Part shown: in pieces, positions 1 through 64,000 of the stretch | Position numbering within the stretch: position 1 is the first letter of the stretch | Layout: every line of letters begins with the position of its first letter | Origin: an uncultured Bifidobacterium sp. | GTDB lineage: Bacteria; Bacteroidota; Bacteroidia; UKL13-3 | Length of the DNA: 64,000 bases | Assembly: GCA_964529175.1 (NCBI GenBank) | Contig: CAZGVO010000003.1 | Location: forward strand, 195,120-259,119 | Reading direction: 5' to 3' | The notes under the pieces: model-generated | Told to the model about the DNA's origin: nothing | The model's database searches: none | Seen by the model: the letters and a program-made list of their open reading frames with translations, nothing else | Translations under genes and position numbers: made by a program

Positions 1-11
1 TTGTTATAAAA

Positions 12-1007
12 ATGAACATATACGACATACTAAAGAAAAAAATTGTGATTTTGGATGGTGCAATGGGTACCATGATTCAACGACATAAATTGGAAGAAGC
101 TGATTTTAGGAATGAAGCTTTGGCAAATCACGCGCATCCTTTAAAAGGAAATAATGATCTACTTTCAATTACTCGTCCTGAAATTATTAAAGGCATTCAT
201 CGTTTGTATTTTGAAGCAGGCGCAGATATTGTTGAAACCAATACTTTTAGTGGAACCACTATTGCGCAAGCCGATTATCATTTAGAACATTTGGTAGATG
301 ACATCAATTATTACTCAGCAAAAATAGCCAAAGAGGTAGCCGATGAAATGACTGCCAAAGAACCACATAAACCAAGATTTGTGGCTGGTGCTATGGGACC
401 AACTAACAGAACTTTATCTATAAGCCCAGATGTAAACGACCCAGGTTATAGAGCTACTACTTTTGACGAATTGGTAAAAGCATATAAACAACAAGCTATC
501 AAATTAATTGAAGGTGGTGTAGATATTTTATTGATTGAAACCATTTTTGATACCTTAAATGCAAAGGCTGCCTTATTTGCTGTTGATGAAGTTTTTGAAG
601 AACTTGGAAAACATTATCCAGTAATGATTTCAGGAACTATTACGGATGCATCTGGCAGAACATTATCGGGTCAAACAACGGAGGCATTTTTAATTAGTAT
701 GCAACATGCGCCATTGATGAGTATTGGCTTAAATTGTGCATTAGGAGCAAGTGCTTTACGTCCTTATTTACAAGTAATGTCAACACATTCGCCATTTTAT
801 GTAAGTGCGTATCCAAATGCAGGATTGCCTAATGAGTTTGGACAATACGATGAAAGCCCTGCTGCTATGGCAAAACAAGTGGAAGAATTCTGCAAAGAAG
901 GATTGGTAAATATTTTAGGTGGCTGTTGCGGAACTACTCCTGATCACATCAAAGCTATTGCAGAAATGGCAGCGAAGTATGAACCGAGGATTATAGTTAA
1001 TAGTTAA
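12..1007 (+). CDS. Homocysteine S-methyltransferase domain protein, the N-terminal homocysteine-binding module of a split cobalamin-dependent methionine synthase
   Basis: The 331-aa ORF starts with ATG at 12. Its sequence matches the Hcy-binding barrel of MetH/MmuM, with motifs DGAMGT and [11 protein letters not shown]. It lies immediately upstream of the remaining MetH domains. Confidence 0.85.
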
Positions 1008-1075
1008 TAGACCATGGACCATAGAAAGTTTATGGTTAAGAGACCTTGGACCATAGAAGATTTATGGACAATAGT
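1008..1075. repeat. Palindromic repeat cluster (family GACCATGG/CCATAG) left of the four-helix-bundle gene
   Basis: The sequence is tagaccatggaccatagaa...gaccttggaccatagaa. It overlaps the last codons (IVNS, stop) of the upstream ORF. Confidence 0.55.
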
Positions 1076-1113
1076 TTGAATAATTACTTATACTAAAACA
1101 AGGAAACTATAGC

Positions 1114-1464
1114 ATGTTTAAGTTCGAAAATTTAGAAGTTTGGAAAAAGTCGATTGAGTTAGTTGTAAAGGTTGAAAGCGTAGTAAAAAAATTCCCAAAA
1201 GAAGAAATTTATGTGCTTACATCTCAAATGAAAAGAGCTTGTGATTCAATTTCTTTAAACATAGCTGAAGGCTCTCAAGGACAGTCTAATCCTGAATTTT
1301 CTAGATTTTTAGGTTATGCAATGCGCTCTTGCATAGAGGTTGTAGGCTGTATTTACATTGCTCAAGCAAGAAAAATAATTGATGAAGAAGATTTTAAAGA
1401 TATTTATAATGATTGTGAAACATTAGTAAAAATGATCCAATCGCTGAGAAACAAAATTAAGTGA
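1114..1464 (+). CDS. Four-helix-bundle protein (23S rRNA intervening-sequence protein family, TIGR02436-like)
   Basis: The 116-aa protein carries the characteristic N-terminus FENLEVWKKSIELVV...ISLNIAEGS. It is flanked on both sides by short palindromic repeats. Confidence 0.75.
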   Translation: MFKFENLEVWKKSIELVVKVESVVKKFPKEEIYVLTSQMKRACDSISLNIAEGSQGQSNPEFSRFLGYAMRSCIEVVGCIYIAQARKIIDEEDFKDIYNDCETLVKMIQSLRNKIK

Positions 1465-1467
1465 GTA

Positions 1468-1604
1468 GTTTATGGACGATAGTCAATGGTAGATGGACGA
1501 TAGACCATAGACTATGGTCCAATATAATAAAACAAAAAATACCATTGTCTATCGACTATAGTCTATAAACTATTGTCTATCGTCCATGGTCTATCAACAA
1601 AAAT
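1468..1604. repeat. Palindromic repeat cluster right of the four-helix-bundle gene
   Basis: The motifs are ggacgatagaccatagactatggtc and ctatcgtccatggtctatc. These are mutually inverted and enclose a nested palindrome, ccattgtctatcgactatagtc. Confidence 0.55.
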
Positions 1605-1606
1605 AA

Positions 1607-4279
1607 ATGATCAAAGATTATACATTACGCCTTTCGGGCTTGGAGCCATTGGTAATTACTAAAGATACCAATTTTGTAAATGTGGGAGAAAGAACCAATG
1701 TAACGGGTTCTAAAATGTTTTTACGCCTTATACGTGAAGGTAATTTTGAAGAAGCTTTGGCTGTTGCTCGTCAGCAGGTAGAAGGCGGTGCGCAAATTAT
1801 CGACATCAATATGGATGAAGGAATGATTGATGGTGTGGAATCAATGGTTCGTTTTTTAAATTTGATTGCATCTGAACCAGATATTTCTCGCGTTCCTATC
1901 ATGATTGATTCTTCTAAATGGGAAATTATAGAAGCAGGATTAAAATGTGTGCAAGGTAAATGTGTGGTAAATTCTATTTCGCTAAAAGGTGGCGAAGAAG
2001 AATTTATCCGCCAAGCAAAAATTGTAAAACGTTTTGGAGCAGCAGTAATTGTAATGCTTTTTGACGAACAAGGACAAGCAGATAACTACGAACGTAGAAT
2101 AGAAATTGCAGAAAGAGCTTATCGAATCTTAACGGAAAAAGTTCATTTCCCTGCGGGTGATATTATTTTTGACCCTAATATTTTTCCAGTGGCTACCGGC
2201 ATGGAAGAGCACAGAAAAAATGCTTTAGATTTCTTTAACGGAACAAAATGGATTAAAGAAAATTTGCCAGGTGCAAAAGTTAGTGGTGGCGTTTCAAACG
2301 TTTCTTTTTCATTCAGAGGAAACGATAAAGTGCGCGAAGCCATGCACTCAGCATTTTTATTTCATGCCATCAATAACGGAATGGATATGGGTATTGTAAA
2401 TCCAAGTCAATTGGAAGTTTACGATCAAATAGATAAAGAATTATTAGAACATGTAGAGGATGTTTTATTAGATAGAAGAGACGATGCAACGGAACGTTTA
2501 TTGGAACTAGCCGAACGTGTTAAAGGAAAAGGAAAAGAAACTGCGGTTGACAACGAATGGCGCAAAGGAACAGTTCAAGAGCGTTTGAGTCATGCTTTAA
2601 TAAAAGGAATTGTTGAGTTTGTAGAAGCAGATACCGAAGAGGCAAGGTTAATTTACGACAAACCACTTGAAGTGATTGAAGGCCCTTTAATGGCCGGAAT
2701 GAACATTGTGGGTGATTTGTTTGGTGCTGGAAAAATGTTTTTACCGCAGGTAGTTAAAAGTGCACGTGTAATGAAAAAAGCCGTGGCTGTTTTGATGCCT
2801 TACATGGAAGAAGAAAAACGCAAAAATGGCAACATGACTACCAACCAAGGTAAAATATTGATGGCAACTGTTAAAGGCGATGTGCATGATATTGGAAAAA
2901 ATATTGTAGGTGTGGTTTTGGCTTGTAATAACTACGAAATTATTGACATTGGTGTAATGGTTCCTGCCGATAAAATTTTGGAAACTGCCATTAAAGAAAA
3001 TGTAGATGTAATTGGTTTAAGTGGATTAATTACACCAAGCTTGGACGAAATGGTGCATGTTGCCAAAGAAATGGAACGTTTAGGAATGAAAATACCATTA
3101 TTAATTGGAGGTGCTACCACCAGCCGTGCGCACACAGCAGTAAAAATTGACCCTGTTTACAGCGGACCAGTTGTACATGTGTTAGATGCAAGTAAAAGCG
3201 TGCCTGTGGCGGCAAGTTTAATTAGTCCTGACCAGCGACCAGCTTCGGAAAAGAAATTTAAAGACGAGTATGAACAATTTAGAATTGATTATAAAAACCG
3301 TAAAAAAGATAAAAACTCGGTTGATTTAGCAAAAGCAAGAACCAATAAAATTCCTGTAAGTTTTGATAATATAGTTGCACCTAAATTTTTAGGAACAAAA
3401 GTGTTTGATAATTTCCCCTTGGAAGAATTGCGCCAACGCATTGATTGGACTCCTTTCTTTTTAACATGGGAATTAGTAGGTCGTTATCCTGCCATTTTTG
3501 ATGATGAAATAGTTGGTGTAGAAGCCAAAAAATTATTTGACGATGCCAATAAAATGCTCGATAAAGTAATTAACGAAAAACTACTTACCGCACGCGGTGT
3601 AATTGGTTTTTATGAAGCAAATTCTGAAGGTGATGATATAATTATTTCCAACAACGGACAACCAACAACTTTCAACTATTTGCGCCAACAAGGCGAAAAA
3701 GCTGATGGACAACCTTACTTATGTTTGGCAGATTTTGTTGCTCCGAAAGAAAGTGGCAAAAAAGATTATTTAGGCATGTTTGCCGTAACAGCAGGAATTG
3801 GAATTGAGCCTTTGGTAGAAGCTTACGAAAAAGACCATGACGATTACAATAGCATTATGATTAAAGCCATTGCCGATAGATTGGCCGAGGCTTTTGCTGA
3901 AAAAATGCACGAATTGGTGAGAAAAGAATATTGGGGTTTTGCACCTAACGAGCAATTAACCGATGATGAAATAATCAGAGAAAAATACAATAGCATTCGC
4001 CCTGCGCCAGGTTACCCTGCCTGCCCAGACCATACCGAAAAACGTAAGTTGTTTGACATTTTGCAAGCTGAAACCAATGCAGGAATTACCTTAACGGAAA
4101 ACTTTGCCATGTATCCGGCTTCGGCAGTAAGTGGTTTTTATTTTGCCAATGAGGCAAGTAAATATTTTGCGGTAGGTAAAATTCAAAAAGACCAAGTTGA
4201 AGAATATGCCAAACGCAAAAACGTAAGCATTGACTACGTTGAAAAATGGTTAGCTCCTAATTTGGGATATGATAATTAG
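1607..4279 (+). CDS. metH: Methionine synthase (B12-dependent) carrying the pterin-binding, cobalamin-binding and AdoMet-activation domains
   Basis: The 890-aa protein begins RLSGLEPL...[12 protein letters not shown], which is colinear with E. coli MetH from the Hcy/pterin interdomain linker onwards. It contains the DxHDIGK B12-binding motif and the C-terminal activation domain. Confidence 0.9.
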
Positions 4280-4372
4280 TTGATAGTTGGTAGTTAATGG
4301 TTGTTAGAAATTACCGTCAGACGGTTATCACATTAACAACACATTTGGAATTTAATCATTAATTATAAAAAT

Positions 4373-4410
4373 AAAAACCGCTTTAGTGTAAAACTAAGCG
4401 GTTTTTTTTA
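4373..4410. terminator. Rho-independent terminator hairpin downstream of metH
   Basis: The hairpin is an A-run, then ccgctttag, a loop, ctaagcgg, and a T-run. Confidence 0.6.
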
Positions 4411-4478
4411 TTCTTTGGCTAAAGGAAATCAGAAGATGCTCGCACCAGCGGAGTGCAAACTACCTTAATTGCGGGGTA

Positions 4479-4653
4479 CTAAGCAATCTCAAGTTATGTT
4501 TGATAATTGCTACTCGCTTGAGATTGCTTCACTATGATCACAATGACGTTTGTTGCTGATTGATGAAAACTTTGACATAGTTTATGTTAATTTATTAAAG
4601 GAAGATGCTTACAGCATAACCTAGTGTGAAGTTTGGAGTGTTGATTGCGAAAT
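4479..4653. repeat. Copy 1 of a conserved intergenic element; a second copy lies at 14801-15059
   Basis: The core starts with cttgagattgcttc and ends with ggaagatgcttacagcatRaccWagtgYgaagttYggagtRttgattgYgaaat. It is roughly 80% identical to copy 2 over about 150 nt. The core is preceded by a perfect 13-bp inverted-repeat stem, ctaagcaatctcaag...cttgagattgctt. Confidence 0.6.
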
Positions 4654-4692
4654 GAAAATACAGCTACAATTTGCTTTTATACATTCAAAAGA

Positions 4693-5442
4693 TTATTTCA
4701 CTTTACGGCTAATTAAATTCAATAATGTATCCAACTTATCTGTTGATACTGATATTTGGTGATGTTTATTTACCAATGCATATCCCCCATCATTTCTTAC
4801 ATATTCAGTTATATAATTTATATTAACTATATACGATTTATGACTTCTGAAAAAGAATGGAGTATCAGCTAAAATATCCTCATAAGTTTTAAGGCTTTTA
4901 CTGGCTAAAACTTCGGTTTCATTGTTTAAAATAATGCGTGTATAAGCACCATCGGCTTTAAAAAACAATATATCGTTTATATCAATAAATTTTATAGACC
5001 CTGTAGTATAAATAGCTAATTTCCTTTGTTGTGTGGTGTTTGATAAGTTATCTTTTAAAATGCCAAAATTTTGCTTGTGATTTTGTTTTCTAAAACGTTC
5101 CAGTGCAGTTTCTAAATCAGCAATTTCAATAGGCTTTAGTAAATAATCGATGGCCGAAAACTTAAACGCTTGAATGGCATATTGGTTATAAGCTGTGGTA
5201 AAAATTACTGAAAAATTTATTTCCTCATCGTTAAAAAACTCCAATAACTCCAAACCGCTGTGTCCTGGCATTTCTATGTCTAAAAACACCAAATCAGGAT
5301 TGAGCTTTCGAATTGCTTTTACACCAGTAGGTAAATCTTTACAGCTTTCTACAATGGTTATATCGTTACAATATTCATTAAGCATGCCTTCCAATAAGGT
5401 GCGAGCCATTTTTTCATCATCTATAATTACAGCTTTGTACAT
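4693..5442 (-). CDS. LytTR-family two-component response regulator
   Basis: The 249-aa protein has an N-terminal receiver domain (IIDDE...FLDIEMPG) and a C-terminal LytTR DNA-binding domain. The start codon is ATG. Confidence 0.85.
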   Translation of the reverse strand: MYKAVIIDDEKMARTLLEGMLNEYCNDITIVESCKDLPTGVKAIRKLNPDLVFLDIEMPGHSGLELLEFFNDEEINFSVIFTTAYNQYAIQAFKFSAIDYLLKPIEIADLETALERFRKQNHKQNFGILKDNLSNTTQQRKLAIYTTGSIKFIDINDILFFKADGAYTRIILNNETEVLASKSLKTYEDILADTPFFFRSHKSYIVNINYITEYVRNDGGYALVNKHHQISVSTDKLDTLLNLISRKVK

Positions 5443-5451
5443 GTGTTAGTT

Positions 5452-8340
5452 TTAAGTTAGGGGTATGGTTAGTGTTACGGTAGTTCCTGTTGCATTTCCA
5501 ATTTCGTTGTAATTATCGGTAATAATTACGGCTACAGGCTTGTTTTTACTTTGATTTAAAATTTCTAAACGTTTTTTATTGGCTTGGGTAGAAAAAGACT
5601 GATGCTTACTATCTTTTATTTTATTCAATTGTTCGGAACGTTTACGGCCCACTCCATTATCGTTAATAGTTACTATCAAATTATTTTCAATACAATCAAA
5701 TACAACAGATAAATTTTTCTTTCCTTCCTTGTGAAGCAAGCCATGTTTAATAGCATTTTCTACATATGGCTGCACCAACATGGGTGGTATTTTATCCATT
5801 TCTTTATCTAAATCTACACAAATTTTTATTTCAAAGTAAAAGTCGTCCTCAAAACGCATTTGTTCCAAAGCAAGGTATAGATTAAGTGCTTCTATTTCTT
5901 CGCCTATGGTTATGGTATCTTTTTCACTCATTTCAAGTATCATACGTGTTAGTTTCGAAAACTTTGACAGGTAATTGCTTGCATTTTTTTTATCGTTAAT
6001 AAAAATATATGATTGAATGGTATTGAGCGCATTGTAAAAAAAATGAGGATTCATTTGCGACTTGATAGAAGTTAATTTTGATTTATTTAACTCATTTTCC
6101 AAAGTCATTTTTTCGGTTATTAGTTTATTCTTTTTTATTAACAAACTAATTTGCCATTTATAATATCCTAGTCCTGATATAGTTAAAACTGCAACTATTA
6201 ATAACAAAAACCACCATTGTAACCAAAAAGGTTTATTAATTTTAAAATTTACAATAGCATTGGTAAGTAAGGTGTTATTAATTTTAAACTGAATGGTATA
6301 ATTACCTGGCGAGAGCGAGGCAAACTGAAGAGAACGCATATTGGGCATGGTACTAACCCAGTTTTCGTTGTTTATTTTGTAAGCAATATTTTGGTGCTGA
6401 AATTGAGCATAATTAAGCAAAGCATAATTAATAATAATATTGTTTTCTTGGTACGATAACGACTCGCTTATGGAGGCATACTGCTTGCCGTTTATTTGAA
6501 AATTTTCTATTACAAAATTAGGCTTAACTTCCAATTTATTTATTCCATTTATTGTTACACTTATTATGTTATTATGTGTTAAAATATGAAGTTGATTCCC
6601 CTCTAAAATAAAATCATTTATTTCGCTTGTTTTTAGCTGTATTGATAATTGATAAATGGTTTTATAGATGTTTTCTGTATCAATAATTATAAATTTATCA
6701 TTACCCAAAATACACAAGTAATTACCAAAAGCTTTTATTTTTTTCACTTCTTTTATATCAATATTTGGTAAGTTATTAAGTGTATTAAATAAAGTATCGT
6801 TTGTAATGGTAATTAACTCACCTTTAGTAGTTAGTGCCAATATAAACGATTTAAAAGCTATTAACTTCGAAACAAAAACACTTTGGTTGTTTTGCTTTAT
6901 TTCAGTTTGATTATAAATGGTTTGTTTATGTAGACCAATATTTGAACCGCAATAAATAGCATTTTCAATTGGACTATATGCTACTGTTTTGGCCCTGATA
7001 CTATTTATAAACCTGGCCACCAAATCATTCCCTGCTTTTAGTTTTTTGTTATAAAAATCATCCCATTTTGATGGAATATTTTTATTGGCAATTGGCGAAA
7101 TAACCAAATTAGCGGAACCACTTGTGGCCATTGCATAATATTTATGATCAATTTTTACTATTGATTTTAAAGCAAAATCATCATGTTTAATAAAACCAAA
7201 TGGATTTGATTTAAAAATACTAGTACCTAACGAAGAAGTAAACAATACATCTAAACTCGAATCGTAATAAGTATAATAAATTGATGCATTGCTAGGATTG
7301 GTAAATAGTTTTCTAAGAGGTTCAAAGTTGTTATTCAATGACACTACCTCGTTATTCTGAGTAAAAAGTACATAGCCTCCTTTTGTTTTTTCAAACAAAC
7401 TTGGTTCATAATTTTCTATGGCAACAAATGTGGTTTGAAGCGAAGGAATAATGAATATACCCTTATTAACCGATGATACCCAATAATTATTATCTCTATC
7501 TTTTATAACGCATGAAAGACTTTGATTTTTAAAATAATGTTTAAATCCATTTTTACCAAATACGTGAGCACCATTAGGGGCTAAAATCCAATAATCATTA
7601 TCAATTAAATGCAAATTTTGAATAAGTTTTGGCCCTCTTATTTTAAAAGCAGGTTGCGACTTATCTTTTTCAGTAAAATACAGTTGTTCGTTTTCATTTT
7701 CTCGAGCAGTTAAAACCAAGTTTTTATTGGTAGCATATATTTGATTGTTTTTTTCATTGCTTGCAATTTGTACCCGAGTAGCTTCTAATTTTAAATTAGA
7801 AGTAGTTTTATAAAGCACCTTATTGGCTGTAAAATAATAGTTGTTGTTAAAACAAGCAGTATTATTTATATCTTTAATAGTAGAAAAAAAAATGGGTATT
7901 GTTTTAATTAATTGTAGGGTATTTATATTGTAAACATCAATTCCATTGTATTGTAATAAGAATAAATGATTATTGGTTATTCCATAAGCAAAAAAGCCAA
8001 TTGGTTTGTTTTGTTTTAATGCATGTAGCGAATCATTTTCAATGTAGTAACAGTAACCATCAAAATTTTGGTACCAAATTCTGCCTAAAACATCTTCTTT
8101 TAAATTACTACCAGCTGCTGAGGTTTGATTTGGGTTTTTGTAGGTTTTAAAATTATACCCATCGTACCTGCTTATACCCTCTTGGCTTGCTATCCAAATA
8201 TACCCTTTTTTATCTTGTAAAATATTATATACATTATTTGATGGTAAACCTTTTGTATCGTTCAATAGGGTAAAATACGGCTGTTGAGCCTTAACTAAAA
8301 TGGGCAGTACAAATGATAAAATAATTACAATCGCTCTCAA
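5452..8340 (-). CDS. Sensor histidine kinase of the LytS/YehU type with a periplasmic two-component-regulator beta-propeller and a Y_Y_Y domain
   Basis: The 962-aa protein has a signal peptide, repeated propeller-like blades, a Y_Y_Y domain and one transmembrane segment. These are followed by a His_kinase domain (NPHFFYNALN) and an HATPase_c domain. The start codon is TTG. The gene is adjacent to the LytTR regulator. Confidence 0.8.
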   Translation of the reverse strand: MRAIVIILSFVLPILVKAQQPYFTLLNDTKGLPSNNVYNILQDKKGYIWIASQEGISRYDGYNFKTYKNPNQTSAAGSNLKEDVLGRIWYQNFDGYCYYIENDSLHALKQNKPIGFFAYGITNNHLFLLQYNGIDVYNINTLQLIKTIPIFFSTIKDINNTACFNNNYYFTANKVLYKTTSNLKLEATRVQIASNEKNNQIYATNKNLVLTARENENEQLYFTEKDKSQPAFKIRGPKLIQNLHLIDNDYWILAPNGAHVFGKNGFKHYFKNQSLSCVIKDRDNNYWVSSVNKGIFIIPSLQTTFVAIENYEPSLFEKTKGGYVLFTQNNEVVSLNNNFEPLRKLFTNPSNASIYYTYYDSSLDVLFTSSLGTSIFKSNPFGFIKHDDFALKSIVKIDHKYYAMATSGSANLVISPIANKNIPSKWDDFYNKKLKAGNDLVARFINSIRAKTVAYSPIENAIYCGSNIGLHKQTIYNQTEIKQNNQSVFVSKLIAFKSFILALTTKGELITITNDTLFNTLNNLPNIDIKEVKKIKAFGNYLCILGNDKFIIIDTENIYKTIYQLSIQLKTSEINDFILEGNQLHILTHNNIISVTINGINKLEVKPNFVIENFQINGKQYASISESLSYQENNIIINYALLNYAQFQHQNIAYKINNENWVSTMPNMRSLQFASLSPGNYTIQFKINNTLLTNAIVNFKINKPFWLQWWFLLLIVAVLTISGLGYYKWQISLLIKKNKLITEKMTLENELNKSKLTSIKSQMNPHFFYNALNTIQSYIFINDKKNASNYLSKFSKLTRMILEMSEKDTITIGEEIEALNLYLALEQMRFEDDFYFEIKICVDLDKEMDKIPPMLVQPYVENAIKHGLLHKEGKKNLSVVFDCIENNLIVTINDNGVGRKRSEQLNKIKDSKHQSFSTQANKKRLEILNQSKNKPVAVIITDNYNEIGNATGTTVTLTIPLT

Positions 8341-8697
8341 ATCGTGGTTTTAATGGTTAACAAATATAGATTGATGTAATAAAAAGATAATTGGTATTTT
8401 ACCAAACCTTAAAAAACACCAATCAAATTGCCAATGTAGTTAATAAAGCAAAAATCTCAAAAATATTAAAAATAACATACTCCAAAACAGAAAGAAAGCG
8501 CCAAATTGTAAATAATTGATAATAAGTATATTACATTAGCATCAAAAGCTAAATTCATAATAATTGTAAAGCAACTGTGTTAATAAAACTTCACCAACTC
8601 AAATAGCTTTTTCATTTTAAAAACAATCGGTTTTATAAACTTACAAAATTTTAAACCACTCCTTGTTTCATTTTTGATCCGATAAAAAAATCACATA

Positions 8698-11600
8698 ATG
8701 AAAAAAATACTATTATTATTTTATTGCTTATGCACCATTTATGGATTGCAAGCACAAACACCCATTACCAATTGGGAGTATTCAATTGGCGATAATGGAG
8801 GAATTGAGCAAATTAAATCCTCGGCTTACGATGAAGCCGGAAACTTGTATGTAGCAGGCCATTTTTATGGAACGGTAGATTTAGACCACGGAACTGGAGC
8901 CTATTTACTAAGCGCTGCCGGAAGTTACGATGCTTTTGTGGCCAAATACAATTCGTTTGGTCAAATTTTATGGGCAGTACGTCTGGGAGGAACCATGGCC
9001 GAGTCAGTTAATCATTTATCGGTAGCAAATGGCTATGTGCTTTTAACAGGTTTTTTTCAAGGAACCATGAATGTATATGCTCCAAATTTTACAGCACCTT
9101 TAACCTCAGTTTCCAGTTCGTCCGATATTTTTATAGTACGTTTAGGAACAGATGGTTTATTTTATGCTAATGGCGCTTTTAAAATTGGTATGGGTGGAAA
9201 CGATGATGGAAAATGTGTAAAATCTGATGCTGCTGGAAACATTTATTTATCAGGCTTGTACTCAAGTCCTAATAATAATACCAATGTAAACTTTAACGTA
9301 CTTGGTGGTACCAATAATTTATTGGCTGCTGGTAGTGAAGATGGTTTTATAGTAAAATACAATAGCAATTTTGTATTACAATGGGTAAAATCGTACGGTG
9401 GAGGTTCTTTTAATGATGCAGTATTAACCATGGATATAGATAATAACCAAAATGTATATGCAGCTGGTTATTTTAATGGTACAAATGCAAGTTTTAACAA
9501 TAGTATATTCCTTACATCAGTTGGAGGTGCCGATGCTTTTATTTCAAAAATTGCAGCTAATGGAAATACCATATGGGCTAAACGAATAGGTGGTGGAAAT
9601 GGCGATGTAATTTCTACCATTAAACTTAATGGAAAAGGTGTAATATATGCTGGCGGTAACTTTAATGGATTAGCGAATTTAAACCCAAATGGAACCGCAC
9701 AAAACTTTACCGCTGTAGGTGGCGATGCCTTTATAAGTAAACTTGATACCAACCAAGCAACCGCTTTATGGATTAAACAATTTGGGGGAAGCGGGCCTGA
9801 TAATTTAAATGGACTTGATTTAGATACATTAGGAAATGTGTATACAACTGGCTCTTTTATAGGTTCGGCTGAGTTTCCTATTGGCATTTCAGCATCGGCA
9901 TTAAATAGTGGCAGTTGGAAAGATATTTTTGTAAGTAAACTAAATACCAATGGTGGTTTTGTTTGGTCCAAATCAATGGGTACTATCTTAGAAGATGATG
10001 GCTACAGTATTTCAGTTACTGCAAATGGTAACTATGCTTATATTACAGGAAGCAATCCTACATTTGGGCATGGTTACATGGCCAAAATTGGTGCTTGTGG
10101 CGAGTTAAAACCCATAATTGGTCTAACAAAATTATGTTCAAATACACAAAGGATTTATGCTGTAGATTCAGTTATAGGAGCTACTTCGTATGTTTGGACT
10201 TTACCTGCTGGTTGGGTTGGTACATCTAATACACGCAGCATTACAGTTACTCCAAGTGCTAACAGCGGAAATATTACTGTTAATGCCATTACTGCTTGTG
10301 GAGCTGGTTTTTCTCGTTCATTAAATATTAATTATGGAACTACAAATTTAGATAATAACTTAGTAAGGTATTGGCTTGCCAATGAAAACGACAACAATAA
10401 AGACATTAAGAATAACTTTGGCTTAACTTTGGTAAACACAGTTAAAGATACTGCTATGCACGGAACAGTTAATGGGGCTTATCGTATTTCAAATAATGCT
10501 GGTTTTATTCAATTGCAACCCACTGCCAATTTACCAACAGGCGCTACTTCTATTTCGTTATGGTATTATTACCAAAGTAATGGTGGAGGTGCAAATGTGG
10601 TATTAGGAAGTAACGGAACTGCTTTACCTGCATCGCATCCACTTATGTTAATTGATAATGCTTCGGCTACTTTATTCCCTTGGTCTAATACAGGTGCTGC
10701 CATAGGTAGTGGTGTTACCATAGCTCAAAATACTTGGCATCATATAGTATTAACGCGCAATGGAGCCAACTTTACTTTTTATGTAAATGGTGTTTTGGCC
10801 TACAGTGGCAATAATTTATCTGCTTCTAATTTTGATAGAATTGGAAACAATCGTCCTGGATTTGAAATACAAGGCGCTACAGGTAAGTTTGACGATATTA
10901 AAATTTATAATACCATTATCACCGAAGCACAGGTCAAATCGCTTTACGACTTTGGAAGCATTAAATCTGTTGATTTACTGACATCAGGTTGTAAAAATAA
11001 AACCATTTCATTTCAAGCTTTTTCAAGTAATAACAATGTCACTTACGGATGGAAGTTAAATGGAACGGTAGTAGGAAGTAGTTTACCAACTTTTGTTAAA
11101 ACGGCTGCATTAACCGATTCAGCAATTTCTGTTAGCGTAAATAGCCAATGTTTTGAAGAAACTATTTCTAAAAGTTTTAAAATTAATAGTATAGATAGTG
11201 TACAAATTATTAGCACTGATTGTGGCATTAAAGTTGGTAATAAAACATATATTGCTTCAGGCAATTATATTGATACTTTAGTTAATCAATTTGGCTGCGA
11301 TAGTATTGTATTTTTAAACCTAACTATTAGTAATAATCAACTTACCAATTTAAGCACTAATTTAATTAGGTATTGGACCTTAAATGCACAAGATTCAGCC
11401 AAGGATTTAACCAATAATTTTGTATTAAACAAATCATCGGGAATACTTTTTACCTCCGATAGGTTTGGAAACCCAAATACAGCCCAATTTATTCCGGCAT
11501 CGCCAAGCCAACAATTTACACCGGCAGTAAATATTCCAGCCAATGATTTTACCATTTCATTTTGGTATCAATTTACTTCCTCCACTTCAACCAATACCAG

Positions 11601-14600
11601 AGGTTTATTAACCAATACATTAGGAACCAATGCAGGTTATTATTTATATGCCGATGCCAATGGTAATTTATTATCAAACAATAATTTGGGAACAAGCACA
11701 AGTGCTAATTTTCAGTTTCAAAATAATAATTGGTATCATTTAACTTTTTCGTTAAATAATTTTGGAGTAGCTAAAATATACGTTAATGGCGAGTTGAAAC
11801 TTACCAACAATAATATGAGTTTGACTGGTATTGTTAGAATTGGACGAGGAGTTGGTACTTCAAATACTCCTGGTGTGGGTAGTTACGATGATATTAAAGT
11901 TTATAATACCGTTATTTCTGATGCCGATGTTTTAAAAATTTATGATAGACCAAGTATTATTAGTCGTCCTTTTTTGACTAATTTTTGTCAAAATAATTCA
12001 ACCAATTTTGCTTATAAAGTAAGCAGTTCAAACAATTCTTCTTATCAGTTTTTAAAAAATAATACAAGTGTAAGTAACGATACTTTTTATGTTGCAAATA
12101 ACCTAACCACAACCGATACTTTGGTAACATTTAAAGTGTTTTCAAAATGTGGTTATGAGGAGTTTAAAACACGTTTAAATGTTCAACCTACTAATATAAA
12201 TGTAATTGATTCATTTTGTGGTAGTTATGCTTACAATGGTAAAACTTACACAAATGCAGGAACCTATTACGACACCTTAGCTAATTTAAATGGATGTGCT
12301 GTAAATGTTCAATTAAATTTAACTTTTAAAGCTGGGGTAAATTTAAGTAATAATTTAACCCATCATTTTACACTAAACAATACTGAAAACATCAATTTAG
12401 TAAACTCAACCGCAGGTATAACAATATCTTCAACAGCTTTATCAATTGCTGGTAGAACAAATATTACAGCTACAGGTCGCTCTATTAATGCAGTAGCACA
12501 AAGTATGCAAATAGCTAGTTTACCTAACAGTAATTTAACGGTATCATTATGGTATCAGCGAACTACAAATAGTTATACTGGTGCAAGAACAATTATAGCC
12601 AATACTCAAGCCAATGGTAATATTGCAAAAATGGTTTATGCCAATTCTACTGGGGGAGTGCTTTTAGGTAATAGCACTACTACAGTTGGTGTTCCAACAG
12701 GTTTTACACTTAGCATTGGTGTTTGGTATCATATTGTTTATCAAGTAGCCAGTAATGGCGATGCAAAACTTTTTATCAACGGAAATTTAGTAAGTAGTAT
12801 TACAGGATTGCCATTAAATACCATCGCAATAATTGGTAATAGAAACGATGGAAATGAGCCTGGTATTGGGAACTATGATGATATTAAAATATATAACAAA
12901 ATTTTATCAGCAGATGAAATTTCTAAATTATACAAAATACCTTCTTTGATTGCTAAACCATCTCTTATGCAAGTTTGCGAAGGCAGTAGTGCACTACTAA
13001 CTTACCATTTTAGTGGAAATACGGGTACTAGATATGAATATAAAAAGAATGGAGTAACTTTATCTGCCGATTCGTTTTTACAAATAAATAATACCAACTT
13101 AAACGATACTTTATTTGAGTTTACAATCAATAATAGTTGCGGTTTTGAGCAATATACAACTAAAGTAAATGTTGCCCCTGCTGCTGGTGTTGGACAAAGT
13201 TTAGCTTATAGCAAAACAACCAATAGAATTACTGCCACAACAAGTTTTACTAGATACAAATTATTTAGAAATGGTGTTGTTATTGATTCTAGTAATACAA
13301 CAGGCAATATAAATTTCTTAACTACTTTATGTGGTAATTATGTTGCCCATTACAGTAATATTGGTTCTGCTAATTGCCCAGCAATTTCGCCTGTTCTAAA
13401 AATAGATTTAGATACATTAACCTTAAATACTAAAATATGTGCTGGTAAAATTTATGTATTTGGAAGCCAACAATTGAATACACCTGGCACTTATTACAGA
13501 ACAACTACTAGCACTAACGGCTGCGATAGCATAATAAAACTTAACCTTACTTTGGCTAATTCAAGCACGGCTAGTGTTAATAGAGTAAGTTGTGGTAGTT
13601 TAGTAATTTATGGTAAGACTTACACTCAAACAGGTCAATATAAAGATACATTAATAAATACTGCTGGTTGCGATAGTATTGTAACTTTAAACTTAACTAT
13701 AAACACTGGCGGACCTGCTATTAATAATATTGTTCAATCAACTTGTAACAACTTTGTTTTAAATGGAAAAACATACACCAATACTGGCATATACCGCGAT
13801 ACCTTATTTGCAGCAAGTATTACTGGTTGCGATAGCATTTTGGTACTTAATTTAACCAATTTAAAAAATGGGTTTAATCAAAATATAATTGCTTGCAAAA
13901 GCTATGTCTTTAAGGGAGTAACCATTACACAAAGTGGCACATATCGTGATACTTTAACCAATACAGCAGGTTGCGATAGTATTGTGGTTTATAACATAAA
14001 CATAACTACGGTAAATAAAATAGTAACCAAAACCGGAAATATATTAACGGCATCTGCTACAAATGCCATATACCAATGGATAAATTGTACTACCAATTTG
14101 CCAATAGCCAATGCTAATATGCAAAGTTATACGCCAACGGTTTCGGGTAGCTACAAAGTAATAATTACTCAAAATGGTTGTATTGATACATCAGCTTGTA
14201 CCAATGTAATCATCATTAATTGTAATTTACAGCTAACTCATAATGTACTGAATCCAACCGATACCATTCGTTGTAAGCAAGTTAAAGTAAATATAACCAA
14301 TGGTTCATTGCCAATTGCTTTAAAACTAACTTGGAGCACCAATATAATTGGCTTGAATTTAAACATAACCGATTCAGCTTATACCTTTAACGATGCATGC
14401 CCTGAAACTTACAAATTGGTTGCAACTGATAATAATGGTTGCAAAGATTCTATTAATTTCACTATCAATGAGCCAACAATTGGTGTAAATGATATCAATG
14501 AAAATACATTTAGCATGTATCCAAATCCTGCAAATAAAATTTTGATTATTAACAATTTAAGCAAAGAGTCTCAAATCAATATTTTTGATATAACAGGTAG

Positions 14601-14733
14601 AATAATTTATGCTGAAAATATATTGACCTCAAATACTAAGCTTGATATTGAAAATTGGAAAGATGGAATTTATACTGTGCAAGTAATAACCGAAGGTAAA
14701 ATTGCCAACAGAAAGCTTGTTATAGCTAAATAA
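8698..14733 (+). CDS. T9SS type-A C-terminal-sorting-domain cargo protein with an SBBP beta-propeller, three LamG/concanavalin-like modules and a ~42-aa two-Cys repeat
   Basis: The 2011-aa protein has a signal peptide. N-terminal SBBP-like repeats recur (DAFVAKYNSFGQILWAVRLGG and similar). Three copies of a LamG-like module each end ...YDDIK(I/V)YN.(I/V)(I/L)S..(E/D)(V/I)..LY. At least six repeats follow the pattern C...NGKTYT..G.Y.DTL.N..GCDSIV.LNLT. The C-terminus is a Por_Secre_tail (YPNPANKILII...GIYTVQV). Confidence 0.8.
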   Translation: MKKILLLFYCLCTIYGLQAQTPITNWEYSIGDNGGIEQIKSSAYDEAGNLYVAGHFYGTVDLDHGTGAYLLSAAGSYDAFVAKYNSFGQILWAVRLGGTMAESVNHLSVANGYVLLTGFFQGTMNVYAPNFTAPLTSVSSSSDIFIVRLGTDGLFYANGAFKIGMGGNDDGKCVKSDAAGNIYLSGLYSSPNNNTNVNFNVLGGTNNLLAAGSEDGFIVKYNSNFVLQWVKSYGGGSFNDAVLTMDIDNNQNVYAAGYFNGTNASFNNSIFLTSVGGADAFISKIAANGNTIWAKRIGGGNGDVISTIKLNGKGVIYAGGNFNGLANLNPNGTAQNFTAVGGDAFISKLDTNQATALWIKQFGGSGPDNLNGLDLDTLGNVYTTGSFIGSAEFPIGISASALNSGSWKDIFVSKLNTNGGFVWSKSMGTILEDDGYSISVTANGNYAYITGSNPTFGHGYMAKIGACGELKPIIGLTKLCSNTQRIYAVDSVIGATSYVWTLPAGWVGTSNTRSITVTPSANSGNITVNAITACGAGFSRSLNINYGTTNLDNNLVRYWLANENDNNKDIKNNFGLTLVNTVKDTAMHGTVNGAYRISNNAGFIQLQPTANLPTGATSISLWYYYQSNGGGANVVLGSNGTALPASHPLMLIDNASATLFPWSNTGAAIGSGVTIAQNTWHHIVLTRNGANFTFYVNGVLAYSGNNLSASNFDRIGNNRPGFEIQGATGKFDDIKIYNTIITEAQVKSLYDFGSIKSVDLLTSGCKNKTISFQAFSSNNNVTYGWKLNGTVVGSSLPTFVKTAALTDSAISVSVNSQCFEETISKSFKINSIDSVQIISTDCGIKVGNKTYIASGNYIDTLVNQFGCDSIVFLNLTISNNQLTNLSTNLIRYWTLNAQDSAKDLTNNFVLNKSSGILFTSDRFGNPNTAQFIPASPSQQFTPAVNIPANDFTISFWYQFTSSTSTNTRGLLTNTLGTNAGYYLYADANGNLLSNNNLGTSTSANFQFQNNNWYHLTFSLNNFGVAKIYVNGELKLTNNNMSLTGIVRIGRGVGTSNTPGVGSYDDIKVYNTVISDADVLKIYDRPSIISRPFLTNFCQNNSTNFAYKVSSSNNSSYQFLKNNTSVSNDTFYVANNLTTTDTLVTFKVFSKCGYEEFKTRLNVQPTNINVIDSFCGSYAYNGKTYTNAGTYYDTLANLNGCAVNVQLNLTFKAGVNLSNNLTHHFTLNNTENINLVNSTAGITISSTALSIAGRTNITATGRSINAVAQSMQIASLPNSNLTVSLWYQRTTNSYTGARTIIANTQANGNIAKMVYANSTGGVLLGNSTTTVGVPTGFTLSIGVWYHIVYQVASNGDAKLFINGNLVSSITGLPLNTIAIIGNRNDGNEPGIGNYDDIKIYNKILSADEISKLYKIPSLIAKPSLMQVCEGSSALLTYHFSGNTGTRYEYKKNGVTLSADSFLQINNTNLNDTLFEFTINNSCGFEQYTTKVNVAPAAGVGQSLAYSKTTNRITATTSFTRYKLFRNGVVIDSSNTTGNINFLTTLCGNYVAHYSNIGSANCPAISPVLKIDLDTLTLNTKICAGKIYVFGSQQLNTPGTYYRTTTSTNGCDSIIKLNLTLANSSTASVNRVSCGSLVIYGKTYTQTGQYKDTLINTAGCDSIVTLNLTINTGGPAINNIVQSTCNNFVLNGKTYTNTGIYRDTLFAASITGCDSILVLNLTNLKNGFNQNIIACKSYVFKGVTITQSGTYRDTLTNTAGCDSIVVYNINITTVNKIVTKTGNILTASATNAIYQWINCTTNLPIANANMQSYTPTVSGSYKVIITQNGCIDTSACTNVIIINCNLQLTHNVLNPTDTIRCKQVKVNITNGSLPIALKLTWSTNIIGLNLNITDSAYTFNDACPETYKLVATDNNGCKDSINFTINEPTIGVNDINENTFSMYPNPANKILIINNLSKESQINIFDITGRIIYAENILTSNTKLDIENWKDGIYTVQVITEGKIANRKLVIAK

Positions 14734-14751
14734 GCTAATCAATTAAAAATT

Positions 14752-14793
14752 AACAGCCTCCATAAAATAAAATTTATGGAGGCTGTTTTGTTT
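14752..14793. terminator. Rho-independent terminator after the T9SS cargo gene
   Basis: The stem is acagcctccat...atggaggctgt, followed by a T-run. Confidence 0.6.
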
Positions 14794-14800
14794 ACTATGC

Positions 14801-15059
14801 TAAGCAATCGCTAGCGTCCCGCTAGTGAGGTTTTAGCGAAGCCTCAGGCAACAATCTAGCTTCGTAAAGACGTTTAATTAAACGTCTCTACCAAATACAA
14901 AACTTGCTTGAGATTGCTTCTCTGCATTCTACATGACCTTTGCTGTTGATTCAAAAAAAACTTTGTCAAAGTTAAGTATAATGGAAAACAATAAGTTAAT
15001 GCAAGGAAGATGCTTACAGCATGACCAAGTGCGAAGTTCGGAGTATTGATTGTGAAATT
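14801..15059. repeat. Copy 2 of the conserved intergenic element; copy 1 lies at 4479-4653
   Basis: The same cttgagattgcttc...ggaagatgcttacagcat...ttgattgtgaaat core is present. The left stem is split by an insertion of about 100 nt that has its own hairpins, gacgtttaattaaacgtc and ctagcg..cgctag. Confidence 0.6.
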
Positions 15060-15154
15060 TTATCACTCTTTGCATGACAACTAATCTCCAAATCTAAAAA
15101 TCAACAACTCTCTAAATTCAATCTATGGTCTATTAACCATAAACCAACTAAAAA

Positions 15155-17272
15155 TTACTTCAAACTTCTAGCCAACCAATCAAAGAAAACTCGTTGCCAA
15201 AGCACACTGTTTTGAGGTTTGGTTACCCAATGGTTTTCGTCAGGAAAGTATAAAAACCTACTTGGAATCCCTTTAATTTGAGCTGCGGTAAAAGCTTCCA
15301 TTCCTTGGCCTAGTGGTACTCTAAAATCTTTTTCGTTATGAATAACTAACATAGGTGCATCCCAATTTTGTACAAATTTATGTGGCGATGCATCAAAGTT
15401 ATTTGGATGTGAGGTTTGGCTCCAATACGGACCTTTATTATCGTGGTTGGCAAAAAACATTTCTTCGGTAGTGCCATACCAACTTTCCATATTAAACATA
15501 CCACAATGAGCTATAAAAGTTTTAAAACGCTTGTTATGATTGCCTGCTAACCAATAAACCGAAAATCCGCCAAAGCTTGCCCCTACTGCGCCAAGCTTAT
15601 CTTTATCTACATAACTTTCTTTGCATAAATCGTCAATAGCGCTTAAATAATCGCGCATACATTGTCCACCATAATCGCCTGTAATTTGGTTATTCCAATC
15701 GCTTCCATGGCCTGGCATTCCACGTCTGTTTGGTGCAATTACTATATAACCATTTGCAGCCATTAGTTCAAAATTCCATCTATAACTAAAAAACTGTGTT
15801 AATGCACTTTGTGGACCACCTTGACAATACAATAAAGTTGGGTATTTTTTGGTAGGATCGAAATTTGGCGGATAAATTACCCAAGCTAACATATCGGCAC
15901 TATCGGTAGTTTTTACCATGCGTTTGCGCACCTCGCCCATGGCTACATTGTTTAAAACATCTTTATTAGTAAAAGTAATTTGTTTTTCTTTACCTGTTTG
16001 CAAGTCAATTTCAAACAACTCGGCAGGCATTGAAATACTCATTTTATTAATAACTACCTTACCCGATTTTAAACTTCCATTTACGCTAAATGCACCATAA
16101 TCCCAATCGCCTACAGTTATAATTTTAATACGTTCAGTTTCCTTTTTTACATCAAAGTTATAGGCAAACAATTGTTTGGTGCCTTGGTAAGGAGCTGTAA
16201 AATAAACTACTTTTCCATCGCTACTGATTGAAAAATTTTCAATTGGGTAATCAAAATTAGCTCTGCTAGTTAATACAGTAAAGGGTTTAAGGGTAACTGG
16301 TTTGTCTTTAGCCGAAATAATAAAATCAATGTTTAAATAAACCAATCTATTCAAATCACTTTCGTTGCCTTCGCCTTCCATGCTTTGCCAAAATATTTTT
16401 TTTCCGTCAGGTGTAAACTGAGGATTTTTATCATAACCTTTATTGCTAACCGAAATATTAATAGTTTGTTTGGTAGCAAAATTGTATAAATAAATATCGC
16501 TATTGGTAGAAATGGCCTCGGCTGTTCCTGTTTGTTTACGGCTGTTGTAAGCTATTCGGGTTCCATCAGGACTCCAGTTAAACTCATCATCATCGCCATG
16601 AGGTTGAAGCGGACAATCAAATTTTTCGTCTTGCATTAAATCCTTTCCATCGCCCATTACACCATAAGTTAAATCGGCTACAAAAAGATGGCTGTAAGCA
16701 TAATCGTGCCAACTATCCCAATGACGGTAAAATAATCCATCAATAATTCTGGCATTACATTTATCTAAATCAGGATATAAATCTTTTACCTCATTATCCA
16801 ATTTAACATCGGCCGTGTAGGCTATTTTATTCATAGCTGGCGAGTATTTATAACCACTTACACCACCTCTTACAAAACTTAATTGGGTAATTTCAGTTCC
16901 ATCTATGTTCATTTCCCAAATTTGCGCATCGCCACTTTTGGTACACAAATAACTTATTTTTTTGCCATCGGGCGTAAAGCGTGCACTAAAGGCATTTACC
17001 TCTGGTGTGGTTATTTGTTTCTTTTGGCCGGTGGCTAAAGTTAGCAAATAATAAATATTGGTGCTTTTATTGGTTTTTACATCGTAATGCCTCACGCTGT
17101 AAAGTACTGTTTTGCCATCGGCCGAAAGTTGAGGCTCGCTTACACGGCCTAGTTGCCAAAGTTTTTCAATGGTTAAAGTTTGCACTGGCTGAGCTTTTAC
17201 GGTATTATTTACAAAAAATAAATTGGCTGCAATACCTGCAAATACACAAATTGATTTTAAATTTAATTTCAT
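15155..17272 (-). CDS. S9-family serine peptidase (prolyl oligopeptidase or dipeptidyl aminopeptidase-like) with an N-terminal beta-propeller
   Basis: The 705-aa protein has a signal peptide and TolB/WD40-like repeats. It carries the GxSxGG catalytic motif (GASFGGF) and C-terminal Asp/His. Confidence 0.8.
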   Translation of the reverse strand: MKLNLKSICVFAGIAANLFFVNNTVKAQPVQTLTIEKLWQLGRVSEPQLSADGKTVLYSVRHYDVKTNKSTNIYYLLTLATGQKKQITTPEVNAFSARFTPDGKKISYLCTKSGDAQIWEMNIDGTEITQLSFVRGGVSGYKYSPAMNKIAYTADVKLDNEVKDLYPDLDKCNARIIDGLFYRHWDSWHDYAYSHLFVADLTYGVMGDGKDLMQDEKFDCPLQPHGDDDEFNWSPDGTRIAYNSRKQTGTAEAISTNSDIYLYNFATKQTINISVSNKGYDKNPQFTPDGKKIFWQSMEGEGNESDLNRLVYLNIDFIISAKDKPVTLKPFTVLTSRANFDYPIENFSISSDGKVVYFTAPYQGTKQLFAYNFDVKKETERIKIITVGDWDYGAFSVNGSLKSGKVVINKMSISMPAELFEIDLQTGKEKQITFTNKDVLNNVAMGEVRKRMVKTTDSADMLAWVIYPPNFDPTKKYPTLLYCQGGPQSALTQFFSYRWNFELMAANGYIVIAPNRRGMPGHGSDWNNQITGDYGGQCMRDYLSAIDDLCKESYVDKDKLGAVGASFGGFSVYWLAGNHNKRFKTFIAHCGMFNMESWYGTTEEMFFANHDNKGPYWSQTSHPNNFDASPHKFVQNWDAPMLVIHNEKDFRVPLGQGMEAFTAAQIKGIPSRFLYFPDENHWVTKPQNSVLWQRVFFDWLARSLK

Positions 17273-17341
17273 AGTTTAATAGCAATCACTATTATAATTA
17301 TCTGATTATAAATTGTTTATATTTATTTAATTATCAATTAA

Positions 17342-17758
17342 TTACCAAACATACTGTAACTTATTCATTAATAAGGCTTCTCCCACCAAGGTATCTGATC
17401 CTGTAGCTACATCCACTACTTTAGTTTCATATAATACACGGTTTTTTTCAGGAAAAATTTCCTTAACAGTAATTACAGCTTGGTATTCGGTATCTACAAA
17501 CATGGGTTTTAAAAAGGTATTGTTTTGTTTCATATAAATATGTCCTTCGGCATAATACAATGCACCAAAAATTTTGGTAAATACACTGGCACTAAAATGG
17601 CCATGAATAATGTTTCTGCCAAAAATACTGGCTTTACCAGCCTCAGGATTAGTATGCAGTGGATTGGTATCGCCACTAATTTGTGCATATAAATTTACTT
17701 GTTCTTGAGTGAACTTAATGTTGTGTGTAAACACATCGCCTACTTGTGGTGCTGCCAT
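17342..17758 (-). CDS. MaoC-like (R)-specific enoyl-CoA hydratase with a hot-dog fold, PhaJ-like
   Basis: The 138-aa protein has the DxNPLH....IxHG hydratase motif. Its size and architecture match PhaJ. Confidence 0.7.
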   Translation of the reverse strand: MAAPQVGDVFTHNIKFTQEQVNLYAQISGDTNPLHTNPEAGKASIFGRNIIHGHFSASVFTKIFGALYYAEGHIYMKQNNTFLKPMFVDTEYQAVITVKEIFPEKNRVLYETKVVDVATGSDTLVGEALLMNKLQYVW

Positions 17759-18007
17759 TTTTTTAATAATTAGTTTTTATTGTTAAACATTTTATAAATT
17801 ACTACAAGGATATTTATTTTTTTGAATTTTATGGTACAATATTTAAACACTATCAATTAATATTTTATACCAATTACAAAGCCAAACAGCTGGCAAAAAA
17901 TTTAAACAATTTAACCTCCTTTAAATCAGTATGACAAAAATCAAGTACCATGAATTGAAGCCACTGCAAAGCGATTACAAATGTTTAATGTTTTGATAAT
18001 AAACCTT

Positions 18008-18041
18008 TTGATTGACTTATTTTTACAAAAGCCTACTTTTG
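18008..18041 (+). promoter_or_regulatory. Candidate Bacteroidetes sigma-A promoter for the Met-rich protein gene: TTG at -33 and TAnnTTTG at -7
   Basis: TTG lies at 18008-18010 and tacttttg at 18034-18041, about 60 nt upstream of the start codon at 18101. Confidence 0.35.
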
Positions 18042-18100
18042 CGGCCGATTTTAGACACTAAATAGTTAAAAATCAACCACAAAAGTATAAAACTACAATA

Positions 18101-19408
18101 ATGGAAAACACCACAAAAAACATGTTTGAAACCATGGCTGATATGCAAAAACAAGCTATGGAAACTATGACAAATGCTGCTAAAACTATGCAACAAACTA
18201 TGACTAATGGATCAACCATGAGCATGGATTCTGAAAACTTTAAAAAATGGTACGACAGTCAAATGAATTGGTTTAACCAACTAAACAACGAAAACAATAA
18301 CATGCAAAATGGTATGGAGTTTTTTACCAATTATTTTAACAAACAAAATGAAATGGCAAAGCAATGGATGGAAATGAGCATGAATATGGTTCCAAACATG
18401 AACAATGGCTTTGACATGAAAAACATGAATATGGATGGTATGATGAATGCTTTCAACTCATGGAAAAACGCTATGACTGATAGTTATAACGAAATGATGA
18501 AAAATTTTAATAATGGTGAAACCAAAAACTATTTTGCCGATATGTTTAACAATTCAGATATGTATATGAAAACTTTTCAGTTTTTTATGCCTATGATGAA
18601 AAGCTTAAACGATAAAACTTTTACTCCTGAAATGTTTAAAAGCATGTTTAATACTGCTGCTTACAAAGATATGATGGACAAAATGTTTAACATGAACCCT
18701 GACATGATGAAAAACTTAATGGATAACACCATGATGACATCAATGAAAGAGAACATGTACAAAATGATGGATAATGGTAAAACAAATTACGACAACATGA
18801 AAAACAACATGAGTAATATGTTTAACTCAAACCCAATTATGGATAGCATGATGAACAATTACAACCAAATGTACGCTCAAATGCAAACCTCAATGGCGCC
18901 ATTAACCAAACTTTTTGGTAGCAACCCTAGCATGGCTAACATGGAAACTATGAAAGAATTAGTAGAAATGATGACTGCTTACAATACCAAAAATAACCAA
19001 ATGCAATACATGATGTACACCACAGGTATGAAAGCTATGGACGAAGTAGCTGAAAACATGTATGCTAAAATTAGAAATGGTGAAGATGTAAAAGAATTTG
19101 CTGATGTTTACAAAAACTGGTTAAATACCAACGATAAACACTTTGTTCAATTATTTGAAACTCCTGAGTATTCAAAATTAATGAGCGAGGTAAGTTCATT
19201 ACAATTAAACCTTAAAGGTAAAATTGAAAAGCAAATGGAAAAAGCAATGGATAAATTGCCAATTATTAATCGCTCAGAAATGGACGAGTTATATAAAACC
19301 ATTCAAGATTTGAAAAAACGCATTAGCACCTTAGAAAAAGAAAATTCTAAACTAACTGCTGAAGTTGGCGAAGAAGCTCCAAAAGCAGCTAAAAAAGCTA
19401 GTAAATAA
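18101..19408 (+). CDS. Methionine/asparagine-rich low-complexity protein with a phasin-like coiled-coil C-terminus
   Basis: The 435-aa protein has no signal peptide. About 19 of the first 100 residues are Met, and NM and MN dipeptides are frequent. The C-terminus LPIINRSEMDELYKTIQDLKKRISTLEKENSKL resembles phasin/PHA-granule-protein tails. Confidence 0.6.
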   Translation: MENTTKNMFETMADMQKQAMETMTNAAKTMQQTMTNGSTMSMDSENFKKWYDSQMNWFNQLNNENNNMQNGMEFFTNYFNKQNEMAKQWMEMSMNMVPNMNNGFDMKNMNMDGMMNAFNSWKNAMTDSYNEMMKNFNNGETKNYFADMFNNSDMYMKTFQFFMPMMKSLNDKTFTPEMFKSMFNTAAYKDMMDKMFNMNPDMMKNLMDNTMMTSMKENMYKMMDNGKTNYDNMKNNMSNMFNSNPIMDSMMNNYNQMYAQMQTSMAPLTKLFGSNPSMANMETMKELVEMMTAYNTKNNQMQYMMYTTGMKAMDEVAENMYAKIRNGEDVKEFADVYKNWLNTNDKHFVQLFETPEYSKLMSEVSSLQLNLKGKIEKQMEKAMDKLPIINRSEMDELYKTIQDLKKRISTLEKENSKLTAEVGEEAPKAAKKASK

Positions 19409-19441
19409 TTGTAAATTTTTTTGTAAATTAATTATAACCAA

Positions 19442-19478
19442 AAGCCTTGCTTATTAACTTAAGTAAGGCTTTTTGCAT
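19442..19478. terminator. Rho-independent terminator after the Met-rich protein gene
   Basis: The stem is agccttgctta...taagtaaggct with one G.U pair, followed by a T-run. Confidence 0.55.
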
Positions 19479-19796
19479 TTATGTTTAACTATTTTTCATT
19501 TAAGCAGATTTATAAATTTTGTTATTTAGTATTGTATCTCACCCTTAAAAAAGTTGGCTTCAAATTGGCAGTATATATTTAGGCAATTGTTTGAAAACAC
19601 CCAATATTAGCTGTAACTAGCTGATTTTGGGAACATAAACAAAACACACAAGTATCATTTTGGGAAAAATCTTACAACTTTGGGAAAATTTGATTTATTC
19701 AGAAATATAATATCAATTAAAAACCAGAAGTGATTTTTTTTTATTAAAACAAACTTGTTATGCCAAACACAAAACAAAAACTAACAACCTTTAGCA

Positions 19797-20189
19797 TTGG
19801 AAAACAGTAATAACATATTGAATTATAAAAAAATCTGCCTGATTGATGATGATAAAATGCAGCATTGGTTAAACGGAAAAATTATTCATAATATTGATCA
19901 AACAATAGAAATTTATAATTATTCGAATGCAGAGGCCGCCCTAAACGACCTGAAAAATAATGCCATAAAACCTGATATTATATTTTTAGATATTAATATG
20001 CCAATGATGGATGGATGGGAATTTTTAGAAGAAGCAAGCACCCAAAACCTTGAAATTCCTATTCAGATGTTAACTTCATCAATTGATAAAAACGATTATG
20101 AAAAGGCCAGAAAATATGAAGTTGTTAAAGGATTTTTACATAAACCTTTAAAGCAAGAAACACTAGAATCTATATTGATTGTTCAATAA
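19797..20189 (+). CDS. Stand-alone response-regulator receiver domain protein (CheY-like)
   Basis: The 130-aa protein has the conserved DDD and FLDINMP receiver residues. The start codon is TTG, and no in-frame ATG lies upstream of the receiver fold. Confidence 0.7.
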   Translation: MENSNNILNYKKICLIDDDKMQHWLNGKIIHNIDQTIEIYNYSNAEAALNDLKNNAIKPDIIFLDINMPMMDGWEFLEEASTQNLEIPIQMLTSSIDKNDYEKARKYEVVKGFLHKPLKQETLESILIVQ

Positions 20190-20194
20190 AAAAT

Positions 20195-20881
20195 TTAGAC
20201 TTTATTTTTATTCAATAAATATTCCATAACCGTTATTGGAATTAATAAACAGGTTAATGCATAAATGGTATCTTCAATTGGAATGGTAACTATTCGTAAG
20301 CCAATAATTTCGTTAGAGTTATAAAATACTACAGGCTCAGGAGTTGCAGCACCGGTTAACACGCCATTTACCACTAAAAAAGGTATTAAGTGAACCAAGT
20401 AAGCAAACCAAAAATAGCCCATATATGTTTTCTTTAAATAAAACTGATGCCAAAGCAATAATATCAACGCTAAGGAACAGTTTACCAAAGTGTAAGTTTT
20501 TTGATAAAACAAAAGGCAAGCCAATGCTAAAATTACTATAAAAAAATAATTTATATAAGTTATCAATGGCTTAATAAAGTTATCAGAAAAATAAGCTTTT
20601 AAGCAAGCATAAATAAACACACTTGCAAATGGAACTACTACAAAAAAACTCCATTCTTCAATAGGTAAATCGTTAAGACGATAATGCCAAACATACTGAT
20701 TATTAAAGCCCCAAACACCTGCTCGGGTAAACCAACCGTCCCACAAAATAAAGAGTAAAGCATTTATGGCAATGCCAATAAAAAGTGGTTTAAACCATTT
20801 GTAAAAAGCTACCTTTTTATCGAAACTTAAAGCAAAAGGCCCAACAAATGATGCCACCATTAACCAAGCATATAAACTCAT
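20195..20881 (-). CDS. Lycopene cyclase domain-containing membrane protein (CrtYcd-type)
   Basis: The 228-aa polytopic membrane protein has lycopene-cyclase-domain-like helices and lies in a carotenoid gene neighbourhood. Confidence 0.6.
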   Translation of the reverse strand: MSLYAWLMVASFVGPFALSFDKKVAFYKWFKPLFIGIAINALLFILWDGWFTRAGVWGFNNQYVWHYRLNDLPIEEWSFFVVVPFASVFIYACLKAYFSDNFIKPLITYINYFFIVILALACLLFYQKTYTLVNCSLALILLLWHQFYLKKTYMGYFWFAYLVHLIPFLVVNGVLTGAATPEPVVFYNSNEIIGLRIVTIPIEDTIYALTCLLIPITVMEYLLNKNKV

Positions 20882-20884
20882 GGC

Positions 20885-21337
20885 TTAGTTTGACGAGTTA
20901 GGGTTTTTCCAATATTTAAGCGGAACTATAAGCATTCCAAAATTTTCGCCATGCTCTTTTGCCAAATATTTATGATGGATTTTATGCGCCCTGCGAATTG
21001 CTTTTACATAACGATTGTTCCAATGAGTAAAAATTTTGAACCTTTGATGAATGATAATATCATGCACAATGAAATAAGCTAAACCATATAACGAAATTCC
21101 AATGCCAATGTATAATCTAAAATCGTTGTACATAAGGCCTGTCATGTAACAATAAGCACTTGGAATGGCAAAAATTAAAAAGAAACTATCGTTTTTTTCG
21201 AAAAAACCAGGTTCTACTTGATGGTGGTCTTTATGCAAATACCAAAGTAAACCATGCATAATAAACTTGTGAGTAAACCAAGCCATAAACTCCATAAACC
21301 AAAAAGTAAGAAACACTACTAAAATATTAAACCACAT
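20885..21337 (-). CDS. crtZ: Beta-carotene hydroxylase
   Basis: The 150-aa protein has the histidine boxes HKFIMHG, HKDHH and HKIHH typical of CrtZ sterol-desaturase-family enzymes. Confidence 0.8.
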   Translation of the reverse strand: MWFNILVVFLTFWFMEFMAWFTHKFIMHGLLWYLHKDHHQVEPGFFEKNDSFFLIFAIPSAYCYMTGLMYNDFRLYIGIGISLYGLAYFIVHDIIIHQRFKIFTHWNNRYVKAIRRAHKIHHKYLAKEHGENFGMLIVPLKYWKNPNSSN

Positions 21338-21400
21338 ATATTTTTAAAATCGTTTTATTATACTAAACACTTTAATTGGAAATTGTTTTTAGAAAAAAAT

Positions 21401-22045
21401 CTAATACCACCAATTCATTCCTGCAAAAAACACCAATTGGAAAACATATAACCAAGGTGCAATTTTATTGGTTAATGGCAACTCTAATTTTTGGTAAACA
21501 AACATAAAAGCAAAGGCAAAAATATACCAAGCTGTGTAGTTTTGAATAGGAATACTGCCATTTTTCCAATACCAAAAATCTAATTGCGGAGCCACATGTT
21601 CAATTAAAAAATCAACACACAACATGAACAAGGCACTTAAAGCAATTTTTATGATTGGGTTAACTGTATTTAGTTTGCCAATTTTACTGAAAAACAGTTC
21701 GGCCACATGCATAGAAACATAACATAGCATTACCCAGTTTAAACCAATAATTACAGGCACATCAGCCATTTTTAAGCCAAGGTTATTTCCATAAAAATAC
21801 TGACCAAAAATTCTACCAGTAGTAACTCCTAAAAGTTCTAAAATATAACCTGCTTGAAAAACACCAATGGCCCAAATCCAGAAAAAAGTGTTTTTAGGTT
21901 GATGGAAATAAAACAACACAACTGCACTAATTATCAAATTGATAGGAGAAAGTGATAATAAATCTAACTTAAAAATAGCAGAGCCAAAAAGCCCCACAGC
22001 ATATAAAATGGCTAAAATTATAATGGCAATATTTTCTTTTTTCAT
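21401..22045 (-). CDS. Carotenoid biosynthesis membrane protein (PF04240/DUF422-like)
   Basis: The 214-aa multi-transmembrane protein sits between crtZ and the desaturase. The family assignment is from memory of the fold and is not verified. Confidence 0.45.
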   Translation of the reverse strand: MKKENIAIIILAILYAVGLFGSAIFKLDLLSLSPINLIISAVVLFYFHQPKNTFFWIWAIGVFQAGYILELLGVTTGRIFGQYFYGNNLGLKMADVPVIIGLNWVMLCYVSMHVAELFFSKIGKLNTVNPIIKIALSALFMLCVDFLIEHVAPQLDFWYWKNGSIPIQNYTAWYIFAFAFMFVYQKLELPLTNKIAPWLYVFQLVFFAGMNWWY

Positions 22046-22124
22046 TTCATTTTACTTATACTTTTTTTCAAAATTCGTTTCGACAAGCTCAACGACCACG
22101 GGCATTGAGCTTGTCGAAATGCAA

Positions 22125-23603
22125 TTACTTTCCATAATCATCCTTAATTAAACCAGCGGCAATTTTAGCTGAATTTAAACACAAAGGAATTCCTCCACCA
22201 GGATGCACCGAACCGCCACAAAAGTACAATCCTTTTATATCAGAACTAAAATTTTTATGCCTTAAAAATGCTGCATACCTATTATTACTTGCATTGCCAT
22301 AGAGCGCACCAAGGTGGCTGCTGGTTTTGCTTTCAATACTTCGTGGATCTAATATATTTTCGGTTACAATGTACTTTTCAATATCAGTTTTCAACAAACG
22401 ATTTAATTTTGAAACAATATTTTTTCGTGCTTCAGCAATTAATTCATCCCAATTTTGCCCTTGGTTATTGGGTGTATTTATCATCAAGAACCAATTTTCG
22501 CAACACGCAGGTGCATCATCTGGCTTATATTTAGAGGTAATGTTAATGTAAATAGTTGGGTCTGCGTAAATGTTTTTTTTACTAAAAATATGCTCAAATT
22601 CTTCTTGGTAATTTTCGGTAAAAAGTATATTATGTAAATCTAACTCGGCAAATTGTTTATTAATTCCCCAATAAAAAATTAAAGCTGACGAAGACTTTTC
22701 TTGCACTAAAATTTTTTCAGGATGTTTTACCTTTGGCAATAACTTTTTGTAAGTAGGGTAAATATCCATGTTCGATAACACAATATCTGCCTCATAAAAC
22801 TGCTCTCCTGCTTTTACGCCTTTTACCTGCTTGTTACTTTGGTTTAAAACTATTTCAGAAACCTTTTTATTAAACTCAAAATTTACTCCTAAATCCAAAG
22901 CCAATTGGTAAATACTTTGGCTAATTTGATGCATGCCATTTTTAGGAAAAAAAGTTCCAATATTGCTTTCTAAATGCGGAATCATATTCAATAAAGCTGG
23001 CGATTGATATGGGTTACTGCCATTGTAAGTAGCAAATCTGTTAAAGTACTGAACCAATCTTTTATCAGCAAAAATTTGCTCATTTTCGTGGTTCATACTG
23101 TTAAACAAATTAAGTTTTAAAATACTTAAAATGCCTTTAAGCGTAGCTAAATTTAAAAAGTTCTTTACTTTATGTAAACTACTTTCTATAAAAATAGGTG
23201 TGGTGGTTTTATACCTAAACTCAGCATTTTTAAGGTATTGAAAAAATGGTTTTGGATTGGTTAATCCTAACTTTTGGTTTAGTTCATTGGCCATTTTTTC
23301 TGGCTGATGGTAAGCTGTAAAACGGGTTCCATCTTCGTAAAAATAATTGCAAGTTTTTTCTAACTGCAAGTATTCAAAACTGTTTTTATTTTGCTTTGCA
23401 ATATCATACAGTTCAAGCACTAACTGAGGCAACGTAAAAAGCGAAGGACCAGCATCAAATCTAAAACCTTGTTGAGTAAACTCGGTTAATTTTCCGCCAA
23501 AATAAGCATTGGCTTCCAAAACTGTTACTTTAAAGCCCATTGATTGAAGCCTAACAGCACTGGCTAAGCCAGCTATTCCAGAGCCAATTATTACTATTTT
23601 CAT
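22125..23603 (-). CDS. Phytoene desaturase-family FAD oxidoreductase (CrtI/CrtD-like)
   Basis: The 492-aa protein has an N-terminal GSGIAGL Rossmann motif and is carotene-desaturase-like throughout. Confidence 0.7.
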   Translation of the reverse strand: MKIVIIGSGIAGLASAVRLQSMGFKVTVLEANAYFGGKLTEFTQQGFRFDAGPSLFTLPQLVLELYDIAKQNKNSFEYLQLEKTCNYFYEDGTRFTAYHQPEKMANELNQKLGLTNPKPFFQYLKNAEFRYKTTTPIFIESSLHKVKNFLNLATLKGILSILKLNLFNSMNHENEQIFADKRLVQYFNRFATYNGSNPYQSPALLNMIPHLESNIGTFFPKNGMHQISQSIYQLALDLGVNFEFNKKVSEIVLNQSNKQVKGVKAGEQFYEADIVLSNMDIYPTYKKLLPKVKHPEKILVQEKSSSALIFYWGINKQFAELDLHNILFTENYQEEFEHIFSKKNIYADPTIYINITSKYKPDDAPACCENWFLMINTPNNQGQNWDELIAEARKNIVSKLNRLLKTDIEKYIVTENILDPRSIESKTSSHLGALYGNASNNRYAAFLRHKNFSSDIKGLYFCGGSVHPGGGIPLCLNSAKIAAGLIKDDYGK

Positions 23604-23711
23604 CTTTGATTTATAACCCCAAATGTAACATTGGGTTTTTAATTGTTACAAAAAAATAAAAAATAGCTTTTTCTATTCTTTCACTTATTTTATTTTTAGT
23701 AATTTGCGCCC

Positions 23712-24746
23712 ATGTTTAATGAACCTGAAATAACAAAATTAGAAACAATTGGCGAGTTTGGCTTAATTAAACAACTTACGCAACACATTGAATTAAAGAA
23801 TAATACACTTAAAGGTGTAGGCGATGATGCTGCAGTAATTAATCCTACTAACGGAAAAGTTACTTTGGTTTCAACCGATATGTTGCTTGAAGGAATTCAT
23901 TTTGATTTAAGTTACTTTCCTTTAAAACATTTGGGTTACAAGGCCGTGAGCGTAAATGCAAGCGATATTTATGCTATGAACGGAACGCCCAAACAAATTA
24001 CAGTTTCGTTAGGAATTAGCAGCAAATTTAGCGTAGAAGCAATTCAAGAAATTTACGAAGGCATTCATTTAGCCTGCGAAAAATATAAAATTGATATTAT
24101 TGGTGGCGATACCACCTCAAGCAAACAAGGTTTGGTAATTAGTGTAACCGTAATTGGTGAAGCTGCTGAAAACGAAGTGGTTTACCGAAATGGTGCAATG
24201 GAATATGATTTGGTTTGTGTAACAGGCGATTTAGGCGGTGCTTATGCTGGTTTTCAGTTATTAGAACGTGAAAAACGTGTGTTTATTAACAATCCAGATT
24301 TGCAGCCTGATTTAGCAGGACATGATTATATTTTGGAACGTCAGTTAAAGCCCGAAGCTAGAAAAGATATTATTGATATGTTTAAGGCTTTGGAAATTGT
24401 ACCAACAGCTATGATTGATGTAAGTGATGGTTTGGCTTCTGAAATTTTTCATTTGGCCGACCAATCAAAAATGGGAATTACTATTTACGAAGAAAAAATT
24501 CCAATTGATGCCACCACTTATAACATGGCGCGCGAGTTAGATTTAGATCCAACTTTAACGGCTTTAAGCGGTGGAGAAGATTATGAATTGTTATTTACCA
24601 TCAAACAAAGTGATTATAAAAAAATAGAAAACCATCCTGATTTTACCGTAATTGGTCATGTAACCAAACCCGATGAAGGTGTTAACATGATCAGCAAAGG
24701 CGGTCAAAAACACGAGTTAAAAGCTCAAGGTTGGAAAGCATTTTAG
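23712..24746 (+). CDS. thiL: Thiamine-monophosphate kinase
   Basis: The 344-aa protein has the AIR-synthase-related fold. Its N-terminus is GEFGLI...GDDAAV. Confidence 0.8.
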   Translation: MFNEPEITKLETIGEFGLIKQLTQHIELKNNTLKGVGDDAAVINPTNGKVTLVSTDMLLEGIHFDLSYFPLKHLGYKAVSVNASDIYAMNGTPKQITVSLGISSKFSVEAIQEIYEGIHLACEKYKIDIIGGDTTSSKQGLVISVTVIGEAAENEVVYRNGAMEYDLVCVTGDLGGAYAGFQLLEREKRVFINNPDLQPDLAGHDYILERQLKPEARKDIIDMFKALEIVPTAMIDVSDGLASEIFHLADQSKMGITIYEEKIPIDATTYNMARELDLDPTLTALSGGEDYELLFTIKQSDYKKIENHPDFTVIGHVTKPDEGVNMISKGGQKHELKAQGWKAF

Positions 24747-24905
24747 AGAATAATGCATGAACGTCATGCTGAGGCACGAAGCATCTTTATAAGGTGTAAT
24801 AAAGTTCCTTCTTCCGCTTTGGCGGAATCAGGATGACGATCCCGCACAAAAAAACAAAGAAACAAACGGCCAGAGGCTAACAACCAAAAGCCAGAAGCAA
24901 AAAAT

Positions 24906-25598
24906 ATGAAAATAGGTGTATTAATATTTCCGGGAAGTAATTGCGATAAAGACGCAGTTTGGGCATTTCAAAACATGTTTGGCCAAGAAGTAGTAGAACT
25001 TTGGCATAAAGATACTGATTTACAAAATGTAGATTTGGTGTTTTTACCAGGTGGTTTTAGCTATGGCGATTATTTACGCAGCGGTGCAATTGCCCGTTTT
25101 TCGCCTATTATGCAAAGTGTAATTGAATTTGCCAATAATGGCGGATTGGTTTGGGGCGTTTGTAATGGTTTTCAAATTTTATGCGAAAGCGGTTTATTGC
25201 CTGGCGCATTGATGCATAACGACCATCAAAAGTTTAATTGCAAAAATGTGTTTATAAAAACCGAAACCAATAACAGTAAAATTACCAGTTTAAATGAAGT
25301 AGGAAAAGCTTTGAAAATTCCAATTGCACATGGAGAAGGAAGATTCTATTGCAACGATGAATTATTGCAAGATTTAAAAGCAAACGATCAAATTTTATTT
25401 AGATACTGCGATGAAAATGGAAACGTTTCTGCTGAAACCAATCCTAATGGCGCATTGGATAATATAGCTGGAATTTGTAATAAAAACCGCAATGTGTTTG
25501 GCATGATGCCTCACCCAGAACGTGCGGTAGATGGTGATATTTACAATACTGACGGACGCATTATGTTCGAAAGTTTGTTGCAGTTGGTTAATAGTTAA
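24906..25598 (+). CDS. purQ: Phosphoribosylformylglycinamidine synthase subunit PurQ (glutaminase)
   Basis: The 230-aa protein is a class-I glutamine amidotransferase with GVCNGFQ and HPE motifs. Confidence 0.85.
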
Positions 25599-25640
25599 TA
25601 GACGATAGACCATGGTCAATTAACTATGGACTATTATCTA
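25590..25640. repeat. Third locus of the palindromic GACCATGGTC/GACGATAG repeat family, wedged between the convergent purQ and dtd stop codons
   Basis: The sequence gttaatagttaatagacgatagaccatggtc...ctatggacta shares its first 17 nt with the copy at 1001-1017. The repeat supplies the codons VNS and a TAA-TAG double stop to purQ. Confidence 0.6.
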
Positions 25641-26090
25641 TTCCTTCAACTTACTATCAATCATTATAGTCACAGGGCCATTATTGGTTAAGCTGATTTG
25701 CATATCGGCACCAAATGATCCTGTGGCTATTTTTTTGCCCAAAAGCTCTTCCAGTTTTGCAATCATTTTTTCGTACAAAGGAATTGCAAATTCGGGCCTA
25801 CTAGCTTTGATATAAGATGGGCGGTTTCCTTTTTTAGTAGAGGCAAAAAGTGTAAATTGACTTACCAATAAAATATCGAAATTGGCATCAATAAGTGAAA
25901 TATTCATCACGCCATTTTCATCGTTAAACACCCTGAGATTTACTATTTTCTGTGCCAACCAATTGATATCTTCTTCCGAATCAGCATCCTCAATTCCTAA
26001 TAAAATCAATAAACCATTTCCGATTTCAGAAAATAGTTTGTTATCAATACGGACTTGGGCTTTTGTAACTCGTTGAATAATAATGCGCAT
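25638..26090 (-). CDS. dtd: D-aminoacyl-tRNA deacylase
   Basis: The 150-aa protein begins MRIIIQRV and carries the SQFTL and NGPVT motifs. Confidence 0.85.
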   Translation of the reverse strand: MRIIIQRVTKAQVRIDNKLFSEIGNGLLILLGIEDADSEEDINWLAQKIVNLRVFNDENGVMNISLIDANFDILLVSQFTLFASTKKGNRPSYIKASRPEFAIPLYEKMIAKLEELLGKKIATGSFGADMQISLTNNGPVTIMIDSKLKE

Positions 26091-26093
26091 GGG

Positions 26094-27002
26094 TTAGTTA
26101 TTATATGTCTTTTTCGTTTCTTCAATTACAATAATAATTTTTTGAAAATGTAAAAAATCATCATAAGTAAAAATCTTATTTTTATTTAACTCAAACCAAT
26201 AAATTATTGGATGGAAATTACCTATTTTATAATTGTATATGTTATTTGGTATGGTTTTAAAAAACTGCTCTTGTGAAAATTGTTCGGGAACAAAATTCCC
26301 TTCCGAAGGAGGGGTGTGCCGATAATTATCGCTAGAAGACCGGGGTGGCAAAATCAATGTATTTCCATCAAAATGATTAGCATAATTTTCAATAAAAAAA
26401 TTCTCTAACTCTTGCATCACATAAGTTAAACGTTTAAAAACATCAATTACTTTGATTCTAAAAACCCTTAACCCCAACTGCTTAAAATATGCTTCTCTTT
26501 CATTATCGTACTCTACTTTACTATCGTGGCTAGAACCATCTATTTCAATAACCAACCCAAATCTTTTAACATAAAAATCGACTATATAGTTACCTATAAC
26601 TCGTTGCCTATCAAAGTCAATATTATGAAAACCACCTTTGGTTACTTGTTTCCAAAACAATACTTCCGATAAATTTCTAGCTTGCCTTAACTGCTTTGCT
26701 TTTTCTTTCAAATTAGGGTTAAAAGGCAGTTCTGTAATTGGATTTTGAGTTAAAATAATATCATTGATAGCAATAACTCTATATGGCTTTTTTAACTCCC
26801 CGGTCTTCGACCACCCCTCTTTTTGAGGGGAATTTGACAGCCCGCACTTTTTGAATCCAATAATTGAAGAGCTAGTTTTATTATCAATAAATGCTTTCAA
26901 AAGTATTATCAAATTTTCAGAAAATGATTTACTCTGAATATTTTCAACTTTTACAAGTTGGTTTAAATAGGTAAAATATTCTTCAAAAGTCATTTCATAC
27001 AA
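26094..27002 (-). CDS. DUF559 (Vsr/Mrr-like endonuclease) domain-containing protein with unusual N- and C-terminal extensions
   Basis: The 302-aa protein has a central DUF559 core around residues 92-199 (LSEVLFWKQV...YIVDFYV...LVIEIDGSSHD...RVFRI). The flanking sequence is unrecognised. Two GC-rich islands in the coding DNA are inverted repeats of each other. Confidence 0.6.
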   Translation of the reverse strand: MYEMTFEEYFTYLNQLVKVENIQSKSFSENLIILLKAFIDNKTSSSIIGFKKCGLSNSPQKEGWSKTGELKKPYRVIAINDIILTQNPITELPFNPNLKEKAKQLRQARNLSEVLFWKQVTKGGFHNIDFDRQRVIGNYIVDFYVKRFGLVIEIDGSSHDSKVEYDNEREAYFKQLGLRVFRIKVIDVFKRLTYVMQELENFFIENYANHFDGNTLILPPRSSSDNYRHTPPSEGNFVPEQFSQEQFFKTIPNNIYNYKIGNFHPIIYWFELNKNKIFTYDDFLHFQKIIIVIEETKKTYNN

Positions 27003-27004
27003 CC

Positions 27005-27928
27005 CTAATTAAACACATCTTCGTTAGCCATAATGCTGAGGTAACTTTGATAACGTTCGGCAGGAATTATGCCTTGTTCAATGGCTTCTAAAACCGCGCA
27101 TTGAGGTTCGTTCATGTGTTTGCAATTATTGAATCTGCATTTACCTATATAGGGTTTCATTTCTTTAAAATAATGCGATAGTTCTGCATTGTTTAAATCC
27201 ACTACTCCAAACTCTCTAATTCCAGGTGTATCAATAATAAATCCGCCAAAACTTAAAGGATGCATTTGAGCAAAAGTGGTGGTATGTTGTCCATTAAAAC
27301 TCGATTTTGAAATTTCGCCCGTTTTTAAATTTAAGTTAGGCTCAATTCCGTTTAATAACGATGATTTTCCTACACCCGAATGACCAGCAACTAAAGTGGT
27401 TTTATCTTTCAATAAAGCCTTTACTTCATCTAACCCAATTTGGTCATTAACGGAAGTTTTTATGTAATTGTATCCAACCTGATTATGGTATAAATGAATG
27501 GTATCGTTCAATACATCTTCCAATCCATCGGTACATAAATCTACTTTATTAAAAATAATAGTAGTTGGAATATGATAAGCCTCGGCTGTAGCCAAAAATC
27601 TATCAATAAAACCTAGCGAAGTAGTAGGAAAAGCAATGGTTACCATTAATATAGCTTGGTCAATATTACTGGCTATAATATGCGTTTGTTTTGAAAGATT
27701 ACTGGCCTTACGAATGATGTAGTTTTTTCTGTTTTCAATTGAAAAAATCACCCCATTTTCGCTATTGGGTTCCATTTCAAAATTTACTTTATCGCCAACG
27801 GTTACAGGATTGGTGTGTTTTAAACCTTGTAATCTAAACTTACCTTTTAACCTGCAATTTACAATTTGCAAATCGGGTTTCATTACCTCGTACCAACTCC
27901 CAGTTGATTTTACAACAATTCCTTCCAT
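27005..27928 (-). CDS. rsgA: Ribosome small-subunit-dependent GTPase A
   Basis: The 307-aa protein has the GHSGVGKSSLLN P-loop and a C-terminal zinc-finger cysteine cluster. Confidence 0.85.
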   Translation of the reverse strand: MEGIVVKSTGSWYEVMKPDLQIVNCRLKGKFRLQGLKHTNPVTVGDKVNFEMEPNSENGVIFSIENRKNYIIRKASNLSKQTHIIASNIDQAILMVTIAFPTTSLGFIDRFLATAEAYHIPTTIIFNKVDLCTDGLEDVLNDTIHLYHNQVGYNYIKTSVNDQIGLDEVKALLKDKTTLVAGHSGVGKSSLLNGIEPNLNLKTGEISKSSFNGQHTTTFAQMHPLSFGGFIIDTPGIREFGVVDLNNAELSHYFKEMKPYIGKCRFNNCKHMNEPQCAVLEAIEQGIIPAERYQSYLSIMANEDVFN

Positions 27929-28323
27929 TAGCTTTTAATTGAAAATCCTAAATATGCAAACCCAATGCACACCAAATTGGTTAATAAAATATAAGTAAAA
28001 GCTTGTTTAAAAAGCTGTTGTTTAAACATGGTAATGGTTTCAAATGCGAATGATGAATAAGTGGTAAAACCACCTAAAACACCTACGATAAGAAGCAATT
28101 TGATAGTATCGAAATGATTTGGGTTGCTGAGCTGAGTCGAAGCATTTAAAAGCAAAGCATAACACAAACCAATACAAAAGCAGCCAATAGCATTTACCAA
28201 AAAGGTATTTATTGGAAACTGTACTTGGGTGTAATCTTTTAACAATACAGAAAACAAATAGCGCAAAACCGCTCCCAAAGCACCTCCAAGGGCTACAAAA
28301 ATTATTGATTTCATGAAAGGCAA
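27928..28323 (-). CDS. crcB: Fluoride ion channel
   Basis: The 131-aa protein has four transmembrane segments and is CrcB/Fluc-like. Its stop overlaps the rsgA start by 1 nt. Confidence 0.8.
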   Translation of the reverse strand: MPFMKSIIFVALGGALGAVLRYLFSVLLKDYTQVQFPINTFLVNAIGCFCIGLCYALLLNASTQLSNPNHFDTIKLLLIVGVLGGFTTYSSFAFETITMFKQQLFKQAFTYILLTNLVCIGFAYLGFSIKS

Positions 28324-28495
28324 ATATAAGATAGATAATTACAATTAGCCACAGATTGCACGGATTACACAGAAATTTTTAAAAAGAGGATTAATTATGA
28401 AACAACACTTCGACAAGCTCAGTGTTCACCATTCAAAATTCATCATTCAACATTCATAATTTTACCCTACTTTCGCCTTCTTTTTTTTGAAAAAT

Positions 28496-29368
28496 ATGAT
28501 AAAATCAATGACGGGTTTTGGGCAAGCTGAAACCGATACAGACCAATTTTTATGCAAAGTAGATATTAAAGCTTTAAATGGTAAGTTTTTAGATATTAAT
28601 ATTCGTATGCCTCGCAATTTGCAAAACAAGGAGTTGGAGCTGCGCAATGATTTATCGAAAAAGCTAGAAAGAGGTAGTATTAGCATAAGTATCAATATTA
28701 CAAGTAAAAACACCAACGATTCATATTTACCTATCAATCAAGATGTTGCAAAATTTTATTTAACCCAAATAAACATTCTTGCCGCTGAAAGCAATATGCC
28801 TAGTAATCACCTATTTAAATCAATTTTTGATTTCCCTGGAATTATTCAGAGTAAAGAAGATGAAGGCACCAATGAAGATGATTGGAAAATAATTGTGAAT
28901 ACTGTTAACAATGCCTTAGTTGAGTTTAATAAATTTAGAACACGTGAAGGTGAAATTTTAGCCACTGAATTGACTAATTTATGCCAAAGTATTCAAAACA
29001 AGTTGATTGCTTTAGCACCTTTTGAAACTGCAAGAATTGAAAATGTAAGGGCTAAAATAGCTAAAGAGTTAAGTAGCTTACAAACCGATTTGATTGATAA
29101 AAACCGTTTTGAACAAGAGCTGATTTATTATATTGAAAAACTAGATATTAACGAGGAAAAATCGAGGTTAACAGAGCATTGCACTTTCTTTTTAGAAACT
29201 TTAAAACAAGAAACCAATGGTAAAAAATTAGGTTTTATTGCTCAGGAAATGGGCCGCGAAATCAATACCATTGGTAGCAAAAGTAACGATAGTAATATGC
29301 AGCGATTGGTGGTAGAAATGAAAGATGAATTAGAAAAAATTAAGGAACAAATCAATAATATTTGCTAA
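28496..29368 (+). CDS. yicC: YicC/YloC-family protein
   Basis: The protein's N-terminus is MIKSMTGFG. The ORF track starts at a TTG at 28487, but the ATG at 28496 gives the canonical YicC N-terminus. Confidence 0.8.
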   Translation: MIKSMTGFGQAETDTDQFLCKVDIKALNGKFLDINIRMPRNLQNKELELRNDLSKKLERGSISISINITSKNTNDSYLPINQDVAKFYLTQINILAAESNMPSNHLFKSIFDFPGIIQSKEDEGTNEDDWKIIVNTVNNALVEFNKFRTREGEILATELTNLCQSIQNKLIALAPFETARIENVRAKIAKELSSLQTDLIDKNRFEQELIYYIEKLDINEEKSRLTEHCTFFLETLKQETNGKKLGFIAQEMGREINTIGSKSNDSNMQRLVVEMKDELEKIKEQINNIC

Positions 29369-29462
29369 TTAGATCAGCCACTGATTATACAGATTTCACA
29401 GAAATTAATTATAAAGATTTCTGCGATTATCAGCGAAATCTGCGGGAAATAAAAAGAATAAA

Positions 29463-30026
29463 ATGAATAAAGTAATTATATTTTGTGCGCCAAGTGGCAG
29501 CGGAAAAACCACCATTGTAAAACATTTATTAAGTGTAAATAAGCAATTGGCCTTTTCGGTATCGGCTTGTACACGCGCACAAAGAGCCAATGAGGTGCAT
29601 GGTAAAGATTATTATTTTTTAACACACGAAGATTTTAAAAACAAACTGGTTCATGGTGAGTTTTTAGAATACGAAGAAGTTTATGGAGGTAATTTTTACG
29701 GTACTTTAAAATCGGAAATTGACAGGATTTGGGCAGAAGGTAAAGTGGTGATTTTTGATGTAGATGTAGTGGGTGGATTAAACCTAAAAAAACACTTTGA
29801 AGAAAAAGCCTTGGCCATTTTTGTAAAACCACCAAGTGTGGAAATTTTAGCACAAAGGTTAAAAGAACGCTCTACCGAAACGGAAGAAACCTTGCAAGTT
29901 AGAATTGGTAAAGCTGTTTTGGAATTGGCTTACGAAAATAAGTTTGAAACTGTGTTATTAAACGAAAACCTACCTGAAGCATTGCGAAAAGCAGAGCAAT
30001 TAGTAAATGATTTTATAGCAAAATAA
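29463..30026 (+). CDS. gmk: Guanylate kinase
   Basis: The 187-aa protein has the GPSGSGK-type P-loop (APSGSGKTT). Confidence 0.85.
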   Translation: MNKVIIFCAPSGSGKTTIVKHLLSVNKQLAFSVSACTRAQRANEVHGKDYYFLTHEDFKNKLVHGEFLEYEEVYGGNFYGTLKSEIDRIWAEGKVVIFDVDVVGGLNLKKHFEEKALAIFVKPPSVEILAQRLKERSTETEETLQVRIGKAVLELAYENKFETVLLNENLPEALRKAEQLVNDFIAK

Positions 30027-30029
30027 AAA

Positions 30030-30605
30030 ATGAAAATAGGTTTGTTATTTGGGTCGTTTAATCCCATTCATACAGGGCATTTATTAATAGCCAATTACAT
30101 GGTAGAATATACCGAGTTGGATAAAATTTGGTTTGTGGTAAGTCCGCAAAATCCATTTAAAGTAAACGATGAATTGCTTGATGAAAATTTGCGGTTAAAA
30201 ATGATAGAAATGGCCATAGCCGATGATAACAGATTTGAAGCATGCGATATTGAATTTGGAATGCCCAAACCTAATTACACTTATTTGACCCTAACAACGC
30301 TTGCCGAAAAATATTCTGAACACCAATTTACACCTATTATTGGTGGCGATAATTTGCAGAGTTTTCATTTATGGAAAAACTACGAAAGCATTTTAGAAAA
30401 CTATCAGCTATTCGTTTACCGTAGGGCTGGATTTCATGAAAATCCATTATTAGCCAACCACAAAAAAATTAGTTTATACGAAGTTCCTTTGCTCAATATT
30501 TCATCTACTTATATTAGAGAAACTTTACAAGCAGGTAAATCAATCAGGTATTTGGTACCAAAAGTTGTTAAAGAATTTATAGACGAACACCATTTATACC
30601 AATAA
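30030..30605 (+). CDS. nadD: Nicotinate-nucleotide adenylyltransferase
   Basis: The 191-aa protein has the GGSFNPIHTGH nucleotidyltransferase motif. Confidence 0.85.
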   Translation: MKIGLLFGSFNPIHTGHLLIANYMVEYTELDKIWFVVSPQNPFKVNDELLDENLRLKMIEMAIADDNRFEACDIEFGMPKPNYTYLTLTTLAEKYSEHQFTPIIGGDNLQSFHLWKNYESILENYQLFVYRRAGFHENPLLANHKKISLYEVPLLNISSTYIRETLQAGKSIRYLVPKVVKEFIDEHHLYQ

Positions 30606-30624
30606 TTTTATTTCTTTATCATAA

Positions 30625-30662
30625 AAAAGGGGCTGTTTCAATTGAAACAGCCCCTTTTTATT
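30625..30662. terminator. Bidirectional rho-independent terminator between nadD and the giant T9SS gene
   Basis: The hairpin aaaaaaggggctgtttc...gaaacagcccctttttt has an A-run on one side and a T-run on the other. Confidence 0.7.
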
Positions 30663-30678
30663 ATGCTTACAGCTAATA

Positions 30679-33600
30679 TTAGTTTTTAACTAATTTATGA
30701 ACAAATGTTTGTCCATTAACTGTAACTTTAACTACGTAAATACCTGCATTTAAATTAGGTAAATCATTCATATTTAAAGTATTTAAACCATTAACAGTAT
30801 TAAAGCTTTTGCTTACTAATACTTTACCTTGTAAATCAATAGTTTCAACAGCAGCATTACCTGCTTCTGTAGCGTTAACTACGATGTTAAACTCTGTATT
30901 AAATGGATTAGGGAAAACCTCAAATACGTTTTCAGTTTTGCTATCATTATTAACAGACACCACTTTTGAATAAGTGAATTGACCATCTAAGTCCAATTGT
31001 TTTAGTCTATAGTAAATTACATTGCTAGCATTGTTTACAAAAGCATTGGCATCTACTAAATTATAGTTTGATATAGTATTGCTATTAACAGCACCTTTAA
31101 CAAAACCTAAGTATTTAAAGTTTTTACCATCAATTGAACTTTCTACTTCAAAACCTTTATTGTTTTCTTCGCTAGCGGTAGTCCATGAAACTAAAACATT
31201 GTTATTTTTAGCTGAAGCAGTTAATGCAATTAACTTAACAGGCAAAGGATTAGAAGCACCATTGGTACCTGTAAATATTCCAAACACATTTTGATTGGCA
31301 CTTACCGATTGCATAGTCCCAGTAATAGCACTTGAATTAGAAGCTGTAATTAAATTCCAGTTTATTCCTGTATAACGAGCTATTCTAGTATTATTATTGC
31401 CTGAAACAGTGCCAAACTGTGCTGAATCTGCAATTAATGAAATACCATAATTGAACCCTGAACCACCATTAGGTACAATATTATAATAAGAGTTGTATCT
31501 GGTACTTCCACTTATTAAATTTGGCGCATTGATGCCTGAATAATACAATACATTTAAAGCACTAGGAACCGTTCCAACTGAACCCCAGTTAATACTTGCA
31601 ACTTGACGGCCTGCAAATGTGTATGTAGTAGTGGTATTTAATGCAGGAGCTGCATTGGCGGTTGCTGCTATTGGAGTGGTTGATGTTGTAAATTCAACTG
31701 AACCTATATCAACAGCGCCACCTAAAATAGTTGTTGAACGTGTGGTATTGTTATAATCGTTGGTAACATTACTTAATGCCAAACCTTTTCCATGCACATA
31801 CCACGAGGCAGAATTGGTAGTTACTATTCCTAAATTACCGACTAAAGTATCTATAAATAAATTTTGTGCAGGTAAATTTGAGGTAAGCTCATACCAATTT
31901 GATGAATAAGTATTTGCACCAGTATACAAAGTATTAAAAATAGAAACACTATTTGGAAAACCAGTTGGTCCTTCCGCTAATTTAGTTGTATCATTAGCCA
32001 AATACAAATTATAATTGGTAGTATTAGGTGCAATTCCTGTTAATGAATTAGAACCTGTGGTGTAATTGCTTCCTGTTCCTGTGGTTGTTCTTTTATTGAA
32101 AAACACATTATTAAAACTACTTATGTTTACCAATCCAGTGCGTTGTAAGCAATAAGAATTGTTTGAACCACCTACAGTGGTACCATTTATAAAAATAGTA
32201 TTATTCAAATAACTATTTGTGCCACTAGCAGCCACATCTTGAATACCATAAACACGGGTTTCGCCAATGGTATTATTGCCAATGCTAATTTGGTTATTGC
32301 GAACAATTGAATTTCCTGTTGTTGAATTATAAATCCCGTAAACTTGATTTGAACTTGCACCAGTACCTGTTCCAATTCCCCAAACATTATAAATTCTATT
32401 TCTTTGAATGGTTACATTTGTTCCACTAAGAATAGTTATTCCAGCAGCTGGATAAGCAGTTGTTCCAGTATTTGTACTTACAATATTATAAATGGTATTA
32501 TTCTCAAAATTATGGTTAATACCACCGTTAATCCAAACACCCATTGGTAGATACAAAAATCCAGTACTTGTTGAATTGGAACGAATATCTCGAATAGTAT
32601 TGTTTATTGCATTTACCGTTCCTCCTGTAACCGTGATTCCACAATTTCTATCCCCTGAATTGTCATAATAATTCACGTTTCCAATTAAATTATTGGTAAT
32701 ATTTACTGTTCCACCAGAAACATTAATTATTCCGTTATCAAATCCATTTTGAATTGTATCGTACGGTTGAGCAGCACCACCAAAAGTATTGTTATTTATA
32801 TTTACCGTTCCTGCCGAAACGGCTATTAAATTAACTGAACCAACGCTAGCAAAATTTGAAAAAATATTATTATTAATTTGTGTATTGGTAACTGTATTAT
32901 TAATTCTAAAACCAGTCAATGATGATGATGATGTAAATGGAGTTCCACTTCTAATCGCATTTGAACCACCAAAATTATTTCCAGTAAAATTATGACCTGT
33001 ACCACCATCAATTTGCATAACAATCATTCCTTGATTTTTGGTAATAGTTTGATAAAAACTATTATTTGAAATATTCCAAAAATCGCCTGCGGTTGTACTT
33101 AAATTTACACCATTATATCCAAAATTAAAAATTTCATTATTACTAAAAGTATTGTAATCATTACCTATGCCTGTGGTACCTTGACTAAATAATCCAGTGT
33201 TTGGAATATTGCTTGTTGCAATGGTGCCTAGCGTGTCTCTAATGATACAATTCACGATAGCGTTCGAATCATTTCCAAATCCACCAACTACATTTGAAGT
33301 AGAAAAAGTAATTGTACCTACTGTATTATTTACACTCTCCACATTACAGAATGAAATGGTATCTAATTTAGCATCATTTAACAAAGTAATTGCATGTCCA
33401 GCTAATGATCTGTTTCTAATTCTTAAGTATCTTCCACTTCCGGCAAATCTTCCATCAATTTTAACCCTATCAGCACCATTTAATCGAATCAATCCACCAG
33501 CAAATGAACCTGCAATTAGTCTTTCTGTTGCGGTATCAGGAATTATCGAAAAAGTATAATTGCCTACACCCGTTTCATTGATTTGATTAATTCCATTAAC

Positions 33601-36600
33601 ACCTGTTTCTAATAAATCGCTAGTAATTGTTGCTGTTAAATTTCCGTTTAAAGAACCATTATTTATTGCTTCAAATAAACCTCCAACTCCTGTTAATGAA
33701 GTATAGGTTTGTCCGTTACCAACATTAACGGTTCCGCTTAAACCTGGTACAATTCTGTATGAGAACAAAGTTGTAGGTGGCGTAGTGATACTATTTACAT
33801 TACTACCTATAGCACCAGCAGGCAATGATGATAAATTATTACCAAATGAAGAATCTTGAGCTACCAAGTAAAAATATACAGAATCCCCAATAGATAAACC
33901 ACCCATAGTTGAAGCTGCAATAGTAAAATTCCATTGTCCATTTTGTGCATTACCACTTATTCTTGCAGCACTAGCTGAATTATAAGTTCCTATAAACGAT
34001 TTTTTAAAATAAACTTTAGGCTCATTTCCTAGCGTATTTGGAATTCCAGTTGCATCAGAAATATTTATACTTAATATTCTATCACCTGTAGAAGATGTAT
34101 TGCTAGCTACAGGAGCACTGATTACTGGTGCAAAAATATCTAATGAAATAAAGTTTCCAGCATCTGCACCTATATCTGTTGGCGAAAGCCCACTTCTTAA
34201 GTCGCCATCAATATCATCGGTAATACTTGAAATAAGTGCACCGTTAGCTTCAATAGGAGTTGCCAACGATGAGCTAATATGCAAATCACCTGTTTGAGCC
34301 GACCCTCCTGCATTAACAAACTGTGGATCAGCCACTCCACTGCTAAGGTCAGATGAAACCCATCCTAAAGAATAGTTAAGCACATCAGAAGTTCCATTAT
34401 TTAATGTACCAAAAACAGATCCAGTTCCACCACCAAAATAAATATTATTATTTAGGGTGATAGTGGTATTATTAATTAAAAAGACTTGATAATGTTTTCC
34501 TCCAGTAGATGAGTTAGACCTAGCATTTACGAAAATATTATTTCTTACATCATCAGAAGTTGCCGAAGCTGTGCGTTGAAAAGCAAATGTGTTTGTAGCT
34601 GTTGTTCCAACTCCTGTTCCTCCTATATAAATGCTATTAAAATATACATTGGTAATAGCTACATTTTTTGAAATACCTCTAAAAACACATGGTGCTGAAA
34701 TAGAGTTGCCCAATGAATCATAACCCAAACGAATCATATTATTAGAAATGGTAACTAAGCCTGAACCAATATCCATCGCTGTTAAAAATACAGCTGGATT
34801 TACCGCATTTAATGATAAACTATGAATATTGTTTTTACTTATAATGTTGGTACCTGATGTTGGTCCGCCATAAAACAAGCCTTCACATTGAACAGCAGCA
34901 CTTGTTGAAGTACCTGTTAAAACTAAGTTATTGATACTATTTCCACTAATTAAAGCTGGCGCTGTGGTAGAAGTATAAGCTATTCCAACAATAGCACTTG
35001 TGCTTCCACCCGCTGTTGTTTGCGTGGCAGTAGTTAAGTTTCTAATAATATTACCTGTAACTGTGCTAGTTCCTGTTGTTACTGCTATCCCAACCAATGA
35101 GGTAGCTTGAGTTCCAGTAGCAGAGTAGTTGGTATTTAAATTCGCCACAATATTATTAGTTATGGTATTTACTACACCAGTAGTTGTACTGTTACAAATA
35201 ATTCCTCTGAAAGCAGATGCTACAGTAGCCGTTGCAGATGAAGTTGTAATATTAATACTGTTTGCTAAGGTAGTACTACCAATTGTATTGTTATTAATAA
35301 TAATATTTGACCCTCCAGAACCTGCTATTCCATTAAATCCGCTTGAAACAGTAGTAGCATTACCAATTAAATCAATTCCAGATATAGTATTATTTGAAAA
35401 ATTAATAGTTCCACCTGCTCCTGAACGTAATGCTATCATAGACCCATTAGCCGCTGTGGTAGTAAACGTAATTGCACCATTAGTAGTAGTTGATCCAATT
35501 AAGTTTCCTGTAATAGTACCAACATTTACATTACCATTTGCTACATTTATACCGTAAACATTATTACCTGTAAAGCCTCCTGTAATAGCCATATTGGTAA
35601 TGGTGTTATTCTGAACGGATGTAGCTGTTCCAATACCTACTGAAATATCCATTCCCATAAATTGGTAAAGTGTAGTACCAGTCATGGTATACGTTCCAGT
35701 ACCTGCAGATGAATTGCCCCCAATAAAATTATTAGTAATTACAAAACCACTTGCTGATGTTAATGAAGCAGTGTTTGGGGTAATCCACATTGCACGATGT
35801 GTTTGGGTTCCAGTTGTGGTTATAGTAGCTGTTTGGTACATTCTGTTGGCATTAATTATCCATGAACCATTATTTGCACCAACATAAATTCCCGCTGTAG
35901 CAATGGTTGGGTGAAAATAATTATAAATATTACAACTATCAATGATATTGCCATCATTATTAGCTGCAACTGTGGTTGCTGAACCAATAGATGAAATTCC
36001 AATAGTAGGATTTCCAACTCCATCTTCATGAATATCGCAGTAACGAATAATATTATTGTCGTTTCCATTAACACCTGTAGTTGTTCCAAAATTTACAACA
36101 CCGGCTCCAATTGTTCCTGGAGCAACAATATTATTTGAACGTAAATCAGTATATAAAATGCGATTTGAAGAAGCTTCGTTAATAAAGCGAATTACCGGTC
36201 CATTAACATTTGTATTAGCTATAGTTAAATTGTTACCAGAAGTAAATATTCCAGTTCCCCCTTGTCTACCATCGATAGTTAAATTTGATATACCGTTCAA
36301 ATCAAAAGTTGCAGTACTATTTGAACTTTCAATACGTGAAATAATACCAATATCAGGACGGATAGTTACAGTATTAATACTTGAAGAGTTGTTATAATTA
36401 TTAAATACAATTGGAAATACCTCACCGGAAGCTGTGTTATACAAGGCATCCTTTAACACAAAAGTAATTGGGCCAGAAACACCTAAAGATGATAAATCAT
36501 TTACAGCAGCAGTAATGGTTGGGTAAGTTTGTCCAACACCAATATTATAGTTACCTGCTAAAGGTCCTAATATCTTTCTTGATCCAACCGGATCACCATT

Positions 36601-39600
36601 TACTGGTGCTGTATTATTTCCACCAATCACCAAACTATCTACCCTAACATCCATAAAATTGTTAGTTGTAGCAGTACTTTTTACATCATAAGTAACCCAA
36701 AAGTAATTCACTCCTGTGTTCAATAATCTTGAACCAGAAACATAAAAAGTACCATTAGGCGCGGCTATTGTTGATCCAAATTGATTAGTAGCTGCAAAAA
36801 CAGGATTATTTCCTGTAAAATACACCCTTGCATTTTGTATATCATTAACATTAGTTGTTCCTGAAGTATTTAATTTTAAAGATGTTAAATTTAAAGCATT
36901 GAAGCTATTTGAAGTGTAAACTCTTACAGCTACAATGTTCTGGTTAGTTGAATTTAAAGGTGCAGCAGCAGTAATTTGATCAACCATTATTGAATCTATT
37001 ACCATAGGAATACCTATAAATTCACCTTCATCAGCACCAATATCTGGAGCTGATCCAGTTCCCCCATAACCTACATTTCCTTGACGGATTACATTATCAG
37101 CATCAGTGGCAAAGCCAGCAATGTTAGCCGCACCACTTTCACAACGTGTTGGTGTTAATAAATCTAAATGCAAATAATCAGGAGAAGCACCATTTAAACT
37201 AATAAATGTAGGATTCTCTGTAATAGATGCTTGTTCAAAAGTAGCTAACCTAGTTTTAAATGCAGTAATAGTTTGGTCTCCAGTTGTTCCATCATGGTAA
37301 ATTAAATTAGCTGCACTTGGTACACCGGCATAAAATAAATTATTATTTGATGTACTTGCATAATTACTAATTCCTGTTGTTGAATTTCTTAAAGCTACAG
37401 CATTTCCTGTTCCGTTAGGAATACAATTATTAATTAAAATATTATTTCTTAAATCAAGGGCAGCTGTGGTAGCTGTAGTACCCCCTGTAAAAAATACTGC
37501 TGATGAAGAGAAATTAGCTCCACTAGAAGTGGCGCTTAACCTAATGGTATTGTAATAAATTCTTAAATTTGAGGTAGAGGTTGTAATAGTTGAACTAATA
37601 CCCCTAATAGCATCGGTAGTTCCACTATAGTTAGGTGCTACTAAACTATCAATTAAATTATTAGCAATATTAGCAAAACCAGATGTTCCTAACGATGTAA
37701 GCGAAATACCAAATACAGTTCCTGTGGTTGTTCCATTACTTCTTAAGCTGTAAATTCTATTTCTAGTAATGGTTGGGGAACTAGTTGTCATGGTCATTCC
37801 TGTAATATTACCACCATTACCTACTAAAGAATAAATAACATTATTATTAACTAACCTTGTACCTGTTACGGTATTAGTAATTAATCCAGATACAACACCT
37901 GTTCCAAAATGAGTTAGATTGTAAATTTTATTATTAGAGTAAGTTTCTACCGTTGGAGAAGAAACATCATAAATTCCATATAGTGCGCCTGTTCCAGTTG
38001 TTTTTAAACACGACAAATTAAACACATTATTACTATCACAAATTATAGTTCCGGTACTAACTTGAATACCATACAAGGTAGAGGCTGTTCCACTTCCGCT
38101 AATACTCATGTTTCTTACAACATTTCTTCTGACATTAACTGTTGTAGTTCCACTTGTTCCGCCAGTATGATAAATACCAATAGTAGTTCCTCCTGAGGTT
38201 CCGTTACGAGTAACGCTATCCACCAAATTATCATTTAAATTAATGGTAGGTGTGGCTGCTGAGCAATAAATATTATACAAGGTTTTGGTTCCTGTTCCTG
38301 TCGCGTTTAAATTAGTTCTAGTAACCGTATTGCCATTTATATTTAATGCAGTAGCTGGAGCAGTAGTTATTCCTATATTATAATGTGTTCCAGTGCCTGC
38401 TCCTCCTAAAACTGTGGAATCGATTATATTATTATTAATGTTTAACGTACTTATACCTGCTAATTGACTTAAAATACAATTAGAAATTTGAGTACCATTG
38501 TATGTAAAACCATATATATAGTTATTGTTAACATTAACAGTACTTGCAGCTGTATTTAACCAAATAGCCGTATATGGAACGGTGGTAGTACTAGCTACAA
38601 GATGTGTACAGTTTATTAATCTATTATTATTTACATTGATTACATTTCCATTAGCACCGCTCTGTGCCATTTCTAAATCAATATTCCAATTATTTGCAGT
38701 GGTTGAACTTCCAGTGGCAATTGTAATTGTATTGTTATTAATATTAGCACTTGCTCCAACCGATGAAGCAAACAACCAGATACCTCTGTTAGTAGCAGGA
38801 TGATTAACACCTATTCCTGTATTATTATTTACAATGTTATACGAAATATTGAAACTCCATTGGTTATTAATTAACACAGCCCCACACTGAGAAGTAGCTC
38901 CTACCCCACCTCCAAAATTAATAATATTATTACCTGTAGCATTAGAAGAACCCCCAATATCGTTATTTAAATCGGCTAAAGTGTATGGACTTGGAGCGGC
39001 ATAACCACTTAAAACTATTCCAAAATTAACATTTTGAATGGTATTGGTATAAAACTTATTATTTGAACTTGCTCCCGAAGCAGCAGTAACTGTAATTGCT
39101 GTTCCAACTGCGGTGTTGGTAGAATTAATAACTTCAATTCCAACTGAACCTGTAGCATTTGCTCTTGGCCCAGAGGCAACTGCTGTTACATTATTTCTGT
39201 TTAATGTAATCACACAATTTTGTACGGTATTGTTGTTAGCTCCATTGGTTGCGCTAACTTTGTAAAAACCATAACCAACTTCCATTTGTGTAGTTGCTGT
39301 TGTGTTTGTAGCAGGATCCAATAAATCAATTCCATCAATAGTTACATAATCAGATCCAGAAAAACTCCATATTGCATCTATGCTTGCAGTTGAAGATGCT
39401 AATAACGTACCTGTATATGCCGTAATTAAAGGATTAGCGCCAGTAAACAAAGGATCTTTTTGAAAAATGATTTGATTTAATGCAGTACCTGTAGCTGTTA
39501 ATACTATTGGTGTAGTTAAAGTTTCTGTGTAACCAGCTGTAATGTTAAAAATTACGCCACCAGTTCCAACACCATTGGTGTTTAAATCGGCCACTGCGGC

Positions 39601-39831
39601 TTGAATAGAAGAATACGAACCAGGAATTGTTTTAGTACCAGTAAGTGCTTGGGCATTTACCTCACTAAAATTACTAACTCCCGTTAGAACCATTACTAAG
39701 CATATTGCTTTAGTAAATAGTTTTTTAAGTTGATGTAGTTGTTTTACCATATATGAATTTATTTTTTTGTTTACAAGTCTATTAATTTTAATAATTAGTT
39801 GCAGGCTTTTAAAACCAATTTTCACAACCAA
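30679..39831 (-). CDS. Giant secreted right-handed parallel beta-helix repeat protein with a T9SS type-A C-terminal sorting domain (putative adhesin)
   Basis: The ORF is Thr/Asn/Gly/Ser-rich with hundreds of NNxI/V beta-helix rungs. The C-terminus is a Por_Secre_tail (FPNPFNTEFNI...GIYVVKV). The 3050-aa ORF starts at a TTG. The likely true start is the ATG at 39750 (MVKQLHQLKK plus a hydrophobic signal peptide), which gives about 3023 aa. Confidence 0.8.
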   Translation of the reverse strand: MVVKIGFKSLQLIIKINRLVNKKINSYMVKQLHQLKKLFTKAICLVMVLTGVSNFSEVNAQALTGTKTIPGSYSSIQAAVADLNTNGVGTGGVIFNITAGYTETLTTPIVLTATGTALNQIIFQKDPLFTGANPLITAYTGTLLASSTASIDAIWSFSGSDYVTIDGIDLLDPATNTTATTQMEVGYGFYKVSATNGANNNTVQNCVITLNRNNVTAVASGPRANATGSVGIEVINSTNTAVGTAITVTAASGASSNNKFYTNTIQNVNFGIVLSGYAAPSPYTLADLNNDIGGSSNATGNNIINFGGGVGATSQCGAVLINNQWSFNISYNIVNNNTGIGVNHPATNRGIWLFASSVGASANINNNTITIATGSSTTANNWNIDLEMAQSGANGNVINVNNNRLINCTHLVASTTTVPYTAIWLNTAASTVNVNNNYIYGFTYNGTQISNCILSQLAGISTLNINNNIIDSTVLGGAGTGTHYNIGITTAPATALNINGNTVTRTNLNATGTGTKTLYNIYCSAATPTINLNDNLVDSVTRNGTSGGTTIGIYHTGGTSGTTTVNVRRNVVRNMSISGSGTASTLYGIQVSTGTIICDSNNVFNLSCLKTTGTGALYGIYDVSSPTVETYSNNKIYNLTHFGTGVVSGLITNTVTGTRLVNNNVIYSLVGNGGNITGMTMTTSSPTITRNRIYSLRSNGTTTGTVFGISLTSLGTSGFANIANNLIDSLVAPNYSGTTDAIRGISSTITTSTSNLRIYYNTIRLSATSSGANFSSSAVFFTGGTTATTAALDLRNNILINNCIPNGTGNAVALRNSTTGISNYASTSNNNLFYAGVPSAANLIYHDGTTGDQTITAFKTRLATFEQASITENPTFISLNGASPDYLHLDLLTPTRCESGAANIAGFATDADNVIRQGNVGYGGTGSAPDIGADEGEFIGIPMVIDSIMVDQITAAAPLNSTNQNIVAVRVYTSNSFNALNLTSLKLNTSGTTNVNDIQNARVYFTGNNPVFAATNQFGSTIAAPNGTFYVSGSRLLNTGVNYFWVTYDVKSTATTNNFMDVRVDSLVIGGNNTAPVNGDPVGSRKILGPLAGNYNIGVGQTYPTITAAVNDLSSLGVSGPITFVLKDALYNTASGEVFPIVFNNYNNSSSINTVTIRPDIGIISRIESSNSTATFDLNGISNLTIDGRQGGTGIFTSGNNLTIANTNVNGPVIRFINEASSNRILYTDLRSNNIVAPGTIGAGVVNFGTTTGVNGNDNNIIRYCDIHEDGVGNPTIGISSIGSATTVAANNDGNIIDSCNIYNYFHPTIATAGIYVGANNGSWIINANRMYQTATITTTGTQTHRAMWITPNTASLTSASGFVITNNFIGGNSSAGTGTYTMTGTTLYQFMGMDISVGIGTATSVQNNTITNMAITGGFTGNNVYGINVANGNVNVGTITGNLIGSTTTNGAITFTTTAANGSMIALRSGAGGTINFSNNTISGIDLIGNATTVSSGFNGIAGSGGSNIIINNNTIGSTTLANSINITTSSATATVASAFRGIICNSTTTGVVNTITNNIVANLNTNYSATGTQATSLVGIAVTTGTSTVTGNIIRNLTTATQTTAGGSTSAIVGIAYTSTTAPALISGNSINNLVLTGTSTSAAVQCEGLFYGGPTSGTNIISKNNIHSLSLNAVNPAVFLTAMDIGSGLVTISNNMIRLGYDSLGNSISAPCVFRGISKNVAITNVYFNSIYIGGTGVGTTATNTFAFQRTASATSDDVRNNIFVNARSNSSTGGKHYQVFLINNTTITLNNNIYFGGGTGSVFGTLNNGTSDVLNYSLGWVSSDLSSGVADPQFVNAGGSAQTGDLHISSSLATPIEANGALISSITDDIDGDLRSGLSPTDIGADAGNFISLDIFAPVISAPVASNTSSTGDRILSINISDATGIPNTLGNEPKVYFKKSFIGTYNSASAARISGNAQNGQWNFTIAASTMGGLSIGDSVYFYLVAQDSSFGNNLSSLPAGAIGSNVNSITTPPTTLFSYRIVPGLSGTVNVGNGQTYTSLTGVGGLFEAINNGSLNGNLTATITSDLLETGVNGINQINETGVGNYTFSIIPDTATERLIAGSFAGGLIRLNGADRVKIDGRFAGSGRYLRIRNRSLAGHAITLLNDAKLDTISFCNVESVNNTVGTITFSTSNVVGGFGNDSNAIVNCIIRDTLGTIATSNIPNTGLFSQGTTGIGNDYNTFSNNEIFNFGYNGVNLSTTAGDFWNISNNSFYQTITKNQGMIVMQIDGGTGHNFTGNNFGGSNAIRSGTPFTSSSSLTGFRINNTVTNTQINNNIFSNFASVGSVNLIAVSAGTVNINNNTFGGAAQPYDTIQNGFDNGIINVSGGTVNITNNLIGNVNYYDNSGDRNCGITVTGGTVNAINNTIRDIRSNSTSTGFLYLPMGVWINGGINHNFENNTIYNIVSTNTGTTAYPAAGITILSGTNVTIQRNRIYNVWGIGTGTGASSNQVYGIYNSTTGNSIVRNNQISIGNNTIGETRVYGIQDVAASGTNSYLNNTIFINGTTVGGSNNSYCLQRTGLVNISSFNNVFFNKRTTTGTGSNYTTGSNSLTGIAPNTTNYNLYLANDTTKLAEGPTGFPNSVSIFNTLYTGANTYSSNWYELTSNLPAQNLFIDTLVGNLGIVTTNSASWYVHGKGLALSNVTNDYNNTTRSTTILGGAVDIGSVEFTTSTTPIAATANAAPALNTTTTYTFAGRQVASINWGSVGTVPSALNVLYYSGINAPNLISGSTRYNSYYNIVPNGGSGFNYGISLIADSAQFGTVSGNNNTRIARYTGINWNLITASNSSAITGTMQSVSANQNVFGIFTGTNGASNPLPVKLIALTASAKNNNVLVSWTTASEENNKGFEVESSIDGKNFKYLGFVKGAVNSNTISNYNLVDANAFVNNASNVIYYRLKQLDLDGQFTYSKVVSVNNDSKTENVFEVFPNPFNTEFNIVVNATEAGNAAVETIDLQGKVLVSKSFNTVNGLNTLNMNDLPNLNAGIYVVKVTVNGQTFVHKLVKN

Positions 39832-39880
39832 CTTTAAATCAAATATATACTATTTTATTTATTTTTAAGTTTTTACAATT

Positions 39881-41299
39881 TTAAAAGCCTTTCATTACCA
39901 CTTTTAAATTTCCTTGGGTTATAATATTTATATTTAACGAATTTGGTAATATATAAATATTTGCTGGTTCAATATTTTTTATAACACCATTTACATCAAT
40001 TGATGTAGACCATTGTTTATTAATGGCCTCGTTCGATGTTTTGATGGCTTGGTTTAATTGATCGGCTATTGAAAACACCATTTGCTTTTCCATGTTTTCT
40101 CTAAATTTTTTTGAGTTAACCAACCAAGCTGCACTTTTAACCAAAATATCGCGGGTTTTTAAATCAAAGTCAAATTGCCTTATTTCTATTGACTTATTAC
40201 TTGGATTATAAACTGGAACACCTGTAGCATAAACTATTCCTTTTATGTTTTTCCCTAATTTCCCTTTTTGCACTTTACCATCTAAATCAATGGCTATCAT
40301 TATTTTATTACCATACGGAAAGGCTTTAGCCTCATTTATATTTATTTTATACTCGCTGCCCTCTAATACCATTGGTTTATCGGCAAATTGTTTGGTAAGC
40401 GTTTCGTTTATTTGATCAAAAGCAATGGCAGCATTTAAATTTATTTTTACATCATCGCTAAAGTTACTTACTTGGCGCAATGGGGGTAAATTTACATTAA
40501 ACGAATCGTTTTTAGGCTTATAACCCGATATTACTTCTACAATACTTGATACACCAAGCTTTATTTGCATTTCATCTGGAGTATAAGTAATTGGAGTTAT
40601 AAAAATATTTTTAGGATTTAGTAACAACCACGCTTTGTAAGCCGAGTCGATTAAAAATGGTTCTGCCAAGGTTTTCCATGAGTCGCCAACCATTTTTTTA
40701 ATATCTACATTTTTAGGAACTTCTTGGTCAATTTTAGTAGCCATTTTATTAACCTGCCCTTGAATAATAGCGCCAAAAAGTTTAGGCAAATCTAAAGTTG
40801 TTAGCCCAAGGTTAATTACAGGTAAATCGTCCCATAAAATTTTTCCTTTGCTGTTTAAGTTTAAATTCCAATCGCGGTCAATAACTGGCGAAGTATTAAA
40901 TACTACTGTTAAATTTAACGATTGACTAATAGGTTTTTCAAAACCACCAAATACTTTTATATTGTACACAAAATCAATGTGTAAGGGTGCAGTAATACTT
41001 AAACCATTATTGGCAGTACTTACCGTAAAGGGTGTTCGTTTTAAAACAGTTAGCTTTAAATTATCGTTTCCATTGTCTTCAAACTTATCATCTTTATAAA
41101 CTTCTAATGGAAATTTTTTATTAACTGACGCTGCCAAACCAGCTACATTAATATGAATTGGCAAACCAATTATAGATGTAGGCTTAGGAGGAATAACTAC
41201 TGGCACATTAGGCGGTTTGGGTGCTGTAATTTTTTGTGTTTTACATGCATTAACCATTATTGCCACCAATGCCATTATATAAAATAATATTTTTTTCAT
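39881..41299 (-). CDS. Putative lipoprotein (DUF4403-like)
   Basis: The 472-aa protein has a signal peptide with a lipobox Cys (MVNAC). The family assignment is tentative. Confidence 0.45.
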   Translation of the reverse strand: MKKILFYIMALVAIMVNACKTQKITAPKPPNVPVVIPPKPTSIIGLPIHINVAGLAASVNKKFPLEVYKDDKFEDNGNDNLKLTVLKRTPFTVSTANNGLSITAPLHIDFVYNIKVFGGFEKPISQSLNLTVVFNTSPVIDRDWNLNLNSKGKILWDDLPVINLGLTTLDLPKLFGAIIQGQVNKMATKIDQEVPKNVDIKKMVGDSWKTLAEPFLIDSAYKAWLLLNPKNIFITPITYTPDEMQIKLGVSSIVEVISGYKPKNDSFNVNLPPLRQVSNFSDDVKINLNAAIAFDQINETLTKQFADKPMVLEGSEYKININEAKAFPYGNKIMIAIDLDGKVQKGKLGKNIKGIVYATGVPVYNPSNKSIEIRQFDFDLKTRDILVKSAAWLVNSKKFRENMEKQMVFSIADQLNQAIKTSNEAINKQWSTSIDVNGVIKNIEPANIYILPNSLNINIITQGNLKVVMKGF

Positions 41300-41320
41300 A
41301 AATACTTGAATAATAAATTT

Positions 41321-41704
41321 TCACCTCGCGCTTACCATTACCTTTTCAGTTAACAAAACTAATAACATTCCAGCTAAATAGGCTAAAAAATCAACCCACG
41401 CAAACGAATTGCCCAAAATTATTTTTGCTAAAAAATTATTTTGTAATCCTAATAGTTCAATAAAGTGAATGTATTGTAAAGCTTCAATTAAAAAAGAAAA
41501 AGACAGTACAAATACAACACCTTGATTAACAGATACTTTTAAAAACGATTTACAGCAAGTATAAATTAATATAACTACCAATAAATCACCTACATAAGGT
41601 CTAATAAATTTATAGTGAACATAAAAGGCTATTAGTAATTCAATAAATAGTAAAACAAATGTAACTACCAAATAGTTTTTATTGAAAGTTAGGTATTTAA
41701 GCAT
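41321..41704 (-). CDS. Small integral membrane protein (DUF2809-like)
   Basis: The 127-aa protein has three or four transmembrane helices. Its stop overlaps the start of the upstream DinB-like gene by 8 nt. Confidence 0.4.
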   Translation of the reverse strand: MLKYLTFNKNYLVVTFVLLFIELLIAFYVHYKFIRPYVGDLLVVILIYTCCKSFLKVSVNQGVVFVLSFSFLIEALQYIHFIELLGLQNNFLAKIILGNSFAWVDFLAYLAGMLLVLLTEKVMVSAR

Positions 41705-42146
41705 TAATATCTAACAATCGTCTGTGGTAATTAATTTGCCCCAAATGATAACTTAAATGACACAAAAAGCGAGTAAGGTAAAAACCAGTGGTATTAACAC
41801 CCATAAAATCAAAAGGGAAAGTTTTTTGTAGATCTTCTTCTGTTATTTTATCAAACTCATTTGCAATTAATGCTTGGGTAGCTTTTACCATTTCGGCTAA
41901 CTCTTGTTTCGAAATATTTTTACTATCAAATTCAGCATCTCTATTACGTACATAATTGGTTTTAAGCATAACAGAACCAATAAAATGGTTGATATTTCCA
42001 ATTAAATGTAAACATAAATTCCCACCTGAGTTTTTTATATTTTTATCAATAATCCAAAGATTTTCGGTATTTGAATAAGCGTTTATTTCGTTTAATAAAT
42101 TTTCTAGTTCAAAACTATAAAGTTGTTTTAAAACTTGTATTTGCAT
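41697..42146 (-). CDS. DinB/YfiT-like (DUF1572) four-helix metal-binding protein
   Basis: The 149-aa protein has conserved His triads (HLIGNINH and HLSYHLGQINYH). Confidence 0.55.
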   Translation of the reverse strand: MQIQVLKQLYSFELENLLNEINAYSNTENLWIIDKNIKNSGGNLCLHLIGNINHFIGSVMLKTNYVRNRDAEFDSKNISKQELAEMVKATQALIANEFDKITEEDLQKTFPFDFMGVNTTGFYLTRFLCHLSYHLGQINYHRRLLDINA

Positions 42147-42379
42147 GGTTCAATATTAATCAAAATATTTTAATGCCAATTGTAAAATTGTTTAGTGGAT
42201 TTGGTGCAATTTGATTGGTTATTATAAAAATGAATTTAAACAAAACTAGTTTAACAAAAAAATAAAAATTCACTATTTTCCCTTTTCCAAATCCCAACTC
42301 TCATTTCCAAACACTCCTCTCACAAATCATCCATCAAAAATCAAAAATCATTATTACATTCGCGCCTCGATTAATAATT

Positions 42380-43864
42380 ATGGCAGAATTTAAAAAAGTA
42401 AAACGCAGCGAAAACTATTCAGCGTGGTATAATAATTTAGTAGAACAAGCAGATTTAGCGCAACACTCAGCAGTAAAAGGCTGTATGGTAATTAAGCCCT
42501 ATGGTTATGCCATTTGGGAAAAAATGCAAGCTGAGCTAGACAGAAGGTTTAAAGAAACTGGTCATCAAAATGCTTATTTTCCGCTATTTGTACCCAAAAG
42601 TTTATTCGAAGCTGAAGAAAAAAATGCAGAAGGTTTTGCTAAAGAATGTGCCATCGTAACCCATTATCGTTTAAAAACCGATCCTGATAATAAAGGAAAA
42701 TTAATAGTTGACCCTGAAGCAAAATTGGAAGAAGAATTGATAGTTCGCCCAACTAGTGAGGCTATAATTTGGAATACTTACCGCGATTGGATTCAAAGCT
42801 ACCGCGATTTACCAATTTTAATTAACCAATGGGCTAATGTGGTGCGTTGGGAAATGCGTACGCGTTTGTTTTTACGTACTGCTGAGTTTTTATGGCAAGA
42901 AGGTCACACAGCGCATGCCACCAAAGAAGAAGCATTGGCTGAAACTCGTCAGATGCTTGAGGTTTATGCCGATTTTGCTGAAAACATCATGGCAGTACCT
43001 GTGGTAAAAGGGGTAAAAACTGAAAACGAGCGTTTTGCGGGAGCTGATGAAACTTTTTGTATTGAAGGATTGATGCAAGATGGAAAAGCATTGCAAATGG
43101 GAACTAGTCACTTTTTAGGTCAAAACTTTGCCAAAGCTTTTGATGTAAAATTTGTAAGCAAAGAAAATGTAAAAGACTACGTTTGGGCTACAAGCTGGGG
43201 CGTTTCTACCCGTTTAATGGGTGCATTAATTATGAGCCATAGTGATGACGAAGGATTGGTATTACCTCCAAAATTAGCGCCAATTCAAGTTGTAATTGTT
43301 CCAATTACTGGTAAAAAAGAAGACGAAAAAGCATTGGTTTTAGATAAAGCCCGCGAATATTTTACAGCCTTAAAAGCCAAAGGCATTTTAGTAAAATTGG
43401 ATGATAGAGATAATATGTCGCCAGGTTATAAATTTGCAGATTACGAACTTAAAGGGGTGCCATTGCGCATAGCCATTGGTCCAAGAGATGTGGCTGCTGG
43501 CAATGTAGAACTTGCCAGACGCGATACCAAAACCAAAGAAATTATAAGCGCAGAAAATTTGCCTGAAACAATCAGCAATTTGTTAGAAGAAATTCAAAAT
43601 AGCGTTTATAACAAAGCATTGGAATATAGAGATTCACATATTCATACCGTAAATAATTGGGATGAATTTATGGATGCCATTGAAAATAAAACTGGTTTTG
43701 TAAGCGCGCATTGGGATGGAACGGGCGAAACCGAAGAAAAAATTAAAGAACTTAGCAAAGCTACTATTCGTTGTGTGCCTTTAAATAATGTGCAAGAAGA
43801 AGGAGTTTGTGTGTTAACTGGAAAACCTTCAACTCAAAGAGTTTTATTTGCAAAAGCTTATTAA
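42380..43864 (+). CDS. proS: Proline--tRNA ligase (archaeal/eukaryotic-like class II)
   Basis: The 494-aa protein begins [14 protein letters not shown], the typical type-II ProRS N-terminus. Confidence 0.9.
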
Positions 43865-43999
43865 AATTTAAACCACTTAATAAATAAAAATTGAAACACA
43901 TAGCAAATAGAAACATAGATTATAAACTATAATTCTATGTTCTATGTGGTTTATTTTTGTACCATAAGTTCATTTTCATTTTCCACAAATGAAGACACA

Positions 44000-44031
44000 A
44001 AAAAGCAGTTCAAATTGAACTGCTTTTTTGT
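44000..44031. terminator. Bidirectional terminator between proS and the SDR gene
   Basis: The hairpin is aaaaaagcagttcaaattgaactgctttttt. Confidence 0.65.
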
Positions 44032-44853
44032 TTACAAACCTCTTTCTACCACCAAGCGCACCATGGCTTTAAACCACCTTAATGGAATTATTCTGCGTAA
44101 AAAAATCAATATTGGAGCGCCACCTCCTACCGGGTATCGTAATTTAAAATTATGATCATTAGCTGCTTTAAAAATTACTTTAGCCACTACCTCTGGCCCA
44201 GGTGCATTAGCTCCTGCTTGTTGTGTATTTTTAAAGGCCACAGCTGCATAATTATCGTAATCGGTTAAACTATCTTTTTTTAATAAATCTTGCGAACGAC
44301 TGTAAAAATCGGTTTTTATAGCTCCTGGTTCCACATTTTTTACTTTGATATTAAATGGCTTTAGTTCAAACGATAACGATTCTGCAAAACCTTCCAAAGC
44401 CCATTTGGTGCCATGGTAAACACTGTAAATTGGAAAAGTAATAATGCCACCAACCGAAGTAATATTGATAATATGACCATTTTTATTTGCTCTAAAATGA
44501 GGCAAAATGGCTCTTATCACATTCATTACACCAAACACATTGGTATCAAATTGTTTTTTTATTTGTTCAGCAGTAGCAGCTTCAAAAATACCTACTGCTC
44601 CATAACCAGCATTATTTACAATTACATCTATTTTATCAAAATCGATAATAGCCTGATTAACAATATTTTGTATATTTGCCTCATTTAGAACATCTAGGGC
44701 ATAAGTTTTTATATTTGGTAAGTGTTTTAAAGTTTCATCTTTTTCAGGATTTCGCATGGTGGCAGCTACGTTCCAACCATTTTGAGCAAAATATTTTGCT
44801 GTAGCATTTCCTATTCCTGACGATGAGCCTGTAATTAATACTGTTTTTTTCAT
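44032..44853 (-). CDS. SDR-family NAD(P)-dependent oxidoreductase
   Basis: The 273-aa protein has the TGSSSGIG cofactor motif and the YxxxK catalytic motif. Confidence 0.8.
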   Translation of the reverse strand: MKKTVLITGSSSGIGNATAKYFAQNGWNVAATMRNPEKDETLKHLPNIKTYALDVLNEANIQNIVNQAIIDFDKIDVIVNNAGYGAVGIFEAATAEQIKKQFDTNVFGVMNVIRAILPHFRANKNGHIINITSVGGIITFPIYSVYHGTKWALEGFAESLSFELKPFNIKVKNVEPGAIKTDFYSRSQDLLKKDSLTDYDNYAAVAFKNTQQAGANAPGPEVVAKVIFKAANDHNFKLRYPVGGGAPILIFLRRIIPLRWFKAMVRLVVERGL

Positions 44854-44996
44854 AATTTAGTAAATGAGCTAATTTTTTTTACAAAATAAGCTGGTAAGTT
44901 AATAAAAACTATTTATTACCTCTATTGTAAAAACAATTAACTATTATTTTATATACCCAATTTTAAATTATGTTTGCGTTTTAAACCCCAATAAAA

Positions 44997-46220
44997 ATGA
45001 CAGTAAAACGCAATGCAGCATTAGGCTTTATATTTATTACCATTTTGGTTGATGTAATTGGACTTGGAATTATTATTCCTGTGGTTCCAAAATTAATTGA
45101 AAAACTAACTGGTGAAGGTATTTCAGAAGCTTCTCGCTATGGCGGTTGGTTGGTGTTTTGCTTTGCAATTATGCAATTTTTGTTTTCGCCAATTTTGGGC
45201 GGATTAAGTGATAGATTTGGCAGACGACCTGTTTTGCTACTTTCGCTTTTAGGTTTAGGATTAGATTATATTTTACACGCCTATGCTCCATCTATTACAT
45301 GGTTATTTGTAGGCAGGCTAATAGCTGGTGTAATGGGAGCAAGTTTTACCACTGCTACTGCTTATATAGCCGATATTAGTACACCCGAAAAACGTGCTCA
45401 AAATTTTGGTTTAATTGGTGCTGCTTTTGGTTTAGGTTTTATTATAGGGCCAATAATTGGTGGGCTTTCAGCTAAATGGGGTCCAAGCATGCCTTTTTTA
45501 GTGGCCGCGAGCTTAACTTTGCTTAATTTACTTTATGGTTATTTTGTATTACCAGAATCGTTGTTAAAAGAAAACAGACGCAAGTTTGAATGGAAACGAG
45601 CTAATCCAATAGGGTCGTTGGCTCATCTAAAAAAATATCCTGTAGTTTCGGGTTTAATAGCATCGTTGGTGCTAATTTATATTGCTTCGCACGCTGTACA
45701 ATCAAACTGGAGCTATTTTACCATATACAAATTTAATTGGAACGAAGAAATGGTTGGCTATTCGCTAGCTGTGGTTGGTGTTTTGGTTTCCATTGTTCAA
45801 GGTTTTTTAATTAGGGTAATTAACCCAAAATTGGGTCAAAACAAGTCCATTTATTTAGGTTTATTATTGTATGCCATTGGTTTAATTTTGTTTGGCTTAG
45901 CTTGGAAGGATTGGATGATGTTTGCTTTTTTAATTCCATACTGCCTTGGTGGAATAGCTGGCCCAGCTATCCAAGGTTTAATATCGAACCAAGTTCCTCC
46001 AACTGAACAGGGTGAATTACAAGGAGCTTTAACCAGTTTAATAAGCCTTACGTCTATTATTGGCCCACTTATAATGAATAATTTATTTGCTTATGCCACG
46101 GCCAAAGATTCATTGTTCTTTTTACCAGGAGCACCTTTCTTTTTAGCTGCATTACTTATTTTTATAAGTGGCTTTTTAGCTTTAAAAACTTTATCGAAAC
46201 ATCGTTTCAAAAAAGCATAA
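44997..46220 (+). CDS. MFS transporter (TCR/Tet-family drug efflux pump-like)
   Basis: The 407-aa protein has 12 transmembrane segments and the GxLSDRxGRR motif. Confidence 0.8.
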
Positions 46221-46237
46221 CCAAAAAGTTCTTAAAT

Positions 46238-46273
46238 AAAGAAAGCTTGTTTTTTCTAAAACAAGCTTTCTTT
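46238..46273. terminator. Bidirectional terminator between the MFS gene and the rhodanese-thioredoxin gene
   Basis: The hairpin is aaagaaagcttgtttt...aaaacaagctttcttt. Confidence 0.65.
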
Positions 46274-46299
46274 ATATTATACTGATTATCAGCAATTTG

Positions 46300-47049
46300 C
46301 TATTTAACCATATTACTTTCAATAACCTTTAATAAATCGGCTTTGGTTATTAAACCAATATTGGTGTAAACACGTTTACCATTTTTATAAAGAATAAGAG
46401 TTGGTAACTCTTCTACATTTAAATTTTTTACTATTTCTTGGCTTTCATCAGCATTTACTTTTATAAATGTTAATTTATCTTTTTTCTCTTCGGCTATTTC
46501 GGCCAAGTACGGTGCCATTTTTTTGCAAGGTCCACACCATGGTGCATACACATCAACCAAAACCAATTGATTATCGGCAATTTGTTTATTTAGGTCAGCT
46601 AACGATAAGCCAGTAGTTGCAGGTTTTACTGGCTCATTTCCAGTAACTGAAATTGGTTTAGCTGCATTGCGCCAAGCATTCATACCTCCTTTTAAATCAT
46701 ATACTTGGGTAAAACCCATTTCTTTCAATTTATTGGCTGCACTTGCGCTTCGGCCTCCAGCTAAACAATATACATACACAGGTTTGGTTTTATCTAATTT
46801 GGCAGCTTCAGCGGCAAAGTTATCGCCATTCCAATCAATGTTTTTTGCAGTTCCAATAAAACCTTCGGCATATTCGCCTGGAGTTCTTACATCAATTAAT
46901 TGAATATTTTTATCCGCATTGATATTTTGCTCAAATGCATTTACATCTAGCTTTCCTCCAGCTCCACTGGCATTATTTTGACAAGATGATATATTGATAA
47001 CAAAAAACAGCGCTATAACGGCTGTGGTAAAAAATTTAATAATTTTCAT
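46300..47049 (-). CDS. Rhodanese-thioredoxin fusion lipoprotein
   Basis: The 249-aa protein has a lipobox (ISSC), a rhodanese active-site loop (CLAGGRS) and a thioredoxin WCGPC motif. Confidence 0.8.
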   Translation of the reverse strand: MKIIKFFTTAVIALFFVINISSCQNNASGAGGKLDVNAFEQNINADKNIQLIDVRTPGEYAEGFIGTAKNIDWNGDNFAAEAAKLDKTKPVYVYCLAGGRSASAANKLKEMGFTQVYDLKGGMNAWRNAAKPISVTGNEPVKPATTGLSLADLNKQIADNQLVLVDVYAPWCGPCKKMAPYLAEIAEEKKDKLTFIKVNADESQEIVKNLNVEELPTLILYKNGKRVYTNIGLITKADLLKVIESNMVK

Positions 47050-47051
47050 TT

Positions 47052-48467
47052 TTATAATAAAGTTAAAGGCGCAATATAATTGGTTTTGGGAACACTTGTT
47101 TTTGAAATTTCGCCAAATCCTCCTAATACATCCACAAAATTATTCCAACCACGTTGTTTTAAAATAGAAGCTGCTATCATGCTTCTATAACCACCAGCGC
47201 AGTATAAAATAAATGGTCTATCTTTAGGAAACTCAGCCAAATGGTTATTTATTTTAGCCAAAGGTGCATTAATTGCACCAATTACATGGCTTGATTCAAA
47301 CTCGCTTGCTTTTCTAACATCAATTACCAAAGTATCTTTTGTTTTATAAACTTGCTCAAATTCTTGTGCCGTAATTCGATTTATTACATCAAATTCATGC
47401 CCACTATTTTTCCAAATATTAAATCCTCCATCTAAAAAACCAATGGTTTTATCGTAACCAACGCGCGCTAATCTTATAATGGTTTCTTCTTCGCGGCCTT
47501 TATCAGTTACAAATATAATTTTTTGGTTTATATCGCTTATCAAATCGCCAACCCACATAGCAAAGTTGCTATCTAAGCCAATATTAATGCTTAAAGGCAC
47601 ACTTCCCTCACTGTAATCATTTGCGTTTCGTGTATCTAAAACCAGCACATCATCTTGCTTTGCCAATAATTCGAAAGCCGAAATAGTTAAAGGCTGCATA
47701 CCTCTTTTAATTACGTCATCTATACTTTCGTAGCCATTTATATTCAACAACACATTTTTAGGAAAATAAGCTGGGGGAGTGGTTAACCCTGTTAAAACTT
47801 CTTTTATAAACTCTTGCTTACTCATATCAGGCCTCAAAGCATAGTTAAATTTCTTTTGATTTCCTAAGGTGTCAACCGTTTCTTTACTCATCATTTTACC
47901 GCAGGCACTGCCAGCACCATGGTTTGGATAAATTACCAAATCATCGCTCAATGGCATAATTTTATTCCTTAACGAATCGTATAAATGACCCGCTAAAATT
48001 TCTTCAGTTAAATCAGCAATAACGTGTTGCGCCAAATCAGGCCTGCCCACATCGCCTATAAATAAAGTATCACCAGTTATTAAACCTTTTTCTTGGTTAT
48101 TTTCATCAATCAATAAATAGCAAGTACTTTCCAAAGTATGTCCAGGAGTATGAATTACTTTTATTTTACACCCACCTACTTCAAACACTTGGTTATCTAA
48201 GGCCACAATGGCACCAAAATTAGGTTTTGCTGTTGGTCCATAAACTATTATAGCATTGGCTTTTTTAGCTAAATCAATATGTCCCGATACAAAATCGGCA
48301 TGAAAATGTGTTTCGAAAATATATTTTATTTTGGCGTTATCGTGTTTAGCTCTATCCAAGTAAGGAGTAACTTCACGCAATGGATCAAAAATAGCTGCTT
48401 CTCCGTTACTTTCAATATAATAAGCTGCATGAGCCAAACATCCTGTATATATTTGATTAATAATCAT
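47052..48467 (-). CDS. Persulfide dioxygenase-like protein: an MBL-fold metallohydrolase fused to tandem rhodanese domains (CstB/ETHE1-like)
   Basis: The 471-aa protein has the HFHADFVSGH metal-binding motif and a C-terminal rhodanese active site (CAGGYRS). Confidence 0.75.
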   Translation of the reverse strand: MIINQIYTGCLAHAAYYIESNGEAAIFDPLREVTPYLDRAKHDNAKIKYIFETHFHADFVSGHIDLAKKANAIIVYGPTAKPNFGAIVALDNQVFEVGGCKIKVIHTPGHTLESTCYLLIDENNQEKGLITGDTLFIGDVGRPDLAQHVIADLTEEILAGHLYDSLRNKIMPLSDDLVIYPNHGAGSACGKMMSKETVDTLGNQKKFNYALRPDMSKQEFIKEVLTGLTTPPAYFPKNVLLNINGYESIDDVIKRGMQPLTISAFELLAKQDDVLVLDTRNANDYSEGSVPLSINIGLDSNFAMWVGDLISDINQKIIFVTDKGREEETIIRLARVGYDKTIGFLDGGFNIWKNSGHEFDVINRITAQEFEQVYKTKDTLVIDVRKASEFESSHVIGAINAPLAKINNHLAEFPKDRPFILYCAGGYRSMIAASILKQRGWNNFVDVLGGFGEISKTSVPKTNYIAPLTLL

Positions 48468-48564
48468 TTTATGTAAATTTTAGTTCACACAAATTTGAAT
48501 TCAAATAATTGAATAACAATTGACTAGAATCAAGTATTTTAATAAATTATGCTATCAAAAAAAC

Positions 48565-50307
48565 TTATTTACCTGTAAATTGAATATAAAATGTTGTGCC
48601 TACTCCTACTTCACTTTCTACATGTATTTTGCCACCTGTTTTATTTAAAAAATCTTTACAAAGCAATAAACCCAAACCTGTTCCTTTTTCATTATCAGTG
48701 CCAAGCGTAGTAAAAGTTTCCCCACCAAATAGTTTTTTTACCTTATCGGCACTCATACCTATGCCTGTATCTTTAAAAACAACAGTTTCTTCGCCATTAA
48801 TTACTTGCGTTGAAACCATAATTGAATCGTTAGATTTACAAAACTTAATTGCATTTGAAAATAAATTCCTAAACACCAATTGCACAGTATTTTTATCAGC
48901 ATTTAATAAATAATCGCTTGCTATATTATTAATTATTTGTATGTTCTTTTCAGATGATAATTTGTTAAAAAAAGTTATTTCAGCATCAACCAAATCCTTT
49001 AATAATATTGGTTCCACAACTATTTTAACAGCATCAATTTGGCTTTTTGACCAATTAAGCAAATTTTCTAATAAGGTAGATGTGTAATCAACATTTTCTG
49101 TCAACTTGGGTAAATATTGCTTAAATTCCTCAGGCGAAAGTCCATCTTCACTTACAATTCGAAGCATGCTTACTAAACTAGCAAATGGCGCTTTTAAATC
49201 GTGAGCTATAATTGAAAACAATTTATCTTTCAGTTTATTAAGTTCCTCTAACTGCTGTGTTTGTTTTTCTAATTTTTCTTTGGCTAACTCACTTTCTGTT
49301 ATATCTCTAAATATTAGTAAATTACCTTTATAAACACCTTTCATTGGGTTAATTTCACTCACAGTAATATCAAACACACGGTTATGTGTATTTAATATAA
49401 AATGCTTACCATTAGCCAATTGTAACTTATCTTTCAATAGGTTACTGTCTTCAATAATTTCTAATATATTTTTTCCAATTATAGCAGTGTCTATTGTATT
49501 TAAAAACTTTAAAACTATAGCATTCACATCTAAAATTCGATACTGCCAATCAATAACAATAACACCTTCACTCATATTCTCAATCACTTTTTCTCTAGCT
49601 ATTGGAATTAGGTTAAATAAACTGTGTCTTAATAAAGAAAATGCAATAGTAGATGATGTAATGATAAAAGCATAAGGAGTTAAATCAATGTGACCAAAAG
49701 GCCTATACCCTAAAAGATAAACCAAATTGGCTAGCCAAGGTATTAAAGCAGCAAAAATGATGGAGATATATTGTTTCTTATAAATTAAATAGCCTTTTCT
49801 TAAAGTATTTACCAAAAGATAAATTCCTAGAATAAGCATAAAATAAAAGAATACTGTGTGAATGATATAAGCTATACCAGGCGTTATGGAAAGTAAAGGA
49901 AATGCACCAGAATTATCGAGTTCAATCGTTTTATAATGTAAAAAATGATAATTATTGGTAACAACTAACAAAAAATCAATAATAGGAAAAAGTAATATTA
50001 GAAATAAATTACCTTTCAATAACCATTCATTTTTATTGATAAATTTTATTACAAAAATAATCCAAATTGCTGGTAAAAATGAAATACCCAAGTATTCGAT
50101 TTTTATAAAAAATAGCATTTGCTCAAGAGCAGAACTTGCCAATTCAAACCCATACGCTATACTCCAAATGGATATAAAAAACATTAAAGTGGAGAACCAC
50201 TTTACAACCCCACCAATACGTTGAAAAAGTACAACTGCTAAAAACAAGTTAGCACTTCCAATTATTAATAAAACTAAAGCAAAAATGTTAAATTCAAAAC
50301 TCATCAC
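48565..50307 (-). CDS. Sensor histidine kinase with an N-terminal 7TM sensor, a PAS domain, a HisKA domain and an HATPase domain
   Basis: The 580-aa protein has seven N-terminal transmembrane helices. It then carries the SIIAHDLKAPF H-box and the G1/G2 boxes. Confidence 0.8.
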   Translation of the reverse strand: MMSFEFNIFALVLLIIGSANLFLAVVLFQRIGGVVKWFSTLMFFISIWSIAYGFELASSALEQMLFFIKIEYLGISFLPAIWIIFVIKFINKNEWLLKGNLFLILLFPIIDFLLVVTNNYHFLHYKTIELDNSGAFPLLSITPGIAYIIHTVFFYFMLILGIYLLVNTLRKGYLIYKKQYISIIFAALIPWLANLVYLLGYRPFGHIDLTPYAFIITSSTIAFSLLRHSLFNLIPIAREKVIENMSEGVIVIDWQYRILDVNAIVLKFLNTIDTAIIGKNILEIIEDSNLLKDKLQLANGKHFILNTHNRVFDITVSEINPMKGVYKGNLLIFRDITESELAKEKLEKQTQQLEELNKLKDKLFSIIAHDLKAPFASLVSMLRIVSEDGLSPEEFKQYLPKLTENVDYTSTLLENLLNWSKSQIDAVKIVVEPILLKDLVDAEITFFNKLSSEKNIQIINNIASDYLLNADKNTVQLVFRNLFSNAIKFCKSNDSIMVSTQVINGEETVVFKDTGIGMSADKVKKLFGGETFTTLGTDNEKGTGLGLLLCKDFLNKTGGKIHVESEVGVGTTFYIQFTGK

Positions 50308-50341
50308 TCACCCATCTATCAAACAAAGATAAATATTAAAT

Positions 50342-51448
50342 CTATTTATTTTGCTTACCTAATAACTCTTCTATTTCTTGTTCAATTTCGTTTGCATCGG
50401 CATCAATATCTGTAATAATGTGGCGATAAATATAAACTGGTAATTGGCCTAAAATAATAGCCATACCAACAATTACTGAACCCAATAATAAAATATCATT
50501 CTTACGCAATACAAAAGCCACAGTAATGAATAATACGTTGGTAGCATATAGAGTAAAACTTACTTGAGCGTGAGAAAGACCTATTTTTATCAACCAGTGA
50601 TGGATGTGGTTTCTATCAGCTTTAAAAGGAGATTGTTTATTTAAAATTCGAATAATAAAAACACGTAGTGTATCGTACAAAGGAACTATAAGTACTGCTA
50701 TAGCTAAAACTGGTGCGGTATTTAAGGTTAAATCAGCCGAATGAGGAATATTACCAAATTCAATGAACTTAATGGTAAATACAGAAATTAAAAATCCAAT
50801 GGTAAGGGAACCTGCATCACCCATAAAAATTTTTGCAGGAGCAAAATTATAAAATAGAAACCCAAAAATAGAACCAGCAAGAGCAAAACTAATAGAAGCC
50901 CAAGCATACTCACCAATTAAATAAAACCAAATAGAATACGATAAAGAAATAATAAATCCTAATCCCCCAGCCAAACCATCTACCCCGTCAATTAAATTGA
51001 AGGCATTTGTTATTACAATTAAAGTAAACATACTTACTGGAATACTAACAAGAACTGGCACATCATAAATACCAAATATACCTTGAAAATTAGTTATACG
51101 CAACCCCTCAACTGCACATACCAAAGTAGCTGAAAAAATTTGCATAATCAACTTATTAATAGGCGAAAGCATGATTATATCATCTTTCAAACCAGAGAAA
51201 AACAAAATGATTAAACCTGCAGAAAGATATTGCAATCGTGGCATATCTGCCCCACCCCATAGACAAATAGAAATAGCAAATGAAGCAAAAATAGCTAAAC
51301 CACCAAGCCTTGGAATTTTACTTGTATGCAATTTTCTATCACTATGTGAGTCATACAAACCCTTTAGTTTTGCTATCGTTATAATGGAAGGAATACCAAA
51401 TAAAACAATAAAAAAGGCTGTAATAAAAATGAGTGTAGTATTTAACAT
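50342..51448 (-). CDS. Glycosyltransferase family 4 (MraY/WecA-like undecaprenyl-phosphate HexNAc-1-phosphate transferase)
   Basis: The 368-aa polytopic protein has the NAFNLIDGVDGLA motif. Confidence 0.8.
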   Translation of the reverse strand: MLNTTLIFITAFFIVLFGIPSIITIAKLKGLYDSHSDRKLHTSKIPRLGGLAIFASFAISICLWGGADMPRLQYLSAGLIILFFSGLKDDIIMLSPINKLIMQIFSATLVCAVEGLRITNFQGIFGIYDVPVLVSIPVSMFTLIVITNAFNLIDGVDGLAGGLGFIISLSYSIWFYLIGEYAWASISFALAGSIFGFLFYNFAPAKIFMGDAGSLTIGFLISVFTIKFIEFGNIPHSADLTLNTAPVLAIAVLIVPLYDTLRVFIIRILNKQSPFKADRNHIHHWLIKIGLSHAQVSFTLYATNVLFITVAFVLRKNDILLLGSVIVGMAIILGQLPVYIYRHIITDIDADANEIEQEIEELLGKQNK

Positions 51449-51486
51449 ATGCTATGAATATGAAAAACAAATAACAATAAATTTCT

Positions 51487-51545
51487 GAAAAAAAAAAGAA
51501 AAAAAAAAAGTCCTAACTATCAAACTGATAATTAGGACTTAAATT
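51487..51545. terminator. Terminator at the end of the ribosomal operon, downstream of rplQ
   Basis: On the minus strand the hairpin is aagtcctaattatcagtttgatagttaggactt, followed by a long T-run. Confidence 0.7.
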
Positions 51546-51558
51546 TCGTTAATTAAAA

Positions 51559-52026
51559 CTATTCTGCAGAAGGAGCAGTTTCTGTTGCAACTGTATCTTC
51601 TTTTTTAGTTCTACCACGTCTAGTTTTCTTAGCAGTAGATTTAGCAGCTTTCATTGATAACATTGCTTCATTGAAATCAACTAATTCAATAATTGCCATT
51701 TCAGCGTTATCACCTTGGCGATTCATTAATTTTAAAATTCTTAAGTATCCTCCTGGTCTGTCAGCAATTTTTGCAGCAACTGGTCCAAATAATTCTTTTA
51801 CAGCTTCAGCTTGTTTTAAGTATGAAAATACTGTTCTACGGCTGTGAGTAGAGTCATTTTTAGATTTAGTTATTAAAGGCTCAGCATATAATCTTAATGC
51901 TTTAGCTTTAGCTAAAGTTGTAGTAATTCTTTTATGCAAAATCAATGATGAAGCCATATTAGCCAACATTGCTTTTCTGTGAGGTGCAGTTCTACCTAAA
52001 TGATTAAGTTTGTTTCCGTGTCTCAT
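51559..52026 (-). CDS. rplQ: 50S ribosomal protein L17
   Basis: The 155-aa protein begins [13 protein letters not shown]. It has a basic C-terminal extension. Confidence 0.95.
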
Positions 52027-52056
52027 TTTTTTAATATTTATATCGTATCCCTACGA

Positions 52057-53049
52057 TTAGTCTTCGTTTAATTTAAATTTTGCTACGTCCATTCCAAAGG
52101 TTAAACCTTTATCACGAACTAATTCTTCTAATTCAGATAATGATTTCTTACCGAAATTTCTAAATTTCAATAAATCAGCAATATCAAAACTAACTAATTC
52201 AGAAAGAGATTTAATATCAGCAGCCTTTAAACAATTATAAGCACGAACTGACAAATCTAAATCAGATAATGGAGTTTTTAAAATCTTTCTGATATGTAAA
52301 AGGTTTTCATCAACTTCTTGAGGAACTTCTTTAACTTGAGTGTCTAAAGTTATTAATTCGTCACTGAATAACATAAAATGTTGAATTAATATTTTAGCAG
52401 CTTCTTTTAAAGCTTCCTCTGGATGAATTGAACCATCGGTACTGATCTCAATATTTAATTTCTCGTAATCAGTTTTTTGTTCAACACGATAATCTTCTAC
52501 AGAAAATTTTACATTTATAATAGGAGTAAAAATTGCGTCAATTGGAATTACACCAACAACTGAATCTTTATTTCTATTTTCATCAGCAGGTAAGTATCCA
52601 CGACCTTTTTCTACAACTAATTCAATTTCTAAATGAACAAAACTTTCCATGTTGCAAATTACTAACTCAGGGTTAAGTATTTTGTAAGCATTGGTATGCT
52701 TTGCTATATCACCAGCTGTAAATTGTTCTTGTCCTTTAATGTTAATGTAAATTTTTTCGTTATCTACACCATCCATAGTACGTTTAAAACGAACTCGTTT
52801 TAAATTTAGAACTATCTCGGTTACATCTTCAATAACACCTTTTATAGTAGAAAATTCATGATCAACACCGGTAATTTTAACTGAAGTTATAGCGTAACCT
52901 TCGAGTGAAGACAATAAAATTCTTCTTAAAGAGTTACCAATAGTAACTCCGTATCCTTTTTCAAGAGGACGGAATTCGAACTGACCAAAAAAGTCAGTAT
53001 CTTTATGCATGATAACCTTGTCAGGCTTTTGAAAAGCAAGTATTGCCAT
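52057..53049 (-). CDS. rpoA: DNA-directed RNA polymerase alpha subunit
   Basis: The 330-aa protein has the conserved N-terminal domain and the alpha C-terminal domain. Confidence 0.95.
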
Positions 53050-53073
53050 TTATAATATTCTTTTTTTAATTTA

Positions 53074-53685
53074 CTATTTAGAGTATAACTCTACAATTAA
53101 TTGTTCTTTGATATTTTCTGGAACTTGATCACGCTCAGGTAAAGCTAAGAAAGTACCTGACATTGAAGCACTATCCCATGATAACCAATTGAAACGTTTT
53201 GCATTAGAATTAGCTAAACTAGAAGAAATAACTTCTACAGATTTAGATTTTTCTCTAACAGCAATTACATCACCTGGTTTTAAAGTATAAGAAGAAATAT
53301 TAACAACTTTACCATTTACCGTAACATGTCTGTGACCAACAATTTGACGAGCAGCAGCTCTAGTTGGAGCAATACCTAAACGATAAACTGTATTATCTAA
53401 ACGTGCTTCTAAGAATTTAATCAAATTCTCACCAGTAACACCTTTACGTCTAACAGCCTCTTCAAATATTTTATAGAACTGACGTTCTAAAACACCATAA
53501 GTATATTTTACTTTTTGTTTTTCGCCTAACTGAATAGCATACTCAGTTTGTTTAGTTCTTCTTCTAGCATTACCATGCTGTCCAGGAGGTACAGTACTAC
53601 GTTTTTCGTAATATTTGTCGCTTCCAAAAATCGGATCTTTAAAGCGTCTTGCTATTTTGGTTTTTGGACCTATATATCTTGCCAT
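53074..53685 (-). CDS. rpsD: 30S ribosomal protein S4
   Basis: The protein begins [15 protein letters not shown]. Confidence 0.95.
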
Positions 53686-53706
53686 TTTGTATTCTTATTT
53701 AAATGA

Positions 53707-54099
53707 TTATACTCTTCTGCTTTTTGGAGGACGACAACCGTTGTGAGGTAGAGGAGTAATATCTTTAATAGATAAAACTTCTAACCCACTAGCTTGTAAA
53801 GTACGAATAGCACTTTCTCTTCCACTTCCAGGTCCTTTAACAAAAACATCAATTTTTTTCATACCAGCATCTACAGCAACTTTAGCACATTCTGAAGCAG
53901 CAGTTTGAGCAGCGTATGGAGTATTTTTCTTAGAACCTCTAAATCCCATTTTACCGGCAGAACCCCACGATACAACTTGACCAGTTGCATTGGTAATAGA
54001 GATAATTATATTATTAAAAGAAGCTTTAATATGAGCTTGACCATGCGTGTCAATCACAACAACTCTTTTTTTACTAACTTTTTTATTATTTGTAGCCAT
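53707..54099 (-). CDS. rpsK: 30S ribosomal protein S11
   Basis: The 130-aa protein has the conserved S11 core. Confidence 0.95.
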
Positions 54100-54120
54100 T
54101 ATTTCTTATTATGCTATTTA

Positions 54121-54498
54121 TTATTTAGTAACTTTCTTTTTACCTGCTACTGTTTTACGTTTACCTTTTCTAGTACGTGAATTAGTTTTAGTTCTTTGTC
54201 CACGAACTGGTAAACCTTTACGATGGCGAAGACCACGGTAACAACCAATATCCAACAAACGTTTAATATTCAATTGTTTTTCTGATCTTAACTCACCCTC
54301 AACTGTAATGAAGTCAGTGATGTGTTTACGAATAGCACTTAATTCGTCATCACTCCATTCACTTACTTTTTTATTGACGTCAATATTGTTAGAATTTAAT
54401 ATTAACGTAGCAGTTGAACGTCCAATTCCGTAAATATAGGTTAAACCTATTTCACCTCTTTTATTTTTTGGTAAATCTATACCTGATATACGAGCCAT
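54121..54498 (-). CDS. rpsM: 30S ribosomal protein S13
   Basis: The protein begins [10 protein letters not shown]. Confidence 0.95.
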
Positions 54499-54507
54499 AT
54501 TCTATTA

Positions 54508-54624
54508 TTATCCTTGACGTTGTTTAAACTTTGGGTTCTTTTTGTTAATTACGTAAACTCTACCTTTACGTTTTACAATTACACAATCCTCGCTGCGTTT
54601 CTTTACAGAAGCTCTTACTTTCAT
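54508..54624 (-). CDS. rpmJ: 50S ribosomal protein L36 (missing from the supplied ORF track)
   Basis: Manual translation of the minus strand gives [38 protein letters not shown]. The gene lies between rpsM and infA. Confidence 0.9.
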
Positions 54625-54641
54625 TTCTTCTATTTATTTTT

Positions 54642-54860
54642 TTATTTGTATCTATAAATAATTCTTCCTTTTGTCAAATCGTATGGACTCATCTCACATG
54701 CAATTTTATCACCAGGTAAAATTTTAATGTAATGCATTCTCATTTTGCCAGAAATATGTGCAATGATTTGATGTCCATTTTCTAATTGAACACGAAACAT
54801 TGCATTACTTAAAGCTTCAACAATAATACCGTCTTGTTTTATAACTGATTGTTTTGACAT
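54642..54860 (-). CDS. infA: Translation initiation factor IF-1
   Basis: The 72-aa protein has an S1-like fold. Confidence 0.95.
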
Positions 54861-54912
54861 TTTTTATTGGGGCTGCGAAAATAATATTTTATTTGAATTT
54901 ATCAACAACTAA

Positions 54913-56256
54913 TTAAGCCGCTGTATTACTTCCACTTCTACCTTTTATTTTACCACTTTTCATTAATCCATCATACTGACGCATTAATAAATGACTTTCT
55001 ATTTGTTGTAAAGTATCTAGCACTACTCCTACTAAAATTAGTAAAGAAGTTCCTCCATAGAATTGAGCAAATTGACTATTGATATTAAATGCACCAGCAA
55101 ATGAAGGTAACACAGCAACAAAAGCTAAGAATATTGCACCCGGTAAAGTAATTCTACTCATAACATTATCAATAAAGTCAGCAGTAGATTTACCTGGCTT
55201 CACACCCGGAATAAAACCATTATTCTTTTTCATATCATCCGAAATTTGATTCGCATTAACTGAAATGGCAGTATAGAAATACGTAAACAAAACAATTAAT
55301 AAACCAAAAGTCATATTATAAGCAAATGATAACGGATTAGCAAAAGACGATAAGAAACTATTTGCCTCAACATTTGAAACAAATTGAGCAATATATCCGG
55401 GAATAAACATCAATGCTTGAGCGAAAATTATAGGCATAACGCCAGCTGCATTTATCTTTAAAGGAATGTATTGTCTTACACCACCAAATTGTCTATTTCC
55501 AACTATACGCTTAGCATATTGAACAGGAATTCTTCTTGTACCTTGCACTAATAAAATAGTGATCATAATTACAGCAAATAAAGCAGCTAGCTCTATCACA
55601 AAAATAACCAATCCACCACCACCAGTTGATAATTTAAAGTTAAATTCATCCCAGAAAGCTATTGGTAAACGAGCTATAATACCAATCATAATGATTAGTG
55701 AAATACCATTTCCAATACCTTTGTCAGTTATTCTTTCACCTAACCACATAACAAACATAGTGCTAGCGGTTAAAATAATCATAGAACTAAAAGTAAACAT
55801 GAAATCTGATACCACATCTGGAGAGATGATAGCATTTGGATTTGTATTCTTAAGGTTGATGATAAAACCGTAAGATTGAACAACTGTAATTGCAATAGTT
55901 AAGTAGCGAGTAATTTGATTAATTTTTCTTCTACCATCTTCACCCTCTTTTTGCATTCTTTGGAAAGAAGGCAAAGCTAAGGATAACAATTGAACCACAA
56001 TTGAAGCACTGATGTATGGCATAATACCTAGAGCGAAAATTGACGCTCTACCAAAAGCCCCACCAGCAAACATATTTATGATACCAAATAAACCACCATC
56101 TGCTTGCTTTGTATCTAAAGAATTAGGATCAATGCCAGGTAAAGTTACGTAGCTACCAATTCGATAAACAAGTAATAACCAAAAAGTGATTTGAAGTTTG
56201 TACCTTAAATCATCAATTTTCCAAATGTTTTTTAATGTATCAAGTAATTTTTTCAT
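54913..56256 (-). CDS. secY: Preprotein translocase subunit SecY
   Basis: The 447-aa protein has 10 transmembrane segments. Confidence 0.95.
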   Translation of the reverse strand: MKKLLDTLKNIWKIDDLRYKLQITFWLLLVYRIGSYVTLPGIDPNSLDTKQADGGLFGIINMFAGGAFGRASIFALGIMPYISASIVVQLLSLALPSFQRMQKEGEDGRRKINQITRYLTIAITVVQSYGFIINLKNTNPNAIISPDVVSDFMFTFSSMIILTASTMFVMWLGERITDKGIGNGISLIIMIGIIARLPIAFWDEFNFKLSTGGGGLVIFVIELAALFAVIMITILLVQGTRRIPVQYAKRIVGNRQFGGVRQYIPLKINAAGVMPIIFAQALMFIPGYIAQFVSNVEANSFLSSFANPLSFAYNMTFGLLIVLFTYFYTAISVNANQISDDMKKNNGFIPGVKPGKSTADFIDNVMSRITLPGAIFLAFVAVLPSFAGAFNINSQFAQFYGGTSLLILVGVVLDTLQQIESHLLMRQYDGLMKSGKIKGRSGSNTAA

Positions 56257-56259
56257 GCG

Positions 56260-56709
56260 TTAGATTTTAGCTATTGAACCCCCAACTGCTTCTATAGCTT
56301 TTTGAGCAGATGCTGAAAAAGCGTGAGCTTTAACTTCTACTGCAATGCTAATTTCTCCTCTACCTAATATTTTTACTAGGTCGTTTTTACTTACAACACC
56401 ATTTGCTACTAAAACATCAAAATCAATAGATTTTAAGTTTTTTTCCGAAGCAATGATTTGTAATCTATCTAAGTTGATACCAACGTATTCAACTCTGTTT
56501 AAACTTTTAAATCCTATTTTAGGTAAACGTCTGTATAAAGGCATTTGACCACCTTCAAAACCACGTTTAGTGCTAGTACCGCTTCTAGAACCAGCACCCT
56601 TATGACCACGTGCAGCAGTTCCACCTTTTCCACTACCTTCACCTCTACCTACTCTTTTACCTTCTTTATGAACTGAACCAGCTGCTGGTTTTAAGTTATG
56701 TAAATTCAT
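56260..56709 (-). CDS. rplO: 50S ribosomal protein L15
   Basis: The 149-aa protein has a Gly-rich N-terminus. Confidence 0.95.
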
Positions 56710-56721
56710 CGATTAATTTTT

Positions 56722-56901
56722 TTAAATGTTTTCAACTTTTAATAAATGAGCAACTTTATTGATCATACCTAATACAGCAGGAGTTCCTTCAACCTCACGA
56801 GATTGATTTAATTTAGAAAAACCTAAAGCTTTAATAGTACGTTTTTGACCTTCAGGTCTATCAATGATGCTTTTTACGTATGTTATTTTTACCTTAGCCA
56901 T
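56722..56901 (-). CDS. rpmD: 50S ribosomal protein L30 (missing from the supplied ORF track)
   Basis: Manual translation gives [59 protein letters not shown]. Its start overlaps the rpsE stop by 8 nt. Confidence 0.9.
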
Positions 56902-57430
56902 TGTTCACTTCTCCTCCATTAAAAACTTTTTTCATTGAAATACCACGAGTATTAGCAATAGTAAATGCATCACGCATATTTAATAAAGCATCAACTGTAG
57001 CTTTTACCACGTTGTGAGGGTTAGATGAACCTTTTGATTTTGCTAACACGTCAGTTACACCAGCACTTTCTAGAACAGCACGCATAGCACCACCAGCAAT
57101 TACACCAGTACCATGAGCAGCAGGTTTTAAAAATACTCTACCTCCACCGTATTTTCCAGTTTGTTCGTGAGGAATAGTACCTTTTAACACTGGAACTTTC
57201 ATTAAATTCTTTTTTGCGTCTTCTACACCTTTGCTGATAGAATCAGTTACCTCATTAGCTTTACCTAAACCATAACCAATAACACCATTTCCATCTCCAA
57301 CTACAACTAAAGCTGAAAAGCTAAAAGTACGTCCACCTTTTGTAACTTTTGCTACACGGTTTATTGCCACTACTCTTTCTTTAAGCTCTATGTCGCTTGA
57401 TTTTACTCTTTTTATATTTTCTGTAGACAT
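56894..57430 (-). CDS. rpsE: 30S ribosomal protein S5
   Basis: The 178-aa protein is recognisable as S5. Confidence 0.95.
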
Positions 57431-57483
57431 AATATTTATTGTTTTACTTTATGCTGTTAACAACATAAAATGATAAAAGCAAT

Positions 57484-57831
57484 TTAAAACTTTAAACCTC
57501 CTTCGCGTGCACCTTCAGCTAAACTTTTGATTCTACCATGGTATAAGTAACCATTTCTATCAAAAACAACTTCGGTAATGCCAGATGATATTGCTTTTTG
57601 TGCTATTTCTTTACCAACTCTAATTGATAATTCAACTTTACAAACTTTCTCAGTAATTGAACGTGAAGAAGAAGACACTAAAGTCTTTCCTGCTACATCA
57701 TCAATAATTTGAGCATATATAGCTTTATTGCTACGGAATACAGATAAACGTGGTTTAACAGGAGTACCTTTGATACGACCACGAATTCCTCTTTTTATTC
57801 TAGATCTGCGTAATTCTTTTTTGGTTGCCAT
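57484..57831 (-). CDS. rplR: 50S ribosomal protein L18
   Basis: The 115-aa protein is recognisable as L18. Confidence 0.95.
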
Positions 57832-57839
57832 AACTTTTA

Positions 57840-58394
57840 TTATTTAGATGCTGTTTTACCCGCTTTTCTTCTTAGAACTTCACCAACGAACTTGATACCT
57901 TTACCTTTGTAAGGCTCTGGAGTACGTAATGAACGAATTTTTGCAGCTACTTGACCAATCAATTGTTTATCGGCACTTTCTAAGGTAATGATTGGGTTTT
58001 TACCTTTTTCAGTTTCAGTTTTCACAGTAATTTCTTTTGGAACTTCAAAGTAAATATGATGTGAGAAACCTAATATTAAATCAAGAATGTTTCCTTCGTT
58101 AGTTGCTTTGTAACCAACACCTACTAATTCTTGTTTTTTAGTGTAACCTTGAGTTACACCAACTATCATATTATTTATTAATGATCTGTAAAGACCATGT
58201 AACGCTCTATGTCTTTTGTGATCGGTTGGTCTAGTAACCAATATCTCACCTTCATTTAGAGTAATTGTAATATCTGCATCAACTTGTTGATGTAATTCGC
58301 CTTTAGGACCTTTAACGGTTACTAAATTGCTGTTGCTAATTTTAAAATCAACACCAGCTGGTAATTTTATTGGGGCTTTTCCTATACGTGACAT
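57840..58394 (-). CDS. rplF: 50S ribosomal protein L6
   Basis: The 184-aa protein is recognisable as L6. Confidence 0.95.
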
Positions 58395-58413
58395 GAAATT
58401 GTTCTCCTATTGA

Positions 58414-58812
58414 TTAATAAATGTAACATAAAACTTCGCCACCAACATTTAGTTTTCTAGCTTCTTTGTCTGTCATTACACCTTTAGAAGTTGTTAAAAC
58501 AGCAATACCCAAGCCATTAATAACTCTAGGCATATTTTCAATACCTGCATATCTTCTTAAACCAGGACGACTAACACGTTCTAGTTTTTTAATAGCAGAT
58601 GATTTAGTAATAGGATGATATTTTAAGGCAATTTTTATTGAACCTTGATGATTTGCTACGTCCTCAAATTTGTAATTTAAGATGTAACCTTTTTCAAAAA
58701 GAACTCTTGTAATTTCTTTTTTCAAGTTAGACGCAGGAATTTCTACGATGCGATGATTTGCTTTAATAGCATTACGCAACCTTGTTAAGTAATCTGATAT
58801 TGGATCTGTCAT
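58414..58812 (-). CDS. rpsH: 30S ribosomal protein S8
   Basis: The 132-aa protein is recognisable as S8. Confidence 0.95.
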   Translation of the reverse strand: MTDPISDYLTRLRNAIKANHRIVEIPASNLKKEITRVLFEKGYILNYKFEDVANHQGSIKIALKYHPITKSSAIKKLERVSRPGLRRYAGIENMPRVINGLGIAVLTTSKGVMTDKEARKLNVGGEVLCYIY

Positions 58813-58933
58813 TATGTTTTTTGTTGTACTTGTTAGCAGTAAGCCAAGGGCACTCTTACTAACTAAGTTAATTATAATTTATAAAGGGGTGCAAATATAA
58901 TTATTTATACACCTTTAGCAAATTTATTTTAAA

Positions 58934-59203
58934 TTACCAAGAAGCCTTAGTAACTCCAGGTATTTTTCCCATAGAAGCAAGTTCACGGAATTGATTACGG
59001 CAAATACCGAAATCACTCATGTAACCTTTTGGTCTTCCTGTTAATTTACATCTGTTTTTTAAACGAACTGGAGAGGAATTACGAGGTAATTTTTGTAAAC
59101 CTGCATAATCACCAGCTTCTTTAAGAGCTTTACGTTTTTCAGCGAACTGAGCGTTCAACTTTTCTCTTTTACGTTGACGAGCTTTTACTGATTCTTTAGC
59201 CAT
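58934..59203 (-). CDS. rpsN: 30S ribosomal protein S14
   Basis: The 89-aa protein is recognisable as S14. Confidence 0.95.
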
Positions 59204-59210
59204 TTGTTAA

Positions 59211-59774
59211 TTATTTATTTTGATTTTTGAAAGGTAAACCAAATTCTTTCAATAATGAAAGACATTCTTCATCTGTTGAAGCGGTAGTTACAAAGGTAAT
59301 ATCCATACCGTTGATTCTATTCACTTTTTCAATTACAATTTCAGGGAAAATGATTTGTTCTGTAATACCCATTGTATAATTACCACGGCTATCAAAACCT
59401 TTTTCATTTAAACCAGCGAAATCTCTAACACGAGGTAAAGAAACTGAAATTAATCTATCTAAAAACTCATACATTTTTACACCTCTTAATGTTACGCGTG
59501 CCCCAATTGGAATATTTTTACGTAATTTAAAATTAGAAATATCTTTTTTAGATTTTGTACCAACAGCTTTTTGACCTGCAATAGCAGTCATTTCAAGTAA
59601 AGCTTGATCAACTATTTTTTTATCTGATACTGCAGCACCCACACCTTGGTTTAAACAAATTTTTACCAATTTAGGTACTTGCATTACATTTTTATATCCA
59701 AACTTTTCTATCATGGCAGGTCTTACCTTGGCATCATAGTCTTGTTTTAATCTAGGAACGTATGTTGTTGTCAT
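59211..59774 (-). CDS. rplE: 50S ribosomal protein L5
   Basis: The 187-aa protein is recognisable as L5. Confidence 0.95.
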
Positions 59775-59778
59775 GTTC

Positions 59779-60117
59779 TTAATTAATTATATCTTGCGAT
59801 TTTTTTGAAAATCTAACAGTTTTTCCTTCAGCATCTTTCTTACGACCGATTTTTGAAGCAACACCATTATTATCTAACACAGCTAAATTACTTATACTGA
59901 TAGGTGATTCTTTTTTAATGATACCACCTTGTTGATTTTGAGCATTAGGCTTAGTATGACGGCTAACTATGTTAATACCTTCAACTATAGCTTTATTTTT
60001 TGCAGTAATAATTTCTAAAACTTTACCTGTTTTACCTTTATCATCACCAGCAATAACTTTTACGCGATCATCTTTCTTGATACGTAACTTAATTTTGTTG
60101 TTTACGTTTTTTTCCAT
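59779..60117 (-). CDS. rplX: 50S ribosomal protein L24
   Basis: The 112-aa protein has a KOW domain. Confidence 0.95.
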
Positions 60118-60119
60118 GA

Positions 60120-60488
60120 TTATAATACCTCCGGTGCTAATGAAACAATTTTCATGAATTGTTTTTCTCTTAACTCACGTGCAACTGGGCCAAATATACG
60201 AGTAGCACGAGGTTCATCTTGCGCATTTAATAATACACATGAATTATCGTCAAAACGAATGTAAGAACCATCAGCTCTACGAACTTCTTTTTTAGTTCTA
60301 ACAACAACAGCTTTAGAAACTGCACCTTTTTTAACTCCTCCTGAAGGTAAAGCTGACTTAACTGTAACTACAATTTTATCGCCTACAGAAGCATATCTTC
60401 TACCAGTACCACCAAGAACTCGGATACATAATACCTCGCGAGCTCCACTATTATCGGCTACTTTTAGTCTTGATTCCTGTTGTATCAT
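60120..60488 (-). CDS. rplN: 50S ribosomal protein L14
   Basis: The 122-aa protein begins [16 protein letters not shown]. Confidence 0.95.
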
Positions 60489-60492
60489 TTTA

Positions 60493-60762
60493 TTATTTAG
60501 CTTTTTCTACTATTTCTACTAATCTCCAACGTTTATCTTTACTTAATGGTCTAGTTTCCATTAATTTAACGATATCGTTCATGCTACTTTCATTTTTCTC
60601 ATCATGAGCTTTAAAAGTAGAAGTCATTTTTATGAATTTCCCGTATTTTGGGTGCATAACTTTACGTTCTACAGAAACAACAATTGTTTTTTGCATTTTG
60701 TTGCTTACTACTTTCCCAATAATAACTTTACGTGAATTTCTATTCTCTGCTGTTATTTCCAT
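60493..60762 (-). CDS. rpsQ: 30S ribosomal protein S17
   Basis: The 89-aa protein is recognisable as S17. Confidence 0.95.
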
Positions 60763-60777
60763 TTTGTTACAGTATAA

Positions 60778-60975
60778 TTAAGCAGTAGCTAACTGACGAG
60801 CTCTTTTTTCAGTAAGAATTCGTGCAATAGTTTTTTTGCTTTCGTTTATCAATCTTGGATTTTCGATAGGTGAAACTGCATTTTGCAAAGATAGTTTTGA
60901 TAAATTCAAACGCTCATCTTTTAAAGCAATATTCAATTCTTTTTCCGATAATTCTTTAATTTCTTTATTATTCAT
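60778..60975 (-). CDS. rpmC: 50S ribosomal protein L29
   Basis: The 65-aa protein is recognisable as L29. Confidence 0.95.
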   Translation of the reverse strand: MNNKEIKELSEKELNIALKDERLNLSKLSLQNAVSPIENPRLINESKKTIARILTEKRARQLATA

Positions 60976-60977
60976 AA

Positions 60978-61400
60978 CTAGTTTCCGTTATAATCTGGTT
61001 TAACAATAAATTTGGTGATTACAGGTAACTTTTGAGCAGCTAAGCGCATTGCTTCTCTAGCTGTTTCCACTGGAACACCTTCTGCTTCAAATATAATTGT
61101 ACCAGGCTTACAAACAGCTACCCAAAATTCAGGAGCTCCTTTACCTTTCCCCATACGAACCTCTGCTGGTTTTCTAGTCATCGGTTTATCAGGGAAAACT
61201 CTAATCCAAACTTGACCTTCTCTTTTCATGAAGCGATTTAAAGCAACACGAGCAGCTTCAATTTGCTTAGAAGTTAAGAAGCAAGTATCAAGTGCTTTTA
61301 ATCCAAACGAACCAAAGGCAACAGTAAAACCTCTAGAGGCGTTACCTTTTACTTTACCTTTTTGTTGTTTCCTAAATTTTGTTTTTTTGGGCTGTAACAT
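60978..61400 (-). CDS. rplP: 50S ribosomal protein L16
   Basis: The 140-aa protein is recognisable as L16. Confidence 0.95.
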
Positions 61401-61435
61401 TTTTACAGTTATTTAATATTATTGATAAAACTAAT

Positions 61436-62212
61436 TTATTTTTTTTCTCTTTTTGGCTTTCTATCGCCACCTCTACCTGCACCGCCACGACTATCTCTTC
61501 TGTCATCTCTTCTATCACCTCTTCTGTCAGGACGTTGGTTTTGGCCTTTTGTATCAGCTACACCTTGGTTTGGAGATAAATCTCTTTTACCATAAACTTC
61601 GCCTTTGCAAATCCATACTTTGATACCAATTTTACCATACACAGTTAATGCTTCAGCAATTGTGTAATCAATATCAGAACGTAAAGTATGTAAAGGAGTT
61701 CTTCCTTCTTTGTATGATTCAGAACGAGCCATCTCTGCTCCACCTAAACGACCACTGATTGTAACTTTGATACCGTCAGCACCCATTTTCATTGTATTAG
61801 AAATAGCACCTTTTAATGCTCTTTTGTATGAAACACGAGCTTCAATTTGACTGGCAATTTGCTCGCCAACTAAAACCGCATCTAACTCAGGACGTTTGAT
61901 TTCAAATATATTGATTGCAACGTCTTTTTTAGTTAATTTTTTGATTTCTTCCTTGATTTTATCAACCTCGGTTCCACCTTTTCCAATAATAATTCCTGGA
62001 CGTGAGGTGTGAATAGTAATGATAATACGTTTAATTGTACGCTCAATAACTATTTTAGACATACCTGCTTTTACTATACGAGCACGTAAGTATTTTCTAA
62101 TTTTCTCATCCTCAATTAATTTTTCGGCAAAATTTTTACCACCAAACCAATTGCTTTCCCAGCCTCTGATTATGCCTAAACGTAATGCTATCGGATTTAC
62201 CTTTTGTCCCAT
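61436..62212 (-). CDS. rpsC: 30S ribosomal protein S3 with an Arg/Gly/Asp-rich C-terminal tail
   Basis: The 258-aa protein has a KH domain. Its C-terminus is [32 protein letters not shown]. Confidence 0.95.
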
Positions 62213-62607
62213 TATACTTTAGAATTTTCTTTATCGTTTGTTGTTTCTACTGAATTATTAGCAACCATGCTATCAACTATTAAAGTTACATGGTTAGAAC
62301 GTTTACGGATTCTATGTGCACGTCCTTGAGGAGCAGGTAAAACACGTTTCATCATTGCACCACCATCAACAAAAATAGTTTTTACATATAATTCGTTGTT
62401 TTCAGCACGTGAACCTTCGTTTTTTTGTTCCCAATTTGCTATTGCACTGCGTAATAATTTTTCAACGCGGTGAGCACTTTCTTTTTTATTATTGAAACGT
62501 AAAGTATTGAAAGCTTCTTCAACTCTTTTACCACGTATCAAATCTACAACTAACCTCATTTTACGAGGTGATGTAGGACAATTATTTAATTTTGCTACTG
62601 CTTCCAT
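62212..62607 (-). CDS. rplV: 50S ribosomal protein L22
   Basis: The 131-aa protein is recognisable as L22. Confidence 0.95.
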
Positions 62608-62609
62608 TA

Positions 62610-62876
62610 TTAATCTTTCTTAACTGGATGTGATTTAAATGTACGTGTAGGAGCAAATTCACCTAGCTTATGACCAACCATATTTTCAGTAACATAAACA
62701 GGTATAAATTTATTGCCATTATGAACAGCAAATGTATGTCCTACAAATTCTGGAGATATCATTGATCTGCGACTCCAAGTTTTAATTACAGATTTTTTCT
62801 TTGCCTCATTCATAGCATCAACCTTTTTTTCAAGTTTGAAATCAATGAAAGGACCTTTTTTTAGTGAACGAGCCAT
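62610..62876 (-). CDS. rpsS: 30S ribosomal protein S19
   Basis: The 88-aa protein is recognisable as S19. Confidence 0.95.
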
Positions 62877-62882
62877 ATTCTA

Positions 62883-63704
62883 TTACTTCTTACGCTTTTC
62901 GATGATAAATCTATTTGAATATTTTTTAGGTGTGCGGGTTTTGTAACCTTTTGATTTCATACCGTTACGAGAACGAGGATGACCTCCTGAAGCTCTACCT
63001 TCACCACCACCCATTGGATGATCAACTGGATTCATAGCTACTGGACGAGTACGAGGGCGAACGCCTCTCCATCTGTTTGCACCAGCTTTACCTTTTCTTT
63101 CCAAGTTGTGATCTGGGTTTGAAACTTGACCGATTGTAGCTGAACAAGCAACTAAAATCATACGGGTTTCACCAGAAGCTAATTTGATGATAGCATAACG
63201 ACCATCTCTATTCAACAATTGAGCAAATGAACCAGCTGAGCGAACTAATTTTCCACCTCTACCAGGTAACATTTCAATATTATGAATTAAAGAACCTAAA
63301 GGAATTTCAGATAATGGTAAAGTATTACCAATTTCAGGAGGTGAACCAGCACCGCTCTGAACTATCTGACCAACTTGAAGGTTTTTGGGAGATAAAATAT
63401 AACTTTTTTCACCATCTGCATACTGAATTAAAGCAATACGAGCTGAACGATTTGGATCGTACTCAATTGTTAATACAGTAGCTTCACCTTGTTTGGTTCT
63501 TTTAAAATCAACTAATCTATATTTTCTTTTATGACCACCACCTACGTAGCGGATTGTCATTTTACCAGTGTTATTTCTACCACCAGATTTCATTAACGAA
63601 ACCGTTAAAGATTTTTCTGGACTTGAAGCAGTTACCTCCTCAAATGTATTAGCAGACTTAAAACGTGTGCCTGGTGTTATCGGGTTAAATTTTCTAATTC
63701 CCAT
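62883..63704 (-). CDS. rplB: 50S ribosomal protein L2
   Basis: The 273-aa protein is recognisable as L2. Confidence 0.95.
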
Positions 63705-63712
63705 TTTGTTTA

Positions 63713-64000
63713 TTAAACGTTTTGGAAGAAGTCAATTTTTTGATCTTCTTTAAGTGTAACAATAGCTTTTTTGAAAGCTGTTCTTCTGCCAGAGAATTGA
63801 CCTCTTTTAGTAGATCTTGTTTTATTTTTACCTGCGTAAACCATAGTACTGATTCCAGTAACATTTACGCTATAAATTTTTTCAATCTCGCTAATAATCT
63901 CAGGCTTTGTAGCTTTTTTCTCAACGATAAAAGCAAACTGATTCAATTTTTCGCTAAGACGACTAAACTTTTCAGTGATAAGTGGCTTTTTAAGAATGCT
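63713..64000 (-). CDS. rplW: 50S ribosomal protein L23, 5' end cut by the window edge
   Basis: The reading frame stays open to position 64000 (...[34 protein letters not shown]...). The M codon at 63946 in the ORF track is internal to the gene. Confidence 0.85.

What the first reader, a model, noticed from the sequence alone, without database searches (positions are those of the whole stretch)
17342..19408. Cytoplasmic Met/Asn-rich 435-aa protein with a phasin-like tail, next to a PhaJ-like hydratase
About one residue in five or six is methionine, with dense MxM, NM and MN motifs, and there is no signal peptide. The last ~60 residues form a charged coiled coil resembling phasin/PHA-granule-associated protein C-termini. 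The divergent neighbour is a 138-aa MaoC/PhaJ-type (R)-enoyl-CoA hydratase. The protein could be a granule or condensate scaffold, a methionine storage or ROS-sink protein (substrate for Msr enzymes), or a Cu(I)-buffering protein. None of these roles is established for Bacteroidota.
Basis: partly seen in the sequence, partly recalled or inferred. Interest (0 to 1): 0.65.

Follow-up and report, generated by a model that had tools for sequence, protein, structure and literature searches.

The report
Methionine-rich PhaE subunit of bioplastic synthase
The odd methionine-rich protein is a divergent but recognisable PhaE, the non-catalytic partner of the class III enzyme that makes polyhydroxyalkanoate storage granules; in this bacterial lineage its catalytic partner gene phaC has moved elsewhere in the genome, so the finding is largely ordinary apart from its unexplained composition.

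Summary
ORF 18101..19408(+) encodes a 435-aa protein with 72 Met (16.6%) and 14.5% Asn. Other window ORFs average 2.2% Met. The divergent neighbour 17342..17758(-) is a PhaJ-like MaoC hydratase.

The protein is not an orphan. It passes Pfam PF09712 (PhaE, class III PHA synthase subunit) at 68.7 bits against a gathering score of 25.7. Public pipelines already name its homologs PhaE. In 54 of 69 related Bacteroidota loci the order is maoC, phaE, phaC, and that phaC passes TIGR01836.

The window's own clade (PhaE at least 76% identical) keeps maoC and phaE but has no phaC beside them. Five MAGs of this clade carry a stand-alone class III phaC elsewhere. In one, phaE and phaC lie about 854 kb apart on a single 1.35-Mb contig.

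phaE is under strong purifying selection (dN/dS 0.07-0.12).

Met enrichment is a lineage trait. It falls from 15-19% in close relatives to 4-5% in distant PhaE-like proteins. Met sits on the hydrophobic faces of amphipathic helices: MxxxM is enriched and MxM is not.

Copper-buffer and Met-store readings gain no support. Verdict: a new member of a known kind, of modest interest.

The parts
18101..19408 (+). phaE: 435-aa Met/Asn-rich, all-helical PhaE-family protein, the non-catalytic subunit of a class III PHA synthase
   Evidence: ORF. PF09712 at 68.7 bits against a gathering score of 25.7, covering residues 89-411. 342 homologs, all carrying PF09712. dN/dS is 0.07-0.12 within the clade. Composition. 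Helical models.
17342..17758 (-). maoC/phaJ-like (R)-specific enoyl-CoA hydratase, 138 aa, divergent from phaE
   Evidence: PF01575 at E 2e-18. Best PDB match is 1IQ6, A. caviae PhaJ, at E 9e-13 over residues 6-129, with SGDTNPLH aligned to SEDFNPLH. The gene lies next to phaE in all window-clade loci and most relatives. dN/dS is 0.02-0.12.
18012..18041 (+). Promoter-like element for phaE: TTGAC (18012-18016), then TACTTTTG (18034-18041), of the Bacteroidota -33/-7 type
   Evidence: Both boxes are invariant in 7 aligned window-clade intergenic regions. A TTG..TAnnTTTG element sits 45-106 nt upstream of phaE in most relatives. The consensus itself comes from established knowledge of Bacteroidetes promoters; function was not tested.
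17931..18005 (+). Clade-specific conserved non-coding block upstream of the phaE promoter; candidate regulator-binding region
   Evidence: Near-invariant columns in alignment A3. The core AAGCCACTNNNNAGCG occurs once in the window and only in the 9 window-clade loci of the 96 fetched. No Rfam match. It is not a conserved ORF, because L007 has a stop at the third codon.
19441..19474 (+). Intrinsic-terminator-like hairpin 33 nt after the phaE stop codon: 13-bp stem, 6-nt loop, U-run
   Evidence: RNA fold of 19405-19490 gives a centroid hairpin at -17.4 kcal/mol, with a whole-segment z of -4.07 against 200 shuffles. This fits phaE being monocistronic here, with no phaC downstream.

Best explanation
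The 435-aa protein is the PhaE subunit of a two-component class III polyhydroxyalkanoate synthase (PhaEC) in an uncultured low-GC Bacteroidia lineage.

Proposed mechanism, with shown and inferred steps marked:
- The divergent neighbour PhaJ hydrates trans-2-enoyl-CoA from beta-oxidation to (R)-3-hydroxyacyl-CoA. This is inferred from homology to 1IQ6.
- A class III PhaC polymerises these monomers. It is about 350 aa and carries a GICQGG lipase box. It is shown in relatives and in sister genomes, but not in this window.
- PhaE binds PhaC and the nascent hydrophobic granule. This is inferred from the family.

In this clade phaE and phaC have become unlinked. phaJ and phaE stay together, with their own conserved promoter and terminator. 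phaC lies hundreds of kilobases away.

The extreme Met content is a lineage-specific replacement of ordinary hydrophobic residues by Met on the apolar faces of amphipathic helices. It plausibly gives a flexible surface that binds polymer. This is an inference by analogy with other Met-lined binding surfaces and was not tested. The conserved C-terminal leucine-zipper-like helix (residues 391-418) probably mediates oligomerisation or PhaC binding (inferred).
For: Family assignment:
- PF09712 PhaE at E 6.9e-19 and 68.7 bits (gathering score 25.7), over nearly the whole profile.
- The only NCBIfam hit of note is TIGR01834 PhaE, at E 4e-11.
- All 342 homologs carry PF09712, and some are named PhaE by NCBI or JGI.
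- A profile search finds 1171 representatives. These grade into 340-370-aa PhaE-like proteins that share the C-terminal RSEMDxLYKxxxELKKxxxxLE motif.

Gene neighbourhood in relatives:
- phaE is immediately followed by a 350-aa phaC.
- 54 of 69 species-representative phaC loci have phaE directly upstream, usually with maoC beside it.
- That PhaC passes TIGR01836 (412 bits; cutoff 365.3).

The window clade:
- No phaC lies next to phaE, and the downstream contexts vary.
- No phaC is found in the 64-kb window by tblastn.
- The same genomes carry a stand-alone phaC that passes TIGR01836 (417.5 bits).
- On JAWVHD010000004.1 (1,345,211 bp), phaE is at about 1.2246 Mb and phaC at about 0.370 Mb.
- In GCA_049318585.1, phaE is on contig 147 and phaC on contig 261 (L038).
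- Three further MAGs show paired accession numbers: MES2379940/MES2381140, MES2726984/MES2727674 and MFY7734211/MFY7734635.

Functional constraint: dN/dS is 0.07-0.12.

Met as a helix-face hydrophobe:
- Significant hydrophobic moments, with Met clustered on one face in 5 helices.
- MxxxM enriched at z 3.3.
- Window Met columns hold M, L, F, A, V or I in distant homologs.
Against: - phaC was not found in this window. The window's own genome could not be searched, so the partner is inferred from sister genomes at 80-87% PhaE identity.
- The curated NCBIfam PhaE model is far below its cutoff (42.9 against 154.95 bits). This is a divergent subfamily, not an equivalog.
- No PhaE from Bacteroidota has been characterised experimentally, as far as the literature searches show.
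- The structure models have low confidence (pLDDT 43-49). The amphipathic-helix reading therefore rests on predicted secondary structure plus sequence periodicity.
- Nothing tested here explains why Met specifically is favoured.
Confidence: 0.8

Rival explanations
1. It is mainly a phasin-like granule coat or scaffold protein. It descends from PhaE but is now functionally uncoupled from the synthase, as its separate locus, promoter and terminator would suggest.
For: - All-helical with amphipathic helices.
- Weak Phasin and PHA_granule_1 similarity in the C-terminal helix (E about 0.03).
- Unlinked from phaC in this clade.
- Own terminator and conserved promoter.
Against: - The phasin models are well below threshold, while PhaE is above.
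- The same Met-rich protein family sits in a phaE-phaC pair in 54 of 69 relatives.
- Every clade genome that could be checked still has a class III phaC.
- In the systems studied so far (established knowledge), class III PhaC needs PhaE for full activity.
- The two roles are not mutually exclusive.
Confidence: 0.12
2. The Met residues act as a methionine or sulfur reserve, or as a sacrificial antioxidant sink recycled by methionine sulfoxide reductases. The PHA connection would be secondary.
For: - 16.6% Met, seven times the window average.
- The enrichment is conserved across the clade.
- It is not explained by GC content (r = -0.21).
Against: - Met positions follow helical i/i+4 periodicity and sit on hydrophobic faces.
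- They are exchanged with L, F, I, V or A in homologs.
- No msr gene lies in the conserved neighbourhood.
- Met content varies smoothly from 4% to 20% within one orthologous family, without a change of gene context.
Confidence: 0.05
3. It is a cytoplasmic Cu(I)-buffering protein that uses Met-rich motifs.
For: Only the high Met content.
Against: - MxM is under-represented rather than enriched (7 observed, 11.7 expected). MxxM is not significant either.
- No Cys and only one His.
- No signal peptide, whereas known Met-motif copper proteins are extracytoplasmic (established knowledge).
- No cop or cus genes in any of the neighbourhoods examined.
- A confident PhaE family assignment.
Confidence: 0.02
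4. It is a decaying or drifting low-complexity ORF left behind after loss of phaC.
For: No phaC beside it. Unusual composition.
Against: - dN/dS is 0.07-0.12 at dS of about 1.
- 32 invariant columns across 116 homologs.
- Conserved promoter and upstream block.
- phaC is retained elsewhere in the clade genomes.
Confidence: 0.01

Closest known systems
PhaE of class III PHA synthases (PhaEC of Allochromatium vinosum, Synechocystis and haloarchaea; Pfam PF09712, TIGR01834)
   Same: - Full-length PF09712 match above the gathering score.
- Shared C-terminal motif and helix.
- In relatives it is encoded directly upstream of a TIGR01836 class III phaC.
- Cytoplasmic, non-catalytic and helical.
   Different: - 3-4 times more Met: 16.6% against 4-5% in distant PhaE-like representatives.
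- About 65-90 extra N-terminal residues relative to the 340-370-aa forms, which start matching the profile at about position 67.
- Far below the TIGR01834 cutoff.
- In this clade the gene is unlinked from phaC by hundreds of kilobases.
- It is paired with phaJ rather than with phaA or phaB.
Phasins (PhaP; Pfam PF05597, TIGR01837)
   Same: Amphipathic helical protein with a charged C-terminal coiled-coil-like helix. Association with granules is expected.
   Different: The sequence match is sub-threshold only (14.7 against 28.8 bits). The protein is two to four times larger than typical phasins (my own knowledge). It belongs to the PhaE family.
PhaJ, the (R)-specific enoyl-CoA hydratase of Aeromonas caviae (PDB 1IQ6); this comparison is for the neighbour gene
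   Same: Same size (138 against 134 aa). The MaoC hot-dog domain aligns end to end. The Asp/His-bearing SGDxNPLH segment is conserved.
   Different: The best PDB match is modest (52 bits, E 9e-13). Substrate chain length is unknown. No NCBIfam equivalog is reached.
Met-lined hydrophobic binding surfaces (SRP54 M domain, calmodulin); an analogy from established knowledge only
   Same: Met clusters on one face of amphipathic helices. This could give a plastic apolar surface.
   Different: There is no sequence or fold relationship. The analogy was not tested here.

Membership tests
PhaE, class III PHA synthase subunit (PF09712) | Sequence match to the Pfam family model above its gathering score, over most of the model | tested here: met
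   68.7 bits against 25.7. Protein residues 89-411 align to profile positions 2-310 of 311.
PhaE, class III PHA synthase subunit (TIGR01834 subfamily) | Score above the NCBIfam curated cutoff | tested here: not met
   42.9 bits against a cutoff of 154.95. Distant PhaE-like representatives also reach only 61-97 bits. The model is narrow, and this protein belongs to a divergent branch.
PhaE, class III PHA synthase subunit | Encoded next to, or co-transcribed with, a class III phaC | tested here: not met
   Not met in the window: there is no phaC within 64 kb and a terminator follows phaE. Met in 54 of 69 related loci.
PhaE, class III PHA synthase subunit | Co-occurrence with a class III PhaC in the same genome | tested here: inconclusive
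   Met in five sister MAGs of the clade, including the same 1.35-Mb contig in one. The window's own genome could not be searched.
PhaE, class III PHA synthase subunit | Forms a complex with PhaC and is needed for full synthase activity; found on PHA granules | not testable with these tools
   Needs biochemistry. No solved PhaE structure was found by sequence.
Phasin (PF05597 / TIGR01837) | Sequence match above the family threshold | tested here: not met
   PF05597 scores 14.7 against 28.8 bits. TIGR01837 scores 14.5 against 94.7 bits. Only residues 369-413 match.
PhaJ / MaoC (R)-specific enoyl-CoA hydratase (neighbour gene) | MaoC hot-dog domain with the conserved Asp/His hydratase segment | tested here: met
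   PF01575 at 66.5 bits against 27. SGDTNPLH aligns to SEDFNPLH of 1IQ6.
Met-motif copper-binding proteins | Enriched MxM/MxxM motifs, extracytoplasmic location, copper-gene context | tested here: not met
   MxM z = -1.6 and MxxM z = +1.2. No signal-peptide-like hydrophobic stretch. No copper genes nearby.

The most novel reading that the evidence does not exclude
The Bacteroidia PhaE lineage may have turned an accessory synthase subunit into a Met-'bristle' granule-surface protein. On this reading the Met cladding has a function of its own. It could be a redox-responsive or sulfoxide-switchable granule coat, or a plastic polymer-binding surface that lets PhaE act away from PhaC. The genetic uncoupling of phaE (kept with phaJ) from phaC would then reflect separate regulation of coat and catalyst.
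Probability: 0.12. Interest if true: 0.55.

Novelty: new member of a known kind. Interest (0 to 1): 0.3.

Why it matters
PHA storage is thought to be rare in Bacteroidota. One genome survey found class III PhaC in only 13 Bacteroidetes genomes (PMC8312272). No Bacteroidota PhaEC has been characterised in the literature I could search.

This work shows three things:
- A widespread group of uncultured, mostly freshwater-type Bacteroidia MAGs carries a complete phaJ, phaE and phaC set.
- One sub-lineage has split the two synthase subunits across the chromosome.
- Its PhaE is one of the most Met-rich conserved proteins one is likely to meet.

This has practical use for annotation. An 'orphan' phaE here does not mean a missing synthase.

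It also offers a natural series, from 4% to 20% Met in one orthologous family, for asking what Met-for-Leu replacement does to a polymer-binding protein. It does not reveal a new kind of system.

Tried and rejected
- **PDB sequence search with PhaE:** no meaningful hit; the best was E 0.24 to an endolysin.
- **Two AlphaFold2 runs (13 and 116 sequences):** only pLDDT 43 and 49.
- **Foldseek of the better model against the PDB:** nothing below E 0.75, only generic long-helix proteins. No structural inference was drawn beyond 'helical'.
- **Rfam scan of 17700-19850:** no match.
- **Sigma-70 consensus scan:** no more promoter-like sites than in shuffles, and it missed the terminator hairpin.
- **tblastn of two PhaC proteins and an adjacent hydrolase against the window and L001:** nothing.
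- **Attempts to tie the nearest genome (GCA_027484685.1, 98% PhaE) directly to a phaC:** failed. That MAG is unannotated, and none of the PhaC look-ups returned it.
- **Micro-ORF in the conserved upstream block (MTKIKYHELKPLQSDYKCLMF):** rejected, because L007 has a stop at the third codon.
- **Literature searches for Met-rich PhaE:** only irrelevant hits.
- **Response regulator at 19797..20189:** rejected as a partner. It is present only in the window and L001, not in the other clade loci.
Full report
**1. The observation**

The ORF listing returns both ORFs at exactly the stated coordinates: 18101..19408(+), 435 aa, and 17342..17758(-), 138 aa. The two genes are divergently oriented across a 342-bp spacer.

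- The 435-aa product has 72 Met (16.6%), 63 Asn (14.5%) and 45 Lys. It has no Cys and one His.
- The 37 window ORFs of at least 150 aa average 2.2% Met and 8.7% Asn. The next-richest has 4.7% Met.
- Met richness is confined to residues 1-320.
- The claim of 'dense MxM, NM and MN motifs' does not survive a composition-preserving shuffle (z = -1.6, +0.9 and -1.3). MxxxM is enriched instead (21 against 11.6, z = 3.3).
- No hydrophobic segment exists (maximum 19-residue hydropathy 0.07). This fits a cytoplasmic protein.

**2. Family assignment**

- Pfam gives PF09712 (PHA_synth_III_E) at E 6.9e-19 and 68.7 bits against a gathering score of 25.7. Residues 89-411 align to profile positions 2-310 of 311.
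- The phasin model PF05597 reaches only 14.7 bits, below its threshold of 28.8.
- NCBIfam's narrower TIGR01834 PhaE model is the top hit but far below its cutoff (42.9 against 154.95 bits).
- A search of 5.8 billion protein clusters finds 342 homologs. All carry PF09712. All those with a taxonomic label come from Bacteroidota or Bacteroidia MAGs, and several are named PhaE by NCBI or JGI.
- A profile search of 1.84 billion representatives finds 1171 relatives. These grade into 340-370-aa proteins with 4-5% Met that score 73-97 bits on TIGR01834.
- These distant relatives share the C-terminal block Y..K..Q..MY..G, F..W...N.K.Y..LF.T.E[YF]S and RSEMDxLYKxxxELKKxxxxLE with the window protein.
- The neighbour is a MaoC domain. 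Its best solved relative is A. caviae PhaJ (1IQ6, E 9e-13), with SGDTNPLH aligned to SEDFNPLH.

**3. Context in relatives**

- In L002 (PhaE 48% identical) and L003 (58%), phaE is followed within about 115 bp by a 349-351-aa gene with PhaC_N and Abhydrolase_1 domains.
- That protein has a GICQGG lipase box and passes TIGR01836, class III PhaC (412 bits; cutoff 365.3).
- A scan of one genome per species with this PhaC returned 69 loci.
- In 54 of them a Met-rich phaE lies directly upstream of phaC, usually with maoC beside it.
- The ancestral arrangement is therefore maoC, then phaE, then phaC.

**4. The window's clade is different**

I examined six loci with PhaE at least 76% identical to the window: L001 (98%), L005, L007, L009, L093 and L095.

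- All keep maoC next to phaE, and most keep the S9 peptidase as well. None has phaC.
- The downstream genes differ between them: a response regulator plus carotenoid genes; two unknown genes; bshC; a lycopene cyclase; alaS.
- tblastn finds no phaC or remnant anywhere in the 64-kb window.
- A strong hairpin with a U-run sits 33 nt after the phaE stop.

Conversely, four low-GC loci (29-35% GC: L021, L025, L038, L043) hold a phaC with no phaE or maoC within 10 kb. This holds by tblastn and by profile search. Their PhaC proteins form a clade at 81-93% mutual identity and pass TIGR01836 (417-421 bits).

The two halves belong to the same genomes.

- On contig JAWVHD010000004.1 (1,345,211 bp, GCA_040384145.1), phaE with the S9-maoC-phaE synteny lies at about 1.2246 Mb. 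phaC lies at about 0.370 Mb. They are about 854 kb apart.
- In GCA_049318585.1, phaE is on JBMOGB010000147.1 and phaC on JBMOGB010000261.1 (L038).
- Three more MAGs show PhaE and PhaC protein accessions a few hundred numbers apart: MES2379940/MES2381140, MES2726984/MES2727674 and MFY7734211/MFY7734635. The last belongs to the 87%-identity PhaE cluster.

For the window's own genome, an unlinked phaC is therefore a strong inference. It is not an observation.

**5. Is phaE functional here?**

- Pairwise Nei-Gojobori dN/dS within the clade is 0.07-0.12 at dS 0.9-1.65. For the 98% pair it is 0.074 at dS 0.15. maoC gives 0.02-0.12.
- The 116-sequence alignment has 32 invariant and many near-invariant columns.
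- The spacer carries an invariant TTGAC...TACTTTTG pair (18012-18041), matching the Bacteroidota -33/-7 consensus known from the literature. Upstream of it lies a 75-nt clade-specific conserved block.
- The gene is maintained and apparently expressed from its own promoter.

**6. What the methionines are doing**

- Met content is 14-17% in the window clade, 10-19% at 43-60% identity, 7-10% at 28-41% identity, and 4-5% in distant PhaE-like representatives.
- It correlates only weakly with locus GC (r = -0.21). AT bias therefore does not explain it. Asn does track GC somewhat (r = -0.39).
- Of the 72 window Met columns, 46 are Met in all six clade members. The replacements are mostly L, T, I, V and A.
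- In distant homologs the same columns hold M, L, F, A, V and I.
- Both AlphaFold2 models are all-helical but of low confidence: pLDDT 43 and 49. Only residues 154-196 and 276-421 exceed about 57.
- Within the predicted helices, hydrophobic moments exceed shuffles (z up to 4.4). Met clusters on one face in five helices (z at least 2.2).

The simplest reading is that Met has replaced ordinary hydrophobic residues on amphipathic-helix faces. Why Met is preferred is unknown. A plastic apolar surface for binding amorphous polyester, by analogy with other Met-lined binding surfaces, is my inference and was not tested.

**7. Mechanism (shown and inferred)**

Shown:
- family membership;
- the phaJ-phaE(-phaC) association;
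- co-occurrence with class III phaC in the clade;
- purifying selection;
- the helical amphipathic character.

Inferred from established knowledge of class III synthases and of PhaJ (PMC8312272; PMC10215190, which cites Müh et al.):
- PhaJ supplies (R)-3-hydroxyacyl-CoA from beta-oxidation intermediates.
- PhaC polymerises through its Cys-Asp-His site.
- PhaE binds PhaC and the granule and is required for full activity.
- The C-terminal heptad helix (L397, I401, L404, I408, L411, L418) mediates oligomerisation.

**8. Rivals**

- A purely phasin-like role is possible and not exclusive, but the phasin models fail.
- Met-store or ROS-sink roles are not excluded. They are unnecessary given the structural pattern, and no msr genes are linked.
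- A Cu(I)-buffer role is contradicted by the motif statistics, the absence of Cys and near-absence of His, the location and the context.
- A decaying ORF is refuted by dN/dS.

**9. Novelty**

- The family is known, and pipelines already call these proteins PhaE.
- What appears undescribed, within the literature I could search, is the extreme conserved Met enrichment of the Bacteroidia branch, its N-terminal extension, and the phaE/phaC split in this sub-lineage.
- I rate it a new member of a known kind, of modest interest (0.3).
- There is a small chance (about 0.12) that the Met cladding and the uncoupling reflect a distinct granule-surface function.

Noticed in passing
window 17931-18005: A 75-nt non-coding block just upstream of the phaE promoter is almost invariant in all window-clade loci, although dS is about 1 in the flanking genes. 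Its core AAGCCACTNNNNAGCG is found only in those 9 of the 96 fetched loci. It has no Rfam match and is not a conserved ORF. It may be a regulator-binding site that arose with the phaE/phaC split.
   Followed up: partly
window 12-4279: Methionine synthase metH is split. A homocysteine S-methyltransferase domain ORF lies at 12..1007. A 116-aa '23S rRNA intervening sequence protein' ORF follows at 1114..1464. The pterin-binding, B12 and activation domains come last at 1607..4279. Its nearness to a Met-rich gene is probably coincidental.
   Followed up: no
L051, L053-L056, L063, L065, L066, L069-L071: A second, higher-GC (37-54%) Chitinophagaceae-like lineage also has a class III phaC with no PhaE-profile hit or maoC within 10 kb. 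L051 has only 544 bp upstream of phaC. Whether these genomes carry an unlinked PhaE, a different partner, or none is unknown.
   Followed up: partly
window 19797-20189: A stand-alone 130-aa receiver-domain response regulator with a TTG start lies between phaE and the carotenoid genes. It is present only in the window and its 98% relative L001, not in the other clade loci, so it is probably not part of the PHA module.
   Followed up: partly
window 20195-23603: A carotenoid gene cluster on the minus strand: a lycopene cyclase domain protein, an FA_hydroxylase (CrtZ-like), a Caroten_synth protein and a phytoene-desaturase-like amine oxidase. The domains are read from the syntenic L001 annotation. 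The cluster lies next to phaE in several clade members (L009, L093).
   Followed up: no
window 8698-14733 and 30679-39831: Two giant ORFs of 2011 and 3050 aa. The relative of the first in L001 carries SBBP, PKD, Laminin_G_3 and Por_Secre_tail domains, marking it as type IX secretion cargo. The second was not analysed.
   Followed up: no
L021, L025, L026, L032, L035 and others; P0435: Record titles of many MAG contigs carrying near-identical Bacteroidia phaE/phaC loci name implausible organisms: Bifidobacterium, Comamonas, Chitinophaga pinensis and Candidatus Methylacidiphilales. Organism labels on these records should not be trusted.
   Followed up: no
window 25638-27002 compared with L001 18265-20507: Between dtd and the DUF559 gene, the 98% relative L001 carries extra small genes, including a ParE-toxin family ORF. 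The window lacks them. This is a small strain-level indel.
   Followed up: no

What the first reader, a model, noticed from the sequence alone, without database searches (positions are those of the whole stretch)
26094..27002. DUF559 endonuclease core embedded in a 302-aa ORF and bracketed by GC-rich inverted repeats (26296-26350 and 26796-26847)
Two GC-rich islands sit in an AT-rich gene. The upstream one (in gene orientation) reads ccccggtcttcgaccacccctc. The downstream one reads gaggggtg[18-nt insert]gaagaccggggtgg, which is the reverse complement of the first split into 8-bp and 11-bp arms. Together they enclose the DUF559 domain almost exactly (residues ~92-199), about 470 bp apart. Both translate in frame (..SNSPQKEGWSKTGEL.. 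and ..PPRSSSDNYRHTPPSEG..). This may be the footprint of a mobile DUF559 cassette with terminal inverted repeats inserted in frame into a small host gene. It may instead be a long-range mRNA stem that controls the nuclease. The gene is wedged between dtd and rsgA.
Basis: seen in the sequence. Interest (0 to 1): 0.6.

Follow-up and report, generated by a model that had tools for sequence, protein, structure and literature searches.

The report
Hairpin-ended DUF559 nuclease cassette inside genes
The two GC-rich islands are the inverted end-repeats of a small, probably selfish DNA cassette carrying a DUF559 nuclease gene; related cassettes sit in unrelated genes and gene gaps across Bacteroidota, often readable straight through, and this copy sits in the leftover tail of a restriction-enzyme gene and is starting to decay.

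Summary
The repeat is longer than described: 24-nt and 19-nt arms, at window 26294-26350 (+) and 26793-26834 (-). Each arm is one copy of a ~42-nt two-hairpin unit: AATT, CCCCTCC-NNN-GGAGGGG, TG, a variable hairpin (usually a C-GNA-G triloop), then CGGGGTGG.

A covariance model built only from metagenome copies hits both arms (E 9e-10 and 2e-7) and nothing else in the 64 kb.

The unit is dispersed in Bacteroidota-type metagenome DNA as solo copies, tandem arrays and inverted doublets. It also consistently brackets one DUF559 subfamily as unit(+)-DUF559-unit(-), spanning 0.44-0.61 kb.

Closely related cassettes (77-82% aa identity) lie in frame in non-homologous genes: Type ISP/IIG C-terminal domain, HsdR and an N6_N4 methylase. 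Others lie in operon spacers such as purK|purE. Uninterrupted Type ISP C-terminal homologs are the norm and carry no unit.

In the window, the downstream flank of the cassette is a relic of a Type ISP C-terminal domain. The whole ORF is an accessory insertion between rsgA and dtd, and that site is empty in relatives. The nuclease core is under purifying selection (dN/dS about 0.08), but two sister genomes carry nonsense codons.

The mobile in-frame cassette reading is supported. The "small host gene" and "regulatory mRNA stem" readings are not.

The parts
26294..26834 (-). The DUF559 cassette: unit, nuclease coding region, inverted unit (541 bp)
   Evidence: Bounded by the two covariance-model hits. 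Homologous cassettes of 442-614 bp have the same layout in 14 other loci.
26793..26834 (-). 5' repeat unit in gene orientation: AATT, hp1 CCCCTC-AAAAA-GAGGGG, TG, hp2 GTC-GAA-GAC, CGGGGAG. Translated as NSPQKEGWSKTGEL.
   Evidence: Model R1, built from metagenome copies only, scores 38 bits, E 8.8e-10. The DNA fold shows two local hairpins at -8.5 kcal/mol, z -2.5. It is 40/42 nt identical to the L006 ortholog, with 14/14 third codon positions identical against 67% elsewhere, P 0.004.
26294..26350 (+). 3' repeat unit, inverted relative to the gene: AATT, hp1 CCCTTCC-GAA-GGAGGGG, TG, palindromic insert, GAAGACCGGGGTGG. Translated on the gene strand as PPRSSSDNYRHTPPSEGN.
   Evidence: R1 scores 31.1 bits, E 1.7e-7. 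In the 75%-identity clade (L006) the same unit is contiguous, without the insert.
26317..26334 (.). 18-nt palindrome replacing the left half and loop of hp2 in the 3' unit (net +15 nt, in frame)
   Evidence: It is a perfect palindrome, TACCGATAATTATCGGTA, in L001, L004 and L012. The window copy has two mismatches, and L006 lacks it. Long AT-containing hp2 palindromes are common in the family.
26406..26711 (-). DUF559 (Vsr-like PD-(D/E)XK) nuclease domain, residues 98-199
   Evidence: Pfam PF04480, E 5.6e-23. PDB 3HRL, E 2.6e-11, with the NYIVDF...E.DG..H motif aligned. dN/dS is 0.07-0.09 against L006, the same as rsgA.
26100..26258 (-). Relic of the C-terminus of a Type ISP/IIG C-terminal (specificity) domain
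   Evidence: BLASTP against the uninterrupted Type_ISP_C protein P0122: 36% identity over 53 aa, E 1e-13. The Pfam Type_ISP_C hit is weak (E 0.016). It aligns with the region just downstream of the cassette insertion point in alignment A1. dN/dS is 0.34-0.5.
26835..27002 (-). Upstream flank of the ORF (about 53-56 aa), origin undetermined
   Evidence: No significant match to P0036 or to a Type_ISP_C profile. dN/dS is 0.2-0.46.
26094..27002 (-). Whole accessory ORF (302 aa from TTG; 299 aa from ATG 26993) filling the rsgA-dtd spacer
   Evidence: Present in L001-L004, L006 and L012. Absent in L005, L009-L011, L013, L015, L016 and L018, where rsgA and dtd are adjacent.
27005..27928 (-). rsgA (context)
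   Evidence: Pfam RsgA_GTPase, E 3e-52.
25638..26090 (-). dtd (context)
   Evidence: Pfam Tyr_Deacylase, E 1e-57.

Best explanation
The two GC-rich islands are the terminal inverted copies of a ~42-nt, two-hairpin repeat unit. Its consensus is AATT, CCCCTCC-NNN-GGAGGGG, TG, a variable hairpin, then CGGGGTGG. Together with the DUF559/Vsr-like nuclease gene between them, they form a ~0.5-kb selfish cassette. The cassette has moved among unrelated sites in Bacteroidota: in frame inside restriction-modification genes, and into short spacers of housekeeping operons.

The units are largely free of stop codons in all six frames. A host ORF can therefore read straight through, and the nuclease ends up as a nested domain joined by Pro/Gly-rich linkers.

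In this window the cassette sits in what remains of a Type ISP/IIG C-terminal domain gene. Relic plus cassette survives as one accessory ORF inserted between rsgA and dtd. Its nuclease core has been under purifying selection, but the gene is beginning to decay in sister genomes.

Shown: repeat-family membership, the hairpins, the cassette architecture, nesting in different hosts, empty sites, and the selection pattern.

Inferred: the DUF559 nuclease itself drives spread by cutting a target or a unit hairpin, with the break repaired by copying in the whole cassette. Also inferred: solo and doublet units are non-autonomous derivatives, as MITEs or REPINs are.
For: Family membership:
- Model R1, made from 24 metagenome units, hits only the two islands in the 64 kb.

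Dispersed family:
- R1 finds 182 hits on 100 of those loci.
- Copies occur as tandem arrays and as inverted doublets, 22 tail-to-tail and 22 head-to-head.

Hairpins:
- hp2 pairs switch among CG, GC, UA and AU. 0 of 500 shuffles reach the observed covariation, and slid controls collapse.
- 88 of 95 distinct hp2 sequences fold, and 42 have C-GNA-G triloops.

Association with DUF559:
- In 813 kb, made up of ~11-kb stretches around rsgA in 80 Bacteroidota genomes plus 5 loci fetched through DUF559 proteins, 19 of 20 R1 hits flank DUF559 genes.
- 13 of 120 motif-selected loci carry the DUF559. Wherever flanking units were detected, the upstream one is co-oriented with the gene, and where a downstream one was detected, an inverted unit lies at or near the 3' end.

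Mobility:
- The cassette lies inside single open frames in a full Type IIG/ISP gene (1353 aa), in HsdR between HSDR_N and SWI2_SNF2 (1275 aa), and in an N6_N4 methylase (742 aa).
- It also lies in the purK|purE and thiF|uvrD spacers.
- Cores in different hosts are 77-82% identical.
- 7645 Type_ISP_C relatives were scored, and nearly all of the best 120 are uninterrupted. The alignment shows a ~190-aa insertion at one site. 118 of 119 uninterrupted homologs have no unit-derived peptide.

Read-through:
- 46% of units are open in all six frames, against 10% of shuffles and 0.15% of window 44-mers.
- Solo units lie in frame in MnmE, HsdR, ResIII and a methylase.

Window locus:
- Empty sites exist in relatives.
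- The C-flank is Type_ISP_C.
- dN/dS is 0.07-0.09 for the core and 0.2-0.5 for the flanks. Nonsense codons occur in L003 and L012.
- The 5' unit is conserved at synonymous positions.
Against: - No direct evidence shows that the DUF559 protein cuts units or target sites, or that it mobilises anything.
- No target-site duplication or exact filled/empty junction was seen for the cassette itself. The only DNA-level empty site found is for the whole ORF.
- Most motif-selected contigs (107 of 120) show units without a nearby DUF559, although many are contigs of only 1-3 kb. Units can therefore persist, and perhaps spread, without a local nuclease.
- No identical cassette was found at two places in one genome. 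P0096 and P0020 each have a single context.
- The frequent nesting at one Type_ISP_C site could partly reflect vertical inheritance of a fused architecture rather than repeated homing.
- How a host-gene relic plus cassette reached the rsgA-dtd spacer is unexplained.
Confidence: 0.7

Rival explanations
1. The units are an independent REP-like family, maintained by some other enzyme or by host functions. DUF559 is a resident protein that merely binds or uses them, as a domesticated partner like single-copy RAYTs, or as a repair or restriction-associated nuclease. On this view the cassette look reflects co-localisation rather than self-mobility.
For: Most units found by the motif scan have no DUF559 on the same contig. 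Doublet families such as L115/L137/L189/L197 replicate as units of their own. The core shows housekeeping-like purifying selection. Each stand-alone copy examined has a single conserved genomic context.
Against: Cores that are 77-82% identical sit in three non-homologous host genes, each time with both units. Uninterrupted Type_ISP_C genes carry no unit, so the units arrive with the nuclease. In 813 kb of Bacteroidota DNA (rsgA neighbourhoods plus 5 DUF559 loci), units are essentially confined to DUF559 flanks.
Confidence: 0.2
2. The two arms pair in the mRNA to form a long-range stem. The stem encloses the nuclease coding region and controls its translation or stability.
For: Both the RNA minimum-free-energy and centroid structures of 26285-26845 (-) pair the two arms, with z -3.3.
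Against: Any transcribed inverted repeat gives this prediction. In many cassettes the arms differ in hp2 and in the hp1 loop, while each arm keeps its own hairpins. Solo units and tandem arrays are common. In stand-alone cassettes the 5' unit lies upstream of the start codon and the 3' unit lies after the stop. GNA triloops are a hallmark of stable DNA hairpins (established knowledge; counts).
Confidence: 0.06
3. The inverted repeats are recombination sites for a programmed inversion that flips the DUF559 segment and switches the gene on or off.
For: 'DUF559 domain-containing protein' is enriched (odds ratio 14) among predicted programmed-inversion targets, together with Eco57I-type methylases (PMC9881135).
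Against: No recombinase gene lies within several kb. The arms are only ~42 nt. All six orthologs and all nested copies have the nuclease co-directional with the host frame. That survey scores inverted repeats as such, so a cassette with inverted ends would be flagged anyway.
Confidence: 0.03
4. The islands are chance GC patches or protein-level motifs of the DUF559 family.
For: Both islands are translated, and similar peptides (NSPPLEGC..GVV and PPRP..TPPEEGN) recur in homologs.
Against: The covariance-model E-values are 9e-10 and 2e-7. Units occur in all six frames relative to ORFs, and also outside ORFs. The 5' unit is conserved at synonymous sites.
Confidence: 0.01

Closest known systems
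REP/REPIN-RAYT systems (repetitive extragenic palindromes and their associated tyrosine transposase)
   Same: A short hairpin repeat is dispersed as solo copies and as inverted doublets. A single enzyme gene is itself flanked by the repeats in inverted orientation.
   Different: The enzyme here is a Vsr-like PD-(D/E)XK nuclease (DUF559), not a Y1 HUH transposase. The units lack the GTAG tag. The units and the whole cassette are frequently inside ORFs and are translated.
Vsr-like homing endonucleases (I-Bth0305I family; PMC2677866, PMC3239194)
   Same: A Vsr-fold nuclease is encoded by a small selfish insertion in conserved genes. One host site (the Type ISP C-terminal domain) recurs, which resembles homing.
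   Different: There is no intron, intein or split-intein context, and the insertion is not spliced out but read through. The cassette has hairpin inverted ends. The only sequence match in the PDB is 3HRL, not 3R3P.
Rickettsia palindromic elements and intragenic REPs (PMC3733652 for REPs inside ORFs)
   Same: [quoted passage not shown]
   Different: Those elements are non-coding and have no associated nuclease gene. Here an autonomous-looking version carries an entire folded domain into the host protein.
MITEs and their autonomous IS parents
   Same: Terminal inverted repeats bracket an enzyme gene, and short tail-to-tail doublets look like internally deleted derivatives.
   Different: No DDE or other known transposase is present, and no target-site duplication was seen. 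The ends are structured hairpins rather than plain TIRs.
DUF559 / PF04480 proteins (structure 3HRL, Neisseria gonorrhoeae endonuclease-like protein)
   Same: The domain is a clear family member.
   Different: The family is annotated as of unknown function. Neither the flanking units nor the nesting is part of its description.

Membership tests
DUF559 (Pfam PF04480) | Profile match above the curated gathering score | tested here: met
   81.3 bits against a cut-off of 20.6, residues 98-199. 3HRL, E 2.6e-11.
DUF559 (Pfam PF04480) | Conserved Vsr-type catalytic motif (D ... E-x-D-G-x-x-H) | tested here: met
   IVDFY...VIEIDGSSH aligns with IVDFM...IVEADGGQH of 3HRL. Catalytic competence was not assayed.
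Dispersed two-hairpin repeat family (model R1, defined here) | Full-length match to a covariance model built from independent copies | tested here: met
   E 8.8e-10 and 1.7e-7, model positions 1-44.
Dispersed two-hairpin repeat family (model R1, defined here) | Both hairpins supported by covariation | tested here: met
   hp2 has 4 of 4 pairs with changes on both sides. hp1 has a C-G to U-A switch at the apical pair. 0 of 500 shuffles reach the score. The alignment was fitted to the model, so this is a caveat; the slid-partner controls collapse.
Type ISP C-terminal specificity domain (PF18135) | Profile match above the gathering score | tested here: not met
   14.7 bits against 25.9. Only the last ~53 aa are recognisably homologous (BLASTP E 1e-13), so this is a relic and not a domain.
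REPIN-RAYT | Y1 HUH transposase gene flanked by the repeats | tested here: not met
   The flanked gene is DUF559. No Y1_Tnp family was found by Pfam.
REPIN-RAYT | GTAG (or CGTC) tag at one end of the palindrome | tested here: not met
   The unit consensus has no GTAG. Only a subset ends in ...GACGGGG, which reads CGTC on the other strand.
REPIN-RAYT | Repeats occur as inverted doublets that replicate as a unit | tested here: met
   22 tail-to-tail and 22 head-to-head pairs. A recurring ~120-bp doublet occurs in L115, L137, L189 and L197.
Homing endonuclease gene in an intron or intein | Embedded in a self-splicing intron or intein | tested here: not met
   No Rfam intron match. No Hint/intein domain in Pfam.
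Homing endonuclease gene in an intron or intein | Cleaves the uninterrupted allele at the insertion site | not testable with these tools
   This needs a biochemical assay on the Type_ISP_C target DNA.
IS/MITE (TIR transposon) | Terminal inverted repeats | tested here: met
IS/MITE (TIR transposon) | Target-site duplication and a recognised transposase | tested here: inconclusive
   No duplication is visible at the rsgA-dtd junctions, but those junctions are not the cassette ends. No DNA-level filled/empty pair for a cassette was available, and no transposase domain was found.
Programmed inversion switch | Nearby invertase, with both orientations observed | tested here: not met
   No recombinase among the neighbouring genes. 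A single orientation is seen in six orthologs.

The most novel reading that the evidence does not exclude
This DUF559 subfamily is the dedicated nuclease of a previously undescribed hairpin-repeat mobile element of Bacteroidota. It would be a functional analogue of RAYT-REPIN built on a Vsr-fold nuclease. Its stop-free ends let it colonise coding sequence without splicing, and it preferentially lodges in restriction-modification genes, possibly remodelling or disabling host defence.
Probability: 0.35. Interest if true: 0.8.

Novelty: new variant of a known kind. Interest (0 to 1): 0.6.

Why it matters
DUF559 is a very large family with no assigned role. Linking one of its subfamilies to a defined hairpin repeat and to a cassette found in unrelated genes gives a concrete, testable function: a nuclease that acts on, or spreads with, those hairpins.

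It would add a third route, besides introns and inteins, by which a nuclease gene can live inside an essential or defence gene. That route is ends that contain no stop codons in any frame, so the insertion is simply translated.

It also explains recurrent odd peptides in Bacteroidota annotations, such as NSPPLEGCP..GVV, PPRP..TPPEEGN and HPSKGGE. It warns that 'fusions' of DUF559 to HsdR, Type IIG or methylase genes may be insertions rather than designed architectures.

For this window in particular the result is modest. It is one ageing copy in an accessory slot between rsgA and dtd.

Tried and rejected
- Rfam: no family matches the units or the window region. The only hits were spurious long-hairpin miRNA matches below threshold.
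- Upstream flank of the ORF: BLASTP against P0036 and a profile-profile comparison against uninterrupted Type_ISP_C both gave nothing. A shared MT[FL]E[EQ]Y start with Flavobacterium homologs is suggestive only.
- Recent transposition, sought as one identical protein in several contexts: P0096 (58 index blocks) and P0020 (14 contigs) each proved to have a single context.
- Footprints or solo units at the Type_ISP_C insertion site in uninterrupted homologs: none in 118 of 119. This argues against the idea that the nuclease homes into pre-existing unit doublets at that site.
- Phage carriage: only 16 stretches in 2.9 million viral contigs carry the motif. This was not pursued.
- Literature: searches on DUF559, Vsr-like homing endonucleases, in-frame palindromic elements, REPIN/RAYT in Bacteroidetes and Type ISP insertions found no description of this cassette. 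The library is limited to open-access papers.
No whole-genome census of units was therefore possible.
- One script with an over-strict regular expression returned nothing useful and was redone.

Full report
**Observation.**
The ORF at 26094-27002 (-) lies 2-3 nt from rsgA (27005-27928) and dtd (25638-26090). It contains a DUF559 domain at residues 98-199 (E 5.6e-23). Two GC-rich islands (GC about 0.5, against 0.15-0.35 around them) flank the domain.

The quoted 8-mer and 11-mer each occur exactly twice in the 64 kb, once per island on opposite strands. For the 11-mer, 0 of 100 shuffles gave two matches. The repeat finder extends the arms to 24 nt (83% complementary) and 19 nt (84%).

**What each arm is.**
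Written from its AATT end, each arm reads as follows:
- AATT
- hairpin 1 (CCCCTC-loop-GAGGGG)
- TG
- hairpin 2 (GTC-GAA-GAC in the upstream arm)
- CGGGG(T/A)G

Homologous genes show the same plan with a different hairpin 2: GCCC-aac-GGGC in L083, and GTCCGCC-gca-GGCGGAC in L084.

Hairpin 2 ranges from 8 to 47 nt. Of 95 distinct versions, 88 fold into a hairpin, and 42 of those have a C-GNA-G triloop.

I built covariance model R1 from 24 of these metagenome units. In the window it matches only the two islands, full length: 26793-26834 (-) at E 8.8e-10 and 26294-26350 (+) at E 1.7e-7.

On 150 aligned units, hairpin-2 pairs switch among CG, GC, UA and AU. No shuffle out of 500 reaches the observed covariation, and sliding the 3' partners destroys it. 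Rfam has no matching family.

**Link to DUF559.**
I searched 813 kb made up of ~11-kb stretches around rsgA in 80 Bacteroidota genomes plus 5 loci fetched through DUF559 proteins. R1 found 20 units, and 19 of them flank DUF559 genes. The exception is one intergenic solo copy in L048.

Among the 120 motif-selected contigs, 13 carry this DUF559 subfamily. Wherever flanking units were detected, the upstream unit is co-oriented with the gene. Where a downstream unit was detected, an inverted one lies at or near the 3' end. Some loci have extra tandem or paired units. Cassettes span 442-614 bp.

A stand-alone example is L206:
- purK stop
- unit at 2938-2979
- ORF at 3001-3507
- inverted unit at 3509-3551, overlapping the purE start

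In that example the units are not translated. They are therefore DNA or RNA features, not protein motifs.

**Evidence that the cassette moves.**
Pfam scans of long open frames that run through units gave three nested cases:
- a full Type IIG/ISP enzyme with the cassette inside Type_ISP_C (L153, 1353 aa)
- a type I HsdR with the cassette between HSDR_N and SWI2_SNF2 (L186, 1275 aa)
- an N6_N4 DNA methylase (L095, 742 aa)

The nuclease cores in HsdR, in the methylase and in a Type_ISP_C host are 77-82% identical to one another, although the hosts are unrelated.

I then searched with the two flanks of P0027 joined. This scored 7645 Type_ISP_C relatives, and nearly all of the best 120 are uninterrupted, at 62-70% identity over 96-100% of the query. 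The alignment places a ~190-aa insertion between '...NVVxKPxF' and 'GKVYIN...'. Of 119 uninterrupted homologs, 118 contain no unit-derived peptide. The units therefore come with the nuclease rather than pre-existing at the site.

Solo units also lie in frame in MnmE, HsdR, a ResIII helicase, a methylase and a GNAT. All six reading frames are used.

Units are stop-free in all six frames in 46% of cases. The figure is 10% for composition-matched shuffles and 0.15% for random window 44-mers.

**The window locus.**
Genomes with rsgA 99-100% identical (L001-L004, L012), and one at 89% (L006), have the ORF. L005 (89%), L009-L011, L013, L015, L016 and L018 have rsgA and dtd 4-15 bp apart. The whole ORF is therefore an insertion. 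No duplication is visible at its junctions.

The last 53 aa match the C-terminus of an uninterrupted Type_ISP_C protein (E 1e-13). This is the region just downstream of the cassette insertion point. The first ~53 aa match nothing.

Selection differs by segment:
- Nuclease core: dN/dS 0.07-0.09 against L006, equal to rsgA.
- Flanks: dN/dS 0.2-0.5.
- L003 and L012 have in-frame stop codons at codons 108 and 162.

The 5' unit is 40/42 nt identical between the window and L006. Its third codon positions are 14/14 identical, against 67% elsewhere (P 0.004). This indicates constraint at the nucleotide level.

In the window's subclade, hairpin 2 of the 3' unit was replaced by an 18-nt palindrome. The palindrome is perfect in L001, L004 and L012, has two mismatches in the window, and is absent in L006.

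**How it probably works.**
Shown: a hairpin-ended nuclease cassette that occupies unrelated sites and can be read through.

Inferred: the DUF559 nuclease promotes the spread, most simply by cutting a target, with repair copying in the whole cassette. The recurrent Type_ISP_C site resembles homing, with occasional ectopic landings. Also inferred: solo units and ~120-bp tail-to-tail doublets are non-autonomous derivatives.

GNA triloops are known for unusually stable DNA hairpins (established knowledge). This favours a DNA-level role for the hairpins.

How a host-gene relic travelled with the cassette to rsgA-dtd is not explained. The same question applies to dtd|mazG in Flavobacterium weaverense and to M23|mfd in F. 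ovatum.

**Rivals.**
*Long-range mRNA stem.* It is predicted for this transcript. However, the arms of many cassettes differ in hairpin 2 and in loop sequence, while each arm keeps its own hairpins. Solo units are also common.

*Inversion switch.* There is no invertase nearby and only one orientation is seen. The enrichment of DUF559 among inverted-repeat-flanked genes in PMC9881135 is what a cassette with inverted ends would produce anyway.

*Independent REP family with DUF559 as a bystander or domesticated partner.* This remains possible at about 0.2.

**Comparison and novelty.**
The system works like a REPIN-RAYT pair or a homing-endonuclease cassette, and like the in-frame palindromic elements of Rickettsia. 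It fails the defining tests of each:
- no Y1 transposase and no GTAG tag
- no intron or intein
- no known transposase and no target-site duplication

Open-access literature searches found no description of it. I rate it a new variant of a known kind. The family-level picture is moderately interesting. The window copy itself is an ordinary ageing member.

Noticed in passing
L001:6890-7800 (GCA_027484685.1): A sister genome has extra DNA between the DUF559 ORF and dtd: a duplicated dtd 5' end (ATGCGTATTATTATTCAACGAGTTACAAAAG), then two small ORFs and a ParE-toxin gene. The rsgA-dtd spacer therefore looks like a hotspot for accessory insertions.
   Followed up: partly
L084:6432-9646 (Flavobacterium weaverense): A 45%-identical orphan (Type_ISP_C fragment plus cassette, 438 aa) also sits next to dtd, but downstream of it (rsgA-dtd-X-mazG). 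It shares an MT[LF]E[QE]Y start with the window protein. Whether this is shared ancestry or a repeated landing near dtd is unresolved.
   Followed up: partly
L003:5936-6835 and L012:5936-6835: In-frame nonsense codons (codon 108 in L003, codon 162 in L012) occur in genomes whose rsgA is 99-100% identical to the window's. The gene is being lost in parts of the lineage.
   Followed up: yes
L115:72-195, L137:160-281, L189:863-984, L197:628-752: A ~120-bp tail-to-tail doublet recurs on four contigs. It has two different hairpin-2 versions and a conserved 30-nt spacer (TCGGTCACCTTCCCGCACAC.CCAAGAA.A). It looks like a MITE- or REPIN-like element copied as a whole.
   Followed up: partly
L106:1550-1811: Four to five units form a head-to-tail array with a 49-nt period, directly upstream of a DUF559 gene, followed by one inverted unit.
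   Followed up: no
L132:1564-1607: A solo unit is read in frame inside the helical domain of the tRNA-modification GTPase MnmE, a conserved housekeeping protein.
   Followed up: partly
L083:5623-9404: The host Type IIG/ISP gene is called as two ORFs (748 aa methylase part and 467 aa C-terminal part with the cassette), 131 bp apart. In L223 the two ORFs overlap by 59 nt near the 5' unit. Cassette-bearing restriction genes may often be broken.
   Followed up: no
L207-L222 (IMG/VR contigs): The hairpin-1 motif occurs on 16 stretches from 14 viral contigs. Whether these are phages of Bacteroidota, and whether they carry the nuclease, was not examined.
   Followed up: no
window 26094-27002 versus 27005-27928: The DUF559 ORF is only 90-94% identical in protein to its orthologs in genomes where rsgA is 99-100% identical. 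Synonymous divergence of its flanks (dS about 0.55 against L006) is lower than that of its core (1.1-1.4).
   Followed up: partly
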